Shown: one piece after another, positions 1 through 64,000 of the stretch | Layout of the letters: every line of letters begins with the position of its first letter | Numbering within the stretch: position 1 is the first letter of the stretch | Origin: Candidatus Methylomirabilia bacterium | GTDB taxonomy: Bacteria; Methylomirabilota; Methylomirabilia; Rokubacteriales; CSP1-6 | Assembly (NCBI GenBank): GCA_041490825.1 | Contig: JBGPTW010000007.1 | Span: forward strand, 561 to 64,560 | DNA: 64,000 nucleotides | Reading direction: 5' to 3' | Notes under the pieces: model-generated | Told to the model about the DNA's origin: nothing | Seen by the model: only the letters and a program-made list of their open reading frames with translations | Database searches by the model: none | Made by a program: the position numbers and the translations under genes

Positions 1-643
1 CGTGCGCGCCGAGATTCGCCGAGATCGCGCCGACGTTCGGCAGGAGCGTCTGGAGCGCCTTGAACGCCGGCTCCAGGTTCGATTCGCTGCCGCCCTTGAG
101 TCGGGCCAGCTCGGCCATGAACGCCATGCCCAGGCTGGAGTTGAGCGCGGTCAGCCCGACGCGGCCTTTGTAGGCCGGGTTCCACAGGTCGTCCCAGGAT
201 CTCGGCACCGTCTTGATCTTCGTCGGGTTGTACGCGATGCCGATCGCCTGCATCGAGATCGACGGGCCCCATTCGCTGCGGAACGCGGGCAGCAGGTCGT
301 TGAAGCTCCTCGACTTCGACACGGGGTACTTGTCGAAGAGCCCGAGCTTCACGCCGTCGAGCAGCGGGCCCTCGTCCATGATCGCCACGTCGAACGGCGG
401 CTGGCCCTTGGAGGCCTGCAGCTTCGCGATCTCGTCGGTGGCGAGCAGGATCGTCTGGATGAGGTCGGCGTTCGTCTTCTTGCGAAAGTACGGGCCGAGG
501 ATGTCGCGATGCACCTCGTTCCAGGTGCCGGGGAATGTCGCGACGACCAGCGCGTCCTTGGCGAACGCCATGGACGGTCGCGCGCCCACGGCGGCAACCG
601 CCACGGCGCTGTGGAGAAACTGTCGGCGAGTAAGTCGGGTCAT
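1..643 (-). CDS. ABC transporter periplasmic substrate-binding protein (family 1, PotD/Fe3+-like), 3' end runs off window; Tat-like signal MTRLTRRQFLHSAVAVAA
   Basis: Read directly from the minus strand. ATG at 643..641 is preceded by AGGAGG. The translation (MTRLTRRQFLHS...FPGTWNEVHRDILGPYF...AIGIAYNP) is SBP-like. The ATG overlaps the TGA of the upstream ATPase (ATGA coupling). Confidence 0.7.
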   Translation of the reverse strand, partial: MTRLTRRQFLHSAVAVAAVGARPSMAFAKDALVVATFPGTWNEVHRDILGPYFRKKTNADLIQTILLATDEIAKLQASKGQPPFDVAIMDEGPLLDGVKLGLFDKYPVSKSRSFNDLLPAFRSEWGPSISMQAIGIAYNPTKIKTVPRSWDDLWNPAYKGRVGLTALNSSLGMAFMAELARLKGGSESNLEPAFKALQTLLPNVGAISANLGAH

Positions 644-1758
644 TCCGAGCCTCCTGATGTGGGTGAGTGGAAGACGAAGCACGATCGGCGCGATCCCACC
701 TGGATGTGCACGCGCTCATCGGGCGGGAGCGTCTCGCCCGCGGCGTCGCGGGGCTGGCTGACCTTGATCGGCGTGCCGTCGGCGGCCTCGACCTCGTACA
801 CGACGACGGGACCGAGCGGCAGCGCGGCGCGGAGCGTCCCGGGGATCATGCCGCGCGCCGCCTGCTCGGCGCCGGTGGCACCGCGCACGACACGAAGCTG
901 CTCGGGGCGCACGGACACGACGACGCGCGAGCCAGCCGCCACGCCGGCGGGCGCGCACGGGAGCAACACGCCGCAATCGAGCGCCACGACGGGGCCCTCG
1001 CCGTCGACGTGATCGACCTTGCCGGGGATGAGGTTCGTCGTGCCGACGAAGGCGTTGACGAAGAGACTCGCGGGGCGGTCGTACAGCGCCGTCGGCGCCG
1101 CGACCTGCTCGAGGCGACCGTGATTGAGCACGGCGATCCGGTCGGCGACCGACATGGCCTCTTCCTGATCGTGCGTGACGAGGATCGACGTGACGCCCGA
1201 GCGCCGCTGCAGTCGCTTGATCTCGATCTGCATGTCCAATCTTAGATTTTTGTCGAGCGCGCCGAACGGCTCGTCGAGGAGCAGGATCGTCGGCTCGACG
1301 GCCAGCGCGCGCGCCAGCGCGACGCGCTGCTGCTGGCCGCCGGAAAGCTGTCGCGGGAATCGATCGGCGAACCCGTCCATGCGGACGAGCCCGAGCATCG
1401 CCGTCACGCGCTCGCGCACGCGCTCGCGCGCCGTGCCGCGCGCCTCGAGCCCGTACGCGACGTTCTCGGCCACCGTCATGTGGGGGAAGAGCGCGTAGTT
1501 CTGGAAGACGATGCCGATGCCGCGGCGATGGGGCGGAAGATGCCCGACCGGCTCGCCGTCCACGAGCACGCGTCCCATGTTCGGCGTGATGAAGCCCGCG
1601 ATGATGCGGAGCAGCGTCGACTTGCCACATCCGCTTGGTCCGAGGAGCGCCACGAGCTCGCCGGGCCTGATGTCGAGGCTCACGTCATCGACCGCGGTGA
1701 CCGGGCCGAAGCGGTGCGAGATCGTCTCGAGCGCCAGCGCGTGGGCGGCGACGTTCAT
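640..1758 (-). CDS. ABC transporter ATP-binding protein (PotA/MalK-type, Walker A GPSGCGKST, signature LSGGQQQRVALARAL, TOBE C-terminal domain)
   Basis: ORF 640..1902. Internal ATG at 1758 gives MNVAAHALALETISHRFG, which matches the family N-terminus. Confidence 0.85.
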   Translation of the reverse strand: MNVAAHALALETISHRFGPVTAVDDVSLDIRPGELVALLGPSGCGKSTLLRIIAGFITPNMGRVLVDGEPVGHLPPHRRGIGIVFQNYALFPHMTVAENVAYGLEARGTARERVRERVTAMLGLVRMDGFADRFPRQLSGGQQQRVALARALAVEPTILLLDEPFGALDKNLRLDMQIEIKRLQRRSGVTSILVTHDQEEAMSVADRIAVLNHGRLEQVAAPTALYDRPASLFVNAFVGTTNLIPGKVDHVDGEGPVVALDCGVLLPCAPAGVAAGSRVVVSVRPEQLRVVRGATGAEQAARGMIPGTLRAALPLGPVVVYEVEAADGTPIKVSQPRDAAGETLPPDERVHIQVGSRRSCFVFHSPTSGGSE

Positions 1759-1771
1759 CGGAGCGGCGGCC

Positions 1772-2134
1772 TCACGAGCCTCGATAGGTCGTGTAACTCC
1801 ACGGGGCGACGAGGAGCGGCACGTGATAATGCGCGGCGAGGTCGGCGATGGAGAAACGCACCGGGACGACGTCCAGGTACGGGGGCGTCGCCGTGGGGAC
1901 ACCGGCGGCCCGGAAGTAGTCGGCGACGTGAAACGTCAGCACGTAGGTGCCGACGGTCATCTCGGCCTCGGCCAGCATGAGCGCGCGCCCGCTCGCGTCG
2001 GTCGTCACGGTCTTGAGGTGATGCGCGGTGCCGCCGGGCGCCACGTGCGCGAGATCGACTTGCATGCCGGCGCCGGGCCGGCCGCGCGCCGTGTCGAGCA
2101 CGTGGGTCGTGAGCGCAGGGCGCGACGCGCTCAT
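1772..2134 (-). CDS. uraH: 5-hydroxyisourate hydrolase (transthyretin-like), C-terminal YRGS motif
   Basis: C-terminal 120 aa of ORF 1772..3466: MSASRPALTTHVLDTARGRPGAG...YHVPLLVAPWSYTTYRGS. ATG at 2134 (cat at 2132-2134). Confidence 0.85.
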   Translation of the reverse strand: MSASRPALTTHVLDTARGRPGAGMQVDLAHVAPGGTAHHLKTVTTDASGRALMLAEAEMTVGTYVLTFHVADYFRAAGVPTATPPYLDVVPVRFSIADLAAHYHVPLLVAPWSYTTYRGS

Positions 2135-2655
2135 CGCACCTGCGCCTCGAGCCGCATGCGCGTGATGTCGAACACCTGGGCGAGGGCGGCCTCCGTTTCC
2201 TGGTCCGCGGTGTTCTTCAATCGAGTCTCGTAGGCCGCCAGGATCGCCGCCTTGTTGTGGCGACGGACCGCGATGATGAACGGAAAGCCGAATCGCTCGC
2301 GGTAGGCGGTGTTCAGCCGCGCGAAGCGCGCGAATTCTTCGTCGGTCAGCCGATCCAGCCCCGCGGTCGCCTGCTCGACGACCGACGAGGGGCTCATCGC
2401 TCCGGCGCGCGCGGCCTTGCCGGCGAGATCGGGGTGGGCGCGCAGCAGCCCGACTTGCTCGGCGCGCGGCGCACGCGTCACGACCGCGCGCATTGCCGCG
2501 TGGAGCTCGTCGAGCGTGCGGAACGGCCGCGCGTCCCACGCGCGCTCGGCGACCCAGGGCGAACTCTCGAAGACAGCGCCGAGGGCAGCGCGAAATGCCT
2601 CCCGATCCATCACGTTGAGCGTCTCGAGCGTGAGCGCGGTCGTGGCCGACGCCAT
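2131..2655 (-). CDS. uraD: OHCU decarboxylase (2-oxo-4-hydroxy-4-carboxy-5-ureidoimidazoline decarboxylase)
   Basis: ORF 2131..2859. Internal ATG at 2655 gives MASATTALTLETLNVMDREAFRAALGAVFESSPWVAERAW...HPDLAGK. Its stop overlaps the uraH start. Confidence 0.8.
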   Translation of the reverse strand: MASATTALTLETLNVMDREAFRAALGAVFESSPWVAERAWDARPFRTLDELHAAMRAVVTRAPRAEQVGLLRAHPDLAGKAARAGAMSPSSVVEQATAGLDRLTDEEFARFARLNTAYRERFGFPFIIAVRRHNKAAILAAYETRLKNTADQETEAALAQVFDITRMRLEAQVR

Positions 2656-2716
2656 CCGTCGCACTGTGGCTGATTTCCACCGCGCGGGCAAGAGGCCGGC
2701 AGTGTAAATTCTTGGG

Positions 2717-3967
2717 GTGCCGCCCGACACGTTCGGTGATCTCACGCCCGGCCCGCGCATCCTGCTCGGTCCTGGCCCGACGATGGCGGACCCGCGCGTG
2801 CTCCGCGCGATGGCCACGCCGCTCCTGGGCCAGTTCGACCCCGAGTTCACCGCGATCATGAACGACGTGATGCGGCTCTGCCGGTTCGTCTACCAGACCG
2901 AGAACCCGCACACGCTGCCGGTCTCCGGCACCGGGCGCGCCGGGATGGAAGCGGCCATCGTGTCGCTGATCGAGCCTGGCGATCGCGTGGTGATCGGAGA
3001 ATGCGGCCGCTTCGGGCTCTTGCTGATGGAGATCGCGGAACGGTGCGGCGCGAAGGTGGCAGCCGTGCGCGGCGAGTGGGGTCGCGCGCTCGATCCGGCG
3101 GCGATCGAAGCCGAGGTCAAGCGCGCACCGACCAGGATGGTGGCCATCATTCACGGTGAGACGTCGACCGGCGTGCTGCAGCCGCTGCCGGACATCGCAC
3201 GGATCGCGCACGAGCACGGCGCGCTGCTGATGGCGGATTGCGTCGTGACGCTCGGCGGCTGCGAGGTCGCGGCCGACGCGTGGAGCGTCGACGTTGCGAC
3301 GGCGGGCACGCAGAAGTGTCTGTCGTGCCCGTCGGGGCTGGCGCCGGTGACCTGGAACGCGCGCGCGCACGCCGTGCTCGAAGCCCGCCGCACCAAGGTC
3401 CGCAGCAACTATCTCGATCTCCGCCAGCTCGCGGATTACTGGAGCCCGTCGCGCTTCAATCACCACACGGCGCCGACGTCCATGATCTATGGACTGCGGG
3501 AGGCGTTACGGGCCGTCCACGAGGAAGGGTTGTCGCAGCGATTCGCGCGGCATCGACTGCACGGCGACGCGCTGCGAGCCGGGATCGGCGCGCTCGGGCT
3601 CACGCTCTTCGGCGGTGAGCCGCCGGAGCGCCGGCTGCCCTTCATCACGCCGGTGATCGTGCCGGACGGCGTGGACGAGCTGCGCGTGCGGCAGCGACTG
3701 CTCGAGGAGTTCGGCATCGAGATTGGCGCCGCGTTCGGACCGCTCCAGGGCAAGATCTGGCGGATCGGCACGATGGGCTATTCCGCCGCGCGCCACAACG
3801 TCCTGCTCTGCCTCGCGGCGCTCGAGACGGTGCTGCGCCACGAGGGATTCAAGGCGACACCGGGCGCTGGCGTCGATGCCGCGCTCGCTCACTACGCAGC
3901 GGCCGGCGCCGGCGCGGCCCGCCGCGTGGACGAGCGCCTGGGCGCGCGAGGAATCGGGCGCGTATGA
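2717..3967 (+). CDS. Class V aminotransferase of the AGXT / serine-pyruvate / ureidoglycine-glyoxylate (PucG-like) type
   Basis: N-terminal LTPGPRILLGPGPT motif, 416 aa. Divergent from uraD and adjacent to the allantoinase. Confidence 0.8.
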   Translation: MPPDTFGDLTPGPRILLGPGPTMADPRVLRAMATPLLGQFDPEFTAIMNDVMRLCRFVYQTENPHTLPVSGTGRAGMEAAIVSLIEPGDRVVIGECGRFGLLLMEIAERCGAKVAAVRGEWGRALDPAAIEAEVKRAPTRMVAIIHGETSTGVLQPLPDIARIAHEHGALLMADCVVTLGGCEVAADAWSVDVATAGTQKCLSCPSGLAPVTWNARAHAVLEARRTKVRSNYLDLRQLADYWSPSRFNHHTAPTSMIYGLREALRAVHEEGLSQRFARHRLHGDALRAGIGALGLTLFGGEPPERRLPFITPVIVPDGVDELRVRQRLLEEFGIEIGAAFGPLQGKIWRIGTMGYSAARHNVLLCLAALETVLRHEGFKATPGAGVDAALAHYAAAGAGAARRVDERLGARGIGRV

Positions 3968-4884
3968 GTTATCCGCGCGATCTCGTCGGCTATGGCCAGC
4001 GTCCCCCCGACCCGAAGTGGCCCGGCGGCGCCCGAGTCGCGCTCCAGCTCGTGATGAATTACGAGGAAGGCGGCGAGCGGTCCATCCTGCACGGCGACAC
4101 CGAATCCGAAGCGCTCCTCCAGGAAGTGCCGAGCATGACGGCGCTCAAAGGCGTGCGCAATCTTCAGGTGGAGTCGATGTACGAGTACGGCAGCCGCGTT
4201 GGCTTCTGGCGGCTCATGCGCATGTTTGCCGAGCGGGACATCAAGATCAGCGTGTTCGCGGTGGCGATGGCGCTCGAGCGCCACCCCGAGGCGGCGAAGG
4301 CGATCGTCGACGCGGGCCACGAGGTGGTGAGTCACGGCTGGCGCTGGATCGACTATCAGTACGTGGAGCCGGACATCGAGCGCGATCACATCCGCCGGGC
4401 GGTGCAGAGTCTCACGCGTTCGACGGGCCAGCGTCCGCTCGGCTGGTACACCGGACGCCTGAGTCCGCAGACGCGCCGGCTCGTGGTGGAAGAGGGCGGG
4501 TTCCTCTACGACGCCGACGCGTACAACGACGACCTGCCGTACTGGGAGCTGGTCGGCGGCAAGCCGCACCTCGTCATCCCGTACACGCTCGACAACAACG
4601 ACATGAAGTTCTCGTCGATCGCCGGGTTCACCACCGGCGAGCAATGGTTCACCTACGTGCGGGACGCGTTCGATCTGCTCTACGCCGAGGGCGCCGAGCA
4701 CCCGAAGATGATGTCAGTCGGGCTTCACATGCGGCTGATCGGGCGCCCGGGCCGCGCGGCGGCGCTCGGGCGGTTCCTCGACCACGTCCAGCGCCGCACG
4801 GACGTGTGGATCTGCCGGCGCGTCGACGTCGCGCGCCACTGGATCGCGCAGCACCCGTATCGCGGCCCCCCGCGCGCCTCGTAG
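3964..4884 (+). CDS. puuE: Allantoinase of the PuuE type (polysaccharide-deacetylase fold)
   Basis: 306 aa, MSYPRDLVGYGQRPPDPKWPGGARVALQLVMNYEEG...HGWRWIDY. Overlaps the aminotransferase stop by 4 bp. Confidence 0.75.
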   Translation: MSYPRDLVGYGQRPPDPKWPGGARVALQLVMNYEEGGERSILHGDTESEALLQEVPSMTALKGVRNLQVESMYEYGSRVGFWRLMRMFAERDIKISVFAVAMALERHPEAAKAIVDAGHEVVSHGWRWIDYQYVEPDIERDHIRRAVQSLTRSTGQRPLGWYTGRLSPQTRRLVVEEGGFLYDADAYNDDLPYWELVGGKPHLVIPYTLDNNDMKFSSIAGFTTGEQWFTYVRDAFDLLYAEGAEHPKMMSVGLHMRLIGRPGRAAALGRFLDHVQRRTDVWICRRVDVARHWIAQHPYRGPPRAS

Positions 4885-5027
4885 GTGGCGGCGCGCTACT
4901 CTGCGTTCGGTGGCGCGGGGGCCGCTGGCGGACCTCGCGGGCTCACCGCGGCAGTTGACAGCGCTGATGCGGTCGTCGCAGGATCTTCACTGCTGTCGTC
5001 TTTTTTTTCGACAGGGGGATTTTGGTC

Positions 5028-5435
5028 ATGCTCAGACGCCGTGATCGTCAGATCCACGGAGGGCGAGACGACGCCGGCTTCACGCTGATCGAGTTGCTGA
5101 TCGTCGTGGCGATCATCGGGATCCTGGCGGCGATCGCGATCCCACTCTTCAACAACATCCAGGCGCGCGCCCGGATCGCCAAGGCCCAGGCCGACGTGAA
5201 ATCCATGGCGTCGGCGCTCTCGCTGTACTCGGCGCACTACGGCACGCTGCCGGCCAGCCTCGGCCAGATCACCGCATCGGGGACGAACACTCAGGGCCAG
5301 ACCGCGGGAGCGTTCATGGCCGCGGTGCCCACGCCGCCCGCCTCGTGGAGCGCCAGCTACGGCTACAACTCGGCCGCCGACGGCACGTTCACGCTTTCGG
5401 CCACCGGCGACTCCACGACCGCTCAGGTTCCGTAG
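5028..5435 (+). CDS. Prepilin-type N-terminal cleavage/methylation domain protein (type IV pilin or pseudopilin)
   Basis: G|FTLIELLIVVAIIGILAAIAIP motif after a 17-aa leader. ATG at 5028 with AGGGGGA 7 nt upstream. The ORF track starts at TTG 5022. Confidence 0.7.
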   Translation: MLRRRDRQIHGGRDDAGFTLIELLIVVAIIGILAAIAIPLFNNIQARARIAKAQADVKSMASALSLYSAHYGTLPASLGQITASGTNTQGQTAGAFMAAVPTPPASWSASYGYNSAADGTFTLSATGDSTTAQVP

Positions 5436-5449
5436 CGACCGCGCCTGCA

Positions 5450-5485
5450 GCTACGGAGGATCAACCGGCGGTCAATCCTCCGTAG
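5450..5485. terminator. 12-bp perfect-stem hairpin (ctacggaggat/atcctccgtag) between convergent genes; no T-tract
   Basis: Inverted repeat 5450-5461 / 5474-5485 read in sequence. Confidence 0.4.
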
Positions 5486-5522
5486 CCGCGCGCGACTTCT
5501 CTTTGGTGCAGGTCTATTGGGA

Positions 5523-6683
5523 TCAGCTCCAGAGGCGTTGGGTCGCGAGATCGGCGCCCGCGCGCAGCGTCCGGAGCTTCGCCCACACGACGCTTTCCGC
5601 GACGGCTTCCGTCCCCGCGAACGTGCCGAAGCCGCAGTCGACCGACGCGATCACACGGCTGCGGTCGCCCACGGCATCGACGACCTGGCAGATCCGATCG
5701 GCGACGACCTCCGGGTGCTCGACGAAGTTCGTTGTCGAATCGATCACGCCGGGCAGCAGCAGCATTGAGTCGGGCAGCGGATGTCGTTTGAAGACCTTGT
5801 ACTCGTGCGCGTGCCGCGGGTTGGCGAGCTCGATGGACAGCGCGCCGACGCGAGCCCGGTAGAGCATCGGCAGGATCGCCTCGAGCGGCACGTCGTGGAC
5901 GTGAGGGCCGTCGTAGTTGCCCCAGCAGACGTGCAGGCGAACGCGATCCGGCGGGACGTTAGCGATGGCGCGGTTGACGGCGTCGACGTGCAGCTCCACC
6001 GCCTGCAAGAAGTGGTCGAGCGGATCGTTCTGGAAGAATCGCGTTCGCTCCATCGCGAGGTCGGGACAGTCGACCTGCAGCAGGAAGCCGCGCGCGTGAA
6101 TCAGCTCGTATTCCTTCCGCATCTCGCGCGCGAGCGCCCGGACGTAGCGCTCGTGCGAGCCGTAGAACCCGTCGAGCAGGATCGTTGCGATGGTCCCGGG
6201 CGAGGCCGCGGTCATGAACGGCTCGGCGAACTTCCGCGCCTGCTTGTCCAGTGCCTGGGAGAACACGTCGCATTCTCTGGCGGCCTCGCTCAGGTCCACG
6301 TACTGCACGTCCGCGATCGCCTGAGGCGCGTCGGAGATCCTCGCGCCATGCCGCCGGCGGTCGGCCAGCATCGCGGCGTAGTCCGGAAAGTCCACGAGAT
6401 CGCGCGCGAGCGGCCGGCGACTTTCGCCGCCGAAGCCGCGCATCCGCCGCGCCGGATACGTCGAGAATCCGACGCGCGGCTGCTCGCCGTCGTTGCCGAT
6501 GTCGATGCCGGCCTCGAGCTGCCGGCGCACGACCATCGCGACCGCCGCCTCGACCTGGCGCGCCAGCTCCGCCTCGTCGATGGACTCGCCGCGGTCCTGA
6601 CGCACCAGGAGATCGCGCAGGACTGGATTGCGAGGCAAGCTGCCGACGTGCGTGGTCAAGATCCGCTGATCGCTCTTGCGCAT
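5523..6683 (-). CDS. Cobalamin-independent methionine synthase (MetE C-terminal domain-like, UROD/MetE family) protein
   Basis: 386 aa, MRKSDQRILTTHVGSLPRNP...VDCGFGTFAG, typical of the YxjG/MetE-like family. Confidence 0.7.
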   Translation of the reverse strand: MRKSDQRILTTHVGSLPRNPVLRDLLVRQDRGESIDEAELARQVEAAVAMVVRRQLEAGIDIGNDGEQPRVGFSTYPARRMRGFGGESRRPLARDLVDFPDYAAMLADRRRHGARISDAPQAIADVQYVDLSEAARECDVFSQALDKQARKFAEPFMTAASPGTIATILLDGFYGSHERYVRALAREMRKEYELIHARGFLLQVDCPDLAMERTRFFQNDPLDHFLQAVELHVDAVNRAIANVPPDRVRLHVCWGNYDGPHVHDVPLEAILPMLYRARVGALSIELANPRHAHEYKVFKRHPLPDSMLLLPGVIDSTTNFVEHPEVVADRICQVVDAVGDRSRVIASVDCGFGTFAGTEAVAESVVWAKLRTLRAGADLATQRLWS

Positions 6684-6788
6684 GGCTCTGTCCTCTGCGT
6701 CAGGTTCGTGGCGGACGTCAGGTCAGGGTCGCAGACGCGACACTAGCCGGTGTCATGAACGCTCGCCGTCAATCGAGCGCGTGGCGTC

Positions 6789-6935
6789 GCGGGCCGGCCG
6801 GGTCGGTGAGGGGCCTCTGACCACGAGGCCCTTTGACCGATGACCCGCGAGCCGTTCCCACTCGCGGCCTGGTTGCCCTCGATAGGACGCTCCGGGAACG
6901 GGTCCGCCGGCCCCCCACCGACCCGGCCGGCCCGC
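6789..6935 (-). promoter_or_regulatory. Structured 5' leader of the MetE-like gene; candidate riboswitch or regulatory RNA of unassigned class
   Basis: A 22-bp long-range inverted repeat (6789-6812 vs 6912-6935) encloses nested stems (ccgttccc/gggaacgg, cgcgag/ctcgcg, gggcctc/gaggccc). It lies 100-250 nt upstream of the start codon. Confidence 0.3.
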
Positions 6936-7070
6936 GGCGACACGCTGTCCCCGGCCTCGGTCGTTCGGCGATGATCGGGGCAAAGACGCCTGTGGTCAGA
7001 GGACCCCGGCTGCCTGTCTCCCGCCGGATCACCGGTCGGCGCGCGCGTCGGTCGTTCATGAATAATCGCA

Positions 7071-7514
7071 CTAGCCCGTGTCGCCGACGAGCTTGGCCGC
7101 TTCGATCCCGGCGACCGCGCACGCCTCGTCCTTGTCGGAGACGTCGCCGGAAATCCCGACAGCGCCGATCACTTCGCCGGCGGTGTTCTTGACCAGCACG
7201 CCCCCGGCGGCAGGGACGACGCCGTGGCCGCCCGAGATGGCGTTCAGCGCCGTGAAGAACGTCGCCTGCGCCGGCTGCTCGGCGACGCGGCGGAAGAGCG
7301 CCCGCGAGCCCATGCCCATGCCGAGCGCGCCCCACGCCTTGCCGGTGGCGATCTGCGGCCGGATGATCCCGGCGCCGTCCTCGCGCGCGAACGCTTTGAG
7401 ATGTCCGCCGGCGTCGAGCACGGCAATGGCGAGCGGCGCGCAGCCGGTCTCGCGTCCCTTCTTGAGCGCCGCCTCGATGATGGTGCCCGCTTGCTGCAGC
7501 GTGATCCCGGCCAT
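7071..7514 (-). CDS. GlcG/HbpS-like heme-binding protein (DUF336)
   Basis: 147 aa, MAGITLQQAGTIIEAALKKGRETGCAPLAIAVLDAGGHL. Confidence 0.7.
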   Translation of the reverse strand: MAGITLQQAGTIIEAALKKGRETGCAPLAIAVLDAGGHLKAFAREDGAGIIRPQIATGKAWGALGMGMGSRALFRRVAEQPAQATFFTALNAISGGHGVVPAAGGVLVKNTAGEVIGAVGISGDVSDKDEACAVAGIEAAKLVGDTG

Positions 7515-7535
7515 GGCTGGTCCTTTCTTTTCGCT

Positions 7536-7805
7536 CTAGAGCGCGCGCGTCTCGGCGCGTGTGCGACGGCGCAAAAATAAGCTCGCGAACTGCGCGAGAT
7601 TGCGCTCAATCCTAACCGTTCGGTCCAATATGGCCTTAAGCGGCGCAATCGCCATTTCCCCACCGAGCCGCCCGAGAGCCACTACAGAGGCGCGCCGGAC
7701 AACAGCGGGCTCTCTGGCGTCGGTAGCGAGTGCACTAAAGACATCGTTCGCGATCGCAGTTGGAAGGAACCGGAGCATTCGCCAGCCTGGGGGACGGTTA
7801 TCCAT
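7536..7805 (-). CDS. Hypothetical protein, possibly a HEAT/PBS-lyase-like repeat fragment, in an AT-richer patch
   Basis: 89-aa ORF, ...ASVVALGRLGGEMAIAPLKAILD. Weak support. Confidence 0.25.
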   Translation of the reverse strand: MDNRPPGWRMLRFLPTAIANDVFSALATDAREPAVVRRASVVALGRLGGEMAIAPLKAILDRTVRIERNLAQFASLFLRRRTRAETRAL

Positions 7806-7907
7806 TACAACGCCTTAAGCGGCAGGCCAGTTTTCGCGGCCTCGGTCGGTGCATACACCGAGCATTCTAAGCGCAGAACCGCACGAAGAACGGGACCAAC
7901 GTTTGGT

Positions 7908-8204
7908 CTACCGCTCGCGGTAGGTGTCCTCGCGGCGGAGACCGCAGCGCTTTAGGACCACCTCACGGCCGGCCACCTCGTAGCGGAACCGCCAGCGACC
8001 AAGGCTAAGCCGCCACTGACCATCGTCGAGGGCAACGCCCTCGAGCTTTTTGATGTGGCGGTTCCGCGTTCGGTTCAAGGGGTCGGCGCCGAGAATGGCA
8101 ACCGCCCGCTCCTGGATGGGGGAGAAGTCCGGGTGCTGACGCAGGAGCTTCCTCGAGAGGCGCTCGTAGTGCGGGCTGGTGCGGACAAGAAACGGCGGCG
8201 TCAT
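7908..8204 (-). CDS. Type II toxin, RelE/ParE family
   Basis: 98 aa, ...WRLSLGRWRFRYEVAGREVVLKRCGLRREDTY. Its ATG overlaps the antitoxin stop (ATGA). Confidence 0.7.
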   Translation of the reverse strand: MTPPFLVRTSPHYERLSRKLLRQHPDFSPIQERAVAILGADPLNRTRNRHIKKLEGVALDDGQWRLSLGRWRFRYEVAGREVVLKRCGLRREDTYRER

Positions 8205-8494
8205 GCACTGCGACGCCGCTTCACCTTTCGCTCCTCTTCAGCACGGAGTTCCGCCAGGAACGCGGCGGCCGGCCGGCTCTTGCCGGCCCGGTACTCGGCG
8301 GTGCTCCGCCGGATGTCGGCCTGGACTTTGGGATCCTGGAGCTCGAGATAGTCCTCGAATTCGTCGATGTCCATGACGCCGGCGAGCGGGATGCCATCCT
8401 TTTCGAGGATCACATACTCCTTGTTGAGATGGACGCGCTTCACCACGGCGCCGAGGCTGTTGCGGGCCTGGGTGAGGGGGAGATGTTTGACCAT
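8201..8494 (-). CDS. Type II antitoxin, Phd/YefM family
   Basis: 97 aa, MVKHLPLTQARNSLGAVVKRVHLNKEYVILEKDGIPLAGVMDIDEFEDYLE. Confidence 0.8.
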   Translation of the reverse strand: MVKHLPLTQARNSLGAVVKRVHLNKEYVILEKDGIPLAGVMDIDEFEDYLELQDPKVQADIRRSTAEYRAGKSRPAAAFLAELRAEEERKVKRRRSA

Positions 8495-8540
8495 AGGGCG
8501 TGTGTTTTTAGCTTTGATGAGACCAACTCCTTTCGACCTG

Positions 8541-8568
8541 GTGTGTAACGATGTACACCGTTACACAC
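8541..8568. promoter_or_regulatory. Perfect palindrome gtgtgtaacg-atgtacac-cgttacacac, candidate Phd/YefM autorepressor operator
   Basis: 10-bp arms plus an 8-nt spacer that itself contains TGTACA. It lies 47-74 nt upstream of the antitoxin start. Confidence 0.45.
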
Positions 8569-8865
8569 AGTATGGGCGGCGGGCGCGCCGGCGTCAAGGG
8601 CCGGCGCCGCCGCTTCGTTCTCGATCGTTCGATCGTGCAGGTAAATCCCTAGGTCTTTGTCCTCCACGTGAGGCGCATGGTGCGCGCGAGCTCGCGGAGC
8701 GTCAGGACCTTGAGGCCGTCCCCGCCACCCAGGGGTCGAGCCGCATTGTATGCCGATGACGCTCGTACGCTCGTACTCAAGGTTGACCGGCCGATTCCCC
8801 GGACGTAGACTCGGCGCCAAATTCCATCCCTCGAGGCGTCCTCCGGCAGAAGAGGAGCGGGATCC

Positions 8866-10566
8866 ATGGCCTACGACCTGCTGATCAAGAACGGTCGCAT
8901 CATCGACGGCTCGGGCCGTCCGGCGTTTCACGGCGATGTCGCGGTGGCGCGGGGAAAGATCGTGGAGCTTGGACGGCTCAGCGGCCCGGCGCGCCAGGTC
9001 ATCGAAGCCGACGGACGGGTCGTGGCGCCGGGGTTCGTGGACAACCACTGTCACTACGACGCCCAGGTCCTGTGGGACCCGCTCTGCACGTTCTCGTGCA
9101 ACCACGGCGCGACGACGGTCATCATCGGCAACTGCTCGCTGGCGCTCGCTCCGGTCAAGCCGGCCGCGCGCGACAAGCTCGCGGGGATGTTGTCGTACGT
9201 CGAGGCGATCCCGATGGACGTCTTGCAGGCGGGCGTGCCGTGGACGTGGGAGACGTTCCCCGAGTACATGAGCGCGATCGGACGCAGGCTCGGCGTCAAC
9301 GTCGGCACGCTCGTCGGTCACTCCGCCGTCAGGCTCTACGCGATGGGCGAGACGGACTGCTCGGAGCGCGCGGCCACGGATGCGGAGCTCGGCGTCATGC
9401 GGCGCCTGGTGCAGGAAGCGCTCGAGGCGGGCGCGCTCGGCTTGTCGATCACCCGGAACATGAACCACTTCGACATCGCGGGGAAGCGGATTCCCGCGGC
9501 GTGCGCTCCCGAGTCGGAGCTCTTCGCGCTGGCCGACGTGCTCCGGGAGGTCGGCACGGGCGTCATCCAGTGCGGAGGTGGGACCAACCCCGAGCTGAAA
9601 GATCGGCTGTTGAGCCGGCTGTCGCAGGCGTGCGGCCGCCAGGTGATGTACAACACGCTGCTCGAGCAAGCGCGTCAGCCGGGTCGATGGCGCACCCACC
9701 TCGCTCACGTCGAGGAGACGGTCAAGCAGGGAATCCGGGCGGTGCCGCTCTGCAATCCCGGGAGCATCGTCAACCGGTTCACGATGAAGAATTGCCAGGT
9801 CTTTCGCAGCATGCCGACGTGGCTGCCGATCCTCCAGGGCTCCGACGACGCCAAGCTGCGCGCGTATCGCGACCCGGAGATTCGCGCCAAGCTGCGCGCG
9901 GAGGTCGAAGCGCCCCTCGGGCCCGATTCGACGTTCTCCAAGCGCTGGGACTTGATGATCGTGGAAGAGCCGCAGCTGCCGAAGCACCGCGGCCTGGCGG
10001 GGCAGAACATCGCGCAGATCGCGCAGGCGCAGGGCAAGCACCCGCTCGACGCGTTCCTCGATCTGGCGGTCGAGGAAGAGCTGAACACCGTGTTCAGCCT
10101 CGGCGAGATCAACATGGACACCGAGGCGGTGGCGCAGATCCTCGGCAGCCCCTACGCCGTCGTGGGCCTCTCGGACGGCGGTGCGCACGTGCAGTTCCAC
10201 TCGAACGTCGGTAATCCGACCCGCTTGCTCGGCTACTGGGTGAGGGAGAAGGGCATCATGTCGCTCGAGCAGGCGGTTCGCCGACTCACGTTCGATTCCG
10301 CCTCGGCCTTCGGCATCTACGATCGCGGGCTGCTGCAACCGGGAATGGCGGCGGACATCGTGGTCTTCGACGCCGACACCGTGCAGCCGTGCAAGGAAGA
10401 CGTCGTTCACGACTTCCCGAACAACGGCTGGCGGATCCGCGAGCTCGCCGAGGGCATCCACTACACCGTGGTGAACGGCGAAGTGTTGCTGGAAAAGGGC
10501 GGGCACACCGGGAATTATCCGGGTCGCGTGCTGCACAACGCCCGGTATCAGACGACGGCAAGCTGA
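8866..10566 (+). CDS. N-acyl-D-amino-acid deacylase (D-aminoacylase, amidohydrolase superfamily)
   Basis: 566 aa, MAYDLLIKNGRIIDGSGRP...GFVDNHCHYD. Confidence 0.8.
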   Translation: MAYDLLIKNGRIIDGSGRPAFHGDVAVARGKIVELGRLSGPARQVIEADGRVVAPGFVDNHCHYDAQVLWDPLCTFSCNHGATTVIIGNCSLALAPVKPAARDKLAGMLSYVEAIPMDVLQAGVPWTWETFPEYMSAIGRRLGVNVGTLVGHSAVRLYAMGETDCSERAATDAELGVMRRLVQEALEAGALGLSITRNMNHFDIAGKRIPAACAPESELFALADVLREVGTGVIQCGGGTNPELKDRLLSRLSQACGRQVMYNTLLEQARQPGRWRTHLAHVEETVKQGIRAVPLCNPGSIVNRFTMKNCQVFRSMPTWLPILQGSDDAKLRAYRDPEIRAKLRAEVEAPLGPDSTFSKRWDLMIVEEPQLPKHRGLAGQNIAQIAQAQGKHPLDAFLDLAVEEELNTVFSLGEINMDTEAVAQILGSPYAVVGLSDGGAHVQFHSNVGNPTRLLGYWVREKGIMSLEQAVRRLTFDSASAFGIYDRGLLQPGMAADIVVFDADTVQPCKEDVVHDFPNNGWRIRELAEGIHYTVVNGEVLLEKGGHTGNYPGRVLHNARYQTTAS

Positions 10567-10601
10567 GAGACTGCAATCTGAGACCAGGGGGGAGGACGAT
10601 C

Positions 10602-11651
10602 ATGGCTGACACTCACGTCTATGCCGGCGCCGCGAAGTGGCCTTCCGCAGAGTCCGGCGGCCTGTTCCGCCGGCGCGTCGACGACGACCGCTGGGAACCG
10701 CTCCGCAAAGGATTGCCCGAAGGCGCCGAGATCCGAGCGATCGCGATCCATCCCGAAGATCCCAGGATCGTGTACGTGGGGACGCAGGACGGACCGTATC
10801 GCACCACGGATCGCGGGGAGCGATGGGAGCGCCTGGCGCTGCCGGATCGGGCCGCGGTCGTGTGGTCGATCCTCATGCACCCGAACGATCCGCGCATCAT
10901 GTACGTCGGCACCACTCCGACTGCCGTGTACCGCAGCGACAACGGTGGCGATACGTGGCGGAAGCTTCCGAACGCCAAGAACCCCGAGCGCTGCCGGATG
11001 GACTTCTCCACGCGCGTGATCCGGATGACCGCGGATCCGAGCCGTCCCGAGGAGATCTATGCCGGCCTCGAAGTCGGCGGCGTCATGCGCAGCCTGGACG
11101 GCGGCGAGACGTGGAACGATTGCACCGCCGCTCTGCTCGAGCTGGCCCGGCAGCCGCACCTCAAGAGCCGGATCGGAAGCGACACCGACAACGAAGGCAT
11201 GCTCGACTCGCACTCGCTCTGCGTGTCGCCTGCGCGGCCAGGCACGGTCTTCCTCGCCCTCCGGATGGGCCTGTTCCGCAGCGACGACCGCGGCGGCGCG
11301 TGGAAGGACATGCAGATCGGCCGATTCTCTCCGCTGACGTACGCGCGCGACGTGCAGGTGTCGCCGCACGATCCGAACGTGCTGTACGCCGCGCTCAGCC
11401 CCGCGGCTCGGAGCGAGGACGGATCACTGTACCGGAGCCAGGACCTCGGCGAGACGTGGAAGCGCTTCGATCACGACGTCACCCCGCGCGCCACGATGAT
11501 GACGATCGCGTTGCATCGCCGCGATCCCGATCAGGTGTACTGCGCAAGCCGCAGCGGCCAGGTGTTCGGGACACAGGACGGCGGCAAGACGTGGCGGGAG
11601 CACCAGTTGCCGGCCGGGGTGCACGACGTGTACGCGGTGGCCTGCGGCTGA
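10602..11651 (+). CDS. BNR/Asp-box repeat beta-propeller protein (sialidase or PSII-assembly-factor-like fold)
   Basis: ATG at 10602 after GGGGGGAGGA. Repeated S/TxDxGxTW motifs (TDRGERW, SDNGGDTW, LDGGETW, SDDRGGAW, SQDLGETW, TQDGGKTW). Confidence 0.6.
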   Translation: MADTHVYAGAAKWPSAESGGLFRRRVDDDRWEPLRKGLPEGAEIRAIAIHPEDPRIVYVGTQDGPYRTTDRGERWERLALPDRAAVVWSILMHPNDPRIMYVGTTPTAVYRSDNGGDTWRKLPNAKNPERCRMDFSTRVIRMTADPSRPEEIYAGLEVGGVMRSLDGGETWNDCTAALLELARQPHLKSRIGSDTDNEGMLDSHSLCVSPARPGTVFLALRMGLFRSDDRGGAWKDMQIGRFSPLTYARDVQVSPHDPNVLYAALSPAARSEDGSLYRSQDLGETWKRFDHDVTPRATMMTIALHRRDPDQVYCASRSGQVFGTQDGGKTWREHQLPAGVHDVYAVACG

Positions 11652-11767
11652 GGTCGCGGGCGCGCCGGACGCGGGGGCACTCCTTCGTCTCGGAAACCCG
11701 CTCGCTCCGGAGTGCCCCCGCGTCCGCCGCTTCGCGGGCGTCACGATCTCGCCCGCGTGGTCGGGCG

Positions 11768-12193
11768 TCAGGCGGAGAGCCGGGTCCGGATGTTGATCTC
11801 CGACGTCAGTGTCCGGTGCACCGGACACTTCTTTGCAATCTCGAGGAGCCGGGCGCGCTGCTCCTGCGTCAGCGTTCCGCTGAGTGCGATCTCGCTCTCG
11901 ATCCGGTCGAGCATGCCGTCCTTGGTTTCGCACTCCGCGCAGTCGACGACGTGGATCCTCGCGTGCTGCAGCGTCACGGTCACGTCGTCGAGCGGCCACT
12001 GCTTGCGTCGCGCGTACAGCGCGATCGTCATGGACGTTCAGGACCCCAGCGCCGCCAGCAGGAAATCGTACGGCGTTGCTCCCGTCTCGGTCCCGCCCGC
12101 CGCCGTGGGCTCATCGGCCTTCAGGCGATGCGACCCAGCCGTGATGTCTTGCGCGAATCCTGACGCTTTACCGCGGACGATGACGGTCGCCAT
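11768..12193 (-). CDS. osmC: OsmC/Ohr-family peroxiredoxin with an in-frame TGA (12040..12038) at the catalytic Cys position. Either a selenocysteine-containing OsmC or a Cys-to-stop pseudogene
   Basis: Read directly: ATG at 12193 (GAGGAG 8 nt upstream) gives [70 protein letters not shown]...[11 protein letters not shown]. The TGA falls in the LGSCT motif. The second conserved Cys (KCPV) is present. Confidence 0.55.
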
Positions 12194-12233
12194 GTCGGTT
12201 GCTCCTCGCGTGCGGTGGTGTTCGGGTGAACCC

Positions 12234-12239
12234 TATAAT
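12234..12239 (+). promoter_or_regulatory. TATAAT -10-like hexamer in the divergent osmC / FAD-oxidoreductase spacer
   Basis: ccctataatg lies 42 nt upstream of the ATG at 12281. No clear -35. Confidence 0.3.
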
Positions 12240-12280
12240 GCGCCTGCCATGTCCGGCGAGGCCAGAGCGGCAGCCCGCCG

Positions 12281-13402
12281 ATGACACGCTACGACGTCGC
12301 GATCGTCGGCGCGGGGATCGTGGGCGCGTCGGCCGCGTACGCCATCGCGCGCGCCGGTGCCCGCATCGTGGCCATTGACGCCGTAGCTCCTGGCGCAGGC
12401 ACGAGCGGAAGCTCGTTCGCCTGGCTCAACGCGGTCCGGAAGGAGCCGGACGTCTATCATCGACTGAACGCCGACGGCATGAGCGCGCACCGAACGCTGG
12501 CGCGCGAGCTCGGCGGCGACACCGGCCATCACGATGGCGGCTCCCTCGAATGGGCCGATGGCGGCGATGCAGAGCGTGAGCTGCGCGCTCGCGTCGCCCG
12601 GCTCGCGCATCGTGGTTACCCGGCAGAGTGGATCAGTCGGGATCGCGCCGGTCGCATCGAGGCAGGACTGAGCATTCCCGCTCACGTCACCGAGGTCGCG
12701 TTCTACGCCGGCGACGGTTGGCTCGACGCTCCGCGATTGATCGGCTGCCTGATCGCGGGCGCGGCGGAGCGCGGTGCGACGATCCTGAAGCAGACGCCGG
12801 TGCGGTCGTTCCGCATGCGGGCCGGGCGCGTCGAGGCGCTCGCCATCGATGGCGGAGAGATCGTCGCGGAGTCGGTCCTGGTCTGCGTCGGGCCGGCGAC
12901 GCAGGAGCTGCTGGCGCTGCTTGGCGTCACGGTCCCCGTCGGCCGTGTCCCCGGACTTCTCGCCGTCACGTCCCGCCCGCCACAGCCGCTCGCTCGTGTC
13001 GTCCACGCGCCCGGGATTCATCTGCGTCCCGACGCGACCGGTGGTCTCCTGCTGGGCGCCGGCGACGTCGACACGCTTGCCGCCAACGGCGGATCGACTG
13101 AGGCGCGCTGGCAGCTCGCGGCGCTCTTGCTCGACCGCGCGATCCGGGTGTTTCCGTCCGCGCGCGACGTGCGGGTCGTGGCCAGCCGCATGGGTGTTCG
13201 GCCGATGCCGGCCGACGGTCACACGATCGCCGGACGAATCCCGGGATTCGAGAACGCGTGGGTGCTCGCCACGCACAGCGGAGTCACGCTCGGTCCGCTC
13301 CTCGGGCAACTGATCTCGGCGGAGATCGTCGGTGGAACGCCGAGTGACGCGCTTGCTCCGTTCCGCCCGGAACGATTTGCCGTAGCGGGCGCGGCGAGGT
13401 GA
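12281..13402 (+). CDS. FAD-dependent oxidoreductase (DAO / glycine-oxidase-like)
   Basis: N-terminal VAIVGAGIVGASAAYAIARAG dinucleotide-binding motif, 373 aa. Confidence 0.75.
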   Translation: MTRYDVAIVGAGIVGASAAYAIARAGARIVAIDAVAPGAGTSGSSFAWLNAVRKEPDVYHRLNADGMSAHRTLARELGGDTGHHDGGSLEWADGGDAERELRARVARLAHRGYPAEWISRDRAGRIEAGLSIPAHVTEVAFYAGDGWLDAPRLIGCLIAGAAERGATILKQTPVRSFRMRAGRVEALAIDGGEIVAESVLVCVGPATQELLALLGVTVPVGRVPGLLAVTSRPPQPLARVVHAPGIHLRPDATGGLLLGAGDVDTLAANGGSTEARWQLAALLLDRAIRVFPSARDVRVVASRMGVRPMPADGHTIAGRIPGFENAWVLATHSGVTLGPLLGQLISAEIVGGTPSDALAPFRPERFAVAGAAR

Positions 13403-13429
13403 GCGTTCTGACGGCCAAGTGGACGGGCG

Positions 13430-13524
13430 GAGAAGGCTGGCGCGTGAGAAGGCTGACGCCTGAGAAGGCTGACGCCTGAGAAGGCTGGCGCCTGAGGAGG
13501 CTGACGCCCGAGAAGGCTGGGAGG
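13430..13524. repeat. 16-bp tandem repeat GAGAAGGCTGACGCCT, about 6 copies
   Basis: Read directly. The same unit family recurs at 50510-50545. Confidence 0.7.
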
Positions 13525-13558
13525 AAAATCGAGGCGGGCGCCGGGTGACCCGGCGACC

Positions 13559-13674
13559 GACGAGCGTATGGGGGTCTGGGGGCCTTCGAGGCCCCCAGAG
13601 AATCGAGGAGCGTCCCGGGTACCCCGGGACGCTGCCGAGCGTGGGGGAGTGGGAGGGGCCATCTCGTGGCCCCT
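13559..13674. repeat. Cluster of three REP-like hairpins (gggggcc-ttcga-ggccccc; gcgtcccggg-tac-cccgggacgc; gaggggcca-tctcg-tggcccctc)
   Basis: Perfect stems read in sequence. The first 33 bp recur nearly identically at 52526-52558. Confidence 0.5.
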
Positions 13675-13698
13675 CACGTTACTTGAAGGAGACAGACG

Positions 13699-14538
13699 AT
13701 GGGACGGCTCGACGGCAAGGTGGCGGTGGTGACCGGGGCAGGTGGCGAGCATGGTCTCGGTCGCGCGATCGCGCGGCGGTTCGCGGAGGAAGGCGCCGAT
13801 CTCGTTCTGGTCGACGTCGCGCCGACCGGTCTCAGGGTGGCGCCGATGCCGGCGGGAGCGTGGCGCGGCATCGAAGCCGTCGCGGAGGAAATCCGGAAAC
13901 AGAGTCGCCGCGCGTTGACCGCGCTCGCCGACGTCCGCTCGGGCGCTCAGGTCTCCGCGGTCGTCGCGCAGGCGATCCAGGCCTTCGGGCGCATCGACAT
14001 CCTCGTCAACAACGCCGGTGCCCCGGGCAGTCTCGATCGGACGCCGGTCGTCGATCTGCCCGAGGAAGCCTGGGACACGGTGCTCGATACGAACCTCAAG
14101 GGTACGTTCCTCTGCTCGCAGGCGGTTGCGCGCACGATGCTGGAGCGCGGCGTCCGCGGCCGGATCATCAGCATGTCGTCGCAGTGGGGCAAGAAGGGCG
14201 GCGCGCGCCGGGCGGCGTATTGCGCGTCCAAGTTCGGAATCATCGGCTTCACGCAGTCGCTCGCGCAGGAGCTCGCGTCCGCGGGCATCACGGTGAACGC
14301 GATCTGTCCGAGCGCGGTTGCGACCGAGCGCCTGGACCACATGGGACTGAAGCCGGACGGGACGTTCGACGCGAAGCAGCGCGAAGAGCGCATCAAGCAG
14401 GTGGGCGCCGAGACGCCGGTCGGGCGCATCGCGCGGCCGAGCGACGTTGCCGAGGTTGCCGCGTTTCTCGCCGGCGACGCGGCCGAGTACATCACGGGTC
14501 AGTCGATCAACGTGACCGGCGGCGGCGTGATGCACTGA
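13699..14538 (+). CDS. SDR family oxidoreductase
   Basis: KVAVVTGAGGEHGLGRAIA...NNAG...YCASK motifs. RBS GAAGGA. Confidence 0.85.
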   Translation: MGRLDGKVAVVTGAGGEHGLGRAIARRFAEEGADLVLVDVAPTGLRVAPMPAGAWRGIEAVAEEIRKQSRRALTALADVRSGAQVSAVVAQAIQAFGRIDILVNNAGAPGSLDRTPVVDLPEEAWDTVLDTNLKGTFLCSQAVARTMLERGVRGRIISMSSQWGKKGGARRAAYCASKFGIIGFTQSLAQELASAGITVNAICPSAVATERLDHMGLKPDGTFDAKQREERIKQVGAETPVGRIARPSDVAEVAAFLAGDAAEYITGQSINVTGGGVMH

Positions 14539-14581
14539 GGCGCTCTCGCACCGAGTGCTCGTCGCATCAAGGAGGTGCCGC

Positions 14582-14956
14582 ATGATCAGGACAACGGGTC
14601 TCAGCCACATCCAGCTCGTCGTTCGAGACCTCGATCGTTCGCTGGCCTTCTACACACGCGTGTTCGGACTGACGGAACAATTCCGCGAAGGCAAGCACAT
14701 GGTGTTCCTGAACACGCCCAACAGTCACGATCTCATCACGCTGAATCAGGATCCAAACGATACGCAGCGTGCCGGTGACAACGGAGGGATGAATCACTTC
14801 GGCTTTCGTCTGATGGATGCGGGCGACATGGATGCCGCGGTGGCGGACGTCGAGGCCGCTGGCGGCAAGCTGATCAAGCGCGGTGAGCACGCGCCGGGCG
14901 CTCTCTATGCGTACATCAGAGACCCGGATGGTTACGTGATCGAGCTGATGGCGTAG
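14582..14956 (+). CDS. VOC (glyoxalase/bleomycin-resistance/dioxygenase) family protein
   Basis: ATG at 14582 after AGGAGG. MIRTTGLSHIQLVVRDLDRSLAFYTRVFGL. Confidence 0.75.
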   Translation: MIRTTGLSHIQLVVRDLDRSLAFYTRVFGLTEQFREGKHMVFLNTPNSHDLITLNQDPNDTQRAGDNGGMNHFGFRLMDAGDMDAAVADVEAAGGKLIKRGEHAPGALYAYIRDPDGYVIELMA

Positions 14957-15122
14957 AGCGAGCTCCGGATGGATCTGACCGAAGCGGCGGCGTTCGTGAA
15001 TGATCCGGCGCCTGTCGTCACGCACCGATTCGAGACGTGCCGCCGGCGGACGCGCTCGCTTTCCACGAGGTCGAGGCCGTACGGTTCTTCATCAAGGACG
15101 CCGTCCTGGACGGGAAAGCCTG

Positions 15123-15815
15123 ATGGCGTCGGTGCTGATCGTGGCGCCGCTTGCCGGAGAGTTCGAGCCGCTCCTTCGCCATCTCCACGCGCGCGGGCAT
15201 TCGTCCGAGCCGTTCGACGCCGGCAGGATGACGTGCGCGGCGATTCCGTCGCTCGACGTGCTCATCGCGATCGGTGGCCACGGCAAAGCGCAGTTCGCGG
15301 CGCAAGCGCAGTACCTGATCAGCCGCTGTCCTGATGCGACCGCGCTCGTGTGCATCGGAGCGGCCGGACGCCTCGCCGGGCCGCTCGCGCTCGGTGACGT
15401 CGTCGTGTCGACGACCACGATCGAACACGATTTCAGGAGCCGCTTCTCCGGGCGTCCGCCGCCGCGGCACCTGCCCGATCCGAAACTGCTGGACGACTGG
15501 CAGCAGATCGCCCGCGGCCGGGCGTTTCCGTTCGGCCTTCACTTCGGCGCGATCGCGAGCGGTGACGAGGACGTGATCGACCCGGCGCGCGCGAAGGAGC
15601 TCCACGAGACGACCGGCGCGCTCTGCGTGGCGTGGGAGGGAAGTGGAGGCGCGCGTGCAGCCGCGTTCAGTGGGCTCGGGTATCTCGAGGTCCGCTGCAT
15701 CACGGACGGCGCGGATCACGATGCCGTGGCGCATTTTCGTGAGAATCTCGAACGCGTGATGCCGAATGTCGCGGATCTCCTGATCGCATGGCGCGCGGGT
15801 GGTGTCACGCGGTGA
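15123..15815 (+). CDS. Nucleoside phosphorylase-I family protein (MTA/SAH nucleosidase or futalosine hydrolase-like)
   Basis: MASVLIVAPLAGEFEPLL...AIGGHGKAQFAAQAQYLI. Confidence 0.6.
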   Translation: MASVLIVAPLAGEFEPLLRHLHARGHSSEPFDAGRMTCAAIPSLDVLIAIGGHGKAQFAAQAQYLISRCPDATALVCIGAAGRLAGPLALGDVVVSTTTIEHDFRSRFSGRPPPRHLPDPKLLDDWQQIARGRAFPFGLHFGAIASGDEDVIDPARAKELHETTGALCVAWEGSGGARAAAFSGLGYLEVRCITDGADHDAVAHFRENLERVMPNVADLLIAWRAGGVTR

Positions 15816-15990
15816 GACTCGGTGTCTCCGGTGCGCTCCGACGGGCGTCGCCGCGTGGCATCGATCGAGCGCGACGCATTCGCCCGCGTCCTCAACGACA
15901 GCCGTTGAAGACTCGCCTGATCGGCACTAGGCTATCGCCACGCTGGTGCCGACGATGGGGTTGCAGCTCGACGTCAGGGGGGATGCCACA

Positions 15991-16215
15991 ATGAAGAGCG
16001 TCGTTCTCGCCGTGTGCTTGTGCTTGGCCGCCACGCCCGCGTTCGCAGCGACGAAGCCGTGTGAGGAATTGAAGTCCGAGATCGAGGCGAAGCTCCAGGC
16101 CAACGGGGTCAAGGGCTACACGCTGGAGATCGTTCCCGCCGATCAGGTGAAGGACGAAAAGGTCGTGGGCAGTTGTGATGGCGGGTCCAAGAAGATCACG
16201 TACAAGCGCCAATAG
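15991..16215 (+). CDS. Small secreted protein, DUF1161-like
   Basis: Signal peptide MKSVVLAVCLCLAATPAFA followed by KPCEELKSEIEAKLQANGVKGYTLEIV...GSCDGGSKKITYKR. RBS GGGGGGA. Confidence 0.5.
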   Translation: MKSVVLAVCLCLAATPAFAATKPCEELKSEIEAKLQANGVKGYTLEIVPADQVKDEKVVGSCDGGSKKITYKRQ

Positions 16216-16245
16216 GCGCGGCTCTCACGGCCCGAGCTTCTCCGT

Positions 16246-17184
16246 CTACGGGCGCAGGAGTCCGATCTCGCGCAGATAGCGCTGGACGCCGGAATGGAGC
16301 AGCTCGAGCCGCGGCGCGGCCTCGATTGTATTCTCGGCGGTCGTCTCGCGCGCTTGCGGCAGGCGCGTGGCCAGCGCGGACTGGCCCTGGTGGAGCGCGC
16401 GCGCGAGCCGATAGGCCACGCCGTCCGGCAGCGATGGGCGCGTCATGATGAGGCTCCACGATCCAACCGACACGATCGGCGTCGCCTGGCCGGGGTACGA
16501 GCCGGCGGGGATCGTCAGGCGTTTGAGGAATGCGTGCTTCGCTTGAACCTGCGTGATGCCGTCCGCGTCGGGCGCGATGAAGCGGGCGCCCTGCTCCGAT
16601 CTCGCGACGGCGATGAAGCCCGGCCACCCGATGCCGCCGCCCCAGAGCGCCGCGACGCGTCCGTCGAGCACCATCTTCGGTCCATCGCCGGCCGCGTCGA
16701 GGAGGATCGCCTGGAAGTCGCGCTGCTGGTCGAGCCCGAGACCGTCGAGCACGTAGCGCGCGAGGATCACGAGCCCGGAGCCGCGCGCGCCGAACGCCAC
16801 GGGCTTGCCTTTGAGGTCCGCGATCGAGCGCGCCGGCGAATCCGCGCGGACCACGAACATCCCGGGCGTGGAATACATCGCGGCGAGAATGCGAAGGTCC
16901 GCTTTCGCCTCGTGCAGGACCTCGCCCTGCACGAGCGCGATGTCGAGCTCGCCGGCCTCGAGCATCGGCACGTTCTCGGTGCTGCCCTTGGTGTTCTTGG
17001 TGCGCACCTCGAGCGATGCGTCGATCTCGTTGATCGTGGCCGCCACCGCGTCACCGTAGACGGGGAACCCGCCGCCCGGAGTTGCGGTGCCGAGGACGAC
17101 GACGTCCTTGCTCACGGCGCGTACCGTAGCAGCAGCGACGCGCGCAGGGCAAGCGCTCCGTGGCGCTCGTCTCGTGCGTTCCAC
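16246..17184 (-). CDS. TRAP transporter solute receptor, TAXI family. N-terminal boundary uncertain because the ORF stays open through the upstream 153-bp repeat array
   Basis: C-terminal 313 aa of ORF 16246..17658. GTG at 17184 with GGGAAG 4 nt upstream. No DctQ/DctM permease genes nearby. Confidence 0.6.
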   Translation of the reverse strand: MERTRRAPRSACPARVAAATVRAVSKDVVVLGTATPGGGFPVYGDAVAATINEIDASLEVRTKNTKGSTENVPMLEAGELDIALVQGEVLHEAKADLRILAAMYSTPGMFVVRADSPARSIADLKGKPVAFGARGSGLVILARYVLDGLGLDQQRDFQAILLDAAGDGPKMVLDGRVAALWGGGIGWPGFIAVARSEQGARFIAPDADGITQVQAKHAFLKRLTIPAGSYPGQATPIVSVGSWSLIMTRPSLPDGVAYRLARALHQGQSALATRLPQARETTAENTIEAAPRLELLHSGVQRYLREIGLLRP

Positions 17185-17208
17185 GTCACTTCCCGTTGCG
17201 CCTGCGAC

Positions 17209-17670
17209 GGGGCGGGGCCGCGCTCCGCTGAACACGCTATCCACTCTGCCGCGTCCGGCTTTCAGTTGGGGCCACGAGACTCTGCCGCTTGCTTCAGTCG
17301 GTCCGCAGAAGCCACGGTTCAGCGGAGCGCAGCCCCGCCCCGCCGCACGCACCGGCGGACGCCGGCGGGGCCGCGCTCCGCTGAACACGCTATCCACTCT
17401 GCCGCTGCCGGCTCGCGGTTGGGGCCACGAGACTCTGCCGCTTGCTTCAGTCGGTCCGCAGAAGCCACGGTTCAGCGGAGCGCAGCCCCGCCCCGCCGCA
17501 CGCACCGGCGGCCGCTGGCGGAGCCGCGCTCCGCTGAACACGCTATCCACTCTGCCGCTGCCGGCTCTCAGTTGGGGCCACGAGACTCTGACGCTTGCTT
17601 CAGTCGGTCCGCAGAAGCCACGGTTCAGCGGAGCGCAGCCCCGCCCCGCCGCACGCACCGGCGGACGCCG
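17209..17670. repeat. Tandem array, 153-bp unit x3. Each unit is a conserved ~80-bp core flanked by 23-bp inverted-repeat arms (ggcggggccgcgctccgctgaac / gttcagcggagcgcagccccgcc)
   Basis: Unit starts at 17221, 17374 and 17527, read in sequence. Related copies are at 42288-42441 and 53475-53620. Confidence 0.85.
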
Positions 17671-17756
17671 CCGGCCGCCTTGACAGCGCGCGTGTGCGCG
17701 GCATAGACATGGGGCCGGATCGCTGACCCGAGCCGCGACCGATCCGGAGGAACGCG

Positions 17757-18821
17757 ATGTCCATTCCCTCGACGATGAAGGCGGTTGTCCTCCACGGCGC
17801 CGACGAGATGCGCGTGGAGCAGCGGCGGGTGCCGGAGCTTGCTCCCGGCGAAGTGCTGCTGAAAGTGAACGTCGCGTCGATCTGCGGCACCGACGTCAAG
17901 GTGCTGCACAGGAAGCTCATGGGGCAGCCCGACGGCGACTTCATCATGGGCCATGAGTACGCCGGCACGGTGACGACGCTCGGTCCTGACGTGGACGAGT
18001 TCAAGGTCGGAGATCGCGTCGCGGTCGAGGTGCACAAGGGCTGCGAGCGCTGCGAGAACTGCATCAAGGGCTGGTACACGTCGTGTCTCAATTACGGCAA
18101 CCTCGCCAAGGGTCACCGCGCCAAGGGCCTCACGTGCGACGGCGGGTTTGCCGAATACGCGGTGAACCACATCAACACGCTCTACCGGCTGCCGGACAAT
18201 CTCACGTTCGAGCAAGCGTGCATGGTGACGACGGCGGCGTCACCGCTCTGGGCCATCGACCTGATGGGCGGCTACGTCGCCGGAGAGACGGTGCTCGTGC
18301 AGGGCCCAGGGCCGATCGGCCTCATTGCGGTCCAGCTCTGCAAGGCGCTCGGCGCCGAGCAGATCATCCTGAGCGGCACGCGCGACGAGCGTCTGGCGAT
18401 CGGCCGGCAACTCGGCGCCGACCATGTGATCAACGTGCGGCGGGAAACGCTGCTGGACCGCGTGCTGGAGATCACCGGCGGCAAGGGCGCCGATTCCGTG
18501 CTCGAGTGCGCGGGCGGCGCGACGTCGATGCAGGAGGCGCTCGAGTGCGTGAAGCGCGGCGGTCGTATCGGCGTCGTGGCCTGGTACACCGGCCCCGTGC
18601 AGATCGACATGAACCTCGCCGTGCGGAGCAACGTCCGGATCTACGCTGCGCGGGGCGAAGGCGGCATGAATTGCGGCCGGTCGCTGGCGCTGATGAGCGC
18701 CGGCAAGATCCTGGCTGACCCGATCATCACGCACCACTTCCCGCTCGAGAAGATCAATGACGCGTTCGACACGTACATGAATCGCGTCGGGAACGCCCTC
18801 AAAGTCGTTCTTCATGTTTGA
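17757..18821 (+). CDS. Zinc-dependent alcohol dehydrogenase (MDR family, threonine/sorbitol dehydrogenase-like)
   Basis: GHEYAG, the C..C..C..C structural-zinc motif, and the GPGPIG Rossmann motif. Confidence 0.85.
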   Translation: MSIPSTMKAVVLHGADEMRVEQRRVPELAPGEVLLKVNVASICGTDVKVLHRKLMGQPDGDFIMGHEYAGTVTTLGPDVDEFKVGDRVAVEVHKGCERCENCIKGWYTSCLNYGNLAKGHRAKGLTCDGGFAEYAVNHINTLYRLPDNLTFEQACMVTTAASPLWAIDLMGGYVAGETVLVQGPGPIGLIAVQLCKALGAEQIILSGTRDERLAIGRQLGADHVINVRRETLLDRVLEITGGKGADSVLECAGGATSMQEALECVKRGGRIGVVAWYTGPVQIDMNLAVRSNVRIYAARGEGGMNCGRSLALMSAGKILADPIITHHFPLEKINDAFDTYMNRVGNALKVVLHV

Positions 18822-18847
18822 GATGGGGGGCTATGTTTGAGATGGGG

Positions 18848-19003
18848 GGCCCCGACATGGCCCCCATACCCCCCAACGCTCGGCGCGGCCAGGCGTAGCC
18901 CGGCCGCGCCTCGACACCGCGCGCGGCCCCGACATGGCCCCCCATACCCCCCAACGCTCGGAGCGTCCGGGCACAGCCTGGCCGCGCCTCGAACCCCCGC
19001 GGG
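18848..19003. repeat. 78-bp tandem duplication that includes the start codon and 5' end of the downstream SBP gene. The first copy is closed by TAG
   Basis: ccccgacatggccccc(c)ataccccccaacgctcgg... occurs twice. The copies are preceded by tgtttgagatgggggg x2. Confidence 0.6.
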
Positions 19004-20589
19004 GCTGGGCGCTCCTCGTCACCCTCTTCGTGCTGGTCGGCATCGCGGCGCCCGCCCATACGCAGGACAGCCCGAGGCACGGCGGTGAACTGGTCTTCGT
19101 CGTCCCGGCCGAGCCGCCGTCGTACGACGCCCACCGCGAGGAAACGTTCGCGATCGTCCATCCCGCGGCGCCTCACTACAGCACGCTGCTGCGCGTCGAC
19201 CCGACCGATCGGAGCGGCACGCGGCTCGTGGGAGACCTCGCGGAATCGTGGACGGTCTCGAAGGATAGGCGAACGTACACGTTCAAGCTGCGCCGCGACG
19301 TGAAGTTCCACGACGGCAGCGAATGCAGCGCGCGCGATGTGAAGGCGACCTACGACAAGATCGTCTTTCCGCCCGCCGGGACGGCGTCGAACCGAAAGGG
19401 CGAGTACCTCGCAGTGGAAGCGGTGGAAGCGCCCGATCCGTTGACGGTGGTGTTCCGGCTGAAATGGCCGTCGGCGTCGTTTCTCACCTCGCTGGCCTCG
19501 CCCTTCAACTGGATCTACAAGGCCGACATCCTGGCGCGGGACATCCACTGGTACGAGAAGAACGTCATGGGCACCGGCCCATTCGTCTTCGTCGAGTACG
19601 TGCGCGGCAGCCACTGGGTCGGCCGGCGAAACCCAAATTACTGGGACAGGGGCAAGCCGTACCTCGACGGCTATCGCGCGCTGTTCATCAAGGATTCGGC
19701 GGCGCAGGTCGCCGCGATTCGCGGTGGGCGGGCGATGATCCAGTTCCGCGGCTTCGCGCCGTCAGAGCGCGACAGCCTCGTCCGGGCCCTGGGCAGCGCC
19801 ATCACGGTCCAGGAGAGCCCCTGGGAGTGCTGGAACCCGCTCGCCGTCAACCACGAGCGGAAGCCGTTCGACGACCGGCGTGTGCGGCGAGCGCTCTCGT
19901 TGGCGCTCGATAAATACCAGGGTGCGCAGGCGCTGTCGAAGCTCACGCTGCTCAAAGAGGTCTCGGGCGTGCAGGGGATCGGCACGCCATTCGCGGCCAC
20001 GCCGGCCGAGCTGGAGCAGCTCGCGGGCTATGGACGCGACATCACGCGTGCCCGCGCCGAGGCGCGCCGGCTGCTGCGAGAGGCCGGCGTGCCGGACGGC
20101 TTCGCGTTCACGTTCAAGAACCGTGGCATCCCGAATCCGTACCAGGCGCTCGGCGTGTGGCTGGCCGATCAGTGGCGACAGGTCGGGCTCAACGTCAGCG
20201 TGCAGACCCTGGAGCTCGGAACGCTCTATGCCGACATTCGCAGCGGCAACTTCGAGGTCGCCGCCGACTTCCATTGCAGCTACGTCGTCGAGCCTGATCT
20301 CGCGCTCTTCAAGTTCCAGTCGATGGACGTGAGCGCGGTGAACTACAGCCGCTACACCGATCGGACGCTCGACGAGCTCTACCAGAAGCAGGGGCGCGCG
20401 GCTGATCGCGAAGAGCGCCGACGGCTGATCCGTGAATTCGAGCGCCGGCTGCTCGACGAGGAGGCGCACTACGTCTACACCTTCCAGTGGCACCGCATCA
20501 TCGCTCACAGCGCCAGGGTGAAGGGCTGGACCATCACCCCGAGCCACTTCTTGAACAGCCAGCTCGACACCGTGTGGCTTCAAGAGTGA
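18934..20589 (+). CDS. ABC transporter substrate-binding protein, family 5 (peptide/nickel/opine type)
   Basis: 551 aa. Signal-like WALLVTLFVLVGIAAPAHTQ follows a 24-aa N-terminal extension. Confidence 0.8.
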   Translation: MAPHTPQRSERPGTAWPRLEPPRGWALLVTLFVLVGIAAPAHTQDSPRHGGELVFVVPAEPPSYDAHREETFAIVHPAAPHYSTLLRVDPTDRSGTRLVGDLAESWTVSKDRRTYTFKLRRDVKFHDGSECSARDVKATYDKIVFPPAGTASNRKGEYLAVEAVEAPDPLTVVFRLKWPSASFLTSLASPFNWIYKADILARDIHWYEKNVMGTGPFVFVEYVRGSHWVGRRNPNYWDRGKPYLDGYRALFIKDSAAQVAAIRGGRAMIQFRGFAPSERDSLVRALGSAITVQESPWECWNPLAVNHERKPFDDRRVRRALSLALDKYQGAQALSKLTLLKEVSGVQGIGTPFAATPAELEQLAGYGRDITRARAEARRLLREAGVPDGFAFTFKNRGIPNPYQALGVWLADQWRQVGLNVSVQTLELGTLYADIRSGNFEVAADFHCSYVVEPDLALFKFQSMDVSAVNYSRYTDRTLDELYQKQGRAADREERRRLIREFERRLLDEEAHYVYTFQWHRIIAHSARVKGWTITPSHFLNSQLDTVWLQE

Positions 20590-21527
20590 CCGGCCTGATC
20601 TCCTACCGTCAGTTCCACAACCAGCCGGCCGCAAGTCCGCTCGACCGATGGCTCGGCGAGATGTGGAACGCCGTGAGCACGGAGACCGGCGGCCGACTGT
20701 CCGTTTGCGTCTGCCCGCAGAACGACGGCATTGCGGGCGGTGATCCCGAAGCGCTTCGCATGCTCCTCGGCGGCGAGATCGAGTTCTACACGCTGATGGG
20801 TGGATTGCTCGGTAGCGTCGCGCCGGTCGCCGAGATCCAGAACGTGCCGTTCGCGTTTCGCGATCAGGCGCACGTGTTCAGCGCGATGGACGGCGCGCTC
20901 GGCGACCATCTGCGCGAGGAGCTCGCCGCCCACGGCATCTACATGGTCCCGCGCGCGTGCTTCGAGAACGGGTTCCGGCACATCACGACGCGCACGCGGC
21001 CGATCGCCAGCACCGACGATCTCGTCGATCTCCGGATCCGCACGCCGGCCGGCCGGCTGTTCGTCGACTTCTTCGAGTCGCTCGGTGCGCGGCCCAGTGC
21101 GATCAACATGAACCGCGTGTACGACGCGCTCCGGGATGGCTCGGTCGTGGAGGCCCAGGAGAATCCGCTCGTGATGGTCGAGGTCAACCGGCTCTACGAG
21201 GTTCAGACCTATTTGAGCCTCACCGGCCACATGTGGTCGGGCTTCAACCTGCTGGCGAATCTCGGCGCGTGGCGCGCGCTGCCGGATGACGTCCGCGGTG
21301 TCGTCGAGCGCGTGGCGCAGCGCTACGCAGAGCGGCAACGGGCCGAGACCGATGCCGAGAACGCCCGCCTCGTCACGAAGCTGGTCGAGCGCGGGTTGAT
21401 CATGAACCGGGCGGACATGAGCGCGGCCCGCCCCCGCCTCGGTGAGTTCTACGCGCGCTGGAAGCGCGAGCTCGGCGCGAAAGCGTGGGCGCTCCTCGAG
21501 GCTGAGACCGGACCGCTCGGGTCTTGA
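20586..21527 (+). CDS. TRAP-type DctP-family solute-binding protein homolog without a signal peptide (possible remnant or cytoplasmic form)
   Basis: GTG at 20586 overlaps the TGA of the previous gene (GTGA). Homology is read from the ORF 20487..21527 translation. No dctQM permease genes nearby. Confidence 0.5.
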   Translation: MTGLISYRQFHNQPAASPLDRWLGEMWNAVSTETGGRLSVCVCPQNDGIAGGDPEALRMLLGGEIEFYTLMGGLLGSVAPVAEIQNVPFAFRDQAHVFSAMDGALGDHLREELAAHGIYMVPRACFENGFRHITTRTRPIASTDDLVDLRIRTPAGRLFVDFFESLGARPSAINMNRVYDALRDGSVVEAQENPLVMVEVNRLYEVQTYLSLTGHMWSGFNLLANLGAWRALPDDVRGVVERVAQRYAERQRAETDAENARLVTKLVERGLIMNRADMSAARPRLGEFYARWKRELGAKAWALLEAETGPLGS

Positions 21528-21660
21528 CGCCTCAGGTGCCGCACGGCGACAAGGGAAGCGTTCATGTGTCGAGCTCGACCCTGTTGTACGATGGCGCACG
21601 ACCATCGGCCAGGAGCGTTGACGCCCGCCAGGACGGAGACGCCTCGAGAGGAACGACGAC

Positions 21661-22551
21661 ATGCTTCCCACGCACGGACGCTACGATTACTCGAACATCA
21701 CCAAGCGGCCGGACTATTCGTGGCCCGGCGGCGGCCGTCTGGCGGTCTACGTCGCGCTCAACATCGAGGCGTTCGGCTTCGGAGTCGGCAAGGGCGCGGC
21801 GATCGCTCCACCGGACCAGGCCCAGAGCCACAGCGTGTTCAGCTGGCGCGACTACGGCAACCGGGTGGGCATCTGGCGCTTGTTCGAACTGCTGGATCAG
21901 CTTCGGATCCCCGCCGAGGCGCAGATGAACACCGAGATTTACGAGATCGCCCCGGACATCCCGGAGCGGCTTCGCGCGCGAGGCGACGAGATCCTCGGCC
22001 ATGGCACGACGAACTCCGACGAACAAGGCCATCTCACCGAGCATCAGGAGCGCGAGCTGATCGAGCGCGTGACCACCACGATCGAGCGGCGTGAAGGCAA
22101 GCGGCCGATCGGCTGGATGAGCCCGTGGCTCTCGAACAGCGCGGTGACGATGGACCTGCTCCAGGAGGCGGGCTACCGCTACGTGATGGACTGGACCATG
22201 GACGATCAGCCGATCTGGATCCGTACGCGCAAGGGCCGCATCCTGTCGATGCCATACCCGATCGAGGTCAACGACACACGTGGGATCGTCTGGTACCGCT
22301 ATACCTCGGAGGCGTTCGCCGACATGATCGTCGATCAGTTCGACGAGATGCTCGAGCAGTCGGCGCGCCAGCCGCTGGTGTGTCCGATCTCGCTCCACCC
22401 GTTCGTCACCGGGCGGCCGTATCGCATCCGCCAGCTCCGCCGCGCGTTCGAGCATATCCTCGAGCATCGCGATCGGATCTGGCTGACGCGCCCGGGCGAG
22501 ATCTGCGCGCACATCGAATCGCTGCCGCCGGGCGTTGTGCCGGGAAGTTGA
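21661..22551 (+). CDS. Polysaccharide deacetylase family protein (second PuuE-like paralog)
   Basis: 296 aa with the same fold signature as the gene at 3964. Confidence 0.65.
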   Translation: MLPTHGRYDYSNITKRPDYSWPGGGRLAVYVALNIEAFGFGVGKGAAIAPPDQAQSHSVFSWRDYGNRVGIWRLFELLDQLRIPAEAQMNTEIYEIAPDIPERLRARGDEILGHGTTNSDEQGHLTEHQERELIERVTTTIERREGKRPIGWMSPWLSNSAVTMDLLQEAGYRYVMDWTMDDQPIWIRTRKGRILSMPYPIEVNDTRGIVWYRYTSEAFADMIVDQFDEMLEQSARQPLVCPISLHPFVTGRPYRIRQLRRAFEHILEHRDRIWLTRPGEICAHIESLPPGVVPGS

Positions 22552-22594
22552 TAATGCTCACCGAGAGGTCGCTCACGCTGACGAGGAGAGCGCA

Positions 22595-23464
22595 ATGAAC
22601 ATCGGTGTCGTCATGCCACAGACCGAGATCGGAAACGATCCGGCCGCGATCAAGGCGTATGCGGAAGCGATCGAGGCGATGGGCTTCACGCACATTCTGG
22701 CCTTCGATCACGTGCTCGGCGCCAACCCCGATCGACCGGGCGGCTGGAAGGGGCCGTACACCTACCGGCACGCCTTCCACGAGCCATTCGTGCTCTTCGG
22801 ATTCCTCGCCGCGGCCACGCGCCGCGTCGAGCTGGTCACCGGCATCATCATCCTGCCGCAGCGCCAGACGGTGCTGGTCGCCAAGCAGGCGGCCGCCGTC
22901 GACGTCCTGTCAGGTGGACGACTCAGGCTCGGCGTCGCGGTCGGATGGAACCCCGTGGAGTTCGAGGCGCTCGGCGAGGACTTCAAGACACGCGGCCGGC
23001 GCATCGAGGAGCAGATCGCCGTGATGCGCACGTTGTGGACGCGTGAGCTCGTCACGGTCTCGGGCCAGGGCCATCGGATCTCCGATGCCGGGATCAACCC
23101 GCTGCCGGTGCAACGACCGATTCCGGTATGGATGGGCGGTGAGAGCGAAATCGTGAAGAAACGCATGGCTCGCATCGCCGACGGCTGGATGCCGCACTTC
23201 CGACCGGGACCGCAAACGCAAGCGGTGGTCGACCGTCTCCACGAGGTGATTCGTGCGGCCGGGCGTGACCCCGCGCACTTCGGCATCGAGGGCCGCATGA
23301 CGCTCTCGCAGATTCCGCCGGGCGACTGGGGCAAGGAGCTCGAAACCTGGCGCGCGATGCGCGGGATCACGCATCTCTGCGTCAACACGATGGGCCTCGG
23401 ATTGAAGACGCCCGATCACGTGGAAGTGCTGCGGCAATTCCGGCAAACAGTCGGGCTGAAGTAG
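22595..23464 (+). CDS. LLM-class (luciferase-like) F420/flavin-dependent oxidoreductase
   Basis: ATG at 22595 after GAGGAG. MNIGVVMPQTEIGNDPAAIKAYAEAIEAMGFTHILAFDHV. Confidence 0.75.
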   Translation: MNIGVVMPQTEIGNDPAAIKAYAEAIEAMGFTHILAFDHVLGANPDRPGGWKGPYTYRHAFHEPFVLFGFLAAATRRVELVTGIIILPQRQTVLVAKQAAAVDVLSGGRLRLGVAVGWNPVEFEALGEDFKTRGRRIEEQIAVMRTLWTRELVTVSGQGHRISDAGINPLPVQRPIPVWMGGESEIVKKRMARIADGWMPHFRPGPQTQAVVDRLHEVIRAAGRDPAHFGIEGRMTLSQIPPGDWGKELETWRAMRGITHLCVNTMGLGLKTPDHVEVLRQFRQTVGLK

Positions 23465-23490
23465 GGCCAGGTTACCGTGCGAGCCGCTCC

Positions 23491-23496
23491 TATAAT
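23491..23496 (+). promoter_or_regulatory. TATAAT -10-like hexamer upstream of the three-gene cassette
   Basis: gctcctataatggcg lies about 45 nt upstream of GTG 23541. Confidence 0.3.
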
Positions 23497-23540
23497 GGCG
23501 ACATGACTCGCCCTACTGTGTGCGCGGCCGAGAAATAAAC

Positions 23541-24008
23541 GTGGTGTTCCGCGTGTATCTCAGTCATAGCGTGTCGCCTCGTGAGCTCGGCGCGATCTAT
23601 GGGATGGCCGAACTGGCAGCGCAGAAGGGGATGCAGCCGATCGTAGCAGACCGGCGGTGGTCTCCTGCGGCGCCCCCCGCGCGAATCGTCCAGCTTCTTC
23701 AGGGCCTCGACGCCTTTGTCGTGATAGCGACGCTGGAAGGAACGCAGGAGTCATGGGTGAATGCCGAGCTGGACACGGCCCTGCACACGGGACTGAGCGC
23801 TCAGGCTGTCGTGTCTGTCGTCGATGCAGGAATCGAGGTTCCGACAACGGATCACGTCGTGACGATTGACCGAAACAACCTGGCCGGAACAATTTCACGA
23901 GCTGTGGAGATTCTCGCGGGACTGAAACTCGGCCAGGATCAACGCAACGTCCTCGCTGGACTTCTCCTTGGAGGACTCGCCGCATTGCTACTCAGTTCGC
24001 GAGACTGA
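23541..24008 (+). CDS. TIR-like (TIR_2/DUF1863-like) domain protein with a C-terminal transmembrane helix
   Basis: VFRVYLSHS...FVVIATLEGTQESWVNAELDTAL follows the TIR-like consensus (YxFISxS...FVVLLS...S.WV..E). C-terminal NVLAGLLLGGLAALLLS. GTG start chosen after GAGAAA. The ORF track starts at 23520. Confidence 0.4.
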   Translation: MVFRVYLSHSVSPRELGAIYGMAELAAQKGMQPIVADRRWSPAAPPARIVQLLQGLDAFVVIATLEGTQESWVNAELDTALHTGLSAQAVVSVVDAGIEVPTTDHVVTIDRNNLAGTISRAVEILAGLKLGQDQRNVLAGLLLGGLAALLLSSRD

Positions 24009-24012
24009 ACTG

Positions 24013-24435
24013 ATGAGCACGCTCCTGGCCTCGGCCGACGCACTCTTCGATTCCGCATCGGAAGCGACAGAGTTCAATGCATCTCGCTGCCCCGCAGCGC
24101 TCGGTGCTCTGTTCGACAAGGTCGAGAACCACTTTCGCTTGCGTGACGCGGACTGGGACACGCTGTTCCGGTACGCGTTACGGCATCCGCAATCCATCCC
24201 TGTTCTCGCCGAAGCTCCCGAGGCAATTCGGCGGGTCTTCGGTCCGGTCCGGCCATTCGTGGACCTCGTCGAGGATCCCGAAGAAGACCGGGAAGAATTG
24301 TTCATTGTCGTACCCACGCGCGAGCCAGCGCGTCAAGCCCTCGACCGGCTGGCGCGGTTGGATGCCGAATGGTTCAACGTGGCGGCTCGCCGAAGCGGCT
24401 TCGCGATCACGGTCACGGTGGAAGCGGATGTTTGA
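24013..24435 (+). CDS. Hypothetical protein, middle gene of the cassette
   Basis: ATG 5 nt after the upstream stop. Its own stop overlaps the downstream ATG (ATGTTTGA). No recognisable domain. Confidence 0.5.
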   Translation: MSTLLASADALFDSASEATEFNASRCPAALGALFDKVENHFRLRDADWDTLFRYALRHPQSIPVLAEAPEAIRRVFGPVRPFVDLVEDPEEDREELFIVVPTREPARQALDRLARLDAEWFNVAARRSGFAITVTVEADV

Positions 24436-24802
24436 CTGGGCGCAGTACCTCGAACTGGCACGGACGATCCTGGCCCGACCCATTCCTCCGTGGGAGGCGT
24501 GGCCGGAGGAAGCGTGCTTTCGCGCTGCCGCGAGCCGCGCATACTATGCAGCATTCCATGCGGCGCGAACGACGATCGAGCGCGAAATCGGCATGACGTT
24601 CGGACGCGACCGAATCCATCGCGAGGTGCTTCAGCGTCTGCAAGAGCGGGCTGATCGTGATTCAGCCGCTCGTGCACTGAAACGCCTTTATGGGAAACGG
24701 CTGCATGCCGACTACAATGCCGAGCGCGGGTTTGCTTCGCGCGATGCCGACCTCGCGATCGAATTTGCCTCGGACGTTCTGCGCGGCTTGGCCGCGGAAT
24801 AA
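24428..24802 (+). CDS. HEPN-domain protein (COG2250-like)
   Basis: RAYYAAFHAARTTIER ... LYGKRLHADYNAE matches the HEPN helices and the R-x4-6-H-type motif. Confidence 0.55.
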   Translation: MFDWAQYLELARTILARPIPPWEAWPEEACFRAAASRAYYAAFHAARTTIEREIGMTFGRDRIHREVLQRLQERADRDSAARALKRLYGKRLHADYNAERGFASRDADLAIEFASDVLRGLAAE

Positions 24803-24892
24803 CGATCCCACCTTCGCTGCCGATCTCGATTCCTTTCCTGTCCCATCTCGGCTAGCCTAACGGCGCGGCTCGATCCGAACGAGGAGGCCAGC

Positions 24893-26053
24893 ATGCCGAT
24901 CAAGCGTTTCGTCGTCCTCGCCAGCGTTGTCGCCGTCATCACTTCGGCCGCGGGCGCCCACGCGCAGATTGCCGTCAGCGCCAACGACAACAAGGTCATC
25001 CTCGTGAACGGCGTGGTGAAGCCGGTGCCGAATGCGCCGCCGGACACCGTGACCGTCATCGATCTCAAAGCGTCACCGCCGAAGACGATCGCCGAAGTGT
25101 CCGGCGTACCGGTGAGCGTCGTCGGCCCGCCGCTCAGCGTGGCGATCACGCCGGACGAGAGTCTCGCGCTGGTGACCGCGTCGACGAAGATCGATCCGAG
25201 CGATCCGGCCAAGACCGTGCCGGACAATCGGATGTCCGTGATCGATCTCAAGGCGACTCCGCCGACAGTGATCGCTACCCTCGAGACGGGCCGAGGACCG
25301 TCGGGACTGTCGATCAACCGACAGGGCACGCTGGCGCTCGTCGGTAATCGTGAAGACGGCACGGTGTCGATCTTCACGATTCAGGGCAAGACGGTGACTC
25401 CGGCCGGCAATCTCGCGCTCGATGCGAAGTCCGGCACGACTCACGTCGCGATCACGCCCGACGGCAAGACGGCGCTGGTCTCGCGGTACCTCGACAACAA
25501 GATCTCGATCCTCTCGATCGACGGGAGCAAGGTCGAATACACCAAGCGCGACCTGTCCGCCGGCGTCCGACCCGGCGCGCTCGAGATTTCACCGAGCGGG
25601 GCGTGGGCCGTCGTCGGCAACCTCGGTGGTGGTCAGGGCGACGAAGAGACGGTCAGCCTCATCGATCTCAAGGCGAAGCCGCCGCGCGTGGTCGACACGA
25701 TCACGGTCGGGCAGACGCCCGAGGGCGTGAAGGTCTCGCCGGACGGGATGCACGTCGCGGTCGTGGTGCACAACGGCAGCAACAAGCCGAAGGAGTCGCC
25801 GTTCTTCAACGATCACGGCAAGCTCGTGTTCCTGCGCGTCGACGGCGGCAAGCTGGCGCGGGTCGCGGAGCTGCCGATCGGCCACTGGGCGCAAGGCGCG
25901 GCGTTCTCGTCCGACGGCAAGAAGATTCTCGTCGGCAACATGGTGGAGAAGGACTACCAGGTGTTCGAGTGGAACGGCAGCACGCTCCGCGACACGGGGG
26001 TTCGTCTCGCGGTGAAGGGCGGCGCGGCCGCGATCCGGACCGCGGAGAAATAG
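24893..26053 (+). CDS. Secreted YVTN-family beta-propeller repeat protein (lactonase-like)
   Basis: Signal peptide, then repeated V..IDLKA..P modules. Confidence 0.7.
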   Translation: MPIKRFVVLASVVAVITSAAGAHAQIAVSANDNKVILVNGVVKPVPNAPPDTVTVIDLKASPPKTIAEVSGVPVSVVGPPLSVAITPDESLALVTASTKIDPSDPAKTVPDNRMSVIDLKATPPTVIATLETGRGPSGLSINRQGTLALVGNREDGTVSIFTIQGKTVTPAGNLALDAKSGTTHVAITPDGKTALVSRYLDNKISILSIDGSKVEYTKRDLSAGVRPGALEISPSGAWAVVGNLGGGQGDEETVSLIDLKAKPPRVVDTITVGQTPEGVKVSPDGMHVAVVVHNGSNKPKESPFFNDHGKLVFLRVDGGKLARVAELPIGHWAQGAAFSSDGKKILVGNMVEKDYQVFEWNGSTLRDTGVRLAVKGGAAAIRTAEK

Positions 26054-26069
26054 ACCGCTGAGCACTTCG

Positions 26070-27320
26070 ATGTCCGGCCACGGTCCGGCGTCGCCGCACC
26101 GTGGCCGCTTGATGGCGACGCTGTTCGCGGCGCAGGTGTGTGGCAGCACCGGTCACTCGATCGGGATGGCGGTCGGCGGGATCATGGCTGCGGCGATCAC
26201 GGGGACGAACACGTGGTCGGGCCTCCCCGTCGCGATCGGAGCGCTCGGCACGGCACTGGCCAGCTGGCCGCTGGCTCGTGTGATGGCGCGACGTGGGCGC
26301 CGGCCGGGCCTGGTGCTGGGCTACGTCCTCGCCGTCGCCGGCGCGGCGCTCGGCATGGTCGGCGTGCTCATCCGGAGCTTCCCCGTGCTGCTCGCGGGGA
26401 TGGCACTCTTCGGGATCGCGAACACGTCGAACCTGCTCGCGCGTTACGCGGCGGCCGACGTCAGCCCTGGAGCGCAGCGCGGGCGCGCGATGGGATTGAT
26501 CGTCTGGGGCTCGACGGTCGGCTCGATCGTCGGACCGAACCTCATGGGCTTCGTCGTGCACGTCGGCAGCCTCATCGGGCTGCCTCCCGTGGGAAGCGCG
26601 TTCCTCATCAGTCTCGCCGGTTACAGCGTCGCCGCGATCCTGGTCGAGATTCTCCTGCGGCCGGATCCGCTGGCGATCGCTCGAGAGATGGACGATCACG
26701 CGGCGTTGACGCAGCCGCGCGAGCGGGCCCGGGCGCTGCGCGACACGTTGCGCGATCCGAGAGTGCAGCTGGCGCTCGGGACGCTGATGACGAGCCAGTT
26801 CGTGATGATCGGCACGACGTCGACGTCACCCGTCTACTTGCACGACCAGGGGCATTCGGTGGCGACGATCGGGCTCGCGGTCGCGTTTCACCTCGGCGGG
26901 ATGTACGTGGCCTCGCCACTGTCGGGCTGGCTGTCGGATCGGTTCGGGCGATTGCCCACCATCGCGACCGGCGGCCTCGTCCTGCTCGGCGCGCTCGCGC
27001 TGGCGGGCCTCGCGCCGGGCGCGGACAGCGGGCTGGTGATGCTCGGACTGTGCCTGAACGGTGTCGGATGGAACCTGGCGTTCGTCGCCGGGAGCGCGTT
27101 GCTGACCGATGCGCTGTCACCGGCGGAGCGCGCGTCGATGCAAGGTCTCGCCGATCTCGCCATGGGCCTGATGGGCGCGCTCGCCAGCGCCGTGGGCGGA
27201 ATGATTCTCGGCGTGTGGGGGTTCGGTGTCCTCAACGCGCTCGGCGCCGCGCTCGTCCTCGCGCCGCTCGCCGCGGCGTGGCGGCGCCGGCCAGCGCTCG
27301 CGTCGGTGTGGACGGAGTAG
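26070..27320 (+). CDS. MFS transporter
   Basis: 416 aa with 12 predicted TM-like hydrophobic segments. Confidence 0.8.
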   Translation: MSGHGPASPHRGRLMATLFAAQVCGSTGHSIGMAVGGIMAAAITGTNTWSGLPVAIGALGTALASWPLARVMARRGRRPGLVLGYVLAVAGAALGMVGVLIRSFPVLLAGMALFGIANTSNLLARYAAADVSPGAQRGRAMGLIVWGSTVGSIVGPNLMGFVVHVGSLIGLPPVGSAFLISLAGYSVAAILVEILLRPDPLAIAREMDDHAALTQPRERARALRDTLRDPRVQLALGTLMTSQFVMIGTTSTSPVYLHDQGHSVATIGLAVAFHLGGMYVASPLSGWLSDRFGRLPTIATGGLVLLGALALAGLAPGADSGLVMLGLCLNGVGWNLAFVAGSALLTDALSPAERASMQGLADLAMGLMGALASAVGGMILGVWGFGVLNALGAALVLAPLAAAWRRRPALASVWTE

Positions 27321-27328
27321 CCGCCTCG

Positions 27329-28441
27329 CTACGTCTCGTCCTCCGGGGTGATCGGCAAGCGCACGGGCTGCCGGCGGCGCGCCGACAGATCGAGCGCCTT
27401 CGTCAGCATCAGGCGATCGTGCGCTTCGGCCGCCGTGGCGTGCGGCGTTCGATGGCCCATCGCCACGCGCCCGAGCCAGGAGTTCGTCTCCTCGCGCATC
27501 GGTCCCCACAATTCACCGAACGCCACGTCGCCCGGCGGATAGCTCCCCATGAAATCCACGTGGCGCGTCGTCTCGGGAGTGTAGCCCGCGGGCTGCGGCG
27601 CCGTCGTCGCCAGCACGACGTCGCGATGCGTGTCGTCGATGGTCAAGACGCCCTCGGTGCCGACGATGCCGATCTCGAGGCTGTAGACCGACCCCGGCCA
27701 GACGACGGGAAGGGACCAGGAGATGCTGAGGTGATAGAGCGTGCCGTCGTTCATGGTGATCAGGCCCGCCGTGAGGTCGATGCCGTTCCACGTCGGGCCG
27801 AGCACCTTGTCCACCGATCGTGCGTAGAGCTCGACCGGCGTCTTGCCCTCGAGCATCCACATGACGACGTCGAGCGCGTGGGTGCCGGAGATGACCATCG
27901 GCGAGATCGTCTCGGGCTTGTCGGTGCGCTTGTAGTTGTCGATGGCCACCAGACGGTTCATGAAGGCGCGCGAGGTGACGAGCGTCACGTCCCCGAGCGC
28001 GCCATGGCGGAGCTTTTCCTTGGCGGCCAGGAAGCGACGGCGGAAGCGCTGCGTGTAGCCGACGACCGCATCGACGCCCGAAGCTTGAATCGCCTTCAGC
28101 ACGCGCGCCGATTCCTTCAGCTCCGTGGCGAGCGGCTTCTCGATCATCATCGGAACTCTGCGGTCGAGCGCGGCCAGGATGGGATCGACGTGAAGATGCT
28201 CATCGGTCGCGATGACGACCGCCGTGACCTCCGGCCGGGCGAGGAGCTCGCGAAAATCGCCGGTCACGAAGTCCGCGCCGATGCGCTTCGCCGCGTCCTT
28301 GCCGCGCTCCGCCTTCGTCTCCGCGATGCCGATCCACCCGACGCTCGGATGGCGCGCGGCGATCTCGCCGCGAATCAGCCCGATGCGCCCGGCGCCGACG
28401 ATGGCGAGACCGATCGACCTCGATGCCCGTTGTGGCGTCAT
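27329..28441 (-). CDS. Gfo/Idh/MocA family oxidoreductase
   Basis: N-terminal IGLAIVGAGRIG Rossmann motif, 370 aa. Confidence 0.8.
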   Translation of the reverse strand: MTPQRASRSIGLAIVGAGRIGLIRGEIAARHPSVGWIGIAETKAERGKDAAKRIGADFVTGDFRELLARPEVTAVVIATDEHLHVDPILAALDRRVPMMIEKPLATELKESARVLKAIQASGVDAVVGYTQRFRRRFLAAKEKLRHGALGDVTLVTSRAFMNRLVAIDNYKRTDKPETISPMVISGTHALDVVMWMLEGKTPVELYARSVDKVLGPTWNGIDLTAGLITMNDGTLYHLSISWSLPVVWPGSVYSLEIGIVGTEGVLTIDDTHRDVVLATTAPQPAGYTPETTRHVDFMGSYPPGDVAFGELWGPMREETNSWLGRVAMGHRTPHATAAEAHDRLMLTKALDLSARRRQPVRLPITPEDET

Positions 28442-28605
28442 GGGAGGTCTCCTGATGGCTTGCTCGTGAGCAGCCGCGGCAACACGGAGCCGTCCTCGAG
28501 GCTATCGAGACCGAGCACGGCGTCCCGCACCCGAAGCTCCGAGACGAACGCGGCGATCCCGCGCGTGTAGCGTGCCTCGCGAGCATCCAGGTGAGTGGTT
28601 CCCGC

Positions 28606-29397
28606 TCACACCGGATACCACCGCGCGGCACGCTTTTCGGCGAACGAGGCGAGCCCCTCGACGGCCTCGGGCGATCGACGCTTGGCCGCGTGCTGCGTGA
28701 TCAACCGATCGAATGCCGCTGACGCGACCGCGGTCCAGGCGCTCTCGAGCGTCACGGCCTTGGTCTGCGCGGTCGCCTCGGGCGCGTTCTGGAGAAGCTG
28801 ATCGACGAGACGCTCTCCGCGAGAGTCGAGCTCGGCCGCCGGCACGACCTCGTGGACGAGCCCGATGCGGCGTGCCTCGTACGCGTCGAAGCGCTCGCCG
28901 GTGAGCGCGTAGCGCCGCACCTGCCGGATGCCCATCGCGTCGTTGAGCTGCGGGATGATGATGCCCGCCATCAGGCCCCAGCGCGTCTCGGAGATCGAGA
29001 AGATCGCATTGTCAGCCGCGATGACCACGTCGCAGACCGCCGCGAACCCGGTGCCGCCGCCGAAGCATCCGCCCTGGACCAGCGCCACCGTCGGCACGGG
29101 TAGCGTGTTGAGCCGGTGAGTCGCCTCGGCAGTGGCACGAGAGACGCGCACGTTTTCCGCTTCCGACTCGCCGCCTATCTGCCTGAGCCATTTCAGATCG
29201 GCGCCGGCCTGGAAGTGCTGGCCGTTGCCTTTCAGCACGACGACGCGCAGCTCACGGCGTTTGCCAAGATCGTCCATGGCCGCGTGCAACCCCTGGATCA
29301 GCTCGCCATTGTAGGCATTGTTCACGTCGGGCCGGTTCAGCGCCACCGTCGCGACGCCTCGACGGTCGACGTCCCAGAGCACGGTCGTGTTGGCCAT
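28606..29397 (-). CDS. Enoyl-CoA hydratase/isomerase (crotonase) family protein
   Basis: Internal ATG at 29397 gives MANTTVLWDVDRRGVATVALNRPDVNNAYN. Confidence 0.8.
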   Translation of the reverse strand: MANTTVLWDVDRRGVATVALNRPDVNNAYNGELIQGLHAAMDDLGKRRELRVVVLKGNGQHFQAGADLKWLRQIGGESEAENVRVSRATAEATHRLNTLPVPTVALVQGGCFGGGTGFAAVCDVVIAADNAIFSISETRWGLMAGIIIPQLNDAMGIRQVRRYALTGERFDAYEARRIGLVHEVVPAAELDSRGERLVDQLLQNAPEATAQTKAVTLESAWTAVASAAFDRLITQHAAKRRSPEAVEGLASFAEKRAARWYPV

Positions 29398-29550
29398 GAC
29401 GCTCGCTCCTCCTCGGGTCTCCGAACCCGGCACAAAGTGGCACAAACGTCGTCAACCCGGCGAATGAGGTTCGGCTACTATTGGGGCCGCTCCTGAGAAT
29501 ACAGGCTTTCGCGGTTGGCGAACGGCTTGCACGATGATCGGGAGTAGCCC

Positions 29551-29805
29551 ATGTCCGCACTGCCGACAGGAGAGACGATGCCGAGCGTGACGCAGTACCA
29601 GCTCTGGCAGCACACATCGAACCGGGAGCTGTGGGTCATTCGCGTGGAGCAGCAGACGCTCACCGGTCTCCACGGCCCGGTCACCTCGACCATCCCCGAT
29701 ACCCACCTGGCCGACCTGCTTTACGAAGACCATCCGGACGATCTGGAGTGGATCATTCGAGCCAGCGAAGACTTCAACGTCGTGAAGATCGTCGAAGTCG
29801 GTTGA
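29551..29805 (+). CDS. Small hypothetical protein (84 aa)
   Basis: ATG after GGGAGTAG. No recognisable domain. Confidence 0.4.
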   Translation: MSALPTGETMPSVTQYQLWQHTSNRELWVIRVEQQTLTGLHGPVTSTIPDTHLADLLYEDHPDDLEWIIRASEDFNVVKIVEVG

Positions 29806-29923
29806 CGACCCGTCACTCCGCCAGCAGTCGATAACGCGCAGTTGCTCGCAACCGGGTGATGGGCATCGACCGATAGGCGACGCGACGCTTCTCTGTTCGG
29901 TTCCCGATTGTCGTCGGGCGCTC

Positions 29924-30724
29924 GTGCGCGACCGGCACCGGATGGTCTGTCGAGGCGGGCATGCGTTCGACATCGCGCACAGCGGCTACGTCAATCTTCT
30001 GCAGCCACGCGACCGGCGATCGCGGCGGCCGGGCGACTCCGTGGAGGCCGTCGGCGCCCGACGACGGGTTGTCGAACGCGGACTGGCGGCGCCTCTCGTC
30101 GCGGCGATCGTCGATGAGGGCGTGATCACGCGGGATGACGCCGTCCTCGACGCCGGCTGTGGTGCGGGACATCACCTGGCGGTGATCGCGGAGCGGATCG
30201 GATGCGAGGCCCACGGCGTCGATATCTCCGTCGCGGCGATCGACGCTGCGGCGAAACGCTACCCGCGGCTCCAGTGGGTCGTGGCGAACGTCGACCGCTT
30301 CGTTCCGTACGCCGACGCGTCGTTCCGTGCTGTCCTCTCCATCACGGCACGAATGAACGCGATCGAGTTCCGGCGCGTCCTGCGCGCCGATGGCGTCCTG
30401 GTCGTCGCCGTGCCCGGCCCCGAGGACCTCATCGAGCTTCGGGCGGCAATCCTGGGCGCCGGGGTCCTGCGCGATCGCGTGGAGCGAACCGTCGCCACCT
30501 TCGCGCCGCTGTTCACGCTCGAGCGCCAGCGGCGCCTCCGCCACGTCGCCCGTCTCGATCCGGCCGCCGCCCGGGACGTCATGACCAGCTCGTATCGCGC
30601 CCTCCGCGCCAAGGAGCGCGCGCGCCTCGACGCGATCGGCGCCACCGACGTCACGCTCAGCCTCGACCTGCTCTTCTTTCGGCCGGTGCCACGGAAGGTG
30701 ACCGCGCGCCGCCGCCGTCGCTGA
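29924..30724 (+). CDS. RlmA/RrmA-like class I SAM-dependent rRNA methyltransferase. N-terminus probably extends upstream
   Basis: The HAFDIAHSGYVNLLQP zinc-ribbon junction and VLDAGCGAG SAM motif. The ORF track starts at GTG 29924. Confidence 0.6.
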   Translation: MRDRHRMVCRGGHAFDIAHSGYVNLLQPRDRRSRRPGDSVEAVGARRRVVERGLAAPLVAAIVDEGVITRDDAVLDAGCGAGHHLAVIAERIGCEAHGVDISVAAIDAAAKRYPRLQWVVANVDRFVPYADASFRAVLSITARMNAIEFRRVLRADGVLVVAVPGPEDLIELRAAILGAGVLRDRVERTVATFAPLFTLERQRRLRHVARLDPAAARDVMTSSYRALRAKERARLDAIGATDVTLSLDLLFFRPVPRKVTARRRRR

Positions 30725-30788
30725 CCGGTCTCGTCCGCGAACCGAGGCCGATGAGGCGCCGCTGGCTGGGCACGCTCCTCGAACCTCG

Positions 30789-31481
30789 TCACTCCGTCAG
30801 CAGCCGATACCCCACGCCGGGCTCCGTGACGAGGTGGCGCGGGCGCGCCGAGTCCTTCTCGAGCTTGCGGCGGAGATGTGCCATGTAGACACGCAGATAG
30901 TGCGACTGGTCTCCGGCGTTCGGGCCCCAGACCTCGTGCAGGAGTCGCCGGTGAGTGATGACCTTGCCGGCATGGCGCACCAGGGTCGCGAGCAGGCGGT
31001 ACTCGATCGGCGTGAGGTGCACCTCGGCGCCCTGGATCAGCACGCGCCGGCGCCCGAGGTCGATGTGCAGATCGCCGACCGTCAACGTCGACTCGGCCGA
31101 ATCGCGGTCGACGTGCGCGCGGTGCCGTAGCGCCACGCGCATGCGCGCCAGCAGCTCACCGATGCCGAACGGCTTGCTCAGATAGTCGTCGGCCCCGGCG
31201 TCGAGCGCTTTGATCTTGTCCTGTTCCTGACCACGCGCCGACAGCACGATGATCGGCACGGTGCTCCATTCCCGTAGCCGGGCGATGACCTCGAGCCCAT
31301 CGATGTCCGGAAGACCAAGATCGACGATGACGACGTCCGGCTGACGGCTCGCCACCTCGACGAGCCCGTCCTCGCCCGTCCCCGTCTCGAACAGGCGGTA
31401 GCCCTGGCCCGTGAGCGCCGCCCGGAGAAACAGGCGGATCTGCGGCTCGTCCTCGATGACGACGACGCAGGGCTCAGGCAT
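30789..31481 (-). CDS. kdpE: Response regulator KdpE (OmpR family)
   Basis: Receiver (VVIVDLGLPDIDG) plus winged-helix domains. Overlaps the kdpD stop. Confidence 0.85.
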   Translation of the reverse strand: MPEPCVVVIEDEPQIRLFLRAALTGQGYRLFETGTGEDGLVEVASRQPDVVIVDLGLPDIDGLEVIARLREWSTVPIIVLSARGQEQDKIKALDAGADDYLSKPFGIGELLARMRVALRHRAHVDRDSAESTLTVGDLHIDLGRRRVLIQGAEVHLTPIEYRLLATLVRHAGKVITHRRLLHEVWGPNAGDQSHYLRVYMAHLRRKLEKDSARPRHLVTEPGVGYRLLTE

Positions 31482-34164
31482 CGGAAGGGACGGCGGCGGG
31501 CGGCGCGTCCCCCACCGGAAGCGTGAAGAGGAACGCGACGCCGCCCTCGGGAAGGTTCTGCGCCCAGATCCGGCCGCCGTGCGCGCGCACGATGCCCTGA
31601 CAGATCGCGAGGCCGAGACCCGCTCCGCGCTCGCCGGCCGGCCCCGCTCGATAGAACTTCTCGAAGACCTTGTCTTCCTCGCCCGGCGGTAATCCCGGAC
31701 CGCGATCGGCGACCTCGACCGTGACGGTCCCGTCCATCGCGGTCGCCACGATGTCGATCGGGCTCGTCGTCGGCGTGTACTTGAGCGCGTTGTCGAGCAG
31801 ATTGATGAGAACCTGCTCGATCAGCACGTCGTCGATGGCGACGAGCGGCAGATCCTCCGGCACGCGCGTCCGCACGCGCCGGCCCGCGAGCCGCTGTCCG
31901 AGACGACTCAGTGCGGCGCCGATGACTTCCTCGAGCGGGTGCCATTCCTTGCGAAGCTTCAGCGCGCCGGACTCGAGTCGCGTCATCTCGAGGAGGTTTT
32001 GCACGAGCCGGTTCAATCGCTCGGCCTCGTCGCGCACGGATTCCAGAAGTTCCTGGCGGGTCTGCGCGTCGAGGCGCCCGCCGTCCTCGAGAATGGTGCT
32101 GACGGCGCCGGTGATCGTGGCGAGCGGCGTCTTCAGATCGTGCGACACCGAGCTGAGCAAGGAGTTGCGTAGACGTTCCGTCTCGATCCGGACTTCCGCG
32201 TCTTGCGTCTCCTCGGCAAGGAGCGCGCGCTCGATGGCCAGGGCCGTCTGGTTCGCAAACGTTTCGAGCTGGTGAAGCTGGTCCGGAGCGTCAAAGGCGT
32301 GGCGATCGGGAGGACGTACGCCGAGGACGCCGACAGGCCCGCGCGACGCCGCCAGCGGGAGGTACAGCGCCGAGGCGCCGGGAAGGGTGGCCGTGCCGAG
32401 CCCCGCGGATTGGCGGTGCTCGTAGACCCAGCGCGCGACGGCCAGCTCGCGCTCGTCGATCTGAAAGCCAGCGGCGCCGCCGCTCCGAACGGCGAGCCGC
32501 CCCGAGGGGTCCGGGCGGAGGACGGCGACCTCACACCGGAACACCTCCGCGATGTGTCGCACCGCAATGGCCAGCAGCGAGTCCACCCCGCGCGTGCTGG
32601 CCAGATCCCGGCTCATCGCATAGAGCGCTGCCGTCCGCTGCTCGCGCTCTCGGGCCGCCAGCGCCTGGGCGCGGATGCGCACCGTCAGGCCGCTGATCAC
32701 GAAGCCGACGATCAGCATGACGGCGAACGTGAAGAGGTATCGGACATCGGAGACCGCGAACGTGAAGTACGGCGGCACGAAGAAGAAATCGAGAGCCGCC
32801 ACGCTGAGGACGGACGCCAGCAGCGACGGGCCGCGCCCGTGCTGCATCGCGACCACCACGATCCCGAGCAGGTACACCATGATGAGGTTGGCCAGCTCCA
32901 GGAACGGGAACATGAGCCACGCGCCGCCGGTCGTTGCCGCGACGATCGCCGCGGCCCGGAGGTAGGGCGGCCAGTCGGTCGGGATCGCGCGTCGCCCGAC
33001 GGGCGCAACGGGCCGGACGTTCTCACGGTCGCCGCTGATGACGTAGATATCGATTTCGCCGCTGCCTTGCACCAGCGCGTCCACGATCGAGCCGATGAGG
33101 ACGCGCTTCCACAGCGACCGCGTCGGCTTGCCCACGATGATGCCGGTGACGTTGCGGTCCCGCGCGAACGCCAGGATGGCCTCGCTCATCCGTTGCCCGC
33201 TCAGCGTGGCGGTCGTCGCCCCGAGCTGCTCGGCGAGCCGTAGCGTCTGGATCACGCGGTCCTTGGCGTCCTGAGGCAGCCGGAGCTGGGCCGGAGTCTC
33301 GACGTACGCGACGATCCACTCGGCGCCGAGCCGCTCCGCCATCCGCTTTCCAGCGCGGACGAGTCGCGCGGAGTACGGGCTGGGGCCGATCGTGACGAGC
33401 AGCCGCTCCGCCGTCGGCCACACCTTGCCAATCGCGTGATCTCGCATGTACACGCGCATCTGGGCATCCACGCGCTCGGCGGTGGAGCGCAGCGCGAGCT
33501 CGCGGAGCGCGATCAGATTGCCCTTGCGGAAGAAGTTGTGGATGGCCTCCTCGGCCTGTCCGGGCATGTACACCTTGCCCTCGCGGAAGCGTTGCAACAG
33601 GTCATCCGGCGGCAGGTCGATCAACTCCACCTCGTCGGCTTGCTCCAGCACGGAATCCGGCACGGTCTCGCGCACGACGACGCCGGTGATCTTGGCCACG
33701 ACGTCGTTCAGGCTCTCGACGTGCTGGACGTTCACAGTGGTGTAGACGTCGATGCCGGCATCGAGCAGCTCGAGCACGTCCTGCCAGCGCTTGGCGTGGC
33801 GTGAGCCCGGCGCGTTGGTGTGCGCGAGCTCGTCGACGACGATGAGGCTCGGACGGCGGGCCAGCGCGGCGTCGAGGTGGAGCTCGCGGAGCGTCGCGCC
33901 GCGATAGTCGACGGGCCGGGGTGGGAGGACCTCGAGGCCCTCCAGCAGCGCGTCGGTCTCGGCGCGGCCATGGGTCTCGGTGTAGCCGATCACCACGTCG
34001 ATGCCGTCGGCACGCTGCTCGCGCGCCGCCTCGAGCATGGCGTACGTCTTGCCGACGCCGGCGGCGGCCCCGAAGAACACCTTCAGCTTGCCGCGCCGCT
34101 GCCGCGCCTCCTCTTCCTGGACGCGGACCAGCAGCGCATCGGGATCGGGCCGCGCGGTACTCAC
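31474..34164 (-). CDS. kdpD: Sensor histidine kinase KdpD (KdpD N-terminal, Usp, TM, GAF, HisKA and HATPase domains)
   Basis: GTG at 34164 gives MSTARPDPDALLVRVQEE..GKLKVFFGAAAGVGKT, matching the canonical KdpD N-terminus. The ORF track offers GTG 34284, which directly abuts an AAGGAGG. Confidence 0.85.
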   Translation of the reverse strand: MSTARPDPDALLVRVQEEEARQRRGKLKVFFGAAAGVGKTYAMLEAAREQRADGIDVVIGYTETHGRAETDALLEGLEVLPPRPVDYRGATLRELHLDAALARRPSLIVVDELAHTNAPGSRHAKRWQDVLELLDAGIDVYTTVNVQHVESLNDVVAKITGVVVRETVPDSVLEQADEVELIDLPPDDLLQRFREGKVYMPGQAEEAIHNFFRKGNLIALRELALRSTAERVDAQMRVYMRDHAIGKVWPTAERLLVTIGPSPYSARLVRAGKRMAERLGAEWIVAYVETPAQLRLPQDAKDRVIQTLRLAEQLGATTATLSGQRMSEAILAFARDRNVTGIIVGKPTRSLWKRVLIGSIVDALVQGSGEIDIYVISGDRENVRPVAPVGRRAIPTDWPPYLRAAAIVAATTGGAWLMFPFLELANLIMVYLLGIVVVAMQHGRGPSLLASVLSVAALDFFFVPPYFTFAVSDVRYLFTFAVMLIVGFVISGLTVRIRAQALAAREREQRTAALYAMSRDLASTRGVDSLLAIAVRHIAEVFRCEVAVLRPDPSGRLAVRSGGAAGFQIDERELAVARWVYEHRQSAGLGTATLPGASALYLPLAASRGPVGVLGVRPPDRHAFDAPDQLHQLETFANQTALAIERALLAEETQDAEVRIETERLRNSLLSSVSHDLKTPLATITGAVSTILEDGGRLDAQTRQELLESVRDEAERLNRLVQNLLEMTRLESGALKLRKEWHPLEEVIGAALSRLGQRLAGRRVRTRVPEDLPLVAIDDVLIEQVLINLLDNALKYTPTTSPIDIVATAMDGTVTVEVADRGPGLPPGEEDKVFEKFYRAGPAGERGAGLGLAICQGIVRAHGGRIWAQNLPEGGVAFLFTLPVGDAPPAAVPSDA

Positions 34165-34377
34165 GGGCGTTAGTGTAGCGCGGCGGGGCGCGCACCACGG
34201 ATCATGCGAGGCGGAGGCGCGTCCCGGCGACCTCCCAGCCGTCGACGCCCAAGCGTGCCCTTCCCGACTCCCCGTTTTTGACACCTCCTTAACGCGGACG
34301 GACTCGATCTTGACCGTTTCTTGACATGAGGCTGACTACGCTCGATGCGTGACCAGCTGAGTCAGGAGGCGACCGCG

Positions 34378-34458
34378 ATGGATCTTCTGTACGTCGGACT
34401 GGGTGTGCTGTTCTTCGGCCTGACCTGGGCGCTCGTCAGATTGTGTGAGCGCCTGTAG
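34378..34458 (+). CDS. Small hydrophobic KdpF-like peptide (26 aa) immediately upstream of kdpF
   Basis: ATG 8 nt after [32 protein letters not shown]. Confidence 0.35.
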
Positions 34459-34467
34459 GAGAAGACG

Positions 34468-34560
34468 ATGCCACTCCTTTACCTCGTTGGCGGTGTCGTG
34501 TCACTGGGGCTCCTCGTGTACCTGGTGATCGCGCTCCTGAAGCCGGAGCTCTTCTCATGA
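34468..34560 (+). CDS. kdpF: KdpF
   Basis: [41 protein letters not shown]. Its stop overlaps the kdpA ATG (ATGA). Confidence 0.6.
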
Positions 34561-36362
34561 CGGCGAACGGCGCGCTCCAGCTGATCCTGTACGTCGGCGT
34601 TCTGCTGGCGCTGGCCAAGCCGCTCGGCGCCTACATGGCGCGCGTGTACGAGGGCCGGCGACTGGCCCTCGATCGCGTCCTCGGCTGGCTCGAACGCCTG
34701 ATCTATCGGTTGTGCGGCGTCCGACCCGACGAAGAGATGGGCTGGCGGACGTATGCGGTGACGATGCTGCTCTTCAACCTCGCCGGCTTCCTCGTGGTCT
34801 ATCTGCTCCAGCGTGTCCAGGGTGGCTTGCCGCTCAACCCCGAGAAGCTCGGCGCCGTGTCGCCCGATTCATCGTTCAACACGGCGGTCAGCTTCGCGAC
34901 GAATACGAACTGGCAGGGCTACGGCGGCGAGACGACGATGAGCTACCTCACGCAGATGCTCGGGCTCACCGTGCAGAACTTCGTGTCGGCCGCCACCGGC
35001 ATGGCCGTGCTCGTCGCGATGATCCGCGGTTTCGCGCGCCGATCGGCGGAGACCATCGGAAACTTCTGGGTCGACCTGACGCGGACGACGCTCTACATCC
35101 TGCTGCCGCTCTCGTTGGTGTTCGCCGTGGTCCTCGTCTCCCAGGGCGTCGTTCAGACGTTCAGCCCCTATGCCAAGGCAGCCGTCGTGCAGGCGACGAG
35201 CTACGACGAGCCGATCGCCGACAAGGACGGGAAGCCTGTCCTGGACGAGAAGGGGCAGCCGAAGACGAAGAGGTCGACGCTCACCGAGCAGACGATCGCC
35301 GTCGGCCCGGCCGCGTCACAGATCGCGATCAAGCAGCTCGGCACGAATGGCGGCGGCTTCTTCAACGTCAACTCGGCGCATCCCTTCGAGAACCCGACAC
35401 CACTCTCGAACTTCCTCGAGCTGCTGGCGATCCTGCTCATCTCCGCTGCGCTCTGCCACACCTTCGGCATCATGGTCGGCGACACGCGCCAGGGCTGGAC
35501 CGTCCTCGCGGCGATGACCGTCATCTTCGTCGGACTGCTCATCGTGTGCGTGGTGGCCGAGCAGAACGGTCACGTGTTCGCGAAGCAGGGCGTGGATCAC
35601 ACCGCCACTGCGTTGCAGGCCGGCGGCAACATGGAAGGCAAGGATGTCCGGTTCGGCATCGCGAATTCGGCGCTGTGGGCGACGGCAACGACCGCCGCCT
35701 CGAACGGATCGGTGAACTCCATGCACGACTCCTTCACCCCGATCGGGGGCCTCGTCCCGATGTGGATGATCCAGCTCGGCGAGGTCGTCTACGGCGGCGT
35801 GGGCTCGGGGCTCTCCGGGATGCTGGTGTTCGCCCTCGTCGCGGTGTTCATCGCCGGGCTGATGGTCGGCCGCACGCCCGAGTACCTCGGCAAGAAGATC
35901 GAGGCATACGAGATGAAGATGTCGTCGCTCGTCATCCTGATTCCGCCGGCGGTGGTGCTGATCGGCACGGCCATCGCCGTCGTGACCACGGGCGGGAAGG
36001 CCGGCCAGGCGAACCCCGGCGCCCACGGGTTCAGCGAGATCCTCTACGCGTTCTCGTCGGCCGGCAACAACAACGGCAGCGCATTCGCCGGCCTCTCCGC
36101 GAACACGCCGTTCTACAACACGGCGCTCGGCATCGCGATGCTCTTCGCGCGGTACTGGCTCGCGATCCCGACGCTGGCGATCGCGGGCTCGCTCGCCCAG
36201 AAGAAGATCGTCCCGGCCGGGGCGGGCACGCTGCCGACGCACACACCGCTCTTCGTCGCGCTGCTGGTCGGCGTCGTCATCCTGGTCGGCGCGCTGACGT
36301 TCGTCCCGGCCCTGGCGCTCGGGCCGATCGTCGAGCATCTGGCGCTGGTCGCCGCCAAGTGA
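34557..36362 (+). CDS. kdpA: Potassium-transporting ATPase subunit A
   Basis: 601 aa, [33 protein letters not shown]. Confidence 0.9.
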
Positions 36363-36465
36363 ACCCCCAACCCATAAAGAACCGTTCCAGCGGCGAGCGT
36401 TGCGGTGGGGGGTGTCAGAGGAGGAGCGGCGCCGCTCCCCCCTGTCGCAAACAATGAGGAGATCC

Positions 36466-38538
36466 ATGGCGGCCTCGACGAGAGCACGATCGCTGTTCGA
36501 CGCTTCGATCGTCAAGCAGGCGGTGATCGATTCCTTCCGCAAGCTGACGCCCCGCCGTCAGGTGCGGAATCCCGTCATGTTCGTGGTGTACGTGGGTTCC
36601 ATCCTGACGACGCTGCTGTGGGTCCAGGCGGCGGTTGGGAAGGGTGAGGCTCCCGGCTGGTTCATCTTCTGGGTGTCGGTCTGGCTCTGGTTCACGGTGC
36701 TGTTCGCGAACTTCGCCGAGGCCATGGCCGAAGGACGCGGCAAGGCGCAGGCGGCGTCGCTGCGAAAGGCGCGCCTCGATCTTCAGGCGAAGAGGCTCCA
36801 TCAGCCGCAGCATGGCGCGAGGTACCAGACCGTCGCCGCCTCCACGCTGCGCCAGGGCGAGGTCGTCCTCGTCGAGGCCGGCGATTTCATCCCGGCCGAT
36901 GGCGAGGTCATCGAGGGCGTGGCCTCGGTCAACGAGGCCGCGATCACCGGCGAGAGTGCGCCGGTGATCCGCGAGAGCGGCGGCGACCGCAGCTCGGTCA
37001 CCGGCGGTACCCAGGTGCTGTCGGACTGGCTGGTCGTGCGCGTCACCGCGAATCCGGGCGAGGCGTTTCTCGATCGCATGATCTCGCTGGTGGAAGGCGC
37101 CAAGCGCCAGAAGACGCCGAACGAAGTAGCGCTCGATATTTTGTTGGCCGCGATGACGATCATCTTCCTGCTCGCCACGGCCACGTTGCTCCCGTTCTCG
37201 CTGTACAGCGTGCAGGCGGCCGGGCACGGCACGCCGATCACCGTCACCGTCCTCGTTGCGCTGCTCGTGTGCCTCATCCCGACCACGATCGGCGCGCTGC
37301 TTTCCGCGATCGGCATCGCCGGCATGGACCGCATGATCCAGAAGAACGTCATCGCGATGTCGGGCCGCGCCGTCGAGGCGGCCGGCGACGTCGACGTGCT
37401 GCTGCTCGACAAGACTGGCACGATCACGCTCGGCAACCGCCAGGCGACCGCGTTCTTCCCGGCCGAGAACGTGAGCGAGGCGACGCTGGCGGATGCGGCG
37501 CAGCTCGCCTCGCTCGCCGACGAGACACCCGAGGGCCGGAGCATCGTCGTGCTCGCCAAGGAGAAGTACGCCATTCGCGAGCGCGACATCGCGAAGCTCG
37601 GCGCCACGTTCGTCGCGTTCACCGCGCAGACGCGCATGAGCGGGGTGAACATGAGCGGCCGGCAGATTCGCAAGGGCGCCGCCGAGGCGATCGAGAAGCA
37701 TGTCCGGCTCCTCGGCGGGACGTTCCCGCCCGCGGTCCGGGCGGTCGTGGACACGATCGCCAAGCAAGGGGCGACGCCACTGGTCGTCTCCGACGGGCAG
37801 GCCGTGCTCGGGGTGATCCAGCTCAAGGACATCGTGAAGGGCGGGATCAAGGAACGGTTCGGCGAGCTGCGCCGCATGGGGATCAAGACCGTGATGATCA
37901 CCGGCGACAACCCGCTGACCGCTGCCGCGATCGCGGCCGAGGCCGGCGTGGACGATTTTCTCGCCGAGGCCACGCCGGAAGCGAAGCTGAAGCTGATTCG
38001 CGACATTCAGGGCGCGGGGCGGCTCGTGGCGATGACCGGGGACGGCACGAACGACGCCCCGGCGCTCGCTCAGGCCGACGTCGCGGTCGCGATGAACACA
38101 GGCACGCAGGCCGCGAAGGAAGCCGGCAACATGATCGATCTCGACTCGAACCCGACGAAGCTGCTCGAGGTCGTCGAGACCGGCAAGCAGATGCTGATGA
38201 CCCGCGGGGCGCTCACGACGTTCAGCATTGCCAACGACGTCGCGAAGTACTTCGCGATCATCCCGGCGGCGTTCGCGACGACGTATCCGGTGCTGAACGC
38301 GCTCAACATCATGCATCTGGCGACGCCGCAGAGCGCGATCCTGTCCGCCGTCATCTTCAACGCGCTCATCATCGTCGCGCTGATTCCGCTCGCGCTGAAG
38401 GGTGTCAAGTACCGCGCGCTCGGCGCGGCCGTCGTCCTGCGCCGTCATCTGTGGATCTACGGCGTGGGCGGCATCATCATCCCGTTCCCGGGGATCAAGC
38501 TCGTCGACATGATCCTCACGGCGCTCGGGCTGGTGTAA
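36466..38538 (+). CDS. kdpB: Potassium-transporting P-type ATPase subunit B
   Basis: ATG at 36466 after TGAGGAG. The DKTGTIT and [10 protein letters not shown] motifs. Confidence 0.9.
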
Positions 38539-38550
38539 AGGAGCTTCGCC

Positions 38551-39120
38551 ATGCTGAACCACATTCGCGCTGCGGTCGTCTCGCTGGCGCTGTTCACGGT
38601 GATCACGGGGATGGTTTATCCCGCGCTCGTGACCGTCATTGCGCAGGTCGTGTTCCGGCATCAGGCCAACGGCAGCTTGATCGTCAAGGACGGCAAGGTC
38701 GTCGGCGCGGCGCTGATCGGCCAGCCGTTCGACGATCCGAAGTACTTCTGGGGGCGGCCGTCGGCCACGACGCCGTTCGCGTACAACGCCGGCTCCTCGT
38801 CGGGCTCGAACCTCTCCCCGACGAATCCGGATCTCGTCAAGACGGTGCAGGGGCGCGTCGATGCGCTGCATGCCGCAGATCCCGGTAACACGGCGCCGGT
38901 GCCCGTCGATCTCGTGAGCGCCTCGGGCAGCGGTCTCGATCCGCACATCAGCCCGGCGGCGGCGTTCTATCAGGTGGCGCGCGTCGCCAGGGCGCGCAAG
39001 CTCAATCCCGACGCTGTCCGCCGTCTGGTCCAGCAGCACGTCGAAGGGCGGACGCTCGGAGTCCTGGGCGAGCCGCGAGTGAACGTCCTCGAGCTGAACC
39101 TGGCGCTCGACGGCAAATAG
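38551..39120 (+). CDS. kdpC: Potassium-transporting ATPase subunit C
   Basis: 189 aa, [28 protein letters not shown]. Confidence 0.85.
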
Positions 39121-39145
39121 TCGGGGAACCGAAGGGGAAAGTCAC

Positions 39146-40372
39146 GTGACTCGAATCCGAACGCTCATCGTGTGCGCGCTCGCGCTCCTCGTGGTGACGC
39201 CGGGAGCCGCAATGGCGCAGAAGTCGCTCGCCGACGTGCTGGGCTGGCCAGCCACGCCCGAAGGGCAGCCCAAGACGTATCGCGAGGAGCTGACGCTCTA
39301 CGGGTACGTCGAGAACAGCTACGTCTTCAATCCGCATCCCGGTCGCGGCAACGTCAACGAGCTGCGGTTCTACGACCACGATGCCGGGTACACGTTCAAC
39401 GCCGCGGAGATCAGCATCAAGAAGGATCCGTCGGAGCGCTATCGCTTCGGCTACGGCATCGTCGCCACCGGCGGCGTCGATTCCCAGAAGAACCATTCGC
39501 TCGGGATCTTTCGCGACAAGGACGATCAGGGACCCCTGTTCAGGAACACACCCCAGATCGATTTCCCCGAGATGTACGCGTCGTATCTCGTCCCGGTCGG
39601 TGACGGCCTCACGCTGAAGGCCGGAAAATGGGGGACGCCCATCGGCTACGAGGGGTACGAGAGCCCCAAGAACCTGAACTTCTCGCGCTCGTTCCTGTAT
39701 ACGCTCGGCACGCCGTACACGCACACGGGACTGCTCGCGAGTTACCAGTTCACGCCGTGGTTCGGCGCGAGTGCGGGCTTCACCAACGGCTGGGACAGCG
39801 CTGACAACAACAACGGCTACCTCCGGCCGATGGGCCTCTTTGACTTCACGCCGATCGACAAGCTGACCGCCTCCGTGCACTGGATGTTCGGCCCCGAGCA
39901 GAACAGGAGCCAGATGCGCGGGAACGACGTCAACCAGCGCTGGATCGTCGACACGACGATCGTCTACACGGGCATCGACAAGGTCACGCTCGCAGTCAAC
40001 TTCGACTTCGCCGGTGAAGAGAACGACCCGGCGCTCGTCGGCACGCGGAAGGACGCCGATTCCCGCTGGGGCGGCATCGCGGGGTACGCGGGATACGACT
40101 GGACGAAGGCGCTTCGCACGGTCGTCCGGCTCGAGTACTTCACCGATCCGCAAGGTGTCCGCAGCAGCGAGACGATCATGCCCGGCAACCGGGCCGATCT
40201 CTGGGAGACGACGGCTACGGCGGAATACAAGATCTGGCGCGGGCTGGTCGGGCGCCTCGAATATCGCCACGATCAAGCCAATCGCAATGCCTTCAGCGTT
40301 CAGGACCACCGCGGGCCGACCTCGCGCGAGCAGAACACGCTGACGCTGGCGCTGTCCTACTCGTTCTTCTGA
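39146..40372 (+). CDS. Outer-membrane beta-barrel porin encoded inside the kdp operon
   Basis: Signal peptide, alternating beta-strand pattern, C-terminal ...LALSYSFF. Confidence 0.6.
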   Translation: MTRIRTLIVCALALLVVTPGAAMAQKSLADVLGWPATPEGQPKTYREELTLYGYVENSYVFNPHPGRGNVNELRFYDHDAGYTFNAAEISIKKDPSERYRFGYGIVATGGVDSQKNHSLGIFRDKDDQGPLFRNTPQIDFPEMYASYLVPVGDGLTLKAGKWGTPIGYEGYESPKNLNFSRSFLYTLGTPYTHTGLLASYQFTPWFGASAGFTNGWDSADNNNGYLRPMGLFDFTPIDKLTASVHWMFGPEQNRSQMRGNDVNQRWIVDTTIVYTGIDKVTLAVNFDFAGEENDPALVGTRKDADSRWGGIAGYAGYDWTKALRTVVRLEYFTDPQGVRSSETIMPGNRADLWETTATAEYKIWRGLVGRLEYRHDQANRNAFSVQDHRGPTSREQNTLTLALSYSFF

Positions 40373-40455
40373 CGGTTCGCCTGATCTCTCTGTCGCCGAA
40401 GCGCCCACGCTGACCACGCGCTCGCCGCCCCGATGGAGTAGAGTCTTTCTCTGGC

Positions 40456-42285
40456 ATGCGGCTCACCCTGGTGAAACGGCTCCTCGTCGGCACGCCCATG
40501 CCGCTCGCGCAGGCGCGGCACGAGCGGCTCCGCAAGACCGTCGCCCTCGCGGTCTTCTCGTCCGACGCCATGTCGTCGGTGGCGTACGCGACAGAGGAAA
40601 TTCTCCTCATCCTCGTGCTGGCGAGCGCGGCTGCCACGTACCTCGCCACGCCGATCGCCATCTCGATCACCGCGCTGCTGGTGATCGTCGCGATCTCCTA
40701 CCAGCAGACGATCCACGCCTACCCGAGCGGCGGCGGGTCGTACATCGTCGCGCGTGAGAACCTGGGTGCCGTGCCGGGTCTGATCGCGGCCGCGGCGTTG
40801 CTCGTCGATTACGTCCTGACGGTCTCGGTGTCAGTCGCGGCCGGGGTGGCCGCCATCACGTCGGCCGTGCCGGCGCTGGCGACGCACAAGGTCCTGATCG
40901 GCGTGGTGTGCGTCGCCGCCATCGCGAGCGCGAACATCCGTGGCGTCCGCGAGTCCGGCCGTCTCTTCGCGATCCCGACGTACTTCTTCATCGTCAGCTT
41001 CGCGCTGCTGCTGCTCGGCGGGTTCTACAAGCTTCTGACCGGCACGGCCGAGACGGCGCCATCGCCCACCGACGTGCGGATGTCCGAGCAGCTGACGTGG
41101 TTCCTGATCCTGCGCGCGTTCGCCTCGGGTTGCACGGCCATGACAGGGACGGAAGCGATCTCGAACGGTATCCCGGCGTTCCGTCCGCCCGAGTCGCGGA
41201 ACGCGGCCATCACCCTCGGCTGGATGGCGGCGATCCTCGGGACGCTGTTCATGGGCATCACGGTTCTGGCGTCGGCGTACCACGTGCTGCCCCTCGAGGA
41301 CGAGACCGTCGTTTCGCAGATCGCGCGGCGCGTGTTCGGCACGGGCCTCGCCTACTACCTGATCCAGGCGGCGACCGCCCTGATCCTCGTGCTGGCCGCC
41401 AACACCTCGTTCGCCGACTTCCCGCGCCTGTCGTCGCTCCTGGCGCGCGACCGATTCATCCCGCGTCAGTTTGCGAATCTCGGCGAGCGCCTGGTGTTCT
41501 CGAACGGGATCATGGTGCTGGCCGCGCTCGCCGCCGTGCTGATCATCGTCTTCCGCGGTGACACGCATGCCCTCATCCCGCTGTACGCGGTCGGCGTGTT
41601 CATCTCGTTCACACTCTCGCAAAGCGGGATGGTGCGCCACTGGTGGCGTCTACGGCAGACCGGCTGGCGGCATCGACTGCTGATCAACGGCGTGGGCGCC
41701 ACGGCGACCGGCATCGTGACGATCGTCATCGCGGTCACCAAGTTCACGCACGGCGCCTGGATCGTCGTGCTCGTCATCCCGATCCTGGTGGCGACCTTTC
41801 TCATCATGCGCGGCCATTACGACGAGGTTGCCTCGGAGCTGTCGCTGGAAGGCTTCGAAGGACCGCCGCCGTTTCAGCACACCATTCTCGTCGTCATCGG
41901 CGACGTCCACCGCGGCGTCGTGCGCGCGCTTCAGTATGCGAAGACACTTGCGGGCCCGGAGACGAGGGTTCGCGCCGTCTTCGTGGAGACGGATCCCGCG
42001 CGCACCGCGAAGCTCGAGGAGAAGTGGGGGAAGTGGGGCCTCGGCGTGCCCCTCATCGTGCTGACGTCACCGTACCGATCGCTGCTCCGACCGCTGCTCG
42101 ATTACCTCGACCACATCCAGTCGCTCGGCGACGATCAGATGCTGACGATCGTGCTGCCCGAGTTCCTGCCGCGGAAGTGGTGGCAGCATGTCCTCCACAA
42201 CCAGACGGCGCTGTTGATCAAAGGCGCGCTCCTGTTCCGCAAAAACACCGTGGTCGCCGACGTGCCGTATCTCCTGAAGCGCTAG
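40456..42285 (+). CDS. APC-superfamily permease with a C-terminal cytoplasmic domain
   Basis: 609 aa, multi-TM, amino-acid-permease-like N-terminal two-thirds. Confidence 0.7.
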   Translation: MRLTLVKRLLVGTPMPLAQARHERLRKTVALAVFSSDAMSSVAYATEEILLILVLASAAATYLATPIAISITALLVIVAISYQQTIHAYPSGGGSYIVARENLGAVPGLIAAAALLVDYVLTVSVSVAAGVAAITSAVPALATHKVLIGVVCVAAIASANIRGVRESGRLFAIPTYFFIVSFALLLLGGFYKLLTGTAETAPSPTDVRMSEQLTWFLILRAFASGCTAMTGTEAISNGIPAFRPPESRNAAITLGWMAAILGTLFMGITVLASAYHVLPLEDETVVSQIARRVFGTGLAYYLIQAATALILVLAANTSFADFPRLSSLLARDRFIPRQFANLGERLVFSNGIMVLAALAAVLIIVFRGDTHALIPLYAVGVFISFTLSQSGMVRHWWRLRQTGWRHRLLINGVGATATGIVTIVIAVTKFTHGAWIVVLVIPILVATFLIMRGHYDEVASELSLEGFEGPPPFQHTILVVIGDVHRGVVRALQYAKTLAGPETRVRAVFVETDPARTAKLEEKWGKWGLGVPLIVLTSPYRSLLRPLLDYLDHIQSLGDDQMLTIVLPEFLPRKWWQHVLHNQTALLIKGALLFRKNTVVADVPYLLKR

Positions 42286-42287
42286 CT

Positions 42288-42441
42288 CCTCCGCGGGTGG
42301 GGCTGGCGTCGCTCTCCCCAGAAGACGCTATCCACTTTGCTCTGTCGGCTCTCATTGGAGCCACGCATCGTCGCGCCCGGCTCAGTCAAGCCCCAGAAGC
42401 AACGCTTCTGGGGAGAGCGACGCCAGCCCCACCCGCGGAGG
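42288..42441. repeat. Palindrome-embedded repeat element: 37-bp perfect inverted-repeat arms flanking an ~80-bp conserved core (acgctatccactttgc...cagaagcaacg)
   Basis: Arms 42288-42324 / 42405-42441 read in sequence. It starts 3 nt after the stop codon of the permease. The core is homologous to units of the 17209-17670 array. Confidence 0.7.
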
Positions 42442-42613
42442 CTGAACTGTCAGTCAGGTGCTCGCAGCCCGACCACCAACACGGGTTCAGCGGCCAGGCC
42501 GCGAACAATGCGAATCAGCGGCCCACGCCCAGCAAGAACAGGATCAGGATCAGCCCGAGCGGGGCGCCAAGTAACCACAGAAGGATCAGCGCCATGATGT
42601 CTGCCTCCTTTCC

Positions 42614-43195
42614 CTACGCGACCCTGCGGGGTCGTTCCTCGTGTCGGAGCTCGCGCCACCGGTAGTACGTCAACGACATCGGTTCGCCGGAGGCCATCCA
42701 GCCACCGATCACGCTGCCGACGAGACCGATGAGCAACGCCACGAGCGTGGCAAACGCGCTGTTGCGCATCGCCGCCGCCGTCGCCTGGTCAACCGTGGTC
42801 GGCGTCGGACCCAGCACCAGGTTTCCGGCGAGTCCCCCGTACCAGCCGCCGAAGTACCGCACCGCGCCGAGCGCGCCGAGCAACAGCATCATCGGCACCG
42901 TGAGCAGCCAGGCGATCGCGCCATGCAGGATCGCGGGCTCCGACCGCTCTATCCCGGCGATGCGGGCCGCCACCCAGCCGCCGAGCACGAACGCGAAGAA
43001 CGCGCCACCGACGCTGAAGATCAGGCTCGTGAGCCGGATGTTCTTGAACGACACCGCCTTGGCGACCTCGTGCGCCCCCACGGCGAATCCGAGGAGCCCG
43101 ATGATGAGCCCGAGCGCCACCGCCGCGAGTGCCCCGACCCAGATCGCGCTCCACGCGACCGGCCACTGCCTCGCTCCTGAGTCATAGCCCTCCAT
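42614..43195 (-). CDS. Hypothetical integral membrane protein (193 aa)
   Basis: Internal ATG at 43195 with GGAGGAGG about 8 nt upstream. The upstream part of ORF 42614..44344 is Arg-rich antisense noise. Confidence 0.5.
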   Translation of the reverse strand: MEGYDSGARQWPVAWSAIWVGALAAVALGLIIGLLGFAVGAHEVAKAVSFKNIRLTSLIFSVGGAFFAFVLGGWVAARIAGIERSEPAILHGAIAWLLTVPMMLLLGALGAVRYFGGWYGGLAGNLVLGPTPTTVDQATAAAMRNSAFATLVALLIGLVGSVIGGWMASGEPMSLTYYRWRELRHEERPRRVA

Positions 43196-43456
43196 TCTTA
43201 CGTCCTCCTCCACCCGTCGCGGGATTGAAAACCTCTGACCGGGTGCGCGGTGCACAGGGGATGCCGCCGAGCGCGCCAAATTCGCCTGGTGACGCGGCGA
43301 CGTGCGGAGCGCGGTGGAATCTTTTACATGCATCCCGCCCGCGACGGGGCTCCTGCACTCGCCGAACCGTTCCTTGACGAGGGCCGCGTTCTCGTCTACG
43401 TTCGGCCGAGTGGATGCCCGTCGGCAGTGCACACCGATCGACAGGAGCGCCGAGTC

Positions 43457-44380
43457 ATGAAAGAGCTGCGGATCTGGATGAACGGGAGGCTCGTCCCCCA
43501 GGCTGAGGCAGTGTTGCCCGTGAACAGCGCGGCGGTCTTCTACGCCACGAACGTGTTCGAGGGCATCCGTGCCTACTGGAACGAGGCCGCCGAGGAGCTG
43601 TACTGTTTCCGTCTGGCCGAGCACTTCGTCCGCTTCCGCGAGTCCATGAAGATGATGCGGTTCAGCATCCCGTACAGCGACGAAGACCTCTACAACGCCG
43701 TGCGCGAGGTGCTGACCGGGAACGATCTCCACGAGGACATCCACATGCACCTCGTGGCATACGTGACGGGCGCCGGGCTCGACGCGACCAGCCCGACCGG
43801 CGTCTACATCAATCCACGCCGGCGCCCGCGTGTCGCGGAAGGCGCGGGACTCCGCTGTTGCGTCAGCTCCTGGGTGCGGACGAACGACAATGCGATTCCG
43901 ATCCGGCTCAAGTGCGGGGCGAATTACCAGAACGGGCGCCTGGCGACGCTGCAGGCCAAGGCCGACGGCTACGACAGCCCGATCTTGTTGAACCAGCGCG
44001 GCAAGGTGGCCGAGGGCACGGGCGCGACGTTCTTCATGGTGCGCAAGGGCAAGCTCGTGACGCCGCCGGTGACGAGCGACATCCTCGAAAGCATCACGCG
44101 AACCACGCTCATGGAGGAGGTCTGCCCGAACGTGCTCGGACTCTCGGTGACCGAGCGCGAGATCGATCGCACCGAGCTCTATGTCGCCGACGAGGCATTC
44201 TTCTGCGGAAGCGGTTACGAGATCACGCCGATCGTCTCCGTCGATCGCTTCCAGCTCGGAGAAGGCGGCGTGGGCCCCATCACCCAGCGGGTGATGACGG
44301 CGTACATGAACCTCGTACGCGGGGTCGAGAAGCGCTACTCGCACTGGCGTACCCCGATGTACAGCGCCGTCGCCGTCTGA
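43457..44380 (+). CDS. ilvE: Class IV aminotransferase (branched-chain amino acid / D-amino acid aminotransferase)
   Basis: ATG at 43457 after CAGGAG. MKELRIWMNGRLVPQAEAVLPVNSAAVFYATNVFEGIRAY. Confidence 0.75.
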   Translation: MKELRIWMNGRLVPQAEAVLPVNSAAVFYATNVFEGIRAYWNEAAEELYCFRLAEHFVRFRESMKMMRFSIPYSDEDLYNAVREVLTGNDLHEDIHMHLVAYVTGAGLDATSPTGVYINPRRRPRVAEGAGLRCCVSSWVRTNDNAIPIRLKCGANYQNGRLATLQAKADGYDSPILLNQRGKVAEGTGATFFMVRKGKLVTPPVTSDILESITRTTLMEEVCPNVLGLSVTEREIDRTELYVADEAFFCGSGYEITPIVSVDRFQLGEGGVGPITQRVMTAYMNLVRGVEKRYSHWRTPMYSAVAV

Positions 44381-44429
44381 GACAGGTCACGGCGTCCTCG
44401 GCTGGTCGTCCCGCGGTGTCTCGCTTCGG

Positions 44430-45686
44430 GTGGACGAGCACCCGCGTATCTTGATGATGGCGAAGCGATCCAGACCGGCGGTCCGGCGTGGAGGCGCGGC
44501 CAAGTCGCCCCGTAGCGGCCGGCGAAAGCCGGCGCCGCAGGAATCCCGGGCGACGGTCGAGCCGGTCGCTGCAGTCGCGCCGGAACCCTTGGTTGCCGCT
44601 TCCGACCCGTCCGAGTCCGAACATCTCGTTCAGGACTCGCTGCCCGAGGGCAGCTTCGCGGCCCGCACGCCTCCACCGGAGCCCGACCGCCCGTGGCCCG
44701 TGGCCCGCCGAGCCATCTTCTTCGACGTCGAGAACACCAGCCGCGCCGCGCATGTCGCGCGACTCATCGATCATCTGGCTGTCGATCATCTCGGTCAGCG
44801 GACGGACTTCGTCGCCGCCGGCAACTGGCGCGTCATTGGTCACGATACGGCGCGGTTGCTCGCGCGCCACGGCGCGCAGCTCGTGCATGCGGCCCCATCG
44901 GTCGGCGTCAAGGACTGGAGCGATCTGCGCATCGCCGTGTCCGCCGGAGTCTGGCTCGGGACAGCGCGCCCCGGCGACGTGCTGGAGATCGTGTCCGATG
45001 ATCGCGCGTTCGACGCGGTCGGCGATGTCGCGGCCGGCCTCGGGATCGCCTACCGCCGGCTCAGCTATCGGAGCTTGTCCGGAGCGCCGGAGCGCGAGCC
45101 GGCCGAAGTGTCCGAGCCGATCGCAGCAGCTCCGGACCGTCAGCGCCGTTACGGGCGTCACCGCGGAGGCCGCGGGCGCGGGCCCGTGGCCGCCGTCGTG
45201 GCCCGTCCGACCCCAGCGGTCCCGCATCGGATCGAGCCGCCAGTCCAGGCCGACACTCCTGCCGCCGAGCCTCACACGGCCCCGCACGACGAGATCGTCT
45301 CGATCGTCCGCCGGCTGATCGAAGCGTCGCCGGACGGCGGCACGACACTCGATGCGCTGGCGAACGGACTGAAAGCGCATGGATTCAGCCGGCCGCCCGG
45401 CTCGCCTCGCTTGATCACGCGCCTGCGCAGGATCAAGGAGATCGCGGTCAGCCGTTCGGGCGCCATCACGCTTTCCGACTCCACGGCCGCGGAGACGCCG
45501 TCCGGAGAGCCCGAGGCGAGATCGGCTGATCATGCTGGACCGATCACGGTCGAAGAGCCCCCCGCCGGCGGCGCCGGACAAGGCGGTGAAACGCCATCCC
45601 CGGGAGAGATGCCGCGACGGCGGCGGTCACGACGGGGTGGGCGGGGTCGCCGCCGTCGCCGCCCGGAGGCTGCCGCCACGAGTTGA
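44430..45686 (+). CDS. NYN (LabA-like PIN) domain protein with an OST-HTH/LOTUS-like C-terminal domain. Start and end uncertain
   Basis: RAIFFDVENTS...LEIVSDDRAFDAV. Later IVSIVRRLIEASPDGGTTLDALANGLKAHGF. Confidence 0.5.
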   Translation: MDEHPRILMMAKRSRPAVRRGGAAKSPRSGRRKPAPQESRATVEPVAAVAPEPLVAASDPSESEHLVQDSLPEGSFAARTPPPEPDRPWPVARRAIFFDVENTSRAAHVARLIDHLAVDHLGQRTDFVAAGNWRVIGHDTARLLARHGAQLVHAAPSVGVKDWSDLRIAVSAGVWLGTARPGDVLEIVSDDRAFDAVGDVAAGLGIAYRRLSYRSLSGAPEREPAEVSEPIAAAPDRQRRYGRHRGGRGRGPVAAVVARPTPAVPHRIEPPVQADTPAAEPHTAPHDEIVSIVRRLIEASPDGGTTLDALANGLKAHGFSRPPGSPRLITRLRRIKEIAVSRSGAITLSDSTAAETPSGEPEARSADHAGPITVEEPPAGGAGQGGETPSPGEMPRRRRSRRGGRGRRRRRPEAAATS

Positions 45687-45699
45687 GGGTTTGGAACGA

Positions 45700-46107
45700 T
45701 CAGCCTCCCCTTCTCAGCCGCCCGCCGAACCGCGTCCGGCGATCGCCTCGTTCCAGCTCCAGCAGGTCCTGCTGAACCTGGTCGCGAACGCTCAGGACGC
45801 GCTGCGCCACGCGGCCGCGCCGAGATCCATCGTGGTGGCCGGCGTAGCCAATCCCGAGCACGCCATCGTGGAAGTCCGGGACACCGGGCCCGGCATCCCG
45901 GCCGAGACGCGCGCCCGGATCTTCGAGCCATTCTTCACGACCAAGGCGCAGGGAACGGGGCTCGGGCTGGCCATCGCGGCCGGGATCGTCCAGAACGCCG
46001 ACGGCGTCATCACGGTGGATAATCCTCCCTCGGGCGGTGCCGTCTTCCGGCTCACGTTCCCGATCGCCCCGCCCGTCGCCGATCTGCCGTCGCAACCGCG
46101 CGCGTAG
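45700..46107 (+). pseudogene. Orphan histidine-kinase HATPase_c domain fragment with no HisKA or sensor domain
   Basis: LQQVLLNLVANAQDAL...VRDTGPGIP...GTGLGLAIA. It overlaps the 3' end of the NYN ORF. Confidence 0.45.
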
Positions 46108-46167
46108 CCGACCGGCTGCCCGCACGCTACACTACGGGGCGCTGCGGACGCCAAGGAGGATCCTGCG

Positions 46168-47361
46168 ATGGTGAAGACCCGCTACGTCGTGACGTTGCTC
46201 CTGCTACTCCTCGTTCCCGCCGCGGTCGGAGCCCAGGCGCCGCCCGTCAAGCTTGGACTCTTGCTGCCTTACACAGGCGTGCTCTCGGTGCAGGGCAACG
46301 ACACCACGAACGGCCTCGAGCTGTACCTCTCTAAGATCGGCAACAAGGCTGGTGGACGGGAGGTCCAGCTCTTCAAGGAAGACGACGAATCCAAGCCCGA
46401 CGTCGCGCTGACGAAGATCAAGAAGCTCGTCGAGCGTGACCACGTCGATTTCCTCGTGGGCCCGGTGAGCAGCGTGGTGGCGCTCGCCATCCGGAACTAC
46501 GTCCACGAGCAGCAGACGCCGCTCGTCGTGCCCGTCGCGTTCACCCGCGTGCTCACCTCGCCGCAGCAGGCCTCGCCGTCGATCTTCAGAGTCGCGGAGA
46601 CGACCGACCAGTCGAACTATCCGATGGGCGCCTGGGTCATCAAGAACACGAAGCACCGGAAGGTCGTGATCATGGCCACGGATTTCGTGGCCGGGCGCCA
46701 CGCCGTCGAGGCCTTCGTGGCCGGCTTCAAAGCGGCCGGCGGGGAGATCGTCAAGGAGATCTATCCGCCGCTGAACACGCCGGACTTCGCGCCCTATCTC
46801 GCCCAGGCCGATTCGCAGAAGGCCGACGCCGTGTACGCGTGGTTCGCGGGCGCCGACGCCATTCGCTTCGTGAAGCAGTACAAGGAGTACGGGCTCTGGG
46901 ACCGGATGGCGCTGATGGGTCACGGCGTCCTGACCGACGACACGATCCTGCCGGCGATCGGGGACGCCGGGCTCGGCATCGTGACGATGTCCTCGTACAC
47001 GGCCGTCATCGACTCGCCGGAGAACAAGGCGTTCGTGAAGGAGTACGACGCGAAGCACAAGACCTGGCCGAGCCGCTACAGCGAGGCCGGGTATGTGACC
47101 GCGCAGCTCATCGCCGCCGCGCTCGACTCGCTCAAGGGCGATCTCGGCGACCGCAACAAGGTGCGCGAAGCGCTGCGCCAGGCGCTGCCCAGGATCAAGC
47201 CGCCGCGCGGCCACATGGAGTTCGACGCCTACCGGCAGTGCATCACGCCGGAGTTCGTGATGAAGACGGAGAAGCAGGGCGGGCGCATCGTCAACGCCAT
47301 CATCGAGCGCCTGCCGCCGTCGTCGCAGGAGCAGGTGTGGGGCTGGTGGAACAAGAAGTAG
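46168..47361 (+). CDS. livK: Branched-chain amino-acid ABC transporter substrate-binding protein (LivK/LivJ-like)
   Basis: Signal peptide plus Peripla_BP_6-like sequence, 397 aa. Confidence 0.8.
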   Translation: MVKTRYVVTLLLLLLVPAAVGAQAPPVKLGLLLPYTGVLSVQGNDTTNGLELYLSKIGNKAGGREVQLFKEDDESKPDVALTKIKKLVERDHVDFLVGPVSSVVALAIRNYVHEQQTPLVVPVAFTRVLTSPQQASPSIFRVAETTDQSNYPMGAWVIKNTKHRKVVIMATDFVAGRHAVEAFVAGFKAAGGEIVKEIYPPLNTPDFAPYLAQADSQKADAVYAWFAGADAIRFVKQYKEYGLWDRMALMGHGVLTDDTILPAIGDAGLGIVTMSSYTAVIDSPENKAFVKEYDAKHKTWPSRYSEAGYVTAQLIAAALDSLKGDLGDRNKVREALRQALPRIKPPRGHMEFDAYRQCITPEFVMKTEKQGGRIVNAIIERLPPSSQEQVWGWWNKK

Positions 47362-47364
47362 GCG

Positions 47365-47985
47365 ATGGACGCGAACCTGACCGACCGGCTCGCTCACACG
47401 CGCTCAGCGCTGCTGATCGTCGACGTCCAGAACGACTACTGTCATCAGGATGGCGTGTTCGGACGCGCCGGCTTCGACATGTCGGCGATCCAGGCCGCGG
47501 CGGACCGGACCGCCGGCCTCATCGAGGCGGCACGCCGCATCGGCGTGCCCGTGGTGTTCGTGAGAACGCAGCACGATCACTGGACTGACTCGCCGACGTG
47601 GACGCGGCGAGACGTGCGGACGGCCGGCGTGATCTGCGCGACGGGGAGCTGGGGCGCCGAATTCTATCGCGTCGCTCCCGCGCCCGATGACTGCGTCGTC
47701 GTCAAGCATCGCTACAGCGCCTTCGTCGGGACGCGGCTCCCCGTGGTGCTCCGGACACTGAGCCGGGCGACGCTCCTCGTTGCGGGCATGACCACGAATG
47801 TGTGCGTCGAGTCCACCGTGCGCGACGCTTTCATGCGCGACTACGACGTCGTCCTCGTCGAGGACTGTGCGGCGGCGCTCACGAAAGCCGAGCACGAGAG
47901 CGCCGTGCACAACGTCCGGACCTACTTCGGCAGCGTGCTCGATTCCGTCACCATCGAAGGCGTCTGGCAGGCTGCCGCCCGGTGA
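47365..47985 (+). CDS. Isochorismatase-family cysteine hydrolase
   Basis: ALLIVDVQNDY ... catalytic C in TNVCVEST. Confidence 0.8.
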   Translation: MDANLTDRLAHTRSALLIVDVQNDYCHQDGVFGRAGFDMSAIQAAADRTAGLIEAARRIGVPVVFVRTQHDHWTDSPTWTRRDVRTAGVICATGSWGAEFYRVAPAPDDCVVVKHRYSAFVGTRLPVVLRTLSRATLLVAGMTTNVCVESTVRDAFMRDYDVVLVEDCAAALTKAEHESAVHNVRTYFGSVLDSVTIEGVWQAAAR

Positions 47986-48836
47986 GGTTCTGGACGATCC
48001 AGATCCTGAACGGGGTGTCGTTCGGGATGCTGCTGTTTCTCCTCGCGGCCGGGCTGTCGCTGATCTACGGCTTGATGCGCATCCTGAACCTCGCGCACGG
48101 GTCCTACTACATCCTCGGCGCCTACGTCGGGCTGTCCGTGATGCGCGCGACCGACAGCTTCGCCCTGGCGGCGGTGGCGGGCACGGCGGCCGGTACGCTC
48201 CTCGGTCTCGTCATGGATCGCTTCTTCCTCCGCCGGGTGCCACGCCACGAGCTGTCCCAGGCGCTGCTCACATTCGGCTTTCTCCTGATCATCGGTGACG
48301 CATCGCTGTGGATCTGGGGCGGCACGCCGCAGACGCTCCCGAAGCCCGAGATCTTCGAGCGCTCGATCCGGGTCGGGAGCCTGATCTTTCCGAGCTACCG
48401 CCTGTTCGTGCTTGCCACCGGCGCCGTGATCGGGCTGGCGCTCTGGTGGCTGCAGGAGAAAACCAAGCTCGGCGCGATGATTCGCGCAGGCATCGATGAC
48501 GCGGAGATGGCGCGTGGCACCGGCGTCAACGTGTCGCTCCTGTCGACCATCGTGTTCGCGCTCGGCGCTGCGCTGGCGGCGCTGGGGGGGATCATCGGCG
48601 GTCCGTTCGTCGGCGTCTATCCGGGCGCGGACTTTGAAATCTTGCTCCTGGCGTTCGTGGTCGTGATCGTCGGCGGGCTGGGCAGCCTGAAGGGCGCGTT
48701 TTTCGGCGGGCTGCTCATCGGGTTGCTCGACAACTTCGGCAAGGCGCTGTTTCCGCAGCTCGCGATGTTCACGATCTTCGCGCCCATGGCGATCATCCTG
48801 GCCATCCGGCCGACCGGGCTCTTCGGAGCTCGATGA
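47982..48836 (+). CDS. livH: Branched-chain amino-acid ABC permease
   Basis: GTG overlaps the upstream TGA (GTGA). The ORF track has 47802..48836. Confidence 0.8.
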   Translation: MRFWTIQILNGVSFGMLLFLLAAGLSLIYGLMRILNLAHGSYYILGAYVGLSVMRATDSFALAAVAGTAAGTLLGLVMDRFFLRRVPRHELSQALLTFGFLLIIGDASLWIWGGTPQTLPKPEIFERSIRVGSLIFPSYRLFVLATGAVIGLALWWLQEKTKLGAMIRAGIDDAEMARGTGVNVSLLSTIVFALGAALAALGGIIGGPFVGVYPGADFEILLLAFVVVIVGGLGSLKGAFFGGLLIGLLDNFGKALFPQLAMFTIFAPMAIILAIRPTGLFGAR

Positions 48837-49765
48837 AGCAGCGCGCGCTGGTCGCATGCGCGGGACTGGTCCTGATTGCGCTGCCGCTGCTGCTGTCGTC
48901 CTACCAGCTCGGCCTGCTGACGAAGATGCTGATCTTCGCGATCTTCGCCATGAGCCTGAACCTGGTGCTCGGCTACACCGGGCTGCCGTCGCTTGGCCAT
49001 GCCGCGTATTTCGGAATGGGCGCCTACACGGTCGGCTTGCTCGCCGTGCGCGTGGTGAACAACTTCTGGATCGACTTCGGCGCCGGGCTCGTCGCGGCGG
49101 CCGTGACCGGCGCGCTGTTCGGGCTGCTCGCGCTGCGCGCGCAGGGATCGTATCTGCTCATGATCACGCTCGCGCTCTCTCAGGTGCTCTGGGGCATCGC
49201 GTTCGGCTGGCGGCAGCTCACGGGCGGCGACGACGGGCTGCCCGGTGTTCCCCGTCCCGATCTGGGGCTGCCGTGGTCCCTGGCCGGCGGACTCGCGTTC
49301 TACTATTTCGTTCTCGTATTTTTTGCGCTGGTCGTCGGCGCGCTGTGGGTCTTGATCGGCTCGCCGTTCGGTCGCGCGCTCGTCGGCATCCGGGAGAGCG
49401 AGCGACGCATGGAAGTGCTCGGCTACGACGTCTGGCTCCACAAGTACGTCGCGTTCATTCTCGCCGGGCTCTTTGCTGGCCTCGCCGGCGGCCTGTTCGT
49501 TTACTACACGGGGTTCGTGAGCCCCGCGTATCTGTCGATCGTCTTCTCGGCGATGGCGCTGATCATGGTGATCCTCGGCGGCGCGGGAACACTTCTGGGC
49601 CCCGCGCTCGGGAGCGCCGCGATCGTGATCCTCGAGAACGTGATCAGCACGTACACCCAGCGATGGCTGCTGATCCTTGGACTGATCTATGTCGCCGTGA
49701 CGATCTTCGCGCCCGCCGGGCTCGTCGGCATCGTCCGGGGCCGGCTCGGGAGCCGCGCGGCGTGA
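48833..49765 (+). CDS. livM: Branched-chain amino-acid ABC permease
   Basis: 310 aa, multi-TM. Confidence 0.8.
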   Translation: MKQRALVACAGLVLIALPLLLSSYQLGLLTKMLIFAIFAMSLNLVLGYTGLPSLGHAAYFGMGAYTVGLLAVRVVNNFWIDFGAGLVAAAVTGALFGLLALRAQGSYLLMITLALSQVLWGIAFGWRQLTGGDDGLPGVPRPDLGLPWSLAGGLAFYYFVLVFFALVVGALWVLIGSPFGRALVGIRESERRMEVLGYDVWLHKYVAFILAGLFAGLAGGLFVYYTGFVSPAYLSIVFSAMALIMVILGGAGTLLGPALGSAAIVILENVISTYTQRWLLILGLIYVAVTIFAPAGLVGIVRGRLGSRAA

Positions 49766-50508
49766 CCGCGCTCGCGGTGGAGCGACTCGTCCACGATTTC
49801 GGTGGCCTGCGCGCGCTCGCGGGTGTCGACTTCGCGGTCGCGCGAGGTGAGCGCCTCACCATCCTGGGCCCGAACGGGGCGGGCAAGACGACGTTGTTCA
49901 ATCTCATCACGGGAATCTATCGAACGCAGGCCGGTCGCATCCGGCTCTTCGACCACGACGTGACCGCGCTCAAGCCGCACCGGCGCGCGCGGCTGGGGCT
50001 GGGACGCACGTTTCAGATCACCACGCTGTTTCCGGGGCTGTCCGTGCTGGACAGCGTGTTGCTCGCGGTGCAAGGCGCCGATGCCATCCGCTTCGCCTTG
50101 CACCGGCCGCTGACGGCGTATCCGCATCTCTTCGAGCGCGCGGAAACGTTGCTGGGCGAATGGGGCCTGCTCGACCGGCGCGACGTGCTGACGCGGCAGC
50201 TCTCCTACGGCGAGCAGCGGCAGGTCGAGCTGATCCTCGCACTCGCCGGCTCGCCGCGGGTCCTGTTGCTCGACGAGCCGACCGCCGGACTCTCGCCGGC
50301 GGAGACCGCCGCCGTCGCGTCGATGATCCGTCGCTTCTCTCGCGACATCACGGTGCTGCTGATCGAGCACGACATGGACGTCGCGCTGGAGCTGGCCGAT
50401 CGCGTGACGGTGCTCTACCAGGGCCGCGTGCTGGCTGCGGGCACGACCGAGGAGATCCGGAGAAACCGCCAAGTGGCCGAGATCTATCTGGGGACCGATG
50501 AAGGCTGA
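49762..50508 (+). CDS. livG: Branched-chain amino-acid ABC ATP-binding protein
   Basis: GTG overlaps the livM TGA. The GPNGAGKTT, LSYGEQRQ and LLLDEP motifs. Confidence 0.85.
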   Translation: MTALAVERLVHDFGGLRALAGVDFAVARGERLTILGPNGAGKTTLFNLITGIYRTQAGRIRLFDHDVTALKPHRRARLGLGRTFQITTLFPGLSVLDSVLLAVQGADAIRFALHRPLTAYPHLFERAETLLGEWGLLDRRDVLTRQLSYGEQRQVELILALAGSPRVLLLDEPTAGLSPAETAAVASMIRRFSRDITVLLIEHDMDVALELADRVTVLYQGRVLAAGTTEEIRRNRQVAEIYLGTDEG

Positions 50509-50509
50509 C

Positions 50510-50545
50510 GCCTGTGAGTGCTGACGCCTGTGAGGGCTGACGCCC
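50510..50545. repeat. 16-bp tandem repeat x3 (CTGACGCCTGTGAGKG) inside the livG-livF spacer. Same family as 13430-13524
   Basis: Read in sequence. Confidence 0.6.
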
Positions 50546-51241
50546 GTGCTTGATGTCCGCGATATCCACACGAGCTACGGCGAGAGCTACATCCTGCAAG
50601 GCGTGTCGCTCACCGTCGGCGCCGGCCAGGTCGTGTCGGTGCTCGGCCGGAACGGCGTCGGCAAGACCACGCTCATGCGCTCGATCATCGGCTTCACACC
50701 GCCGCATCGCGGGCACGTCGTGCTGAACGGCGAAGACATCACCCGTCTCCCGACGCATCAGATCGTCCGGCGCGGCATCGGTCTGGTTCCGCAGGGCCGG
50801 CGCGTCTTCCCGTCGCTCGACGTGCAGGAGCATCTCCTCATCGGGGAGCGTCGCGCCGGGACCTCACGCTGGGAGATCGACAAGATCCTGGACCTGTTCC
50901 CGCGGCTGCGCGAGCGGTTGCATCAAGGCGCGGGCAAGCTGTCCGGCGGCGAGCAGCAGATGCTTGCGTGCGGGCGCGCGCTGGTCGGCAATCCCAGAAT
51001 TCTATTGATGGACGAGCCGTCCGAAGGGCTCGCGCCACTCCTGGTCCGCGAGCTCGGCCGCATTCTCGCGGAGTTGAAGGCGCGCGGTACGTCGATCCTT
51101 CTGGTCGAGCAGAACCTCGCGTTCGCGCTCCGCGTCGCCGACCGCGTGTATCTGATGTCGAAAGGCCGGATCGTGCACGAGACGGCGCCCGACGATCTCC
51201 GCCGCGACGAAGCTGCCAAGTCGCGGTGGCTGGGAGTGTGA
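50546..51241 (+). CDS. livF: Branched-chain amino-acid ABC ATP-binding protein
   Basis: GTG start. The GRNGVGKTT and LSGGEQQM motifs. Confidence 0.85.
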   Translation: MLDVRDIHTSYGESYILQGVSLTVGAGQVVSVLGRNGVGKTTLMRSIIGFTPPHRGHVVLNGEDITRLPTHQIVRRGIGLVPQGRRVFPSLDVQEHLLIGERRAGTSRWEIDKILDLFPRLRERLHQGAGKLSGGEQQMLACGRALVGNPRILLMDEPSEGLAPLLVRELGRILAELKARGTSILLVEQNLAFALRVADRVYLMSKGRIVHETAPDDLRRDEAAKSRWLGV

Positions 51242-51323
51242 GCCTGATCTGACGCGGCCGGAAGCCGTTGACAATGCCCCGAAACGCCGGTACGGTTCGG
51301 GAAATCCGATCGGAAAAGGGGTA

Positions 51324-52364
51324 TTGTCGCTGGCCCGCCTGTCACGTCCCATAGGCATCCTGGACGAGCACCCCGAGTGGTCGAGCCGGCTCATGGCGGA
51401 GCTCGAGAACCGCCGGCTTCCGTTCGAGAAGATCGACCACTCCAGCCACGCGTTCGATCCGCGTGATCGGCAGCCGCGCTATTCGGTGATCGTGAATCGT
51501 TCGAGCCCGTCGTCCCACATGCGCGGCCACGGCAACGTCCTCTTCTACGCGGAGGCGGTGCTCAGCCATTACGGGTCCCTCGGGGTGCCCGTCATCAATC
51601 CCGTCGCCGCGTACCGGTTCGAGAAGTCGAAGGCCTTGCAGCTCGAGCTGTTCGAGCGCCTCGGCGTGCCCTATCCGCGCGCCGTCGTCGTCAGCCATCG
51701 CGACCAGGTGTGGAAGACACTCGATCGGATCCGGTTTCCTCTCGTCATCAAGCCGAACGTCGGCGGCTCCGGCGCCGGCATCGTGCGCTTCGAGTCGCGC
51801 GCGGAACTGGAAGCCAGGCTCGATACCGTGAGCTTTGGCCCCGACTACACCGCGCTGGTTCAGGAGTACGTGGAGCCCCGAGACGGCGCCATCGTTCGCG
51901 TGGAAATCCTGGATGGACGATATCTCTACGCGATCCGTATCGTGCGCAATGCGGCCGCCGACTTCAATCTGTGCCCCGCCGACATCTGCCAGGTGCCGGG
52001 CGCGTCGGCGGCGGTGCCAGCATCGTCCGCAGCGTCAGACCTGTCGGCGTGCCCGGTGGACCCGCGACCGGCCATGACCGTGACGCGTTTCGAGCCGCCC
52101 GCGGATGTCGTCGACACCGCGATCCGGTTGACGCGCGCGGCGTCGATCGACATCGGCGGCGTCGAGTACCTCGTCGGCAAGAACGACGGGCGCACGTACT
52201 TTTACGACGTCAACGCCACGTCGAACTTCGTTGCGAACGCGCGGGCGGTGCTCGGCTTCGACCCGACGCCGATGTTCGTGGACTACATCGTGGCGGTGGC
52301 CACCGGCGCCGGATCTCCGACCGCACATCGCGTCGAGACGCCCGCGGTCAGCGCCGCGTCCTAG
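51324..52364 (+). CDS. ATP-grasp domain protein (RimK / glutamate-ligase-like)
   Basis: 346 aa, ...VIKPNVGGSGAGI. Confidence 0.65.
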   Translation: MSLARLSRPIGILDEHPEWSSRLMAELENRRLPFEKIDHSSHAFDPRDRQPRYSVIVNRSSPSSHMRGHGNVLFYAEAVLSHYGSLGVPVINPVAAYRFEKSKALQLELFERLGVPYPRAVVVSHRDQVWKTLDRIRFPLVIKPNVGGSGAGIVRFESRAELEARLDTVSFGPDYTALVQEYVEPRDGAIVRVEILDGRYLYAIRIVRNAAADFNLCPADICQVPGASAAVPASSAASDLSACPVDPRPAMTVTRFEPPADVVDTAIRLTRAASIDIGGVEYLVGKNDGRTYFYDVNATSNFVANARAVLGFDPTPMFVDYIVAVATGAGSPTAHRVETPAVSAAS

Positions 52365-52431
52365 CATTTTCCCTCCCGGCCGATTTGGGCTATCGTTGGC
52401 GGCGCCCATGGCTGACGATCGCGAAATTCTC

Positions 52432-52558
52432 ACGGGAGCGACCATGCCCCCCTCGGGAGCGACCGTGCTCCCCCCGGGAGCGAGTATCGAGGCGCGCCAC
52501 AGCTTTGCTGGGGTGCGCCGAGGGTATGGGGGTCTGGGGGCCTTCGAGGCCCCCAGCT
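52432..52558. repeat. Intergenic repeats: a 21-bp unit (GGGAGCGACCRTGCYCCCCCC), two full copies and a partial third, plus a REP-like GGGGGCC-stem hairpin (gtatgggggtctgggggccttcgaggcccccag) identical to 13559-13590
   Basis: Read in sequence. Confidence 0.5.
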
Positions 52559-52626
52559 CACCGAGCGCCATTCACGCCCGCTCGCGTGCGATCCGCGCTC
52601 GCGACGCGAGGCGCCACGAGGCCCGC

Positions 52627-53445
52627 ATGAACTCGATCAACCGGCGACGATTTCTCTCGATGGCCGCGATGGCGGCCATGCTCTTTCGCTCCCGCAACGC
52701 GTTGGCGCAGGCGGGACCGGCCTCGGCAGGACCGGCCGATCCCAAGCTGATCGAGGACCTGGTGGCCGCGAACCACATCCTCGTGGACCAGGGCGTCGTC
52801 GATGGCTACGGCCACGTGAGTGTGCGCCATGATCGCGATGCGAACCGCTACCTGATGTCCCGCTCGATCGCGCCGGAGCTGGTCACCGCGACCGACATCA
52901 TGGAGTACGACCTCGACAGCAACGCCGTGGACCCGAAAGGTCGCACGACCTATCTCGAGCGCTTCATCCACGGCGAGATCTACAAGGTGCGCCCCGACGT
53001 GAAGGCGATCGTCCACAACCATTCGCCGTCGGTGATTCCGTTCGGCGTGACCGGCGCCGAGCTGAAGCCGCTCTATCACATGAGCGCGTTCCTCGGCGGC
53101 GGCGTGCCGGTGTTCGACATCCGCGCTGCGACGGGCCAGGACACCGACATGCTGGTACGCAATCCCGCGATCGGCAAGGCGCTGGCCGCGAAGCTCGGCG
53201 CCGCGCCCGTCGCGCTGATGCGTGGCCACGGCGCCGTCGTCGTTGGCGCGGCGCTGCCGCAAGCGGTGTTCCGGAGCGTGTACACGGAGGTCAACGCGAA
53301 GCTTCAGGCGCAGGCGATGGCGCTCGGCGGCGGGAACGTCACGTACCTCGATGCCGACGAGGCGAAGAAGGCCGAGGCCTCCGTCGGCGGAACGATCGCG
53401 CGGCCCTGGGAGCTCTGGAAGAAGAAAGCGCTCGGGGGTCGGTAG
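52627..53445 (+). CDS. Class II aldolase/adducin family protein with a Tat-type signal (MNSINRRRFLSMAAMAAMLF)
   Basis: Internal ATG of ORF 52231..53445. Confidence 0.65.
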   Translation: MNSINRRRFLSMAAMAAMLFRSRNALAQAGPASAGPADPKLIEDLVAANHILVDQGVVDGYGHVSVRHDRDANRYLMSRSIAPELVTATDIMEYDLDSNAVDPKGRTTYLERFIHGEIYKVRPDVKAIVHNHSPSVIPFGVTGAELKPLYHMSAFLGGGVPVFDIRAATGQDTDMLVRNPAIGKALAAKLGAAPVALMRGHGAVVVGAALPQAVFRSVYTEVNAKLQAQAMALGGGNVTYLDADEAKKAEASVGGTIARPWELWKKKALGGR

Positions 53446-53474
53446 CGTCCTACGTCAGAATTTCGTCACCACCC

Positions 53475-53620
53475 GCGATCGACGGCCGGGCTTGCTCTCC
53501 TCAGACCCGCAATCCACTTCGCTGATACGGCTCTCGTTAGGGCCACGAGTTCGCTACGCGCGCTTCAGTCGGTCCGCAGAAGCCACGGGTCTGAGGAGAG
53601 CAAGCCCGGCCGTCGATCGC
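53475..53620. repeat. Palindrome-embedded repeat element: 34-bp perfect inverted-repeat arms flanking a conserved 78-bp core
   Basis: Arms 53475-53508 / 53587-53620. It starts 30 nt after the aldolase stop. The core ...ggctctcgttagggccacgag...gcttcagtcggtccgcagaagccac is shared with 17209-17670. Confidence 0.7.
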
Positions 53621-53748
53621 TTCCGTGATAGCACGTCTGACGTAGCCCGTAGCGCCACCGCAGAATGACTTTGGCTAGCGCGGCGTTTTGGGTCGCGCGG
53701 CCGGCCGGACCGGTTGACTTTCGGGCCTAAAAGTCGTCTACTGACTGA

Positions 53749-54159
53749 GTGGTGGCCGACGACCGAGACCTGGATCTCGCTGCTGCGTTGGGCGCAGAGC
53801 GCGAGGCCTCGACTCAGATCCTCTCACTCTACATTCCGAACAAGGACCGCCACGGTCGGCCGATCAGGACAGCCCGGTGGATTCGAGAGGCGCAGGAGAT
53901 CCTGACCAAGATTGGAGAAGGCTACACCACGACCCCGCCTCACGACGGCGGCTGGGAAACCGGGAGCGGACAGCTCCGACGCGAGAGAACCGTAATCGTG
54001 TACACGTATATCAAGCCAGAGCGGTTTCTCGCGCACGTCGGCGCGCTTCGTGAGTTTCTGCACCGTTTCGGTCGGGAGACGAACCAGGAAGTTGTCGTGG
54101 CCGAACTGAGCGGTGCTGAGGGTTCTTGGTTCTTCCGCATCAAAGAGTACGACGAATGA
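53749..54159 (+). CDS. Hypothetical protein (136 aa), first gene of an unknown pair
   Basis: GTG start. No recognisable domain. Confidence 0.4.
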   Translation: MVADDRDLDLAAALGAEREASTQILSLYIPNKDRHGRPIRTARWIREAQEILTKIGEGYTTTPPHDGGWETGSGQLRRERTVIVYTYIKPERFLAHVGALREFLHRFGRETNQEVVVAELSGAEGSWFFRIKEYDE

Positions 54160-54170
54160 CGGAGGCACGC

Positions 54171-54596
54171 ATGGCAGCCAAATTCAAAATCACGAGCCGT
54201 TCCGCTGGCGCGATTCGGCATGCGGGGATTGCCGCCCGGTCAGTGGGTCCCGAGGCGATCGCTAAAGCGCTCGGCGCCGCCGAGATCGTACCCAGGGGAA
54301 GTGTTCACGGCGCCCCGATCAGCCTGCACGCCTTGCGGCGAGAGCTGGAGAGCAGGGTTCGCTCAACGGGCGGGCGGCCGGCCCTCGAAGGAGCAACCAA
54401 GATCCAGAAGATTCCGCTGAAGCCTGAGGATTGGTCGCGGCTCGAAGAGCTAGCCGACGAGCTTGCGCGGCAAGGCGTCTCGGCGACAGCCGGCCAAGTC
54501 GCAAGCGTCATGGTGCACAGCCAACTGGAGCGCCTTGCACCATCGGCTACGCGGCAGGCCGGGATTGGCTCATCACGCTCATCATCTGGGCGGTAG
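54171..54596 (+). CDS. Hypothetical protein with a C-terminal ribbon-helix-helix-like segment
   Basis: ATG 5 nt after GGAGG and 12 nt after the upstream stop. ...TKIQKIPLKPEDWSRLEELADELARQGVSATAGQVASVMVHSQLERL. Confidence 0.4.
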   Translation: MAAKFKITSRSAGAIRHAGIAARSVGPEAIAKALGAAEIVPRGSVHGAPISLHALRRELESRVRSTGGRPALEGATKIQKIPLKPEDWSRLEELADELARQGVSATAGQVASVMVHSQLERLAPSATRQAGIGSSRSSSGR

Positions 54597-54851
54597 GATG
54601 TTCCGTCTGGATGTCTCTCTACGATTGGGCGCTGGACCGACTTGGGAGGGCTCGCGGATGGTGGCCGAGATGAAAGGCGTTTGCCGTATCGGGCTCGCTC
54701 TCCTCTGCTGCCTGCTCGCCTTCGCCGGGTCGGCTTCCGCCGAGCGCGCGTGGGTGCTGTGATGCCAGAACCGTCTCGCCAACGGATTACGGTTGGGGAG
54801 ATGGCTGAACACCTTGTAGGTTTTATCGGACAGGACACTGAGAAATTCGAA

Positions 54852-54885
54852 TGGTGGCCCCAACGGGATTCGAACCCGTGTTTGA
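54852..54885 (-). other. tRNA 3'-end fragment (T-arm, acceptor 3' strand and CCA: acgggttcgaatcccgttggggccacca). No complete cloverleaf; att-site-like remnant
   Basis: Read in sequence. No complementary 5' acceptor strand or anticodon arm upstream. Confidence 0.5.
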
Positions 54886-55379
54886 GTCGCGACCACGTTT
54901 TCGCTGAAAGTGATCGCATGTTGCGCGCTGTTTAGTTCCGAAAAAATCGGCGCGACTGAAACACGACCCACGGCGAGACAAGAATCGCCGGCACGCGAAA
55001 GCCAAGCCGTACGATCACACCTCGCTTCTTGCGACGGTGAAGAAACTCTTCAAGCTGCCGGACTTCCTCACGCGCGTGTTGGCGACGAGCGCAAAGCTCG
55101 CGCGTTGGCCGACCTTGAAGCGCACCTCGATCGCAGTCGGCTGGCCCGCGAAGATACGCTGCGCCGAGCATCGCTGCCCGAACCCGAGCGCCGCTGGCTC
55201 GTCGAGCATCGCCCCGAAGCCGCCAAGCACTGGAACCTCCTGACGGACTGGACCGCAGATGCCCTCCGCTACACCGCCTGAATTACCAAATCCGTGGGCC
55301 TGCTGACGGACCCCGCGAGCAGGCGGCGGGTCAAGGGTCGCCGAAGGCGACGAGCGGAGCGAGATCTACTGGCGGATAT

Positions 55380-55566
55380 GTCTTTTTATCAACATTATTA
55401 GTGCCTTATGGGAGACCTGCCTATCTGATGTTGTTCATGTTTGACACATGTTCACGTTTGGTGTACATGAGAATTAACTGAACATAAATTGTGGTCGTTC
55501 ATAACTTCATGATGTTCACGTAACGTGAACATGTATATAAAATGAACAGATGGTAAGGACTAAGCC
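55380..55566 (+). promoter_or_regulatory. Markedly AT-rich promoter/operator region with palindromes (TGTTCACG-TAA-CGTGAACA; CATGT-N5-ACATG; repeated TGTTCA/TGAACA half-sites)
   Basis: Read in sequence immediately upstream of the ATG at 55567. Confidence 0.4.
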
Positions 55567-56634
55567 ATGGCCCCACGAACAGAGCCGCATAAGCGAGACC
55601 TGAGACTCTTGGATGACGCCCTCGGCGCGTTAACGCGTACAACTGGGCTTAAAGCGACCGTTACCGCCCGCGAGCCCACACGCGCAACAGCCGCACGCGC
55701 CGGCGCGATGATTGAGATCCACGCGAATGGCAAGCGCTTCCCGTTCTTTGCCGAAGTCAAGGCTGTGGATCGCGTCGTCGCGCTTGCGACCATCAAGAAC
55801 CAGTTCGGAAAGCACGCCAAGCGGGGCGTGCTTGTCACGCCCTACCTCACGGCGGAGCTTGCCGATCACTGCCGCAAGGAACTCGACCTTCACTTCATCG
55901 ACACTGCCGGCAACGCGTACCTGCGAGCGCCAGGCCTCTACGTCTTTGTCCGTGGGGAGCGCCCGCCAACCACAGCGATGGCCATGGGCACTCGTGGCGG
56001 CGGCACCGCGACCGCACTCCGGGTCGTCTTCGCCCTGCTCTGCAAACCCGAGCTCCTCAACGCGCCATATAGAAACATTGTTGAAGTCGCCGACGTCGCC
56101 CTGGGTGCAGTCGGTTGCGTCTTCTTCGATCTCCAGGGCCGAGGTTACATTGCAGGAGGGTTACGGAAGCGCAACCGCCGCTTACTGGAGCCTGATCGCC
56201 TCCTTGACGAATGGGTCACCAATTTCCCTGTCAAACTGCGTCCGAAGCTCAATCCACGCCGTTTTCAGGCTCCTGACCCAGGGTGGTGGGAACAAGCGCG
56301 GCTCGATCGCGGCGCGCGCTGGGGAGGCGAAATCGCCGCAGCAAAACTAACCGGCCATCTCAAGCCGGCGACTTACACGATCTACTTAGACAGACACAGC
56401 GCTGCCGAGACTATCGCCACACTCGTGAAGCAACACCGGCTGCGTGCTGATCCCCGCGGCAACGTCGAGATTCTCGACGCATTTTGGACTTTCCATCTCG
56501 AGGGCACTCAGCTAGACGTTGTTCCGCCACTTCTCGTCTATGCGGATCTCATGGCCACTCTCGATCCGCGCAACCTCGAAGTCGCAAAGCAAGTCCGCGA
56601 ACAGTACATCAAGCATGCTCTCCGTCCCGTCTGA
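55567..56634 (+). CDS. Hypothetical protein, upstream partner of a nucleotidyltransferase (possible AbiEi-like antitoxin or regulator)
   Basis: 355 aa. Its 3' end overlaps the downstream gene by 20 nt. Partner-based inference only. Confidence 0.35.
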   Translation: MAPRTEPHKRDLRLLDDALGALTRTTGLKATVTAREPTRATAARAGAMIEIHANGKRFPFFAEVKAVDRVVALATIKNQFGKHAKRGVLVTPYLTAELADHCRKELDLHFIDTAGNAYLRAPGLYVFVRGERPPTTAMAMGTRGGGTATALRVVFALLCKPELLNAPYRNIVEVADVALGAVGCVFFDLQGRGYIAGGLRKRNRRLLEPDRLLDEWVTNFPVKLRPKLNPRRFQAPDPGWWEQARLDRGARWGGEIAAAKLTGHLKPATYTIYLDRHSAAETIATLVKQHRLRADPRGNVEILDAFWTFHLEGTQLDVVPPLLVYADLMATLDPRNLEVAKQVREQYIKHALRPV

Positions 56635-57478
56635 GCGTTCCCTCCCAGCGAGAACACTCGAAGTCTTGAGGCTGGTGGATCGCGTTGCGCGAGAGCTGCG
56701 GGTCGCTTATTTCGTGACAGGCGCGATCGCACGGGACATTCTCCTGCATGGTGTTTTCGGTATCGACCCCGGCCGAGGAACACTGGATGTAGACCTCGCC
56801 GTAGCCGTGCAGAATTGGCCGCAGTTCGAGTTGATTAAGACGCGCCTCGTCGCGACGAACGCATTTACTGCCGAAGAAAGAATGCCTCATCGGCTCTTTC
56901 ATCGCGAAGACGCGAGTGAGAAAGCTTATCCGCTCGATCTCCTCCCTTTCGGTGGTATCGAACAGCCTCCGAACAAAATCGTCTGGCCTCCGGAGCTCTC
57001 CATCGTCATGAACGTGGCTGGTTATCGAGAGGCGCTGGCTGCTGCACAAGACGTTGAGGTCGCTACAGGCTTCGTCGTGCCTGTCGCCTCGTTGCCGGGC
57101 CTCGCCATACTGAAGCTGCTAGCGTGGGCTGACCGCGGCATCGAAAATCCGAAAGATGCCGTCGATCTCGTTACGCTGCTGCGCTGGTATGGCGGAGCCG
57201 GCAACGAAGACCGACTCTTCGGCGAAGAGATGAGTCTCCTCGAGAGTCTGGGTTACAACATGGATCTCGCCGGTCCGCAGCTTCTCGGCAAAGACGCCGC
57301 TCGGATCACCACAACGGGGACTCGCAACCTAGCTCTCGCGCTCCTCGACGATGCGGTGACCCTGGAGCGCCTCACACGAGACATGGCAAGGGCATTCCGC
57401 GGCGCCGAAGATCCCATCGGTGAGGCCGAGGCTTTCATCGCGCAATTCAAGACCGGGTTGCAGGCGGCCTCACCATAA
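56615..57478 (+). CDS. Nucleotidyltransferase of the AbiEii/AbiGii toxin family type (Pol-beta-like NTase fold)
   Basis: YFVTGAIARDILLHGVFGIDPGRGTLDVDLAV matches the GG.A......R.T.DID-type NTase motif. 287 aa. Confidence 0.5.
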   Translation: MLSVPSERSLPARTLEVLRLVDRVARELRVAYFVTGAIARDILLHGVFGIDPGRGTLDVDLAVAVQNWPQFELIKTRLVATNAFTAEERMPHRLFHREDASEKAYPLDLLPFGGIEQPPNKIVWPPELSIVMNVAGYREALAAAQDVEVATGFVVPVASLPGLAILKLLAWADRGIENPKDAVDLVTLLRWYGGAGNEDRLFGEEMSLLESLGYNMDLAGPQLLGKDAARITTTGTRNLALALLDDAVTLERLTRDMARAFRGAEDPIGEAEAFIAQFKTGLQAASP

Positions 57479-57868
57479 CCCCCGCCGACTCGGGTGTTCC
57501 GCAAATGTTGACGTTCAACAAGTGTTGAAATGTCAACGGCCCGCAGAGTCGGCAGCCCAGAAACTGAGTCGAGAATGCCAGGCTAGGCTACGCGGGTGCG
57601 GCGCACCCCCGAGAAATCCGGCAGGCTGGCTGCGGGCGTTTGAGCCGATGAACGAAGCTGATACCTGTCGCAAGTTCATCGCTCCACGCCTCTAGGCCGT
57701 GCGTGGCTTGTACGCCCTGAGGTGCGCAGCCTCGACGACCGCCCAGAATCGCTCTGGCCGCTCCACGCCCGGTGACGTCGTTTTTGTCCATCTTGTCCAT
57801 CCCTTTTCGATGACTGACTGTCAGTGCTCGACTGACGGTCAGTCCCAGACTGAATAGTGGAGCGAGGA

Positions 57869-58285
57869 TCACACCGAAATGATGGTCAGCTTGAAAGGCC
57901 GAACCTCCCGAATCGCGGCGAAATCTCTCGCGTTGCCCGTCACCACGACCGCTCCGATGGAGCGGGCCGACAGAGCGATCAGCACGTCATTCATCAGGGA
58001 AGAAGGACCTGGGGAGCCGCGCGATTCCTGGAGCGCCCGCAACACGTGTCCCGCGTCCTCGTACACCACGCGAGACGGAAGCAGAATGCGGCCAGCCCGA
58101 TCAAAGGCCGCGACCACGCTGCGCACGAGGCGTCGATCACGAACGGAGAACGCGCCGGCGTAGAGCTCCAGCATGACCAACGCACTCAGATACTTGACCG
58201 CATCACGCTGGAAGACCACCCGTTCGTGGAGACCAGCGTTCAGCCAGTCGATATAGAGGTTCGTATCGATGACGACTCGGCGCAT
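57869..58285 (-). CDS. vapC: PIN-domain toxin VapC
   Basis: MRRVVIDTNLYIDWL. Internal ATG at 58285. Confidence 0.8.
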   Translation of the reverse strand: MRRVVIDTNLYIDWLNAGLHERVVFQRDAVKYLSALVMLELYAGAFSVRDRRLVRSVVAAFDRAGRILLPSRVVYEDAGHVLRALQESRGSPGPSSLMNDVLIALSARSIGAVVVTGNARDFAAIREVRPFKLTIISV

Positions 58286-58286
58286 C

Positions 58287-58481
58287 TCAGAAGACGCGCC
58301 GGATCTTGCCCTTTCCGCGCGCAACCCGGAGCGCCCGGTCGATGCCCGCCTCTGTCACCACCAGGTCGAGCGCACGATCGAGTGTCTCCGTCTCCGTCTT
58401 CGCGGCGAGCGCGCGGCGCGCGCGGTCGAGCTTCCGTTGGTCGAGCTGCACGTGCTTGTGTCGGAGCCCAGTCGCCATCAT
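58287..58481 (-). CDS. vapB: Antitoxin VapB-like (64 aa)
   Basis: ATG after AAAGGGGGGA. MMATGLRHKHVQLDQRKLDRARRALAAKTE... Its stop lies 1 nt before the vapC ATG. Confidence 0.55.
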   Translation of the reverse strand: MMATGLRHKHVQLDQRKLDRARRALAAKTETETLDRALDLVVTEAGIDRALRVARGKGKIRRVF

Positions 58482-58586
58482 CGGTCCCCCCTTTCGCAAT
58501 TCGCGACGATGTACACAGAATAACGATTCATGAACATCAGTGCAACGACGAGCGTGTAGATAGCGGGGGGACCCGGAGCCGCGAGT

Positions 58587-59186
58587 TCAGCTCGGCTCCA
58601 GGCTCGCGATGTAGCGCGCGAGAATGTCGATGTCCTCGTCGGTCAAGGGCTGAGCCGACGACGTCATGAACCCTTCCAGATCGCTGCTCGTGCGCATCTG
58701 GTATCCGCGGAGGCGCTTCAACAGATACTGGTGATCCTGTCCCACCAGCCGCGGCACGGCCTCCTGTCCCAGGAGCTTCGGTCCGTGGCAGGACGTACAG
58801 TGGTAAGTGCTGGCGAGACGCTGACCGGCCTCGCGCGTGGCCGCATCGACGGCCTGGCGTCCTGCTCGCGGCCGGGATACCTGCGCGGCAAAGTAGGCGG
58901 CCAGGTCCGCCATGTCCTCATCGCTCAGCTTGGCAGCGATCGGCGCCATCTGTGGATCTCGGCGCCGCTGGTTGCGGAACATGACGAGCTGCCAGTGCGT
59001 GTAGTACGCGGGGTGCCCCGCCAACGACGGCATCCCGGGCTGCGTCGCGTTGCCGTCGACGCCGTGGCACGCCGCGCACTCGGCAGCTTTTCGTCGTCCG
59101 GCCTCGACGTCATCGCTTCGGACGTTGGCCGACATCGCGATCAACGTCAGCGTGCACAAGGCGCCTGCCGCGATCCGGGCCCACAT
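58587..59186 (-). CDS. Dihaem cytochrome c4
   Basis: Two CxxCH motifs (CAACHG, CTSCHG) and a signal peptide. Confidence 0.8.
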   Translation of the reverse strand: MWARIAAGALCTLTLIAMSANVRSDDVEAGRRKAAECAACHGVDGNATQPGMPSLAGHPAYYTHWQLVMFRNQRRRDPQMAPIAAKLSDEDMADLAAYFAAQVSRPRAGRQAVDAATREAGQRLASTYHCTSCHGPKLLGQEAVPRLVGQDHQYLLKRLRGYQMRTSSDLEGFMTSSAQPLTDEDIDILARYIASLEPS

Positions 59187-59292
59187 GGCAGCAATCTCAC
59201 GATACCGCGGTGGTCGAGCGCCAGCGCGTCTGCGTCACTCGGTTACGATGGAAATGTCGGAGGGGGCCGGAACGACCCCCTCCGGCGAACGA

Positions 59293-60519
59293 TCAGCGCG
59301 AGTAGCTGATGCGGTAGATGGCGCCGGCGTAGTCGTCGGACAGGAGCAGCGCGCCATCGGACATCTGGAACAGGTACGCCGGACGGCCCCACGGCTTGTT
59401 GTTCTCCAGCCATCCCGAGGCGAAGCCCTCTTGCTTCGGGGGCTGGCCCATGGCCAGGGTGACCGTCGTCACGCCGTACCCGAGCTTCTCGGTGCGGTTC
59501 CACGACCCGCGCTGCGCGATGAAGATCCGGTTCTTGTACTCCGGGGGGAACATGTTGCCGGTGTAGAAGATCATGCCGATCGGCGCCACGTGAGGCCCGA
59601 GCTTCAGCAGCGGCGGGTTGAATTCGCTGCACGCGTGGCCCTTGCCGAAATCGGGATCGAGGATGTCGCCCTGATGACAGTAGGGATACCCGAAGTGCGG
59701 TACGTTGCGGCTGGAGACCTGGTGGAGCGTGTCGTTCGGCACGTCCTCACCCAGCCAGTCGCGGCCGTGGTTCGTGAAGTACAGCTCCTTCGTCACCGGG
59801 TGCCAGTCGAACCCCACGCTGTTGCGCACGCCGTGCGCGACGTACTCGAGGCCGGTGCCGTCGGGGTTGATGCGTGAGATGTTGGCGTTCGTGTCCGGCG
59901 GCATGACGATGTTCCCGGGCGCGCCGATGTTGAAGTAGAGCTTGCCGTCCGGCCCGAAGGCCAGGTACTTCCAGCCGTGAGGCTGGTGCTTGGGCAACGA
60001 GTCGATCACGACCACCGGTTCTCCGGGATTGTCGAGCTTGTCCTCGATGCCGTCGTACCTGAGGATGCGGTTCTGCGCGGCCACGTAGAGCGCGCCGTCC
60101 CGGAACGCCACGCCGTTGGGGATATCGAGCCCCTTGGCGATGGTCTTGACCTCGCGCTTGCCGCCCTTGTCCGTCACCGCGTAGACGTCACCGACGACGC
60201 GGCTCGACACGAACAGCGTGCCCTTGCTGCCGAGCGTCATGGCGCGAGCGTTGCTGAGCCCGGACGCCCAGAGCTCGACCTTGAACCCCGGCGGCACCTT
60301 GATCTTGTTGACGGGGATCTTTTCGGCGGCCAGCGGCGCCGGCGGTTGCGGGACCGGGGCCAGAGACGAGTCTTTCATCGCGTCCGGCTGCCCTTGCTTC
60401 CAGGTCGGCGGCGGCTGCTGGGCCAGGACCAGCGGCGTCGCGCCAGCCCCGACGATGACGCCGGCGAGAATCGCAGCGGTGACGATACGGTATCGCTTGC
60501 GGTGATGCGGGGTCGACAT
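59293..60519 (-). CDS. PQQ-dependent soluble sugar dehydrogenase (YliI/sorbosone dehydrogenase family)
   Basis: 408 aa, secreted, beta-propeller signature, ...LDIPNGVAF... Confidence 0.8.
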   Translation of the reverse strand: MSTPHHRKRYRIVTAAILAGVIVGAGATPLVLAQQPPPTWKQGQPDAMKDSSLAPVPQPPAPLAAEKIPVNKIKVPPGFKVELWASGLSNARAMTLGSKGTLFVSSRVVGDVYAVTDKGGKREVKTIAKGLDIPNGVAFRDGALYVAAQNRILRYDGIEDKLDNPGEPVVVIDSLPKHQPHGWKYLAFGPDGKLYFNIGAPGNIVMPPDTNANISRINPDGTGLEYVAHGVRNSVGFDWHPVTKELYFTNHGRDWLGEDVPNDTLHQVSSRNVPHFGYPYCHQGDILDPDFGKGHACSEFNPPLLKLGPHVAPIGMIFYTGNMFPPEYKNRIFIAQRGSWNRTEKLGYGVTTVTLAMGQPPKQEGFASGWLENNKPWGRPAYLFQMSDGALLLSDDYAGAIYRISYSR

Positions 60520-60555
60520 GTTGAACCTCCGCGTTGAGGGTGCACTCGAAGCCTG

Positions 60556-62709
60556 GTGGCTGCCAGCTCAGTGTGGGGCGCGGCGCCACTAATACGCGGC
60601 TCCCAGGCGCTTGTCAATGGCCCTCCGCGGCCCTATCCTCCGCACACTGTGCGTACGCTCCTGTCGGCCGCTGCCCTGCTCCTCGGCCTCAGCCTGGCTT
60701 CGCTCCCGGTCCAGGCGCAGGACGAGGCGCCGCCACCGACGCGTCTTGAGCCGGTCGTCGTCACGGTGACGCGGATCGAGCAGCAGTCGAGCGAGGCGCC
60801 CGGCAGCGTCACGGTGGTCACGGACGAGGACATCAGACATTCGGCGAGCCAGACCGTCGACGATCTGCTCCGTCAGGTGCCGGGCTTCAGCCTCTTCCGT
60901 CGGTCCTCGAGCCTGGTGACCCATCCGACGGCGCAAGGCGTGTCCCTGCGCGGCATCGGCCCGAGCGGGACCAGCCGCGCGCTCGTGCTGCTCGACGGCG
61001 TGCCGATCAACGATCCGTTCGGCGGATGGGTGTACTGGAGCCGCGTTCCGCTCCAGTCGATCCAGCAGATCGAGGTCGTGCGCGGCGGCGGCTCGAGCGT
61101 CTGGGGCAACTACGCGCTCGGCGGGGTCATCAACGTCATCACGCGCCGGCCGACCGAGCAGGCCGCGTTCCTCGATGCAAGTTACGGGACGCACGACACC
61201 CACAACGTCGATCTCCTGCTGACCGAGGCCCGCGGTCCGTTGCGGCTGTCCATCGAAGGCAACGACTTCTCGACCGGCGGCTACGACGTCGTCAAGGCGT
61301 CGCGGCGCGGTTCCGTGGACATCGAGGCCGATTCCCGGCATTCCATGTTCACCGGTCGCGCCGACCTCGTTCAATCGTCGGAGCTGTCGCTCTTCCTCAC
61401 CGGCAGCTACTTCGACGAGAGTCGGGGAAACGGCACGCCGCTGCAGTTCAACCGCACGGAGTCGGAATGGGCCGCGCTCGGCGGATCGATGCGCGCCGGG
61501 GAGAGCGACTGGTCGTTCACGTTGTCGTCCCAGGTCCAGAACTTCAGGAGCACGTTCTCGAATCAGGCCGCCAACCGGAATTCCGAGACGCTGGCGCTGG
61601 ACCAGATCGCTCCGTCGGCATCCGTGGCCGCGTATCTGCAGTGGAGTCGCCGGTTCGGCAATCATCTCCTCTCCGCCGGCATTGACGGCCGCTGGACCGA
61701 GGGCGAGACGGACGAGCGCGTGTTCACCGCCGGGGTCTACACGCGCCGGCGTGAAGCGGGCGGCCAGCAGGCGCTCACCGGCGCGTTCGCGCAGGACGTC
61801 ATCACCCTCGGCCGGCTCGCGGAGATCGTCGCGGGCCTTCGGGGAGACTCGTGGACGAGCTACGAGGGATTTCGCCGCGATATCCCGCCCGCGGCCGGCG
61901 TCCCGGCGCGGCAGAGCTTTTCGGACGTGAATCATCTGGCCGCCAGTCCGCGCCTCGCGGCGCTGGTGCACGCGACGCCGTCCACCGATCTCCTGAGCTC
62001 GGTCTATCAAGGCTTCCGGGTTCCGACGGTCAACGAGCTCTATCGTGTCTTCCGCGTCCGGAACGACGTGACCGTCGCCAACGAGCATCTGCGGCCCGAG
62101 CGGCTCACCGGCGGTGAGCTCGGCGTGCACCAGCGCTGGGCGCCCGTCGAGGTCCGCGTCACCGGTTTCTGGAACGAGGTGACCGATCTCGTGGCGAACG
62201 TCACGGTGCCCAAGCCGCTGCCCGACTGTCCCGCCGGCACCACCTGCCGGCAGCGACAGAACGTCGATCTCGCCCGGATCCGCGGCATCGAGGCGGAGGT
62301 GTCCGCACAACTCTCGAGAGACTGGCGCATCATCGCGGGCTATCTCTTGAGCGACACGCGCGTCGTGGAATCGTCGCGGCAGCGAACGCTCGAAGGCAAC
62401 CGGCTGGCCCAGGTGCCCGAGCACTCCGCCAGCCTCACCGTCCGGTACCTCAACCCGGCCTGGGCTGACGTCTCCGTGACCGGCCGGTATGTCGGCCGAC
62501 AGTTCGAGGACGATGCGAACACGCTGCCGATGGGCAGCTACTTCGTGGTCGACGTCACGCTGAGTCGCCGGTTTGCGAAGTGGGGGGAGGCGTATCTCGG
62601 CGTCGAGAACCTCTTCGATCAGGTCTACACGACCGGGCGCACGAGCGAAGGCGTCATCTCCATCGGGGCTCCGTTGCTGGCGCGCGCCGGTGTGCGCCTG
62701 AAGTTCTGA
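60556..62709 (+). CDS. TonB-dependent receptor
   Basis: Plug domain and barrel. A GTG at 60649 is an alternative start giving the signal peptide MRTLLSAAALLLGLSLASLPVQA. C-terminal ...GVRLKF. Confidence 0.85.
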   Translation: MAASSVWGAAPLIRGSQALVNGPPRPYPPHTVRTLLSAAALLLGLSLASLPVQAQDEAPPPTRLEPVVVTVTRIEQQSSEAPGSVTVVTDEDIRHSASQTVDDLLRQVPGFSLFRRSSSLVTHPTAQGVSLRGIGPSGTSRALVLLDGVPINDPFGGWVYWSRVPLQSIQQIEVVRGGGSSVWGNYALGGVINVITRRPTEQAAFLDASYGTHDTHNVDLLLTEARGPLRLSIEGNDFSTGGYDVVKASRRGSVDIEADSRHSMFTGRADLVQSSELSLFLTGSYFDESRGNGTPLQFNRTESEWAALGGSMRAGESDWSFTLSSQVQNFRSTFSNQAANRNSETLALDQIAPSASVAAYLQWSRRFGNHLLSAGIDGRWTEGETDERVFTAGVYTRRREAGGQQALTGAFAQDVITLGRLAEIVAGLRGDSWTSYEGFRRDIPPAAGVPARQSFSDVNHLAASPRLAALVHATPSTDLLSSVYQGFRVPTVNELYRVFRVRNDVTVANEHLRPERLTGGELGVHQRWAPVEVRVTGFWNEVTDLVANVTVPKPLPDCPAGTTCRQRQNVDLARIRGIEAEVSAQLSRDWRIIAGYLLSDTRVVESSRQRTLEGNRLAQVPEHSASLTVRYLNPAWADVSVTGRYVGRQFEDDANTLPMGSYFVVDVTLSRRFAKWGEAYLGVENLFDQVYTTGRTSEGVISIGAPLLARAGVRLKF

Positions 62710-62745
62710 CTCGCGTCCGCTCGCCCGCCGCGCGTTGCCATCCCG

Positions 62746-63063
62746 ATGACCGATCCGATCCGCGCCTTCGCCGAGCACGTCGCCGGCACCGCGTACGAGG
62801 CGATCCCCGCCGCCGCCGTGCGGGCGACCAAGACGTTTGTGCTCGACACGATCGGTGTCGCCATCGCAGGGAGCGCCGAGCCGGCGACGCCGCGCTTGAT
62901 CGAATGTGCGGCCGCGTGGGGCGCCGGCACCGAAAGCACCGTGTGGGCCACCGGCCAGCGGTTACCCGCGCCAAGCGCGGCGCTGGTGAACGCGTACCAG
63001 ATGGTCGACGGTCTGGAGCGGGTCGATGACGTCCGCGCGCTGATCGCCTTGACCATCGCCTGA
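62746..63063 (+). pseudogene. MmgE/PrpD family N-terminal fragment (105 aa then stop; full-length proteins are about 450 aa)
   Basis: ...FVLDTIGVAIAGSAEP...AALVNAYQMVDGLERVDDVRAL. Confidence 0.4.
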
Positions 63064-63077
63064 AGACTCGTCGAGCT

Positions 63078-64000
63078 TTACTTGAGCGCGCGCTCGACCT
63101 CGGCCAGGCGCTCGCCGGCGCAGTCCCAGAGCAGCGGAACGCCCGCGGCCAGCGCGATGCCGCGCCACTGATTGCGCGTCGTGTTCGGCGGCTCCTCACC
63201 GAGCGTGAGCAAGCGCTTCACCGGCGGACACAGCTCGATCGCCGGATCGTCACCGACCGCCTCCCACTTCGCCGGCTCGTTCAGCGTCTTCGCGCGCCAG
63301 GCGGCGGCGGCGAGGTTGTGCAGGGCCATTGCCTCGCGGAGCGACGTCTTCACGTCCGAATCCTTCGCGGTCTGGAGATAGCGGTCGACGTCGGCCTTGG
63401 CGAACGCGACCCGGTTGAAGTACATGCGGAATTGTAAGTCTGGCTTGCTGAACGATTGAAGATCCCGGAGCGCCCCGACGGCCTGCGTGATGGCCGGGCG
63501 TTCATTCTCGGGCGCGCGCAGCCGGGGCGCTGGAGGCGGAGCCGGTGCGGCGACGCGGGCCACCGATTGATCTCCGCGTAGCGCGTACCACGTTCCGACC
63601 GCCAGGATCACGGCGACGACAGCGACGACCGAGCCGATGACGACGCGCTGTCGCGTCAGGGCAGGGATCGGGGAGATGTCGCGCACGATCGCGCCTGGTT
63701 GTGGGGCGGGCCGGCGGGGCGCCGTCCGCATCTCGCTCTCCGCGTCGAATGCTTCGAGCGTCGTCCGGAGCGTGTTCTCGAGCGCTTGCTTGTCGGGAGC
63801 GGAGCCGGCCGCGGGCCGCGGTTTCCGCGCCGCGAGCGGCGGTGTGACCTGCTCGATCGGAGCGACCGGCGCAGGCGGTGCAGGCGGCGTGCGCGCGGGA
63901 GCGTCGAGCGCTTCGAGGGCGGCCGCCATCGCTTTTTCGAGAAGCTTCCTGTCGGTCGGGGCCGGGGGCAGCGTCGGAATCGGCGGCGCTGTGTCCGGTT
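63078..64000 (-). CDS. Proline-rich, single-TM repeat protein. 5' end runs off the window
   Basis: ORF 63078..63929 has no in-frame stop upstream as far as position 64000. Repeated ...LE..L..LEAFDAE modules. Confidence 0.45.
   Translation of the reverse strand, partial: PDTAPPIPTLPPAPTDRKLLEKAMAAALEALDAPARTPPAPPAPVAPIEQVTPPLAARKPRPAAGSAPDKQALENTLRTTLEAFDAESEMRTAPRRPAPQPGAIVRDISPIPALTRQRVVIGSVVAVVAVILAVGTWYALRGDQSVARVAAPAPPPAPRLRAPENERPAITQAVGALRDLQSFSKPDLQFRMYFNRVAFAKADVDRYLQTAKDSDVKTSLREAMALHNLAAAAWRAKTLNEPAKWEAVGDDPAIELCPPVKRLLTLGEEPPNTTRNQWRGIALAAGVPLLWDCAGERLAEVERALK

Follow-up and report, generated by a model that had tools for sequence, protein, structure and literature searches.

In OsmC and Ohr enzymes, the first conserved Cys is peroxidatic and the Cys of the CPV motif is resolving. 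To our knowledge, the COG1765-type branch is the least characterised of the OsmC superfamily. OsmC-like (COG1765) selenoproteins, in which selenocysteine (Sec, U) is encoded by an in-frame UGA, were described in the Sargasso Sea selenoproteome (Zhang, Fomenko & Gladyshev 2005; PMC1088965), and PF02566, 'OsmC-like protein', is still present in a selenoprotein catalogue of 2026 (PMC13188914). The bSECIS model used in that catalogue (PMC13188914, Fig. 2 legend) consists of an apical loop of 3–9 nt on an upper stem of 4–16 bp, with a spacer of 16–37 nt from UGA to loop, one or more G in loop positions 1–2, usually followed by G or U, and a ΔG of -7.5 kcal/mol or lower.

Here we analysed a stretch of 64,000 nucleotides (hereafter, the window) from a Candidatus Methylomirabilia bacterium (assembly GCA_041490825.1, contig JBGPTW010000007.1), in which a minus-strand gene almost certainly encodes, as judged by sequence comparison, a Sec-containing OsmC-type antioxidant enzyme. 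A previous inspection of the letters of the window (the sequence-only reading) had regarded OsmC-like proteins as an already reported selenoprotein family, correctly so in view of the 2005 work. The window protein has in common with that family the PF02566 domain, a Sec at the first conserved Cys, a bSECIS directly 3' of the UGA and widespread Cys homologues, and the names given to its Cys orthologues at JGI ('putative redox protein', 'uncharacterized OsmC-like protein') suggest that it falls in the same COG. Compared by description only, the two differ in motif and in hosts: the 2005 family carries UxxT and comes from marine plankton, whereas the window protein reads U-T-S-M-T, with Thr at +1 and +4, and its relatives are found in soil Rokubacteria/Methylomirabilota and Gemmatimonadota.

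The hairpin that follows the UGA resembles the bSECIS of E. coli fdhF in lying within the coding region just past the UGA and in exposing an unpaired apical G-U. These two bases are at +24/+25 from the U of the UGA in the window and at +23/+24 (G23/U24) in fdhF. Unlike the fdhF element, the window stem is short, perfect and GC-only, with neither a bulged U nor a conserved lower stem. At the protein level, the LGxCTxMT, DCxxC and KCPVH motifs are common to the window protein and PDB 9wo1 ('Osmotically inducible protein C', 400 aa); the latter, however, is a Cys form fused to an N-terminal region of about 260 residues, whereas the window protein is a stand-alone domain of 141 residues with Sec. 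Cys-type orthologues (P0001, with 78% identity, and L004 and L008 from Rokubacteria) are full-length, collinear and equal in their conserved residues, but TGC or TGT replaces the TGA and the hairpin codons drift freely.

Results

An OsmC-like reading frame with a single in-frame TGA

The features of the gene are as follows.

11768..12193, minus strand: predicted complete selenoprotein ORF, OsmC-like (COG1765/YhfA-type), with U at residue 52, as indicated by the reading frame, Pfam and collinear orthologues
12202..12207, minus strand: Shine-Dalgarno-like GAGGAG, 8 nt 5' of the ATG, read directly and putative in function
12038..12040, minus strand: in-frame UGA, proposed Sec codon, residue 52, at the site of the first conserved (peroxidatic-type) Cys
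11930..11941, minus strand: DCxxC motif (C85, C88), specific to this OsmC subfamily, seen in alignments and also in 9wo1
11825..11827, minus strand: C123 codon (KCPVH motif); this resolving-type residue is the second Cys conserved in OsmC folds, invariant in alignment A2

Read directly from the sequence, the ORF at 12193..11768 comprises 141 codons and a stop and contains one in-frame TGA. From the ATG (12193..12191), 51 sense codons ending in ...LLAALGS lead to this TGA (12040..12038), beyond which the same frame remains open for 89 codons until the final TGA at 11770..11768. The start codon, the GAGGAG 8 nt upstream and the TGA after 51 codons had all been given in the sequence-only reading and match the sequence; so do its intact second Cys in KCPV, which is C123 (11827..11825), and its UCGCGC-UGUAC-GCGCGA hairpin 13 nt past the UGA, located at 12024..12008. 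The window ORF aligned over its full length, collinearly, with 77 orthologues. Public gene calls divide it in every assembly examined (three), giving an orphan of 51 aa and an 'OsmC' fragment of 87 aa, and no full-length Sec form was present among the best 120 database homologues.

Family assignment and active-site residues

With a Cys placed at the TGA, the translated protein matched Pfam OsmC PF02566 over profile positions 1–99 of 100 (E=5.8e-18; 65.6 bits versus a cutoff of 27.5). The best NCBIfam match was NF041052, 'OsmC-related (seleno)protein' (E=4e-16, residues 16–139), with a score of 59.2 bits, below the curated cutoff of 95, which helps to explain why annotation pipelines miss the gene. 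The scores against canonical OsmC (TIGR03562, 17.5 bits versus a cutoff of 85.8) and Ohr (TIGR03561, 16.7 versus 88.85) were likewise below threshold. On sequence grounds, the protein is a member of the superfamily's COG1765/YhfA-like branch, distinct from canonical OsmC and Ohr.

Among solved structures, 9wo1 was closest through its C-terminal OsmC domain (E=4e-33, and 2e-42 with a family profile), in which the Cys of LGACTAMT aligns with U52. In a profile alignment, the Cys of the T. maritima OsmC protein 1vla (LMGCTGMD) also shares the column of U52. An hhalign comparison with E. coli OsmC placed U52 on Cys59 and C123 on Cys125 with a weak score, and is taken as a lead. Because the first Cys of OsmC/Ohr enzymes is the peroxidatic one, the structure alignments of U52 support the location of the UGA at the catalytic Cys. 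The sequence-only reading had proposed a UGA at the catalytic Cys of an OsmC/Ohr protein; the position stands, as the 9wo1 and 1vla alignments indicate, but canonical OsmC/Ohr membership gives way to the COG1765/YhfA-like assignment. By homology with OsmC/Ohr, the protein would act as a hydroperoxide reductase. The DCxxC motif is found in both Sec and Cys forms, and C85 and C88 could form a metal site or a redox relay.

The UGA is conserved and alternates with Cys codons

With each GTDB species represented by one genome, a scan recovered 80 orthologous loci. Alignment with Cys-containing OsmC orthologues had been suggested in the sequence-only reading as a check, and at the column of the window TGA it revealed TGC or TGT in 53 of the 80 loci and TGA in the other 27. 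The alignment has no gap over the 30 codons that precede this position or the 88 that follow it. The 27 TGA loci belong to 15 Rokubacteria/Methylomirabilota MAGs, 11 Gemmatimonadota MAGs and one MAG labelled Chloroflexi (L055); the last may be decayed, since a conserved Tyr codon is also replaced by TAG. For the comparisons below, the Sec-type set (n=27) consisted of the window plus the 26 intact TGA loci, and the Cys-type set contained 51 genes.

An exact-pattern scan of JGI metagenomes for the TGA and hairpin signature retrieved at least 120 contigs. Among the matches listed, the 3' part was complete in 107 and exactly 88 codons long in 80, and 102 distinct peptides were represented.

A hairpin constrained at the RNA level in TGA-type genes

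The element downstream of the UGA is the following.

12008..12024, minus strand: bSECIS-type hairpin, stem UCGCGC/GCGCGA (12024..12019 with 12013..12008), loop UGUAC (12018..12014), as indicated by RNAalifold and synonymous sites

Its stem begins 13 nt and its loop 19 nt past the UGA. When RNAalifold was run without a structural hint on an alignment of the 66 nt from the UGA onward in the 27 Sec-type sequences (alignment A1), it returned one helix only, formed by columns 17–22 with 28–33 and paired in all 27; a single compensatory change in the stem, U-A to C-G, occurs in L026. The loop was always UGUAY, its second and third bases, G and U, being invariant in the 27 sequences.

Synonymous sites provided the stronger line of evidence. 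The Sec-type genes always encode the hairpin as NUC GCG CUG UAY GCG CGA; 26 of the 27 use CGA, a rare Arg codon, and the exception has the compensated CGG. Third-position entropy in this set was 0 bits at codons +5, +6, +7 and +9 and 0.23 bits at +10, and the third position of the Tyr codon (UAC/UAU), which lies in the loop, was free (1.0 bit). The same third positions showed 1.4–1.8 bits in the 51 Cys-type genes. All six pairs could form in 27/27 Sec forms versus 3/51 Cys forms, and when only genes encoding the peptide x-A-L-Y-A-R were considered, the exact hairpin codons were used in 27/27 Sec versus 2/5 Cys genes (Fisher p=0.002). By these comparative data, the hairpin is evidently held at the RNA level in Sec-type genes only.

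The sequence-only reading had described a hairpin with apical G and U at about the bSECIS distance, and this was borne out by the fit to the published model: the loop is 5 nt and the stem 6 bp long, G is followed by U, the spacing is 19 nt, covering columns 4–22 of alignment A1, and ΔG is -9.2 kcal/mol in the window and -9.2 to -10.6 kcal/mol across Sec forms. In a single-sequence fold of the GC-rich 69-nt context, the minimum free energy structure was a different one (z=+0.63 versus shuffles) and the hairpin pairs had an ensemble probability of about 0.23. Thermodynamics alone thus lends no support, and the case for the hairpin rests on the comparative data. A search of Rfam gave no match at gathering thresholds within the 64-kb window; as we know of no general bSECIS model in Rfam, such nulls are uninformative. 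In a permissive Rfam scan of 11950–12080, the lone match, to a lncRNA at E=3.6, was attributed to chance.

UGA usage and the amino acid inserted

Of the 42 confident genes of the window, 26 end in TGA, which makes it the most frequent stop codon there. This count rules out a genome-wide reassignment of UGA, and since UGA is an ordinary stop elsewhere in the window, recoding would be confined to the OsmC site. A scan for in-frame TGA flanked by coding-like GC3 revealed no second selenoprotein gene in the window; the other in-frame TGA candidates were ordinary gene junctions and antisense artefacts. An MmgE/PrpD-like ORF (62746–63063) was also considered as a selenoprotein gene and rejected, as no frame continues past its TGA and it is a truncated fragment.

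No tRNA was detected in the 64-kb window, no SelA, SelB or SelD domain was found by Pfam scan among its approximately 70 ORFs, and no tRNA-Sec was present in 203 related loci (1.45 Mb). If the Sec genes lie elsewhere in the genome, their absence near the locus is to be expected. With E. coli SelA, SelB and SelD as queries, tblastn gave a SelB-like match on L023, which turned out to be EF-Tu beside an EF-G-sized ORF. Concerning the wider lineage, 63 selenoprotein genes have been predicted in one Methylomirabilota MAG (PMC13188914, citing Deng et al. 2026), and Sec-type Group 4 hydrogenases occur in Methylomirabilota (PMC13582414). Our searches found no literature on selenoproteins of Gemmatimonadota.

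From the conserved UGA and the hairpin that accompanies it, the position at 12040..12038 is very probably a genuine SECIS-dependent recoding site. SelB could in principle deliver Cys rather than Sec there, if CysRS charged a tRNA resembling tRNA(Sec). Vargas-Rodriguez et al. reportedly described, in 2018, such Cys-inserting recoding tRNAs in some bacteria. Mukai et al. (PMC5389517) document tRNAs that SelB recognises and that can decode UGA. DNA cannot tell which amino acid SelB delivers, and close Cys-type genes such as P0001, 78% identical, keep the hairpin nearly intact. Such decoding is, however, rare compared with the canonical insertion of Sec, no tRNA of this kind was found in any related sequence scanned, and maintaining a costly UGA plus SECIS across two phyla would be pointless when TGC is one mutation away. 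We therefore regard the insertion of Cys as improbable and Sec as the residue that the UGA most likely specifies.

Selection past the UGA and the remaining alternatives

Codons +12 to +88 past the UGA, a range that excludes the hairpin, had a median dN/dS of 0.225 over 351 Sec-Sec pairs, compared with 0.285 for the upstream part; by this measure, the 3' part is under purifying selection at least as strong as that on the 5' part. The mean pS of the 3' part in this Sec-type set was 0.52, and the mean pN 0.18. Frameshifts or extra stops 3' of the TGA were absent from the 27 Sec-type sequences, whose ORFs end 88–95 codons past the UGA.

These values bear directly on the possibility that the gene is a pseudogene, in which a Cys-type OsmC gene suffered a Cys-to-stop mutation and the hairpin is incidental. 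The splitting of the ORF by gene callers into 51-aa and 87-aa products would agree with it, and decayed copies do exist: besides L055, L086 has a degraded 5' part. The identical TGA nonetheless occurs in 27/80 loci, spread over two phyla, as well as in at least 120 contigs from metagenomes, the sequence beyond it evolves at a dN/dS of about 0.23 with no stop or frameshift, and the freezing of synonymous sites in the hairpin is restricted to TGA forms. Independent nonsense hits would not recur at one codon while the rest of the gene stayed under selection, so this explanation is effectively refuted. The sequence-only reading had named orthologues with the same stop and decayed flanks as the mark of a pseudogene; the TGA orthologues are instead widespread and, L055 possibly excepted, intact, and together with a selected 3' part and a hairpin constrained in TGA-type genes they uphold its Sec/Cys selenoprotein with a bSECIS.

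The same data can be set against a gene that works as two polypeptides, with termination at the UGA and a restart at ATG 12031, the halves assembling or the 87-aa C-terminal part functioning alone. An ATG does lie three codons past the UGA, and the 87-aa 'OsmC' product is annotated from there. That Met (in TSMT), however, is just as well conserved in the majority of Cys-type genes, which marks it as structural rather than as a dedicated restart codon. Furthermore, a restart would leave unexplained both the conservation of the hairpin RNA and the fact that the stop always falls on the essential active-site Cys, and an OsmC fold deprived of its first ~54 residues and of the catalytic residue is unlikely to function. 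We consider a split product very unlikely.

Finally, a sequencing or assembly error at a true TGC or TGT, although only one base away from TGA, has a negligible chance of being correct, given dozens of TGA orthologues and three further assemblies, located through the neighbouring DAO oxidoreductase (JGI 3300053057, Logan SRR35962390 and SRR35969122), in which the same locus is 100% identical over 3.4–11.5 kb, TGA included.

Genomic context

The OsmC gene is monocistronic, divergent from a gene for a DAO-type FAD oxidoreductase (12281–13402) and convergent with a BNR-repeat gene. Between the two convergent genes lies the following feature.

11662..11730, no strand assigned: 22-nt inverted repeat, arms 11662–11683 and 11709–11730, 95% complementary, with a 25-nt spacer

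The repeat may be a bidirectional terminator. A consensus terminator scan made no call at 11662..11730, as the repeat lacks a T-run. The OsmC-DAO-SDR arrangement was common only to L001 (Rokubacteria AR23, QHSU01, the closest MAG), with 72% and 84% aa identity. This shared gene order points to a source akin to Rokubacteria; as it is shared with this locus only, no functional linkage is drawn from it.

Switching between Cys and Sec

A neighbour-joining tree was built from about 110 residues, unbootstrapped, with the U/C column and the hairpin residues masked. In this tree the Sec forms occupy mostly one region, where Methylomirabilota and Gemmatimonadota separate into groups; Cys clades are nested between these Sec clades. 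Near-intact hairpins were present in the Cys forms L013, L042 and L061. In the closest Cys homologue, P0001, a TGC is followed by GUCGCGC-UGUAC-GCGCGG, with a U·G closing pair, and the retention of this hairpin beside a TGC suggests a recent Sec/Cys switch. More generally, hairpins kept in Cys forms are consistent with recent single-base switches between Sec and Cys.

A broader view, which we put forward tentatively and think rather unlikely, is that of a 'pre-adapted SECIS'. The hairpin would be largely a by-product of the conserved peptide x-A-L-Y-A-R and its GC-rich codons, which would make it easy to pass from Cys to Sec and back repeatedly and would allow transfer between Methylomirabilota and Gemmatimonadota. 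As a by-product of the peptide, the hairpin would keep Cys-type genes within one or two substitutions of a functional SECIS, and the Sec state would then be without a single origin. The scattered hairpins of the Cys forms (L013, L042, L061 and P0001) and the nested Cys clades fit such a view.

Discussion

Under Sec insertion at residue 52, the pathway would run as follows. A ribosome arriving at the UGA (12040..12038) would meet, 13 nt downstream, a GC hairpin offering the G and U of its loop. Acting as a bacterial SECIS, the hairpin would recruit SelB-GTP-Sec-tRNA(Sec), so that the UGA would be read as Sec and not as a stop. In the finished protein, U52 would serve as the nucleophile on a hydroperoxide and be converted to a selenenic acid, which C123 of KCPVH would resolve to a selenenylsulfide, and a thiol donor would re-reduce the enzyme. 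In this scheme we infer the binding of SelB, the presence of selA, selB, selC and selD elsewhere in the genome and the incorporation of Se.

The mechanism is standard bacterial Sec decoding, and nothing in its understanding is changed. The finding is mainly an annotation correction, in a selenoprotein family known since 2005. What is new is the lineage (soil Methylomirabilota/Rokubacteria and Gemmatimonadota), a subfamily missed by the NCBI curated model, and a compact, invariant hairpin. Used as a signature, the UGA together with this hairpin would mend the annotation of at least 120 soil metagenome contigs and 26 species-representative MAGs. The 17-nt minimal hairpin is a compact candidate bSECIS for SelB specificity in uncultured phyla. 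For the organisms themselves, the gene would give a selenoprotein of the antioxidant type to Rokubacteria/Methylomirabilota, recently singled out as unusually rich in selenoproteins (PMC13188914), and to Gemmatimonadota.

Features of the window around the OsmC gene

The window carries a complete kdp potassium-uptake locus, in which the genes for a kdpE-like response regulator and the kdpD sensor kinase lie on the minus strand, and kdpA, kdpB and kdpC are divergent from both. The locus and the porin gene that comes next after it are ordinary.

30789-39120, kdp potassium-uptake locus, complete
39146-40372, OmpL-like porin

Two groups of toxin-antitoxin genes were identified. The first lies within an islet of low GC content (54000-58500; GC 0.59-0.61, compared with about 0.68) in which the coding signal is weak, and it includes AbiEi and AbiEii, which constitute a type IV toxin-antitoxin pair, together with a PIN-domain toxin. 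This islet is likely an acquired defence and toxin-antitoxin islet. In the second group, the gene of a Phd/YefM-type antitoxin overlaps by 4 nt an ORF without a Pfam match, and the two (7908-8494) probably form a type II toxin-antitoxin pair whose toxin is of an unclassified kind.

55567-56634, AbiEi antitoxin
56519-57478, AbiEii toxin
57869-58324, minus strand, PIN-domain toxin
8201-8494, minus strand, Phd/YefM-type antitoxin
7908-8204, 98-aa ORF

Three tandem repeats were also found. The largest overlaps the 5' portion (approximately 150 codons) of a long minus-strand ORF (16246-17658), in which the NMT1-like domain starts only at residue 189. This makes it probable that the repeat is intergenic and separates the NMT1-like gene from its divergent neighbour, the ADH gene at 17757. 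The two short arrays consist of 16-nt units related to each other, and may represent a dispersed intergenic repeat family.

17211-17674, 3.0 copies of a 153-nt unit (95% matches, TRF score 858)
13430-13519, 5.6 copies of GAGAAGGCTGACGCCT, between the DAO (FAD oxidoreductase) and SDR genes
50499-50548, 3.1 copies of TGAGGGCTGACGCCTG, immediately ahead of an ABC ATPase gene

Towards the end of the window, a 105-aa ORF (62746-63063) ends in TGA, and its match to the N-terminal domain of MmgE/PrpD is confined to roughly the first 80 positions of that domain. Since a search of all frames found no continuation of the MmgE/PrpD-like protein, this ORF is a truncated gene fragment. The ORF on the opposite strand (63078-63998) gave no Pfam match.

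Variation among OsmC genes

The OsmC gene encodes a DCxxC motif (C85 and C88; 11930-11941) that is invariant in both the Sec and the Cys forms of the subfamily and is also found in the Cys-form structure PDB 9wo1. In a weak-scoring alignment with E. coli OsmC, no Cys falls opposite either residue. The motif may bind a metal or act as a second redox centre.

Among the matches listed, two metagenome contigs carry two Sec-type (TGA) copies each, one with the TGA codons at 816 and 1713 (L091) and the other with the copies about 2.6 kb apart (L106). Every paralogue has its own UGA and an identical SECIS-like hairpin. The OsmC selenoprotein gene is duplicated in some genomes. In contrast to the many intact Sec-type genes, two have anomalous sequences: the gene at 6001-6414 of L055, a MAG labelled Chloroflexi, retains the TGA and an intact hairpin and has an extra TAG in place of a conserved Tyr nine codons 5' of the TGA, and in L086 the 5' half of the gene is scrambled. 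Each is probably either a gene copy in decay or the product of a local assembly error.

The hairpin also occurs in a few Cys-type genes carrying TGC. It is almost intact in the gene of P0001, the closest Cys-type homologue (GUCGCGC-UGUAC-GCGCGG; L204, 2585-2660), and in L042 and L061 (UUGCGC-UGUAC-GCGCGA), while L013 has the full stem with UCUAC as the loop. All four hairpins are candidates for 'fossil' SECIS elements or for pre-adapted ones.

Follow-up and report, generated by a model that had tools for sequence, protein, structure and literature searches.

Three loci in the 64-kb window of the source genome (the window being the whole stretch of DNA that was analysed) carry hairpins which we regard, with a probability of about 0.6, as copies of one dispersed, non-coding, MITE/REPIN-like and probably non-autonomous family of mobile elements from Rokubacteria-type soil bacteria. 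The hairpin repeat family is previously undescribed. Rokubacteria (Methylomirabilota) abound in soil, are uncultured and have large genomes; no description of their repeat content was found in the searchable literature. The elements are small and non-coding, with units of 129-216 bp, inside the limit of ~500 bp usual for prokaryotic MITEs, and consist of an apex (core), constant at 80-83 nt across members, between long complementary stem arms. A coding role for the core was rejected, since its length varies within 80-83 nt and no reading frame is conserved.

The window holds one array of three units and two single copies, B and C. A degenerate core pattern matched five times at these three loci, always on the + strand and never in shuffled sequences, confirming the sequence-only reading that the loci have a core in common. 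A 26-mer of the core recurs exactly at 53562-53587. Searching the 64-kb window with a core profile (nhmmer) gave no copy beyond the five known, divergent ones included, and a six-frame search for other copies with 'spurious ORF' peptides found nothing. Tandem Repeats Finder reported a single array, at 17211-17674, with a period of 153, 3.0 copies and 95% matches, in agreement with the triplicated 153-bp unit described earlier. Each array unit is built, on the + strand, of inner arm, 83-nt core and inner arm (129 nt) plus a 24-nt spacer. In unit 1 (17200-17350, + strand; core 17234-17316) the inner arms are 23 nt with one mismatch, and pairing can be extended to 34 nt at 91% (17200-17233 with 17317-17350). 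Unit 2 (17364-17492, + strand) has 23-nt arms at 17364-17386 and 17470-17492 with one C:A mismatch around a core at 17387-17469, and unit 3 (17517-17645, + strand) has 23-nt arms at 17517-17539 and 17623-17645 with two mismatches around a core at 17540-17622.

Copy B (42288-42441, + strand) has 37-nt arms at 42288-42324 and 42405-42441, 100% paired, around an 80-nt core at 42325-42404. Copy C (+ strand) is a full unit of ~204 nt (53446-53649; core about 53508-53587), with 35-nt inner arms at 53475-53509 and 53586-53620 that are likewise 100% paired. Arms had been described as perfect within each locus; this holds for copies B and C but not for the array units, with their one or two mismatches in 23 nt. 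Nor are the arms complete as first described: in copy C, an internal loop of 15-16 nt per side separates the inner arms from an outer stem on the + strand, in which CTACGTCAGA (53450-53459) pairs with TCTGACGTAG (53636-53645). Clear outer termini are recognisable in copy C and absent from the array and copy B. At 42442-42471 on the + strand (CTGAACTGTCAGTCAGGTGCTCG followed by CAGCCCG), copy B may retain a trace of its outer right terminus; tentatively, this sequence resembles the right end of the metagenomic S subfamily. Folding of each window unit was far above that of shuffled sequences, with z-scores of -5.6 to -13, on either strand.

Members of the family were also present on metagenomic contigs. 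A strict pattern, tried first, gave 0 matches; a relaxed pattern covering the 3' two-thirds of the core matched 44 contigs and identified ~34 true members with the arm-core-arm build. These loci were chosen by core pattern, lie on contigs without verified taxonomy and may include assembly chimeras, and gene calls on them are GC3-based approximations. All member contigs are 67-73% G+C, several carry soil-sample identifiers, and one (L073) also holds the ATCCAC variant of the window. The same DNA as the window is present in JGI soil metagenomes and in the NCBI MAG GCA_041482695.1. Contigs L054, L055 and L059 represent the same DNA as the window at 17.4 kb and 42.4 kb, and such short-read contigs stop inside elements: two JGI contigs terminate within the tandem array, and the MAG contig JBGPEG010000029.1 stops 20 nt short of the end of copy B. 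In L055, a core of the unit 2 type occupies the place of unit 3 of the window, reflecting either array heterogeneity or assembly collapse.

Aligned without gaps from their inner ends, the arms of the array, copy B and copy C have GC(T/G)CTCC.C.GA.. in common, with a GGC.GG.C block farther out. The sequence-only reading had called the arms completely different between loci; in fact their first 20 bp are 65-70% identical between the window loci (cores, 70-71%), and every substitution is matched in the partner arm, with one position appearing as G-C, C-G and U-A in the three loci. The family arm consensus is roughly GGGGCCGGGGG.GC.CTCCCCGGGAC. Among 34 distinct elements the arms measure 17-45 bp (median 33), 1033 of 1072 arm pairs (96%) are Watson-Crick, and 15 elements have perfect arms (17-45 bp); mean identity between elements is 0.62 in the arms and 0.64 in the cores. 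Across 28 distinct sequences, 97.4% of the cells of the 14 inner pairs are paired and 12 of the 14 pairs have changed on both sides, which none of 500 shuffles attained. Sliding the partner by 1-3 columns as a control lowered pairing to 35-57%. The pairing is not a selection artefact, since members were chosen on the core and no other feature and almost all of them have such arms. Neutral decay would erase pairing in copies that are 35-40% diverged, so either the structure is selected or the arms are mutually corrected. As judged from these alignments, the extent of two-sided change and of pairing means that the element includes its stem arms, which change in step with each other, and that these are not pre-existing palindromes. 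This supports what had been offered earlier as an alternative, namely an element, of DNA or RNA, that forms a hairpin with a co-varying stem.

The mismatches that do occur in the stem are unevenly distributed between the strands. On the core-defined + strand, independent A:C events outnumber G:T events by 20 to 4 (two-sided binomial ~0.0015) and C:C events outnumber G:G by 7 to 1, and G-U is nearly absent from the long stem on this strand (4/1072 pairs). Because these mismatches would be stable (G:T, G:G) only in the complementary strand, the asymmetry hints at a single-stranded functional form, of either DNA or RNA.

Invariant positions concentrate in the apex, which has 25 invariant alignment columns, while mid-stem identity between subfamilies is ~62%. 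Near-invariant blocks lie at its 5' end (ACGC..), in its middle (G.GCCACGAGA) and at its 3' end (C.CAGAAGC.ACG). On either strand, RNAalifold, folds of single sequences over the variable segment and a scan of all column pairs detected only one covariation-supported helix in the apex, the short GGCUC-loop-GRGCC. This hairpin alternates between U-A and U-G and between C-G and U-G, which fits + strand RNA only, and the strand that it requires (+) is opposite to the strand favoured by the stem mismatches (-). With no other covarying helix, the apex appears to be conserved as sequence, in the manner of a protein-binding module, and not as an RNA fold.

Full units span ~200-216 bp, and their outer termini are more conserved than the stem. 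In the best sampled subfamily, S, copies resemble each other as far as 67 nt to either side of the core, so that the unit measures ~216 bp and has inverted termini (GTGTCGTGAGTCAGAAGTTCGC... and ...GCGAACTTCAGAGTCAGGACAC). Copy C aligns to the relatively conserved termini, GTGTCSTGASTCWGAAGTTCGC..., that are inverted at both ends in this subfamily. The earlier premise that the terminal inverted repeats are what varies arose because these outer conserved termini went unseen; the true, more conserved termini lie farther out. S copies that are 94-98% identical occur in ~9 distinct flanking contexts, two of them on one 114-kb contig. The usual borders are a TA within CTAG, TTAG, CTAA or GTAG, ~65-72 nt from the core on both sides. 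TA, TAG or (C)TAGC is found at both borders of copy C, of a unit at 6744-7075 of the window, and of the metagenomic elements L075a, L094 and L099; (G/C)TAGC at left ends and TAGCCCG at several right ends form direct, not inverted, repeats. Copy C is flanked on both sides by TAG (53443-53445, which is the aldolase stop codon, and 53650-53652). Among co-oriented stop codons abutting the elements, 9 of 11 are TAG, compared with 29% among 121 background genes (P ~4e-4). The orientation of elements relative to the abutting gene (8 versus 3) shows no significant bias.

Strain comparisons gave further information on boundaries. In a strain 98% identical in AlaRS, the flank is common up to ...TTGCTAG and the element is then missing, which places one element boundary at CTAG/TGTCC. 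Two groups of strains carry the whole unit between CTAG and CTAA in opposite directions at one orthologous site, which lies between convergent genes and has flanks that are 88-95% identical; inside a group, the arms show differences at several positions, all of them compensated. The ~34 metagenomic members and this orientation-variable site support a dispersed, probably mobile family over a local duplication, as had been proposed. A clean empty site with both flanks conserved (candidate duplication TA, TAG or longer) was not found among relatives of the permease, in which downstream synteny was lost, among relatives of the dehydrogenase, in which upstream synteny was lost, or by all-against-all BLAST of the flanks among loci; the AlaRS relatives provided one exact boundary, not both. 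No autonomous partner with matching termini was found in the window or in ~330 kb of element-bearing contigs (~0.4 Mb sampled), all terminus-like matches lying inside the small elements, and no transposase was found among the tested window ORFs. The mobilisation mechanism is thus a proposed one, as neither a cognate enzyme nor an autonomous partner was found, nor an empty site defined on both sides.

Two further metagenomic comparisons showed structural variation. In the strain lacking the S element after alaS, L203 carries at 5743-5794 a 48-nt segment with CTAG on both sides and a GGGGGG-CGAAA-CCCCC hairpin. Genes farther downstream differ from those of the related strain, and the CTAG after alaS is a rearrangement breakpoint between the two strains. 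L061, L069 and L096 represent one locus with 100% identical flanks and carry different truncations of the same S element, lacking the left outer arm, lacking the right outer arm, or differing by a further 44 nt. Either the population contains genuine deletions in a long hairpin, or the repeat was misassembled.

The window copies lie beside housekeeping genes. On one side of the array is a - strand gene for an NMT1_3/TAXI-like binding protein, and on the other the promoter region of a Zn-dependent dehydrogenase gene that begins at 17757 on the + strand. The array had been thought to run into the TAXI gene and to keep both strands open. However, the start of this gene is most likely at 17187 or 17113, before the array, and open strands are weak evidence because long open frames are normal at ~70% G+C. 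Copy B is located between convergent genes, with the TAG stop (42283-42285) of an APC-family permease gene (40456-42285, + strand) at its left boundary, and copy C lies 3' of a class II aldolase gene. Stop codons 3 nt before the arm of copy B and 30 nt before that of copy C were correctly noted in the sequence-only reading. Permease relatives without copy B have the same C-terminus (..LLKR) and the stop codon TGA instead of TAG. The best named homologues of the window permease and dehydrogenase are from Candidatus Rokubacteria / Methylomirabilota MAGs. Directly 5' of the permease gene (34.5-40.4 kb) are kdpDE and kdpFABC and then a gene for a BBP2-family outer-membrane protein, an arrangement kept in relatives, as seen through L058.

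Several explanations other than a mobile family were weighed. That the resemblance is purely local, arising by chance or by regional duplication with no wider family, might seem to follow from how narrowly the elements are distributed. A 5'-half core pattern found no family member in 185,579 species-representative genomes, its 53 matches being chance occurrences in coding DNA of unrelated taxa; blastn found none in plasmids, none of 94 pattern matches in viral contigs was a member, and ~97 kb of sequence from related Rokubacteria, with proteins 83-91% identical to those of the window, contained no copy. However, the ~34 members on independent soil-metagenome contigs have the same architecture and the number of chance matches expected in the window is 0, and we regard a local origin as hardly credible. 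The sequence-only reading favoured a mobile core of ~80 bp whose insertion points would be the centres of palindromes already in place and peculiar to each locus, for instance terminators or REP hairpins. The hairpins do vary from copy to copy in their outermost parts while staying complementary there, and in one contig variant an inner unit seems to sit within another palindromic layer (GAGCGGGCGG...CCGCCCGCCTC). Against this, the inner 20-45 bp of the arms are homologous in all members, in the window loci and the ~34 metagenomic members alike, with a common consensus. Arm and core identities between loci are equal, similarity between copies of a subfamily continues for ~67 nt on each side of the core, and unit boundaries fall at TA/CTAG, far outside the arms. 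Insertion into existing palindromes is thus very improbable.

More weight attaches to the possibility that the family is primarily a functional RNA, whether a terminating or stabilising hairpin of the 3'-UTR, a protein-binding RNA or an sRNA, which selection on the RNA would maintain and duplication would have made multi-copy, with mobility incidental or absent. In its favour, copies immediately follow the 3' ends of genes, the region shows no enrichment of canonical U-tract terminators, the stem covaries strongly, the apex sequence is conserved across subfamilies, the GGCUC-loop-GRGCC hairpin works only as + strand RNA, and stem mismatches are biased to wobble on one strand. Yet the window gave no covariance-model match to Rfam 15 at gathering score, and at E<=10 or E<=1 the window and the metagenomic copies gave just weak hairpin-type chance matches; the core thus matched no known structured RNA in Rfam, an outcome that would have counted against the earlier reading. 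The apex offers no covariation-supported helix besides the one hairpin, and the strand in which that hairpin forms is opposite to the one favoured by the mismatches, the + strand stem having almost no G-U pairs. The elements lack a significant orientation bias relative to the abutting gene, and at one orthologous site the unit occurs either way round. Transposition is indicated by boundaries at TA/CTAG and by the near-identity of copies from unrelated loci. Perfect double-stranded RNA of 30-45 bp is an RNase III substrate, as such stems would be if transcribed. On balance we consider a primary RNA function unlikely. An intrinsic terminator reading was rejected, with no T-run after any right arm and no element flagged in a terminator scan.

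Among the known systems closest to the hairpin family are REPINs, mobilised by RAYT tyrosine (HUH/Y1) transposases. Both are extragenic GC-rich hairpins of roughly 100-200 nt with many dispersed copies. REPINs have been described in ordered tandem clusters and with compensatory changes across the hairpin, and both features are seen here. A REP is defined by a GT(A/G)G head 5' of a palindrome, which the frequent (G/C)TAGC termini of the present elements recall. The REPIN structure is read single-stranded, and strand-asymmetric mismatches such as those found here are the expected trace of such a mechanism. However, REPINs conserve their ends (the REPs), their spacer or apex being least conserved, whereas here the apex is most conserved and the mid-stem drifts, and the TAG(C) motifs of the left and right ends run in direct, not inverted, orientation. 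RAYTs were first reported only in Gammaproteobacteria, and no RAYT gene was seen within the 64-kb window of the source genome.

The TA-target MITEs, Correia/CREE of Neisseria and ERIC of enterobacteria, are similarly non-coding elements of 100-220 bp with inverted-repeat ends, short TA-containing direct repeats at their borders, a conserved core, an intergenic or 3' location and stable hairpins in transcripts. Hairpin transcripts, 3'-UTR location and direct repeats have been described for prokaryotic MITEs, as have effects of the Correia/CREE and ERIC families on mRNA processing. IS630 elements prefer CTAG targets and duplicate TA. In contrast to Correia/CREE and ERIC, with which it has no sequence similarity, the present family is GC-rich and not AT-rich, and its arms are far longer and almost perfectly paired although copies have diverged by 35-40%. 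Classical cut-and-paste MITEs need no perfect complementarity of internal arms, and their internal regions are usually the least conserved. Integron attC sites are also imperfect palindromes just 3' of ORFs with variable stem sequence, recognised as a folded single strand by structure and not by sequence. However, attC conserves the base of its stem (R''/R' boxes, GTTRRRY) and varies its apex, the reverse of what is found here. An attC reading was rejected, as there is no R-box motif, cassette array or integrase nearby and the neighbours are housekeeping genes.

In the mobile-element reading, copies would have spread by transposition into TA-containing sites. Since TA is rare in a 68% G+C genome except in stop codons, the target sites would mostly be stop codons, and an element inserted into the TA of such a codon would restore TAG, G being its first base. 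The stem may be kept paired because the element must fold single-stranded, either for mobilisation or as a transcribed RNA, and mismatch correction between the arms may help to maintain complementarity. The invariant apex would hold sequence determinants read by a putative trans-acting protein. The 153-bp x3 array is probably a secondary local amplification of the inner 129 nt and its 24-nt spacer, by unequal recombination or slippage. Hairpins inserted 3' of genes are likely to be transcribed into 3' ends, as putative terminators or RNA stabilisers.

Other repeats occur near members of the family. A second MITE-like unit of ~330 bp at 6741-7082 of the window is bounded by direct repeats that are almost identical, CACTAGCCGGTGTC (6741-6754) and CACTAGCCCGTGTC (7069-7082); the CTA on the right is the stop codon of a - strand gene at 7071-7535. 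It contains a 37-nt inverted repeat at 92% (6779-6815 / 6909-6945) around a different, 93-nt apex, and its subterminal GTGTCATGAACGCTCGCCGTCAATCGAGCGCGTGGCG is similar to the outer arm found in the metagenomic S subfamily. On sequence resemblance, this suggests that the unit and the hairpin family belong to one superfamily in which apices can be exchanged. Shortly after copy C, in a lower-GC stretch at ~54-58 kb, a 60% G+C island encodes an AbiEi antitoxin and AbiEii nucleotidyltransferase toxin pair (type IV toxin-antitoxin / abortive infection); the segment concerned, 55432-57478, includes an AT-rich imperfect inverted repeat (TGTTCATGTTTGACACATGTTCACG..., 55432-55548) 5' of the pair. On metagenomic contigs, short repeats occur in tandem or dispersed 150-300 nt downstream of family members, with units of 57-60 nt in L090 (~2100-2220; 96% identity in L090 and relatives), L075, L086 and L099, and of ~45 nt in L084 (~700-1070). 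Element-bearing genomes evidently hold several repeat families.

Three features of the hairpin family do not fit a classical MITE: long stems that are strictly kept up, an apex that does not vary, and mismatches that are asymmetric between the strands. They resemble systems that read structure in a single strand, namely REP/RAYT, IS200/IS605 and attC. A tentative and, in our estimate, rather doubtful extension is that the family belongs to a novel type of hairpin-borne mobile element, or of structured nucleic acid, and functions single-stranded, with the apex as the recognition module of a strand-specific enzyme, HUH-like or other. Single-strand reading would account for the co-varying stems, for mismatches stable in one strand and for a conservation pattern inverted relative to MITEs and REPINs. 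If true, it would point to an uncharacterised mobilisation system outside Proteobacteria. The family breaks short-read assemblies of Rokubacteria genomes. As its members mark gene 3' ends at TAG stops in an orientation that varies between strains, they could serve as a population marker, and the family offers natural data on how long stems evolve through compensatory change while the apex between them stays invariant.

Follow-up and report, generated by a model that had tools for sequence, protein, structure and literature searches.

The three genes examined here, designated A, B and C, lie within a 64-kb window, the whole stretch of DNA that was analyzed, and appear, on the evidence of sequence and gene order, to represent one sub-variant of a much larger family of operons in which an acidic protein without a recognizable domain (B) is followed by an AF0298-type HEPN protein (C). 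Comparison of these operons shows a constant B-C core and an exchangeable first gene, which encodes either a TIR-membrane protein, as in the window, or a protein of the TIGR04255 family. The broadest interpretation, under which B and AF0298-type HEPN would form the core of widespread, unnamed three-component conflict systems encompassing more than 1,000 B clusters, with B replacing the MNT antitoxin, a swappable first gene, and a TIR version in the window linking membrane-anchored NAD+ depletion to RNA cleavage, is put forward tentatively, at somewhat less than an even chance.

In the window, A, B and C are read as three co-directional, tightly packed ORFs (Table 1). The ORF of gene A first opens at GTG 23520; because 13 homologs begin with MAFRVYLSHS and GTG 23541 gives MVFRVYLSHS, the latter, already favored in the preliminary description of this locus, is the likely start. 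Gene A ends with the stop codon at 24006-24008, gene B extends from ATG 24013 to the stop codon at 24433-24435, and gene C from ATG 24428 to the stop codon at 24800-24802. The distance between A and B is accordingly 4 nt (24009-24012), rather than 5 nt as first reported, and the overlap between B and C, originally given as four codons, is the 8-nt string ATGTTTGA (24428-24435). The protein motifs quoted in that description were all found in the translations, and the TATAAT sequence is present where it had been placed. However, a consensus promoter scan detected no suitable -35 element to go with it, which leaves it as only a lone hexamer within the 76-nt gap preceding gene A. The promoter/terminator scan detected no terminator after gene C, and the sole match in an Rfam scan of positions 22500-25500 was sub-threshold (narK). 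Within the 64-kb window, there is no second copy of A, B or C and no MNT or TIGR04255 gene.

Table 1. Features of the cassette, with positions given in the window
Feature	Position	Strand	Description
TATAAT hexamer	23491..23496	+	Candidate -10 element, 44 nt upstream of gene A start
Gene A	23541..24008	+	155 aa, TIR-domain protein with C-terminal hydrophobic tail helix
W-x3-E motif of A, codons W72-V-N-A-E76	23754..23768	+	Position of TIR catalytic glutamate
C-terminal helix of A, V137-S153 (VLAGLLLGGLAALLLSS)	23949..23999	+	Predicted tail-anchor/transmembrane, G-x3-G-G pattern
Gene B	24013..24435	+	140 aa, pI 4.7, large unnamed acidic family
Gene C	24428..24802	+	124 aa, AF0298-type HEPN (HEPN-T, PF05168, 'UPF0332'), predicted RNase
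Codon H64 of C	24617..24619	+	'Alternative' conserved His of AF0298-type HEPN; H in 56/56 sequences
Codons R91-L-H-A-D95-Y96 of C	24698..24715	+	R of Rx4-6H, D replacing H, then conserved Tyr

The initial recognition of C as a HEPN protein is borne out by its score on PF05168 (27.4 bits, with a cut-off of 22; E = 4e-6). In searches against the PDB, the profile of the C family matched the HEPN chains 9xbd (E = 2.8e-7) and 9xbc, and it also matched the Retron-Kva2 HEPN chain (E = 5.8e-4) and AF0298 (2hsb; E = 1.4e-3). Across 56 sequences of the family, E28, R32, S36, R37, Y39, H64, R91, D95 and Y96 are nearly invariant, with R91 conserved in 54, and D95 and Y96 in 52 each. The canonical Rx4-6H motif is absent from this alignment, H93 being variable and no conserved His following R91. 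An alternative conserved His located N-terminal to the R motif has been described for AF0298-type HEPN, replacement of the conserved H by D is listed for HEPN-T (Table 1 of PMC3710099), and loss of the canonical His is a known deviation of the AF0298/AbiV sub-type, which is still within the HEPN superfamily (PMC3710099). By this pattern of conservation, C is an HEPN protein of the AF0298 type in which the predicted RNase residues are intact.

Protein B, in which no domain had been recognized at the outset, indeed has zero matches in Pfam, NCBIfam, PADLOC and the PDB sequences. It belongs, nevertheless, to a large family: a profile search retrieved 1,112 cluster representatives at E<=1e-3, with clusters defined at 50% identity. 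Conserved positions of the family include E/D84, D88-P-E-E91, W120-F121 and E137. The structure model of B, built from 4 sequences, is mediocre (pLDDT 69), and a Foldseek search with this model returned nothing below E 0.1, the matches being to generic alpha+beta folds. A DNA-binding domain, a common feature of type II antitoxins, is not recognizable in B. In searches of plasmid and viral collections, the family was almost entirely missing; two B proteins had no tblastn matches in plasmids, and, of the viral contig searches, one gave a single match and the other none.

B could be imagined to be a cryptic, highly degenerate nucleotidyltransferase of the MNT fold that AMPylates the conserved Tyr96 of C in the manner of the type VII HepT/MntA, with the TIR gene being an add-on. 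This is quite unlikely: none of 70 B family members matches Pfam NTP_transf_2 or Polbeta, an hhalign comparison of this family with 10 MNTs yields a probability of 0.4%, the same as for unrelated controls, the G[GS] and [DE]x[DE] motifs are missing from the B family alignment, and the generic folds retrieved by Foldseek likewise speak against it. Together with the lack of an MNT gene in the window, these results uphold the preliminary statement that no MNT partner is present.

A metagenome scan run with a 17-member subset of the B alignment yielded 80 loci of a distant B clade. A C-type HEPN is encoded directly downstream of B in 56 of the 68 evaluable loci. On the upstream side, 49 loci could be evaluated, and in 29 of them the gene next to B encodes a TIGR04255 protein (110-150 bits). 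Where a TIGR04255 gene precedes B in other clades, its stop codon overlaps the start of B by 4 nt; some contigs carry B-C without an obvious upstream partner. A TIR-membrane protein is encoded by the first gene in the clade of the window, whereas elsewhere this is usually a TIGR04255-family protein. The TIGR04255 protein has zero matches among PDB sequences, and our searches found no literature on TIGR04255 or on UPF0332.

The preliminary description had made the status of the cassette as a module depend on the joint occurrence of A, B and C in other genomes, and the triplet is indeed present elsewhere. In at least five other lineages (L001, L005, L013, L014 and L015), it retains both order and spacing, with -4 to +4 nt between A and B and -11 to +1 nt between B and C, at a cassette GC of 0.48 to 0.64. 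Sequence identity to the window proteins falls in parallel, from 63 to 30% for A, from 56 to 37% for B and from 51 to 39% for C, and by this measure the three genes co-diverge as one unit. An additional, partial triplet was found at L099, and L004 has kept A and B but lost C, so that A and B may also function as a unit by themselves. Little extra information came from two short contigs, L100 and L101. Species-level genome scans produced a single locus, L013, in 185,579 species; this locus was found with the B query, and the scan with the A alignment, in which the hydrophobic helix served as search pattern, confirmed no locus.

These observations bear on the possibility that B-C is a self-sufficient two-gene toxin-antitoxin and A a separate, travelling TIR-membrane gene, for example, an independent single-gene defense effector. 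Most B-C loci do lack a TIR, and those without an obvious upstream partner fit the same picture. Yet the A-B spacing remains between -4 and +4 nt in all lineages, even at 30% identity, and A changes in step with B and C; the locus that lost C retained A-B; and the first position in other clades is also occupied by a tightly coupled gene, the one for TIGR04255. We therefore regard independent travel of A as distinctly unlikely.

The identification of A as TIR-like, made originally from a consensus, is supported by its predicted structure and by its homologs. The AF2 model (pLDDT 86) has the alternating strand/helix (alpha/beta) pattern of a flavodoxin-like fold, and its top Foldseek matches are TIR domains, namely those of TIR-STING (9lmq; E = 8e-4), SARM1, RPPT-TIR, SPARTA, RPP1, L6 and PdTIR, with probabilities of 0.96-1.0 and TM scores of 0.4-0.55, the latter being reduced by the additional helix at the tail. 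Further down, the ranking also contains non-TIR proteins with a flavodoxin-like fold. Protein A of the window itself scores only 12.8 bits on Pfam TIR_2 (PF13676; E = 0.17), compared with the cut-off of 28. Its L014 homolog (38% identity, E = 1e-34) reaches 40.2 bits and the L015 homolog 28.6 bits, and membership of the window protein in the TIR family follows by transitivity. In the W-x3-E motif, E76 is invariant and W72 at least 90% conserved among 13-14 homologs, in keeping with the TIR arrangement in which the catalytic glutamate opens the helix that follows the third strand and an aromatic residue precedes it by four positions. HMM alignments place the W and E of the TIR chains 8wcf and 7xoz on these two residues, with E values (~1) that are not significant alone, and we take W72 and E76 to correspond to W638 and E642 of SARM1.

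The hydrophobic helix at the C terminus of A, also pointed out initially, is conserved in the homologs, and nowhere in the family is conservation higher than in this segment (NLLAGLLLGG). Residues V137-S153 are helical in the AF2 model; the Kyte-Doolittle 19-residue mean of 1.54 is borderline, just below the usual cut-off. Taken together, the alignments and the model identify A as a TIR domain that carries the W-x3-E motif of NADases and ends in a conserved hydrophobic helix.

A TIR domain of this kind could also act upstream of the other two proteins, in a Thoeris-like manner: on infection, A would make an NAD+-derived nucleotide signal, and B would bind this signal and release or activate the C RNase. 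The catalytic W-x3-E motif of A is compatible with such signaling, as are the match of the L014 homolog to Pfam ThsB_TIR (26.7 bits) and the conservation of B, to which no function is assigned. The PADLOC-DB v2.0.0 matches of A, to SAVED-TIR (E = 0.014) and ThsB (E = 0.06), point the same way but are weak, the cassette having no significant match in this database (none at all for B; E = 0.081 for C). In most B-HEPN operons, however, TIGR04255 or another gene replaces the TIR, and therefore B-C cannot generally depend on a TIR product. Furthermore, B matches none of the known signal-binding domains SLOG, Macro, CARF, SAVED and STING, and A bears a membrane tail, which is seen more typically in effectors than in sensors of the ThsB type. 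Overall, signaling from A through B to C seems unlikely.

The proposal that the cassette is an inserted module is backed both by its codon composition and by its surroundings in different genomes. The A/T enrichment noted earlier is real but modest: the cassette has a GC of 0.621, the mean for the window is 0.672 (sd 0.026), and a value this low is reached by 6% of segments of the same size. The contrast in GC3, 0.65-0.70 in A, B and C versus 0.84 and 0.88 in the genes on either side, is much stronger than that in overall GC, and on this basis the cassette was probably acquired; no insertion-marking repeats were found flanking it. Triplet neighbors differ in every genome and include a defense island and a toxin-antitoxin cluster: the trio in L001 is bordered by SAVED, PLD and HTH-peptidase genes at one end and by an integrase at the other, that in L005 is set among PhdYeFM and DUF433/DUF5615 pairs, and the module adjoins MNT-HepT pairs in L014 and L016.

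The neighbors in the window are, however, ordinary metabolic genes, which counts against a conflict system, and those in L004 and L013 are housekeeping genes as well. Considering also that some HEPN domains are non-catalytic (PMC3710099), C might be a housekeeping RNA-processing or RNA-binding factor regulated by B. The sporadic distribution, with one locus among 185,579 species in two species-level scans, the atypical GC3 and the different genomic position in each genome, the co-location with toxin-antitoxin and defense genes elsewhere, and the conservation of predicted catalytic residues all run counter to this explanation, which we consider very improbable.

A role of the cassette in defense or as a toxin module is what these contexts and domains suggest. 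We infer, with confidence just short of an even chance, that it is a horizontally acquired three-component operon of the toxin-antitoxin or abortive-infection type, with C as RNase toxin, B as antitoxin and A as membrane NAD+ hydrolase. B-C fits a generic type II-like pair, with coupled small genes, an acidic upstream partner, a basic putative toxin and a mobile, sporadic occurrence, and the best reading of B is that of a protein antitoxin or adaptor of C. Specifically, C would be the RNase toxin and B would neutralize it by direct binding rather than by AMPylation; the charge complementarity between the families (median pI of 4.7 for B versus 9.2 for C) counts in favor of this overall reading, and the invariant acidic D-P-E-E hairpin loop of B may plug the basic R/H cleft of C. 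A would be a membrane-tethered NAD+ hydrolase restrained within the same complex, acting as a second effector and/or coupling a membrane-proximal trigger to release. Upon phage infection or stress, B would be lost or displaced, and RNA cleavage together with NAD+ depletion would lead to cell arrest. The swappable gene of defense systems is usually the effector, so that the constant B-HEPN pair could instead be a sensor or regulator, not a toxin-antitoxin.

HEPN RNases and TIR NADases rank among the killing domains most often encountered in prokaryotic immune and toxin-antitoxin systems. No described system was found that encodes HEPN and TIR as individual proteins together with a third protein dedicated to linking them, and a search of the literature on HEPN with TIR and on three-gene or tripartite systems found no description of an A-B-C operon. 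PADLOC likewise gives no matching system, in line with the initial impression that the cassette is not a recognized named system, and the distant relatives have at best weak matches there, to PDC-M05B and HEPN_IX (E ~6e-5). The new elements are a large B protein family without a model in Pfam, NCBIfam or PADLOC, evidence for B as the regular partner of one HEPN sub-type, and an initial genomic setting for TIGR04255, until now an orphan family.

Among known systems, HEPN-MNT (HepT/MntA, type VII) resembles the cassette in that a small gene of the HEPN-T class (PF05168) is the toxin, that a partner gene of 100-170 aa precedes and overlaps the HEPN gene, as B does C, and that the conserved Tyr beside the R motif (Y96 of C, 52/56 sequences) and occurrence in toxin-antitoxin-rich regions are shared. 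It differs in that partner B is not an MNT, lacking G[GS] or DxD motifs, and that the operon includes one more closely coupled gene, located upstream and encoding a TIR-membrane or TIGR04255 protein. The HEPN proteins of AbiV and of the type IX retron (Retron-Kva2) share the sub-type of C, in which the canonical H is missing from the R motif and an alternative His lies upstream (PMC3710099), but the partners in the cassette are B and TIR rather than a reverse transcriptase, an ncRNA or a winged-helix protein.

Like the cassette, Thoeris combines in one operon a small stand-alone TIR with a catalytic Glu and a separate putative effector; however, ThsA (SIR2-SLOG or Macro-TM) is not found in B, C or the neighbors, the cassette TIR itself bears a membrane helix, and its B-HEPN part is widespread without any TIR. 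CBASS and Pycsar employ TIR domains of the NADase type (the CAP12/Pycsar TIR family) and membrane-associated killing modules as abortive-infection effectors, and the L088 and L014 homologs of A match CAP12-PCTIR_TIR at E = 0.006 and 0.02, below the Pfam threshold. In contrast to those systems, the locus has no cyclase or cyclic-nucleotide sensor domain, and TIR and hydrophobic helix are joined in one 155-aa protein.

In tripartite toxin-antitoxin systems (TAC/CmdTAC, HipBST), three small, co-directional, coupled genes occur and a third protein modulates the pair. The translationally coupled layout of the cassette is similar by analogy, although no component is homologous and the third protein is a TIR with a membrane helix, rather than a SecB-like chaperone or HTH regulator. 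If B is a non-enzymatic antitoxin of HEPN-T, control of this class of HEPN proteins could no longer be ascribed to nucleotidylation by MNTs alone, and if an effector or sensor is what is exchanged at the first position, these operons would offer a compact model for module swapping.

The cassette comprises three co-directional ORFs, here called genes A, B and C. The longest gene A ORF opens upstream at GTG 23520, and GTG 23541 is the likely start because every full-length homologue begins MAFRVYLSHS. The genes are translationally coupled and as tightly packed as the preliminary description held, with the distances corrected: the A-B spacer is 4 nt rather than 5, and B and C overlap by 8 nt (ATGTTTGA) rather than by 4 codons. 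The TATAAT hexamer reported ahead of the cassette is present; a consensus scan gave it no -35 partner and gave no terminator downstream of gene C. The A/T-richer patch is real but modest: GC is 0.621 in the cassette versus 0.672 in the window (6th percentile among equal-sized windows). Codon composition is atypical as well, and GC3 separates the cassette from its flanks more clearly than overall GC, with 0.65, 0.70 and 0.65 in A, B and C versus 0.84 and 0.88 in the flanking luciferase-like and beta-propeller genes. This low GC3 points to a foreign origin of the cassette. No insertion-marking repeats were found flanking it, and no second copy of A, B or C lies within the 64-kb window. Rfam gave no match above threshold at the cassette region; a narK RNA match inside gene A (21 bits, where the gathering score is 43; E 0.5) almost certainly arose by chance.

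Coordinates of the cassette, its homologous loci and associated features (window positions unless a locus, L, is named)
Feature	Location	Strand	Remarks
TATAAT hexamer	23491-23496	+	sequence present
Gene A	23541 to stop 24006-24008	+	155 aa, start GTG 23541 (MVFRVYLSHS)
narK RNA match	23707-23781	-	
Gene B	ATG 24013 to 24435	+	140 aa
Gene C	ATG 24428 to 24802	+	124 aa
A-B-C, GCA_030157125/145	L001/L002		flanked on one side by SAVED, PLD and HTH-peptidase_M78, on the other by an integrase and HTH genes
A-B-C, Rokubacteria MAG	L005-L008		surrounded by PhdYeFM and DUF433/DUF5615 pairs
A-B-C, uncultured-bacterium MAG	L013		flanked by SpoIID and tRNA-binding gene; type I restriction R subunit upstream, past ruvB
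A-B-C, metagenome	L014		HEPN gene at 994-1365, missed in source annotation
A-B-C, metagenome	L015		short 1.4-kb contig
A-B-C, partial	L099		short contig
A and B only	L004:5001-5936		
MNT-HepT pairs	L014:2491-3343; L016:1121-1758		NTP_transf_2/Polbeta plus HepT-like DUF86
Tandem B	L017:49-840; L038:1361-2032		first: P0035, 263 aa
TIGR04255-B-HEPN	L016:1755-3375; L048:2021-3710		second: example operon
Double B module	L065:51-1934		TIGR04255 51-794, B 794-1270, HEPN 1267-1653, second B from 1650
Upstream protein, L088	L088:2063-2974		303 aa

Gene C encodes a HEPN protein, as had been proposed: it scores 27.4 bits against Pfam HEPN PF05168 (cut-off 22), and its family profile matches in the PDB the HEPN chains 9xbd/9xbc (E 3e-7), the Retron-Kva2 HEPN (E 6e-4) and AF0298 (2hsb, E 1e-3). 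Among 56 distinct relatives, E28, R32, S36, R37, Y39, H64, R91, D95 and Y96 are nearly invariant, and H93 is not conserved. HEPN proteins of the AbiV and HEPN-T/AF0298 types keep the R of Rx4-6H and have D where the H would be, a second conserved His further upstream being the likely alternative active site; the conserved Tyr has been proposed as a target of nucleotidylation by the minimal nucleotidyltransferase (MNT) (Anantharaman et al. 2013, PMC3710099). The residue pattern of C matches this description and, judged from its sequence, C is an AF0298-type HEPN. The nearest solved relatives are 9xbd_A/9xbc_A, an unnamed 'HEPN domain-containing protein', and 36ht_I, the HEPN effector of a type IX retron, Kva2; the former was deposited as wild type and as a Y-to-F variant at the position equivalent to Y96, a Tyr that its depositors evidently regard as functionally important.

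Gene B had been described as lacking a recognisable domain, and none of Pfam, NCBIfam and PADLOC gave it a match. Run against 1.84 billion proteins, a profile built from four close homologues retrieved 1,112 cluster representatives (E<=1e-3), 70 members scanned one by one gave no meaningful Pfam and no NCBIfam match, and the family profile has no match among PDB sequences; B is thus a member of a large family without a name in the databases searched. Its conserved core, EA..I...FG......L[ED]L..DPEE....LF.....[ST], is followed by W-F and a final strand ending in E, and a structure model of moderate quality (pLDDT 69, 4 sequences) has N-terminal helices followed by strand-strand-helix-helix-strand. 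The B and C families are complementary in charge, the former uniformly acidic (median pI 4.7) and the latter basic (9.2). Alignment by hhalign of 144 B sequences with 10 MNTs from the fetched loci gave a probability of 0.4%, equal to unrelated controls, Foldseek of the B model returned nothing below E 0.1, and neither the G[GS] nor the [DE]x[DE] motif is present. These results place B outside the MNT family, and membership was rejected; a distant structural kinship is possible but unsupported. With the homology tests against MNT having failed, it is quite unlikely that B is a cryptic AMPylating enzyme. In two loci the B domain occurs twice in tandem within one polypeptide, a hint that B may work in dimeric form; a C-type HEPN follows the tandem in L017, and none was detected after that in L038.

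Gene A itself matches Pfam TIR_2 weakly (E 0.17). Its AlphaFold model (pLDDT 86, pTM 0.83, 13 sequences), in which strands alternate with helices before a long terminal helix, has as best Foldseek matches in the PDB the TIR proteins TIR-STING, SARM1, RPPT-TIR, SPARTA, RPP1, L6 and PdTIR (probability 0.96-1.0, best E-value 8e-4), with some flavodoxin-like proteins lower down. The homologue in L014, reached via its neighbouring B (38% identity, E 1e-34), scores 40.2 bits on TIR_2 (cut-off 28) and 26.7 bits on ThsB_TIR, and that in L015 scores 28.6 bits on TIR_2. W72-x3-E76 is kept in the family (E76 invariant, W72 in at least 90%) and falls on the Trp and Glu of TIR chains 8wcf and 7xoz, in alignments that are not significant alone; we take the pair to be the counterpart of the SARM1 catalytic pair W638/E642. 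Modelled fold, homologue Pfam scores and W-x3-E are three independent lines that agree that A is a TIR domain, as its TIR-like consensus had suggested. The hydrophobic C-terminal helix ascribed to A, NLLAGLLLGGLAALLLASRD, is the best-conserved part of the family and helical in the model, and is of borderline hydropathy for spanning a membrane (Kyte-Doolittle mean 1.54); we read it as a putative tail anchor, its packing motif being G-x3-G-G.

Homologues were rare in a word-indexed search (13 for A, 4 for B), and the A-B-C order recurs at homologous loci wherever the contig is long enough (see the table). The anticipated co-occurrence was thus observed, and none of the findings that would count against the proposed module (A not TIR-like, C not HEPN, no co-occurrence) was made. 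The three proteins diverge together, identity to the window proteins dropping in parallel from 63 to 30% for A, 56 to 37% for B and 51 to 39% for C; spacing ranges from -4 to +4 nt between A and B and from -11 to +1 nt between B and C, and cassette GC from 0.48 to 0.64. At four further loci (L009-L012) the window locus recurs almost unchanged and with the same neighbours. At L014, the HEPN protein is encoded by an intact ORF of 123 aa that shares 11 nt with B, so automated gene calls may under-report C-type HEPN genes beside B. L004 has A and B without C, which either was lost there or is dispensable to an A-B pair able to stand alone; its B carries a 14-residue C-terminal extension, with a peptidyl-prolyl isomerase gene directly downstream. 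That A is an independent passenger is improbable, given the fixed A-B spacing and the retention of A with B at L004. Classical MNT-HepT pairs lie within 1-1.5 kb of B-HEPN operons in two loci, indicating that both kinds of HEPN module coexist in the same toxin-antitoxin clusters. The distribution is sporadic and mobile; two scans of species-representative genomes found one locus, and in the plasmid and viral collections searched the B family is all but missing. A housekeeping role of the cassette is highly improbable.

Scanning metagenomes with a distant subgroup of B yielded 80 loci, whose ORFs were searched with profiles from A, B, C and a recurrent upstream protein. Of the 68 loci whose downstream sequence sufficed, 56 have a C-type HEPN that begins at the end of B, the two typically overlapping by 4 nt. 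Directly upstream of B, 29 of the 49 loci with enough sequence encode a ~250-aa protein that is a clear TIGR04255 member (110-150 bits versus a cut-off of 30), its stop overlapping the B start; the A-type TIR profile matched in none of the 80. The TIGR04255-B-HEPN operon, with 4-nt overlaps at each junction, is present in L016 and ~29 loci among L018-L097, and seems to give this orphan family its first genomic context; no mention of the family was found in the literature searched. HEPN recurring after B while the first gene varies marks B-HEPN as the constant core, with an exchangeable first gene, the window cassette belonging to the TIR-membrane sub-variant. A Thoeris-like signal relay is unlikely, since TIR is missing from most B-HEPN operons. 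In L088, of a B clade otherwise using TIGR04255, the upstream protein has a weak CAP12/Pycsar-TIR match (E 0.006), an N-terminal domain of ~125 aa without assignment and a C-terminal hydrophobic helix resembling that of A. In L065, two B modules lie back to back within a single short contig.

We propose, tentatively and at somewhat less than an even chance for the scheme as a whole, that C would be an RNase toxin and B its cognate protein antitoxin or adaptor, working by binding, with the invariant acidic D-P-E-E loop of B as the part that may plug the basic R/H cleft of C. A would be a membrane-tethered NAD+ hydrolase, serving in the same complex as a second effector or trigger-coupling part. 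Within this scheme, B-C as a toxin-antitoxin stands on firmer ground than does the role proposed for A.

The cassette had not been recognised as a named system, and PADLOC v2 matched none. No description of the operon was found in the full-text literature searched, and none of the 18 HEPN-containing defence systems listed in a 2024 survey has this composition; absence from these libraries, which reach neither newer DefenseFinder models nor subscription journals, does not prove novelty. Among named systems the cassette comes nearest to the HEPN-MNT (HepT/MntA) type VII toxin-antitoxin, with which it shares HEPN class, gene order and the conserved Tyr. Unlike that system, it lacks the defining MNT partner: as noted earlier from sequence, no MNT is present; the whole 64-kb window has neither an MNT nor a TIGR04255 gene, and B is not an MNT. 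Membership in HepT/MntA was therefore rejected, and the cassette is not Thoeris, because ThsA is absent. Set against these systems, the cassette would be a HEPN-toxin conflict module in which a new family, B, is the partner and a TIR-membrane protein the third component.

Follow-up and report, generated by a model that had tools for sequence, protein, structure and literature searches.

A hairpin of 154 nt, with long arms that pair without fault around an asymmetric middle, lies just past the stop codon of an amino-acid permease gene in a genome of Candidatus Methylomirabilota/Rokubacteria. The question raised by this locus is which part of it is the repeat, i.e., a core that landed in a terminator palindrome of the host, as an earlier note on this DNA had proposed, or the entire hairpin. 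Small repeats that fold into hairpins influence the intergenic regions of bacteria, with effects on mRNA ends, genome rearrangement and metagenome assembly (contigs of the same strain end within copies described here), but very little is known about such repeats in uncultured phyla, e.g., Methylomirabilota. All positions below refer to the window, the 64-kb stretch of DNA that was analyzed. The family found in it has two oddities: the asymmetric middle is conserved and not the ends, and the arms are flawless within copies while diverging between them. It is a natural test case for homogenization of arms at the DNA level versus selection at the RNA level.

The hairpin at the permease stop codon and its family

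The arms of the inverted repeat are 37 nt each and 100% complementary, with 80 nt between them, and the element starts 3 nt past the permease TAG at 42283-42285 (Table 1). Both points had been read correctly from the sequence in the earlier note. Given the composition of the window, the chance expectation for a perfect inverted repeat of at least 35 nt with a spacer of at most 200 nt is ~5e-13. A single long hairpin is predicted on either strand, with RNA folding energies of -117 and -124 kcal/mol on the two strands (z = -14.4 and ~-13) and -69 kcal/mol when folded as single-stranded DNA. The element sits within a 328-nt gap separating convergent genes. The gene facing the permease encodes a 193-aa membrane protein, for which a Pfam search found no family, and has a codon-position GC of 0.65/0.53/0.90. 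It is followed on the minus strand by a putative ORF of 26 codons (42516-42596), read by eye, that has a GGAGG ribosome-binding site and stops 75 nt short of the element; its predicted peptide, MALILLWLLGAPLGLILILFLLGVGR, is very hydrophobic. Two further assemblies of the same strain (L001 and L002) carry the element in identical sequence and orientation.

Table 1. Features of the three hairpin loci and their surroundings, as positions in the window.
Feature	Position	Strand	Remarks
Left arm, 37 nt	42288..42324	+	37/37 Watson-Crick with right arm; 28 G-C, 0 G.T
Asymmetric conserved core, 80 nt	42325..42404	+	nhmmer E=1e-17 vs family core profile
Right arm, 37 nt	42405..42441	+	100% complementary to left arm
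Permease gene upstream of the 42288 element	40456..42285	+	Pfam AA_permease_2, 1e-35 (APC/amino-acid permease)
Convergent gene downstream of the 42288 element, 193-aa membrane protein	42614..43195	-	Gene called in L001
Tandem array, three units (17200-17350, 17364-17503, 17517-17656)	17200..17674	+	Period 153 nt, 95% identity
Third locus, 35-nt perfect arms, 76-nt core	53475..53620	+	30 nt past aldolase stop
Aldolase gene, upstream of the 53475 copy	52444-53445		Gene call from L104
Outer stem at 53475, left half, CTACGTCAGA	53450..53459	+	Perfect inverted copy of right flank
Outer stem at 53475, right half, TCTGACGTAG	53636..53645	+	TCTGACG common with L106 post-stop mini-hairpin

Searching the window with a profile of the core identified a hairpin family with five members, each in plus-strand orientation, that occupy three loci; no sixth match was found even at E = 100. 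The three copies counted previously are thus right as a number of loci, not of copies. The cores are homologous over their full length (nhmmer E 1e-17 to 1e-26). The homology noted earlier at the core end was borne out, as CCCCAGAAGCAACG at 42288 and CCGCAGAAGCCACG in the other copies match at 12/14 positions, and so was the view that the 42288 core is the most diverged of the three: it is 81% and 73% identical to the cores at 17234 and 53510, respectively, versus 85% between those two. Family members have G+C-rich arms of 34-37 bp and cores of 76-83 nt. The invariant core blocks are ATCCACT, CGGCT, TT.G.GCCACG, TCAGTC and CC.CAGAAGC.ACG; the most conserved blocks are in the central core, and the arm ends vary among loci. 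The number of independent loci is three, and all statistics on the family come from this very small sample.

The tandem array is recovered by TRF at 17211-17674 (period 153, 3.0 copies, 95% identity), and the 3 x 153-nt arrangement takes in a 24-nt spacer. To its left is a minus-strand NMT1_3 solute-binding gene (16246-17184), whose GTG start at 17184, with a GGGAAG ribosome-binding site, is 15 nt from the array; to its right, an ADH gene starts at 17757. A contig from sample 3300053056 (L099, positions 1-300, compared with 17364-17700) has an ADH-side unit of the second-unit type that is joined straight to the terminal flank. That assembly has one array unit fewer, either as true copy-number variation or as an assembly collapse.

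Every copy is intergenic. The 42288 copy lies between convergent genes, the 53475 copy between co-directional genes and the array between divergent genes; thus, the family has no single regulatory position. Short-read contigs of the same strain end inside copies, as expected for a repeat. The copies are distinguished by 1-nt indels and share no conserved reading frame, and these indels rule out a core-encoded peptide. A small hairpin within the core (GGCUC...GGGCC) has variants that stay paired through G.U or U-A, on the plus strand only. An internal tandem half-repeat of the core was rejected as a family trait, its signal being significant in the array copy only.

The window contains other hairpins. 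A large one at 6779-7006 has 37-nt arms that are 92% complementary and a 93-nt loop, and overlaps a second inverted repeat of 29 nt (6810-6838 / 6978-7006). The genes on either side of it, HbpS-like (7071-7535) and Meth_synt_2-like (5523-6722), are both on the minus strand, and it has no Rfam match. At 11662-11730, 11 nt past the stop of a BNR/sortilin-like gene, is a plain post-stop hairpin with a 22-bp stem and a 25-nt loop, an example of an ordinary 3'-end hairpin in this genome. The hairpins at 6779-6945 and 11662-11730 were excluded as family members, their loops and arms being unrelated. Hairpins of the same dimensions as the family were also seen in distant soil bacteria, at 1045-1204 and 6754-6896 of an Armatimonadota MAG contig (L060) and at 15339-15485 of a contig from an unclassified bacterium (L051). 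They have perfect 29-41-nt arms and 78-89-nt loops, and they too were rejected as members because neither loops nor arms are related to the family; they might reflect the same kind of process, or coincidence.

Arm pairing and distribution

The arms are related between loci. The left arms of the three loci align mutually with 23-26 matches (p 0.015-0.046 per pair vs. shuffles), which is a weak homology, with indels, drawn from three loci only. Arm identity between loci is 71-81%, compared with 73-85% for the cores, and the whole hairpin has diverged by roughly 20-27%. The inner parts of the arms have the common consensus GCTCTCC.CAGA. Homology between loci stops at the outer ends of the arms, and no significant homology was found in the flanks beyond them (the left flanks of the array and of the 53475 copy are borderline, p = 0.05). 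Since the arms are homologous and as similar as the cores, they appear to have traveled with the core. On this comparison, the long arms would belong to the repeat and are probably not pre-existing host palindromes.

Within copies, the arms pair perfectly. There are 37/37 Watson-Crick pairs at 42288 and 35/35 at 53475, with no G.T among these 72 pairs, and each substitution or indel in an arm has a mirror change in the partner arm. Arms that drifted to the same extent as the cores should have 10.6 and 7.6 broken pairs at 42288 and 53475, respectively (P = 4e-6 and 2e-4). The flawless arms at 42288, which are also the longest, conflict with the suggestion that its divergent core marks an older insertion. 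The array units have 1-3 arm mismatches, of which three are A.C and one is C.C. Mirrored substitutions and indels together with perfect pairing point to the whole hairpin as the repeat unit and to pairing that is actively maintained. The lack of wobble pairs and the mirrored indels favor copying of DNA from arm to arm, and selection on a folded RNA is the less likely cause of the pairing.

Relatives at the orthologous loci have 80-86% protein identity. Downstream of the permease orthologs (80 species-representative loci and three metagenome contigs, permeases 83% identical), neither the element nor any large palindrome is present. The element is absent from all orthologous loci examined. The upstream kdpFABC-porin-permease synteny is kept in the relatives, while the convergent gene downstream, which touches or overlaps the stop, is a different one each time. 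The gene after the permease ortholog differs in nearly every relative (L018-L047, L100-L103), with the upstream order conserved across Methylomirabilota; thus, the position downstream of the permease is a recurrent rearrangement breakpoint.

Further copies were sought more broadly. The core profile had no match in ~1.5 Mb of relatives' DNA, and a verified pattern of the 5' core had none in 185,579 species-representative genomes. No similar DNA was found in plasmids and phages (BLASTN) or in viral contigs (pattern), and a six-frame translation of the elements, a chimeric query for spurious ORFs called over further copies, gave no match. Arms without a core were found neither in the window nor in the ~1.5 Mb of relatives' DNA. 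These comparisons support the element as a probable lineage-specific gain. So far, the family has been seen only in one uncultured soil Methylomirabilota/Rokubacteria bacterium.

The aldolase locus gives some indication of how a copy may have arrived. The 53475 element is absent downstream of the aldolase orthologs of relatives. In the closest relative (L106, 86% protein identity), the sequence after the stop is TAG-T-CGTC-TCT-GACGAC, a tiny hairpin with a stem of 4-6 bp, not 35 bp. At the same site in the window, TAG-CGTC is followed by a block of 186 nt (53450-53635), which L106 lacks, and the sequence then continues with TCTGACGTAG. The split match to the mini-hairpin of L106 has a p of about 0.004 vs. 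shuffles, for a statistic defined after the pattern was seen. The block opens with CTACGTCAGA, which adds a 10-bp outer stem to the predicted fold of the 53475 hairpin. The pattern suggests insertion of the 53475 element, long arms included, into a tiny hairpin after the stop, followed by growth of the palindrome into flanking DNA. Extension of an arm by template switching is consistent with the 10-nt stretch that repeats the right flank in inverted form. The idea of insertion into terminator palindromes holds in part, for a lineage-specific gain and maybe for a small post-stop hairpin at 53475, but not for the long arms as host sequence.

A lower-GC island (53700-58550, 59-61% vs. 67% for the window) begins right after the 53475 copy. 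It carries an AbiEi/AbiEii pair (55567-56634 and 56519/57857-58669, plus strand), a PIN-domain gene with a small partner and several family-less ORFs. The island resembles a defence or toxin-antitoxin gene cluster gained by horizontal transfer. A possible operator or promoter for the abiE operon is an AT-rich segment (55432-55548) shortly before the AbiEi start (55567), in which repeated ATGTTCA/TGAACAT motifs form imperfect inverted repeats. Elsewhere in the window, a further toxin-antitoxin pair on the minus strand (7908-8560) consists of a Phd/YefM-type antitoxin gene (8201-8560) and the small ORF (7908-8237) that overlaps it as its partner.

Possible origins of the family

The explanation we favor, although we would give it only about an even chance of being correct, is a lineage-restricted REPIN- or MITE-like hairpin repeat with arms maintained at the DNA level. 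The repeat unit would be the whole non-coding hairpin of ~150 nt, made up of G+C-rich arms and a better-conserved asymmetric core. It may have spread into intergenic DNA like REPIN- or MITE-type non-autonomous elements, and any mobilizing enzyme would be encoded beyond the window. Local amplification by tandem duplication would have produced the 3 x 153-nt array. The arms would change about as fast as the core yet stay Watson-Crick paired if one arm is repeatedly copied from its partner, possibly via template switching during replication or hairpin repair.

We infer both the mobility of the family and the arm-to-arm copying of DNA from sequence comparison. For mobility, the evidence is confined to the dispersed copies and their absence in relatives, since target-site duplications and strongly conserved termini are lacking and the window has no mobilizing gene. 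No direct repeat flanks the arms at any locus, and the flanks are unrelated between loci. Genes for a transposase, RAYT, recombinase or reverse transcriptase are not found in the 64-kb window (for RAYT, nor in an extra 6.5 kb), which holds ordinary metabolic, transport and two-component genes and toxin-antitoxin pairs. Two findings run counter to the REPIN/MITE-like reading. A conserved middle with variable ends is the reverse of what is seen in REPINs and typical MITEs, and all copies share one orientation, with G.U pairing in the core on the plus strand only. The shared orientation and the strand-specific pairing hint at an RNA-level constraint.

Such a constraint is the basis of one alternative, in which the copies form a family of structured plus-strand RNAs, either small RNAs or 3'-UTR elements. 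The stem would then be under selection as double-stranded RNA, e.g., as an RNase III site, a block to exonucleases or a platform for proteins, and the core would be the functional module. We consider this alternative unlikely. Two of the five plus-strand copies lie within 3-30 nt after plus-strand genes, but the array is upstream of the promoter-like TTGACA of a plus-strand gene and beside a minus-strand start, where plus-strand transcription is not expected. The predicted folds are extremely stable; however, the two perfect copies have 0 G.U in 72 arm pairs and the array mismatches are A.C on the plus strand, which is atypical of selection at the RNA level. The core is conserved above the expectation for junk and its small hairpin keeps pairing on the plus strand only, but the core fold has no compensatory double changes and the element is not conserved in any relative examined. 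Nor does Rfam lend support. Rfam 15 has no match in the window at gathering thresholds, and in E-value mode only generic long-hairpin models of miRNA precursors appear, at 23-43 bits versus thresholds of 77-197. Quite unlikely, in our judgment, is the scenario closest to the earlier note, a mobile unit consisting of the core only (~70-80 nt) that integrates into the loop of host terminator palindromes, so that the arms differ for each copy. In the 42288 copy, the left arm has CCCCAGAAG at its inner end and the core has a second CCCCAGAAG at its 3' end, with CAACG and the right arm next; the pair looks as a 9-bp target duplication would if the target hairpin had a loop of 5 nt. However, the CCCCAGAAG site is an identical 15-mer (TCCGCAGAAGCCACG) at the other two loci, whose arms end differently (TCCGCTGAAC, TCCTCAGACC); thus, the putative duplication was inherited with the core. 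Although two of the three loci are directly after stop codons, the array lies between divergent promoters. A relative has, in intact form, the small post-stop hairpin in which the 53475 copy seems to lie, but this apparent empty site has the short stem described above. Plain long post-stop hairpins do exist in the genome, e.g., 11662-11730, and some insertion sequences (IS1397/ISKpn1, IS110 family) target REP palindromes; against this, no arm-like palindrome without a core was found in the window or in relatives, and the arms are homologous between loci over their whole length, to the same degree as the cores.

A further alternative is an inverton, in which a site-specific recombinase flips the 80-nt core between the inverted repeats. 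Perfect inverted repeats of 35-37 bp around a short segment are what inverton finders target, and the inner-arm consensus could be a recombinase site, but the window has no recombinase gene and the core has the same orientation in every copy in the window and in L001, L002, L098, L099 and L104 (assemblies, not reads). The array is placed between divergent genes, where a switchable promoter makes sense; however, no core contains a sigma-70-like promoter, an invertase would destabilize tandem direct copies that share arms, and the 42288 copy lies between convergent 3' ends. We regard the inverton as extremely improbable. A sigma-54 or sigma-70 promoter inside the core was also rejected, as the motif spacing is unfit by eye and the scans are empty (the sigma-70-like scan covered the three loci). 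The readings as a retron, a toxin-antitoxin RNA array or CRISPR fail for want of a reverse transcriptase, toxin or cas context, the units being identical. For a retron ncRNA (msr-msd) in particular, inverted repeats are present but there is no reverse transcriptase beside any copy or in the window.

Returning to the REPIN/MITE-like repeat, a role at 42288 may follow from the fold itself. The position after the permease stop had been called typical of an intrinsic terminator, which does not describe the family: the array is between divergent gene starts, and no copy is followed by a U-tract. A scan for U-tract terminators found none at the three loci on either strand, and there are no T runs after the arms. 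Most probably, the hairpin at 42288 would act, as a by-product, as a bidirectional, U-tract-independent roadblock to transcription and as protection of the 3' end. We also considered a new kind of hairpin-borne mobile element, in which the ~80-nt core is the module recognized by an enzyme and the arms are re-synthesized from each other at each copying or repair event and extended into the flank. Re-synthesis of the arms would explain why each copy has its own self-complementary arms, as well as the inverted copy of the right flank at 53475, but we think it very doubtful. If true, renewal of the arms with every round of copying would be a novel mode of repeat propagation. Otherwise, this is one more lineage-specific repeat family, of practical weight for assembly and annotation.

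Comparison with known systems

Intrinsic (Rho-independent) terminators resemble the 42288 element in being G+C-rich hairpins right after a stop codon, here in a convergent gap. They differ in having stems of 5-15 bp and loops of 3-8 nt, versus a 37-bp stem and a structured loop of 80 nt, and in the U-tract, which is missing here on either strand; in addition, one family locus is not at a 3' end. IS1397/ISKpn1, which insert in the loops of REP/BIME sequences, and the IS110-family elements that insert in REPs are 1-1.5 kb long and encode their own transposase. Integration into the loop or center of a hairpin is shared with these elements if the 53475 copy did enter the tiny post-stop hairpin, but the unit inserted here is non-coding and brings its own long arms.

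The Correia elements of Neisseria and the ERIC/IRU sequences of enterobacteria are bacterial MITEs that form long hairpins as RNA. These intergenic repeats of 100-150 nt have a central region between terminal inverted repeats, and in many cases they are transcribed together with neighboring genes, whose mRNA stability or termination they alter. Their terminal inverted repeats are conserved, and Correia elements have a TA target duplication. The present family is likewise an intergenic hairpin repeat with inverted repeats around a center. In contrast, it has no target duplication, and its arms differ by 20-30% between loci while being perfectly paired within a copy.

Template switching is known to copy one arm of an inverted repeat onto the other, which homogenizes the arms and extends them into the flank (PMC7202029, PMC8604942, PMC13100816). 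Arms without mismatches, mirrored indels and the inverted flank copy of 10 nt at 53450-53459 are all in line with this quasipalindrome correction. However, it is a mutational mechanism and not a family of elements, and it has been described for short repeats with short spacers, whereas the spacer here is 80 nt.

For REPINs, the gene of the cognate RAYT (the Y1 HUH transposase that mobilizes them) is usually flanked by REPs. Like the family described here, REPINs are short, non-coding intergenic hairpins of ~100-150 nt that are restricted to lineages, occur as single copies and as tandem clusters including flanks, and have no transposase adjacent to most copies. In both, the stem is kept by compensatory changes. 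Intergenic location, compensatory stem changes and tandem clusters with flanking sequence have been described for REPINs (PMC3116915). The two differ in what is conserved. REPINs have invariant inverted REP ends of 16-25 nt and a variable, almost fully paired middle, whereas in this family conservation is lowest at the ends, and the ~80-nt middle is asymmetric, largely unpaired and conserved. Without the conserved ends and the target duplication that define those elements, the family is still closest in behavior to REPINs, and it is also close to hairpin-forming MITEs.
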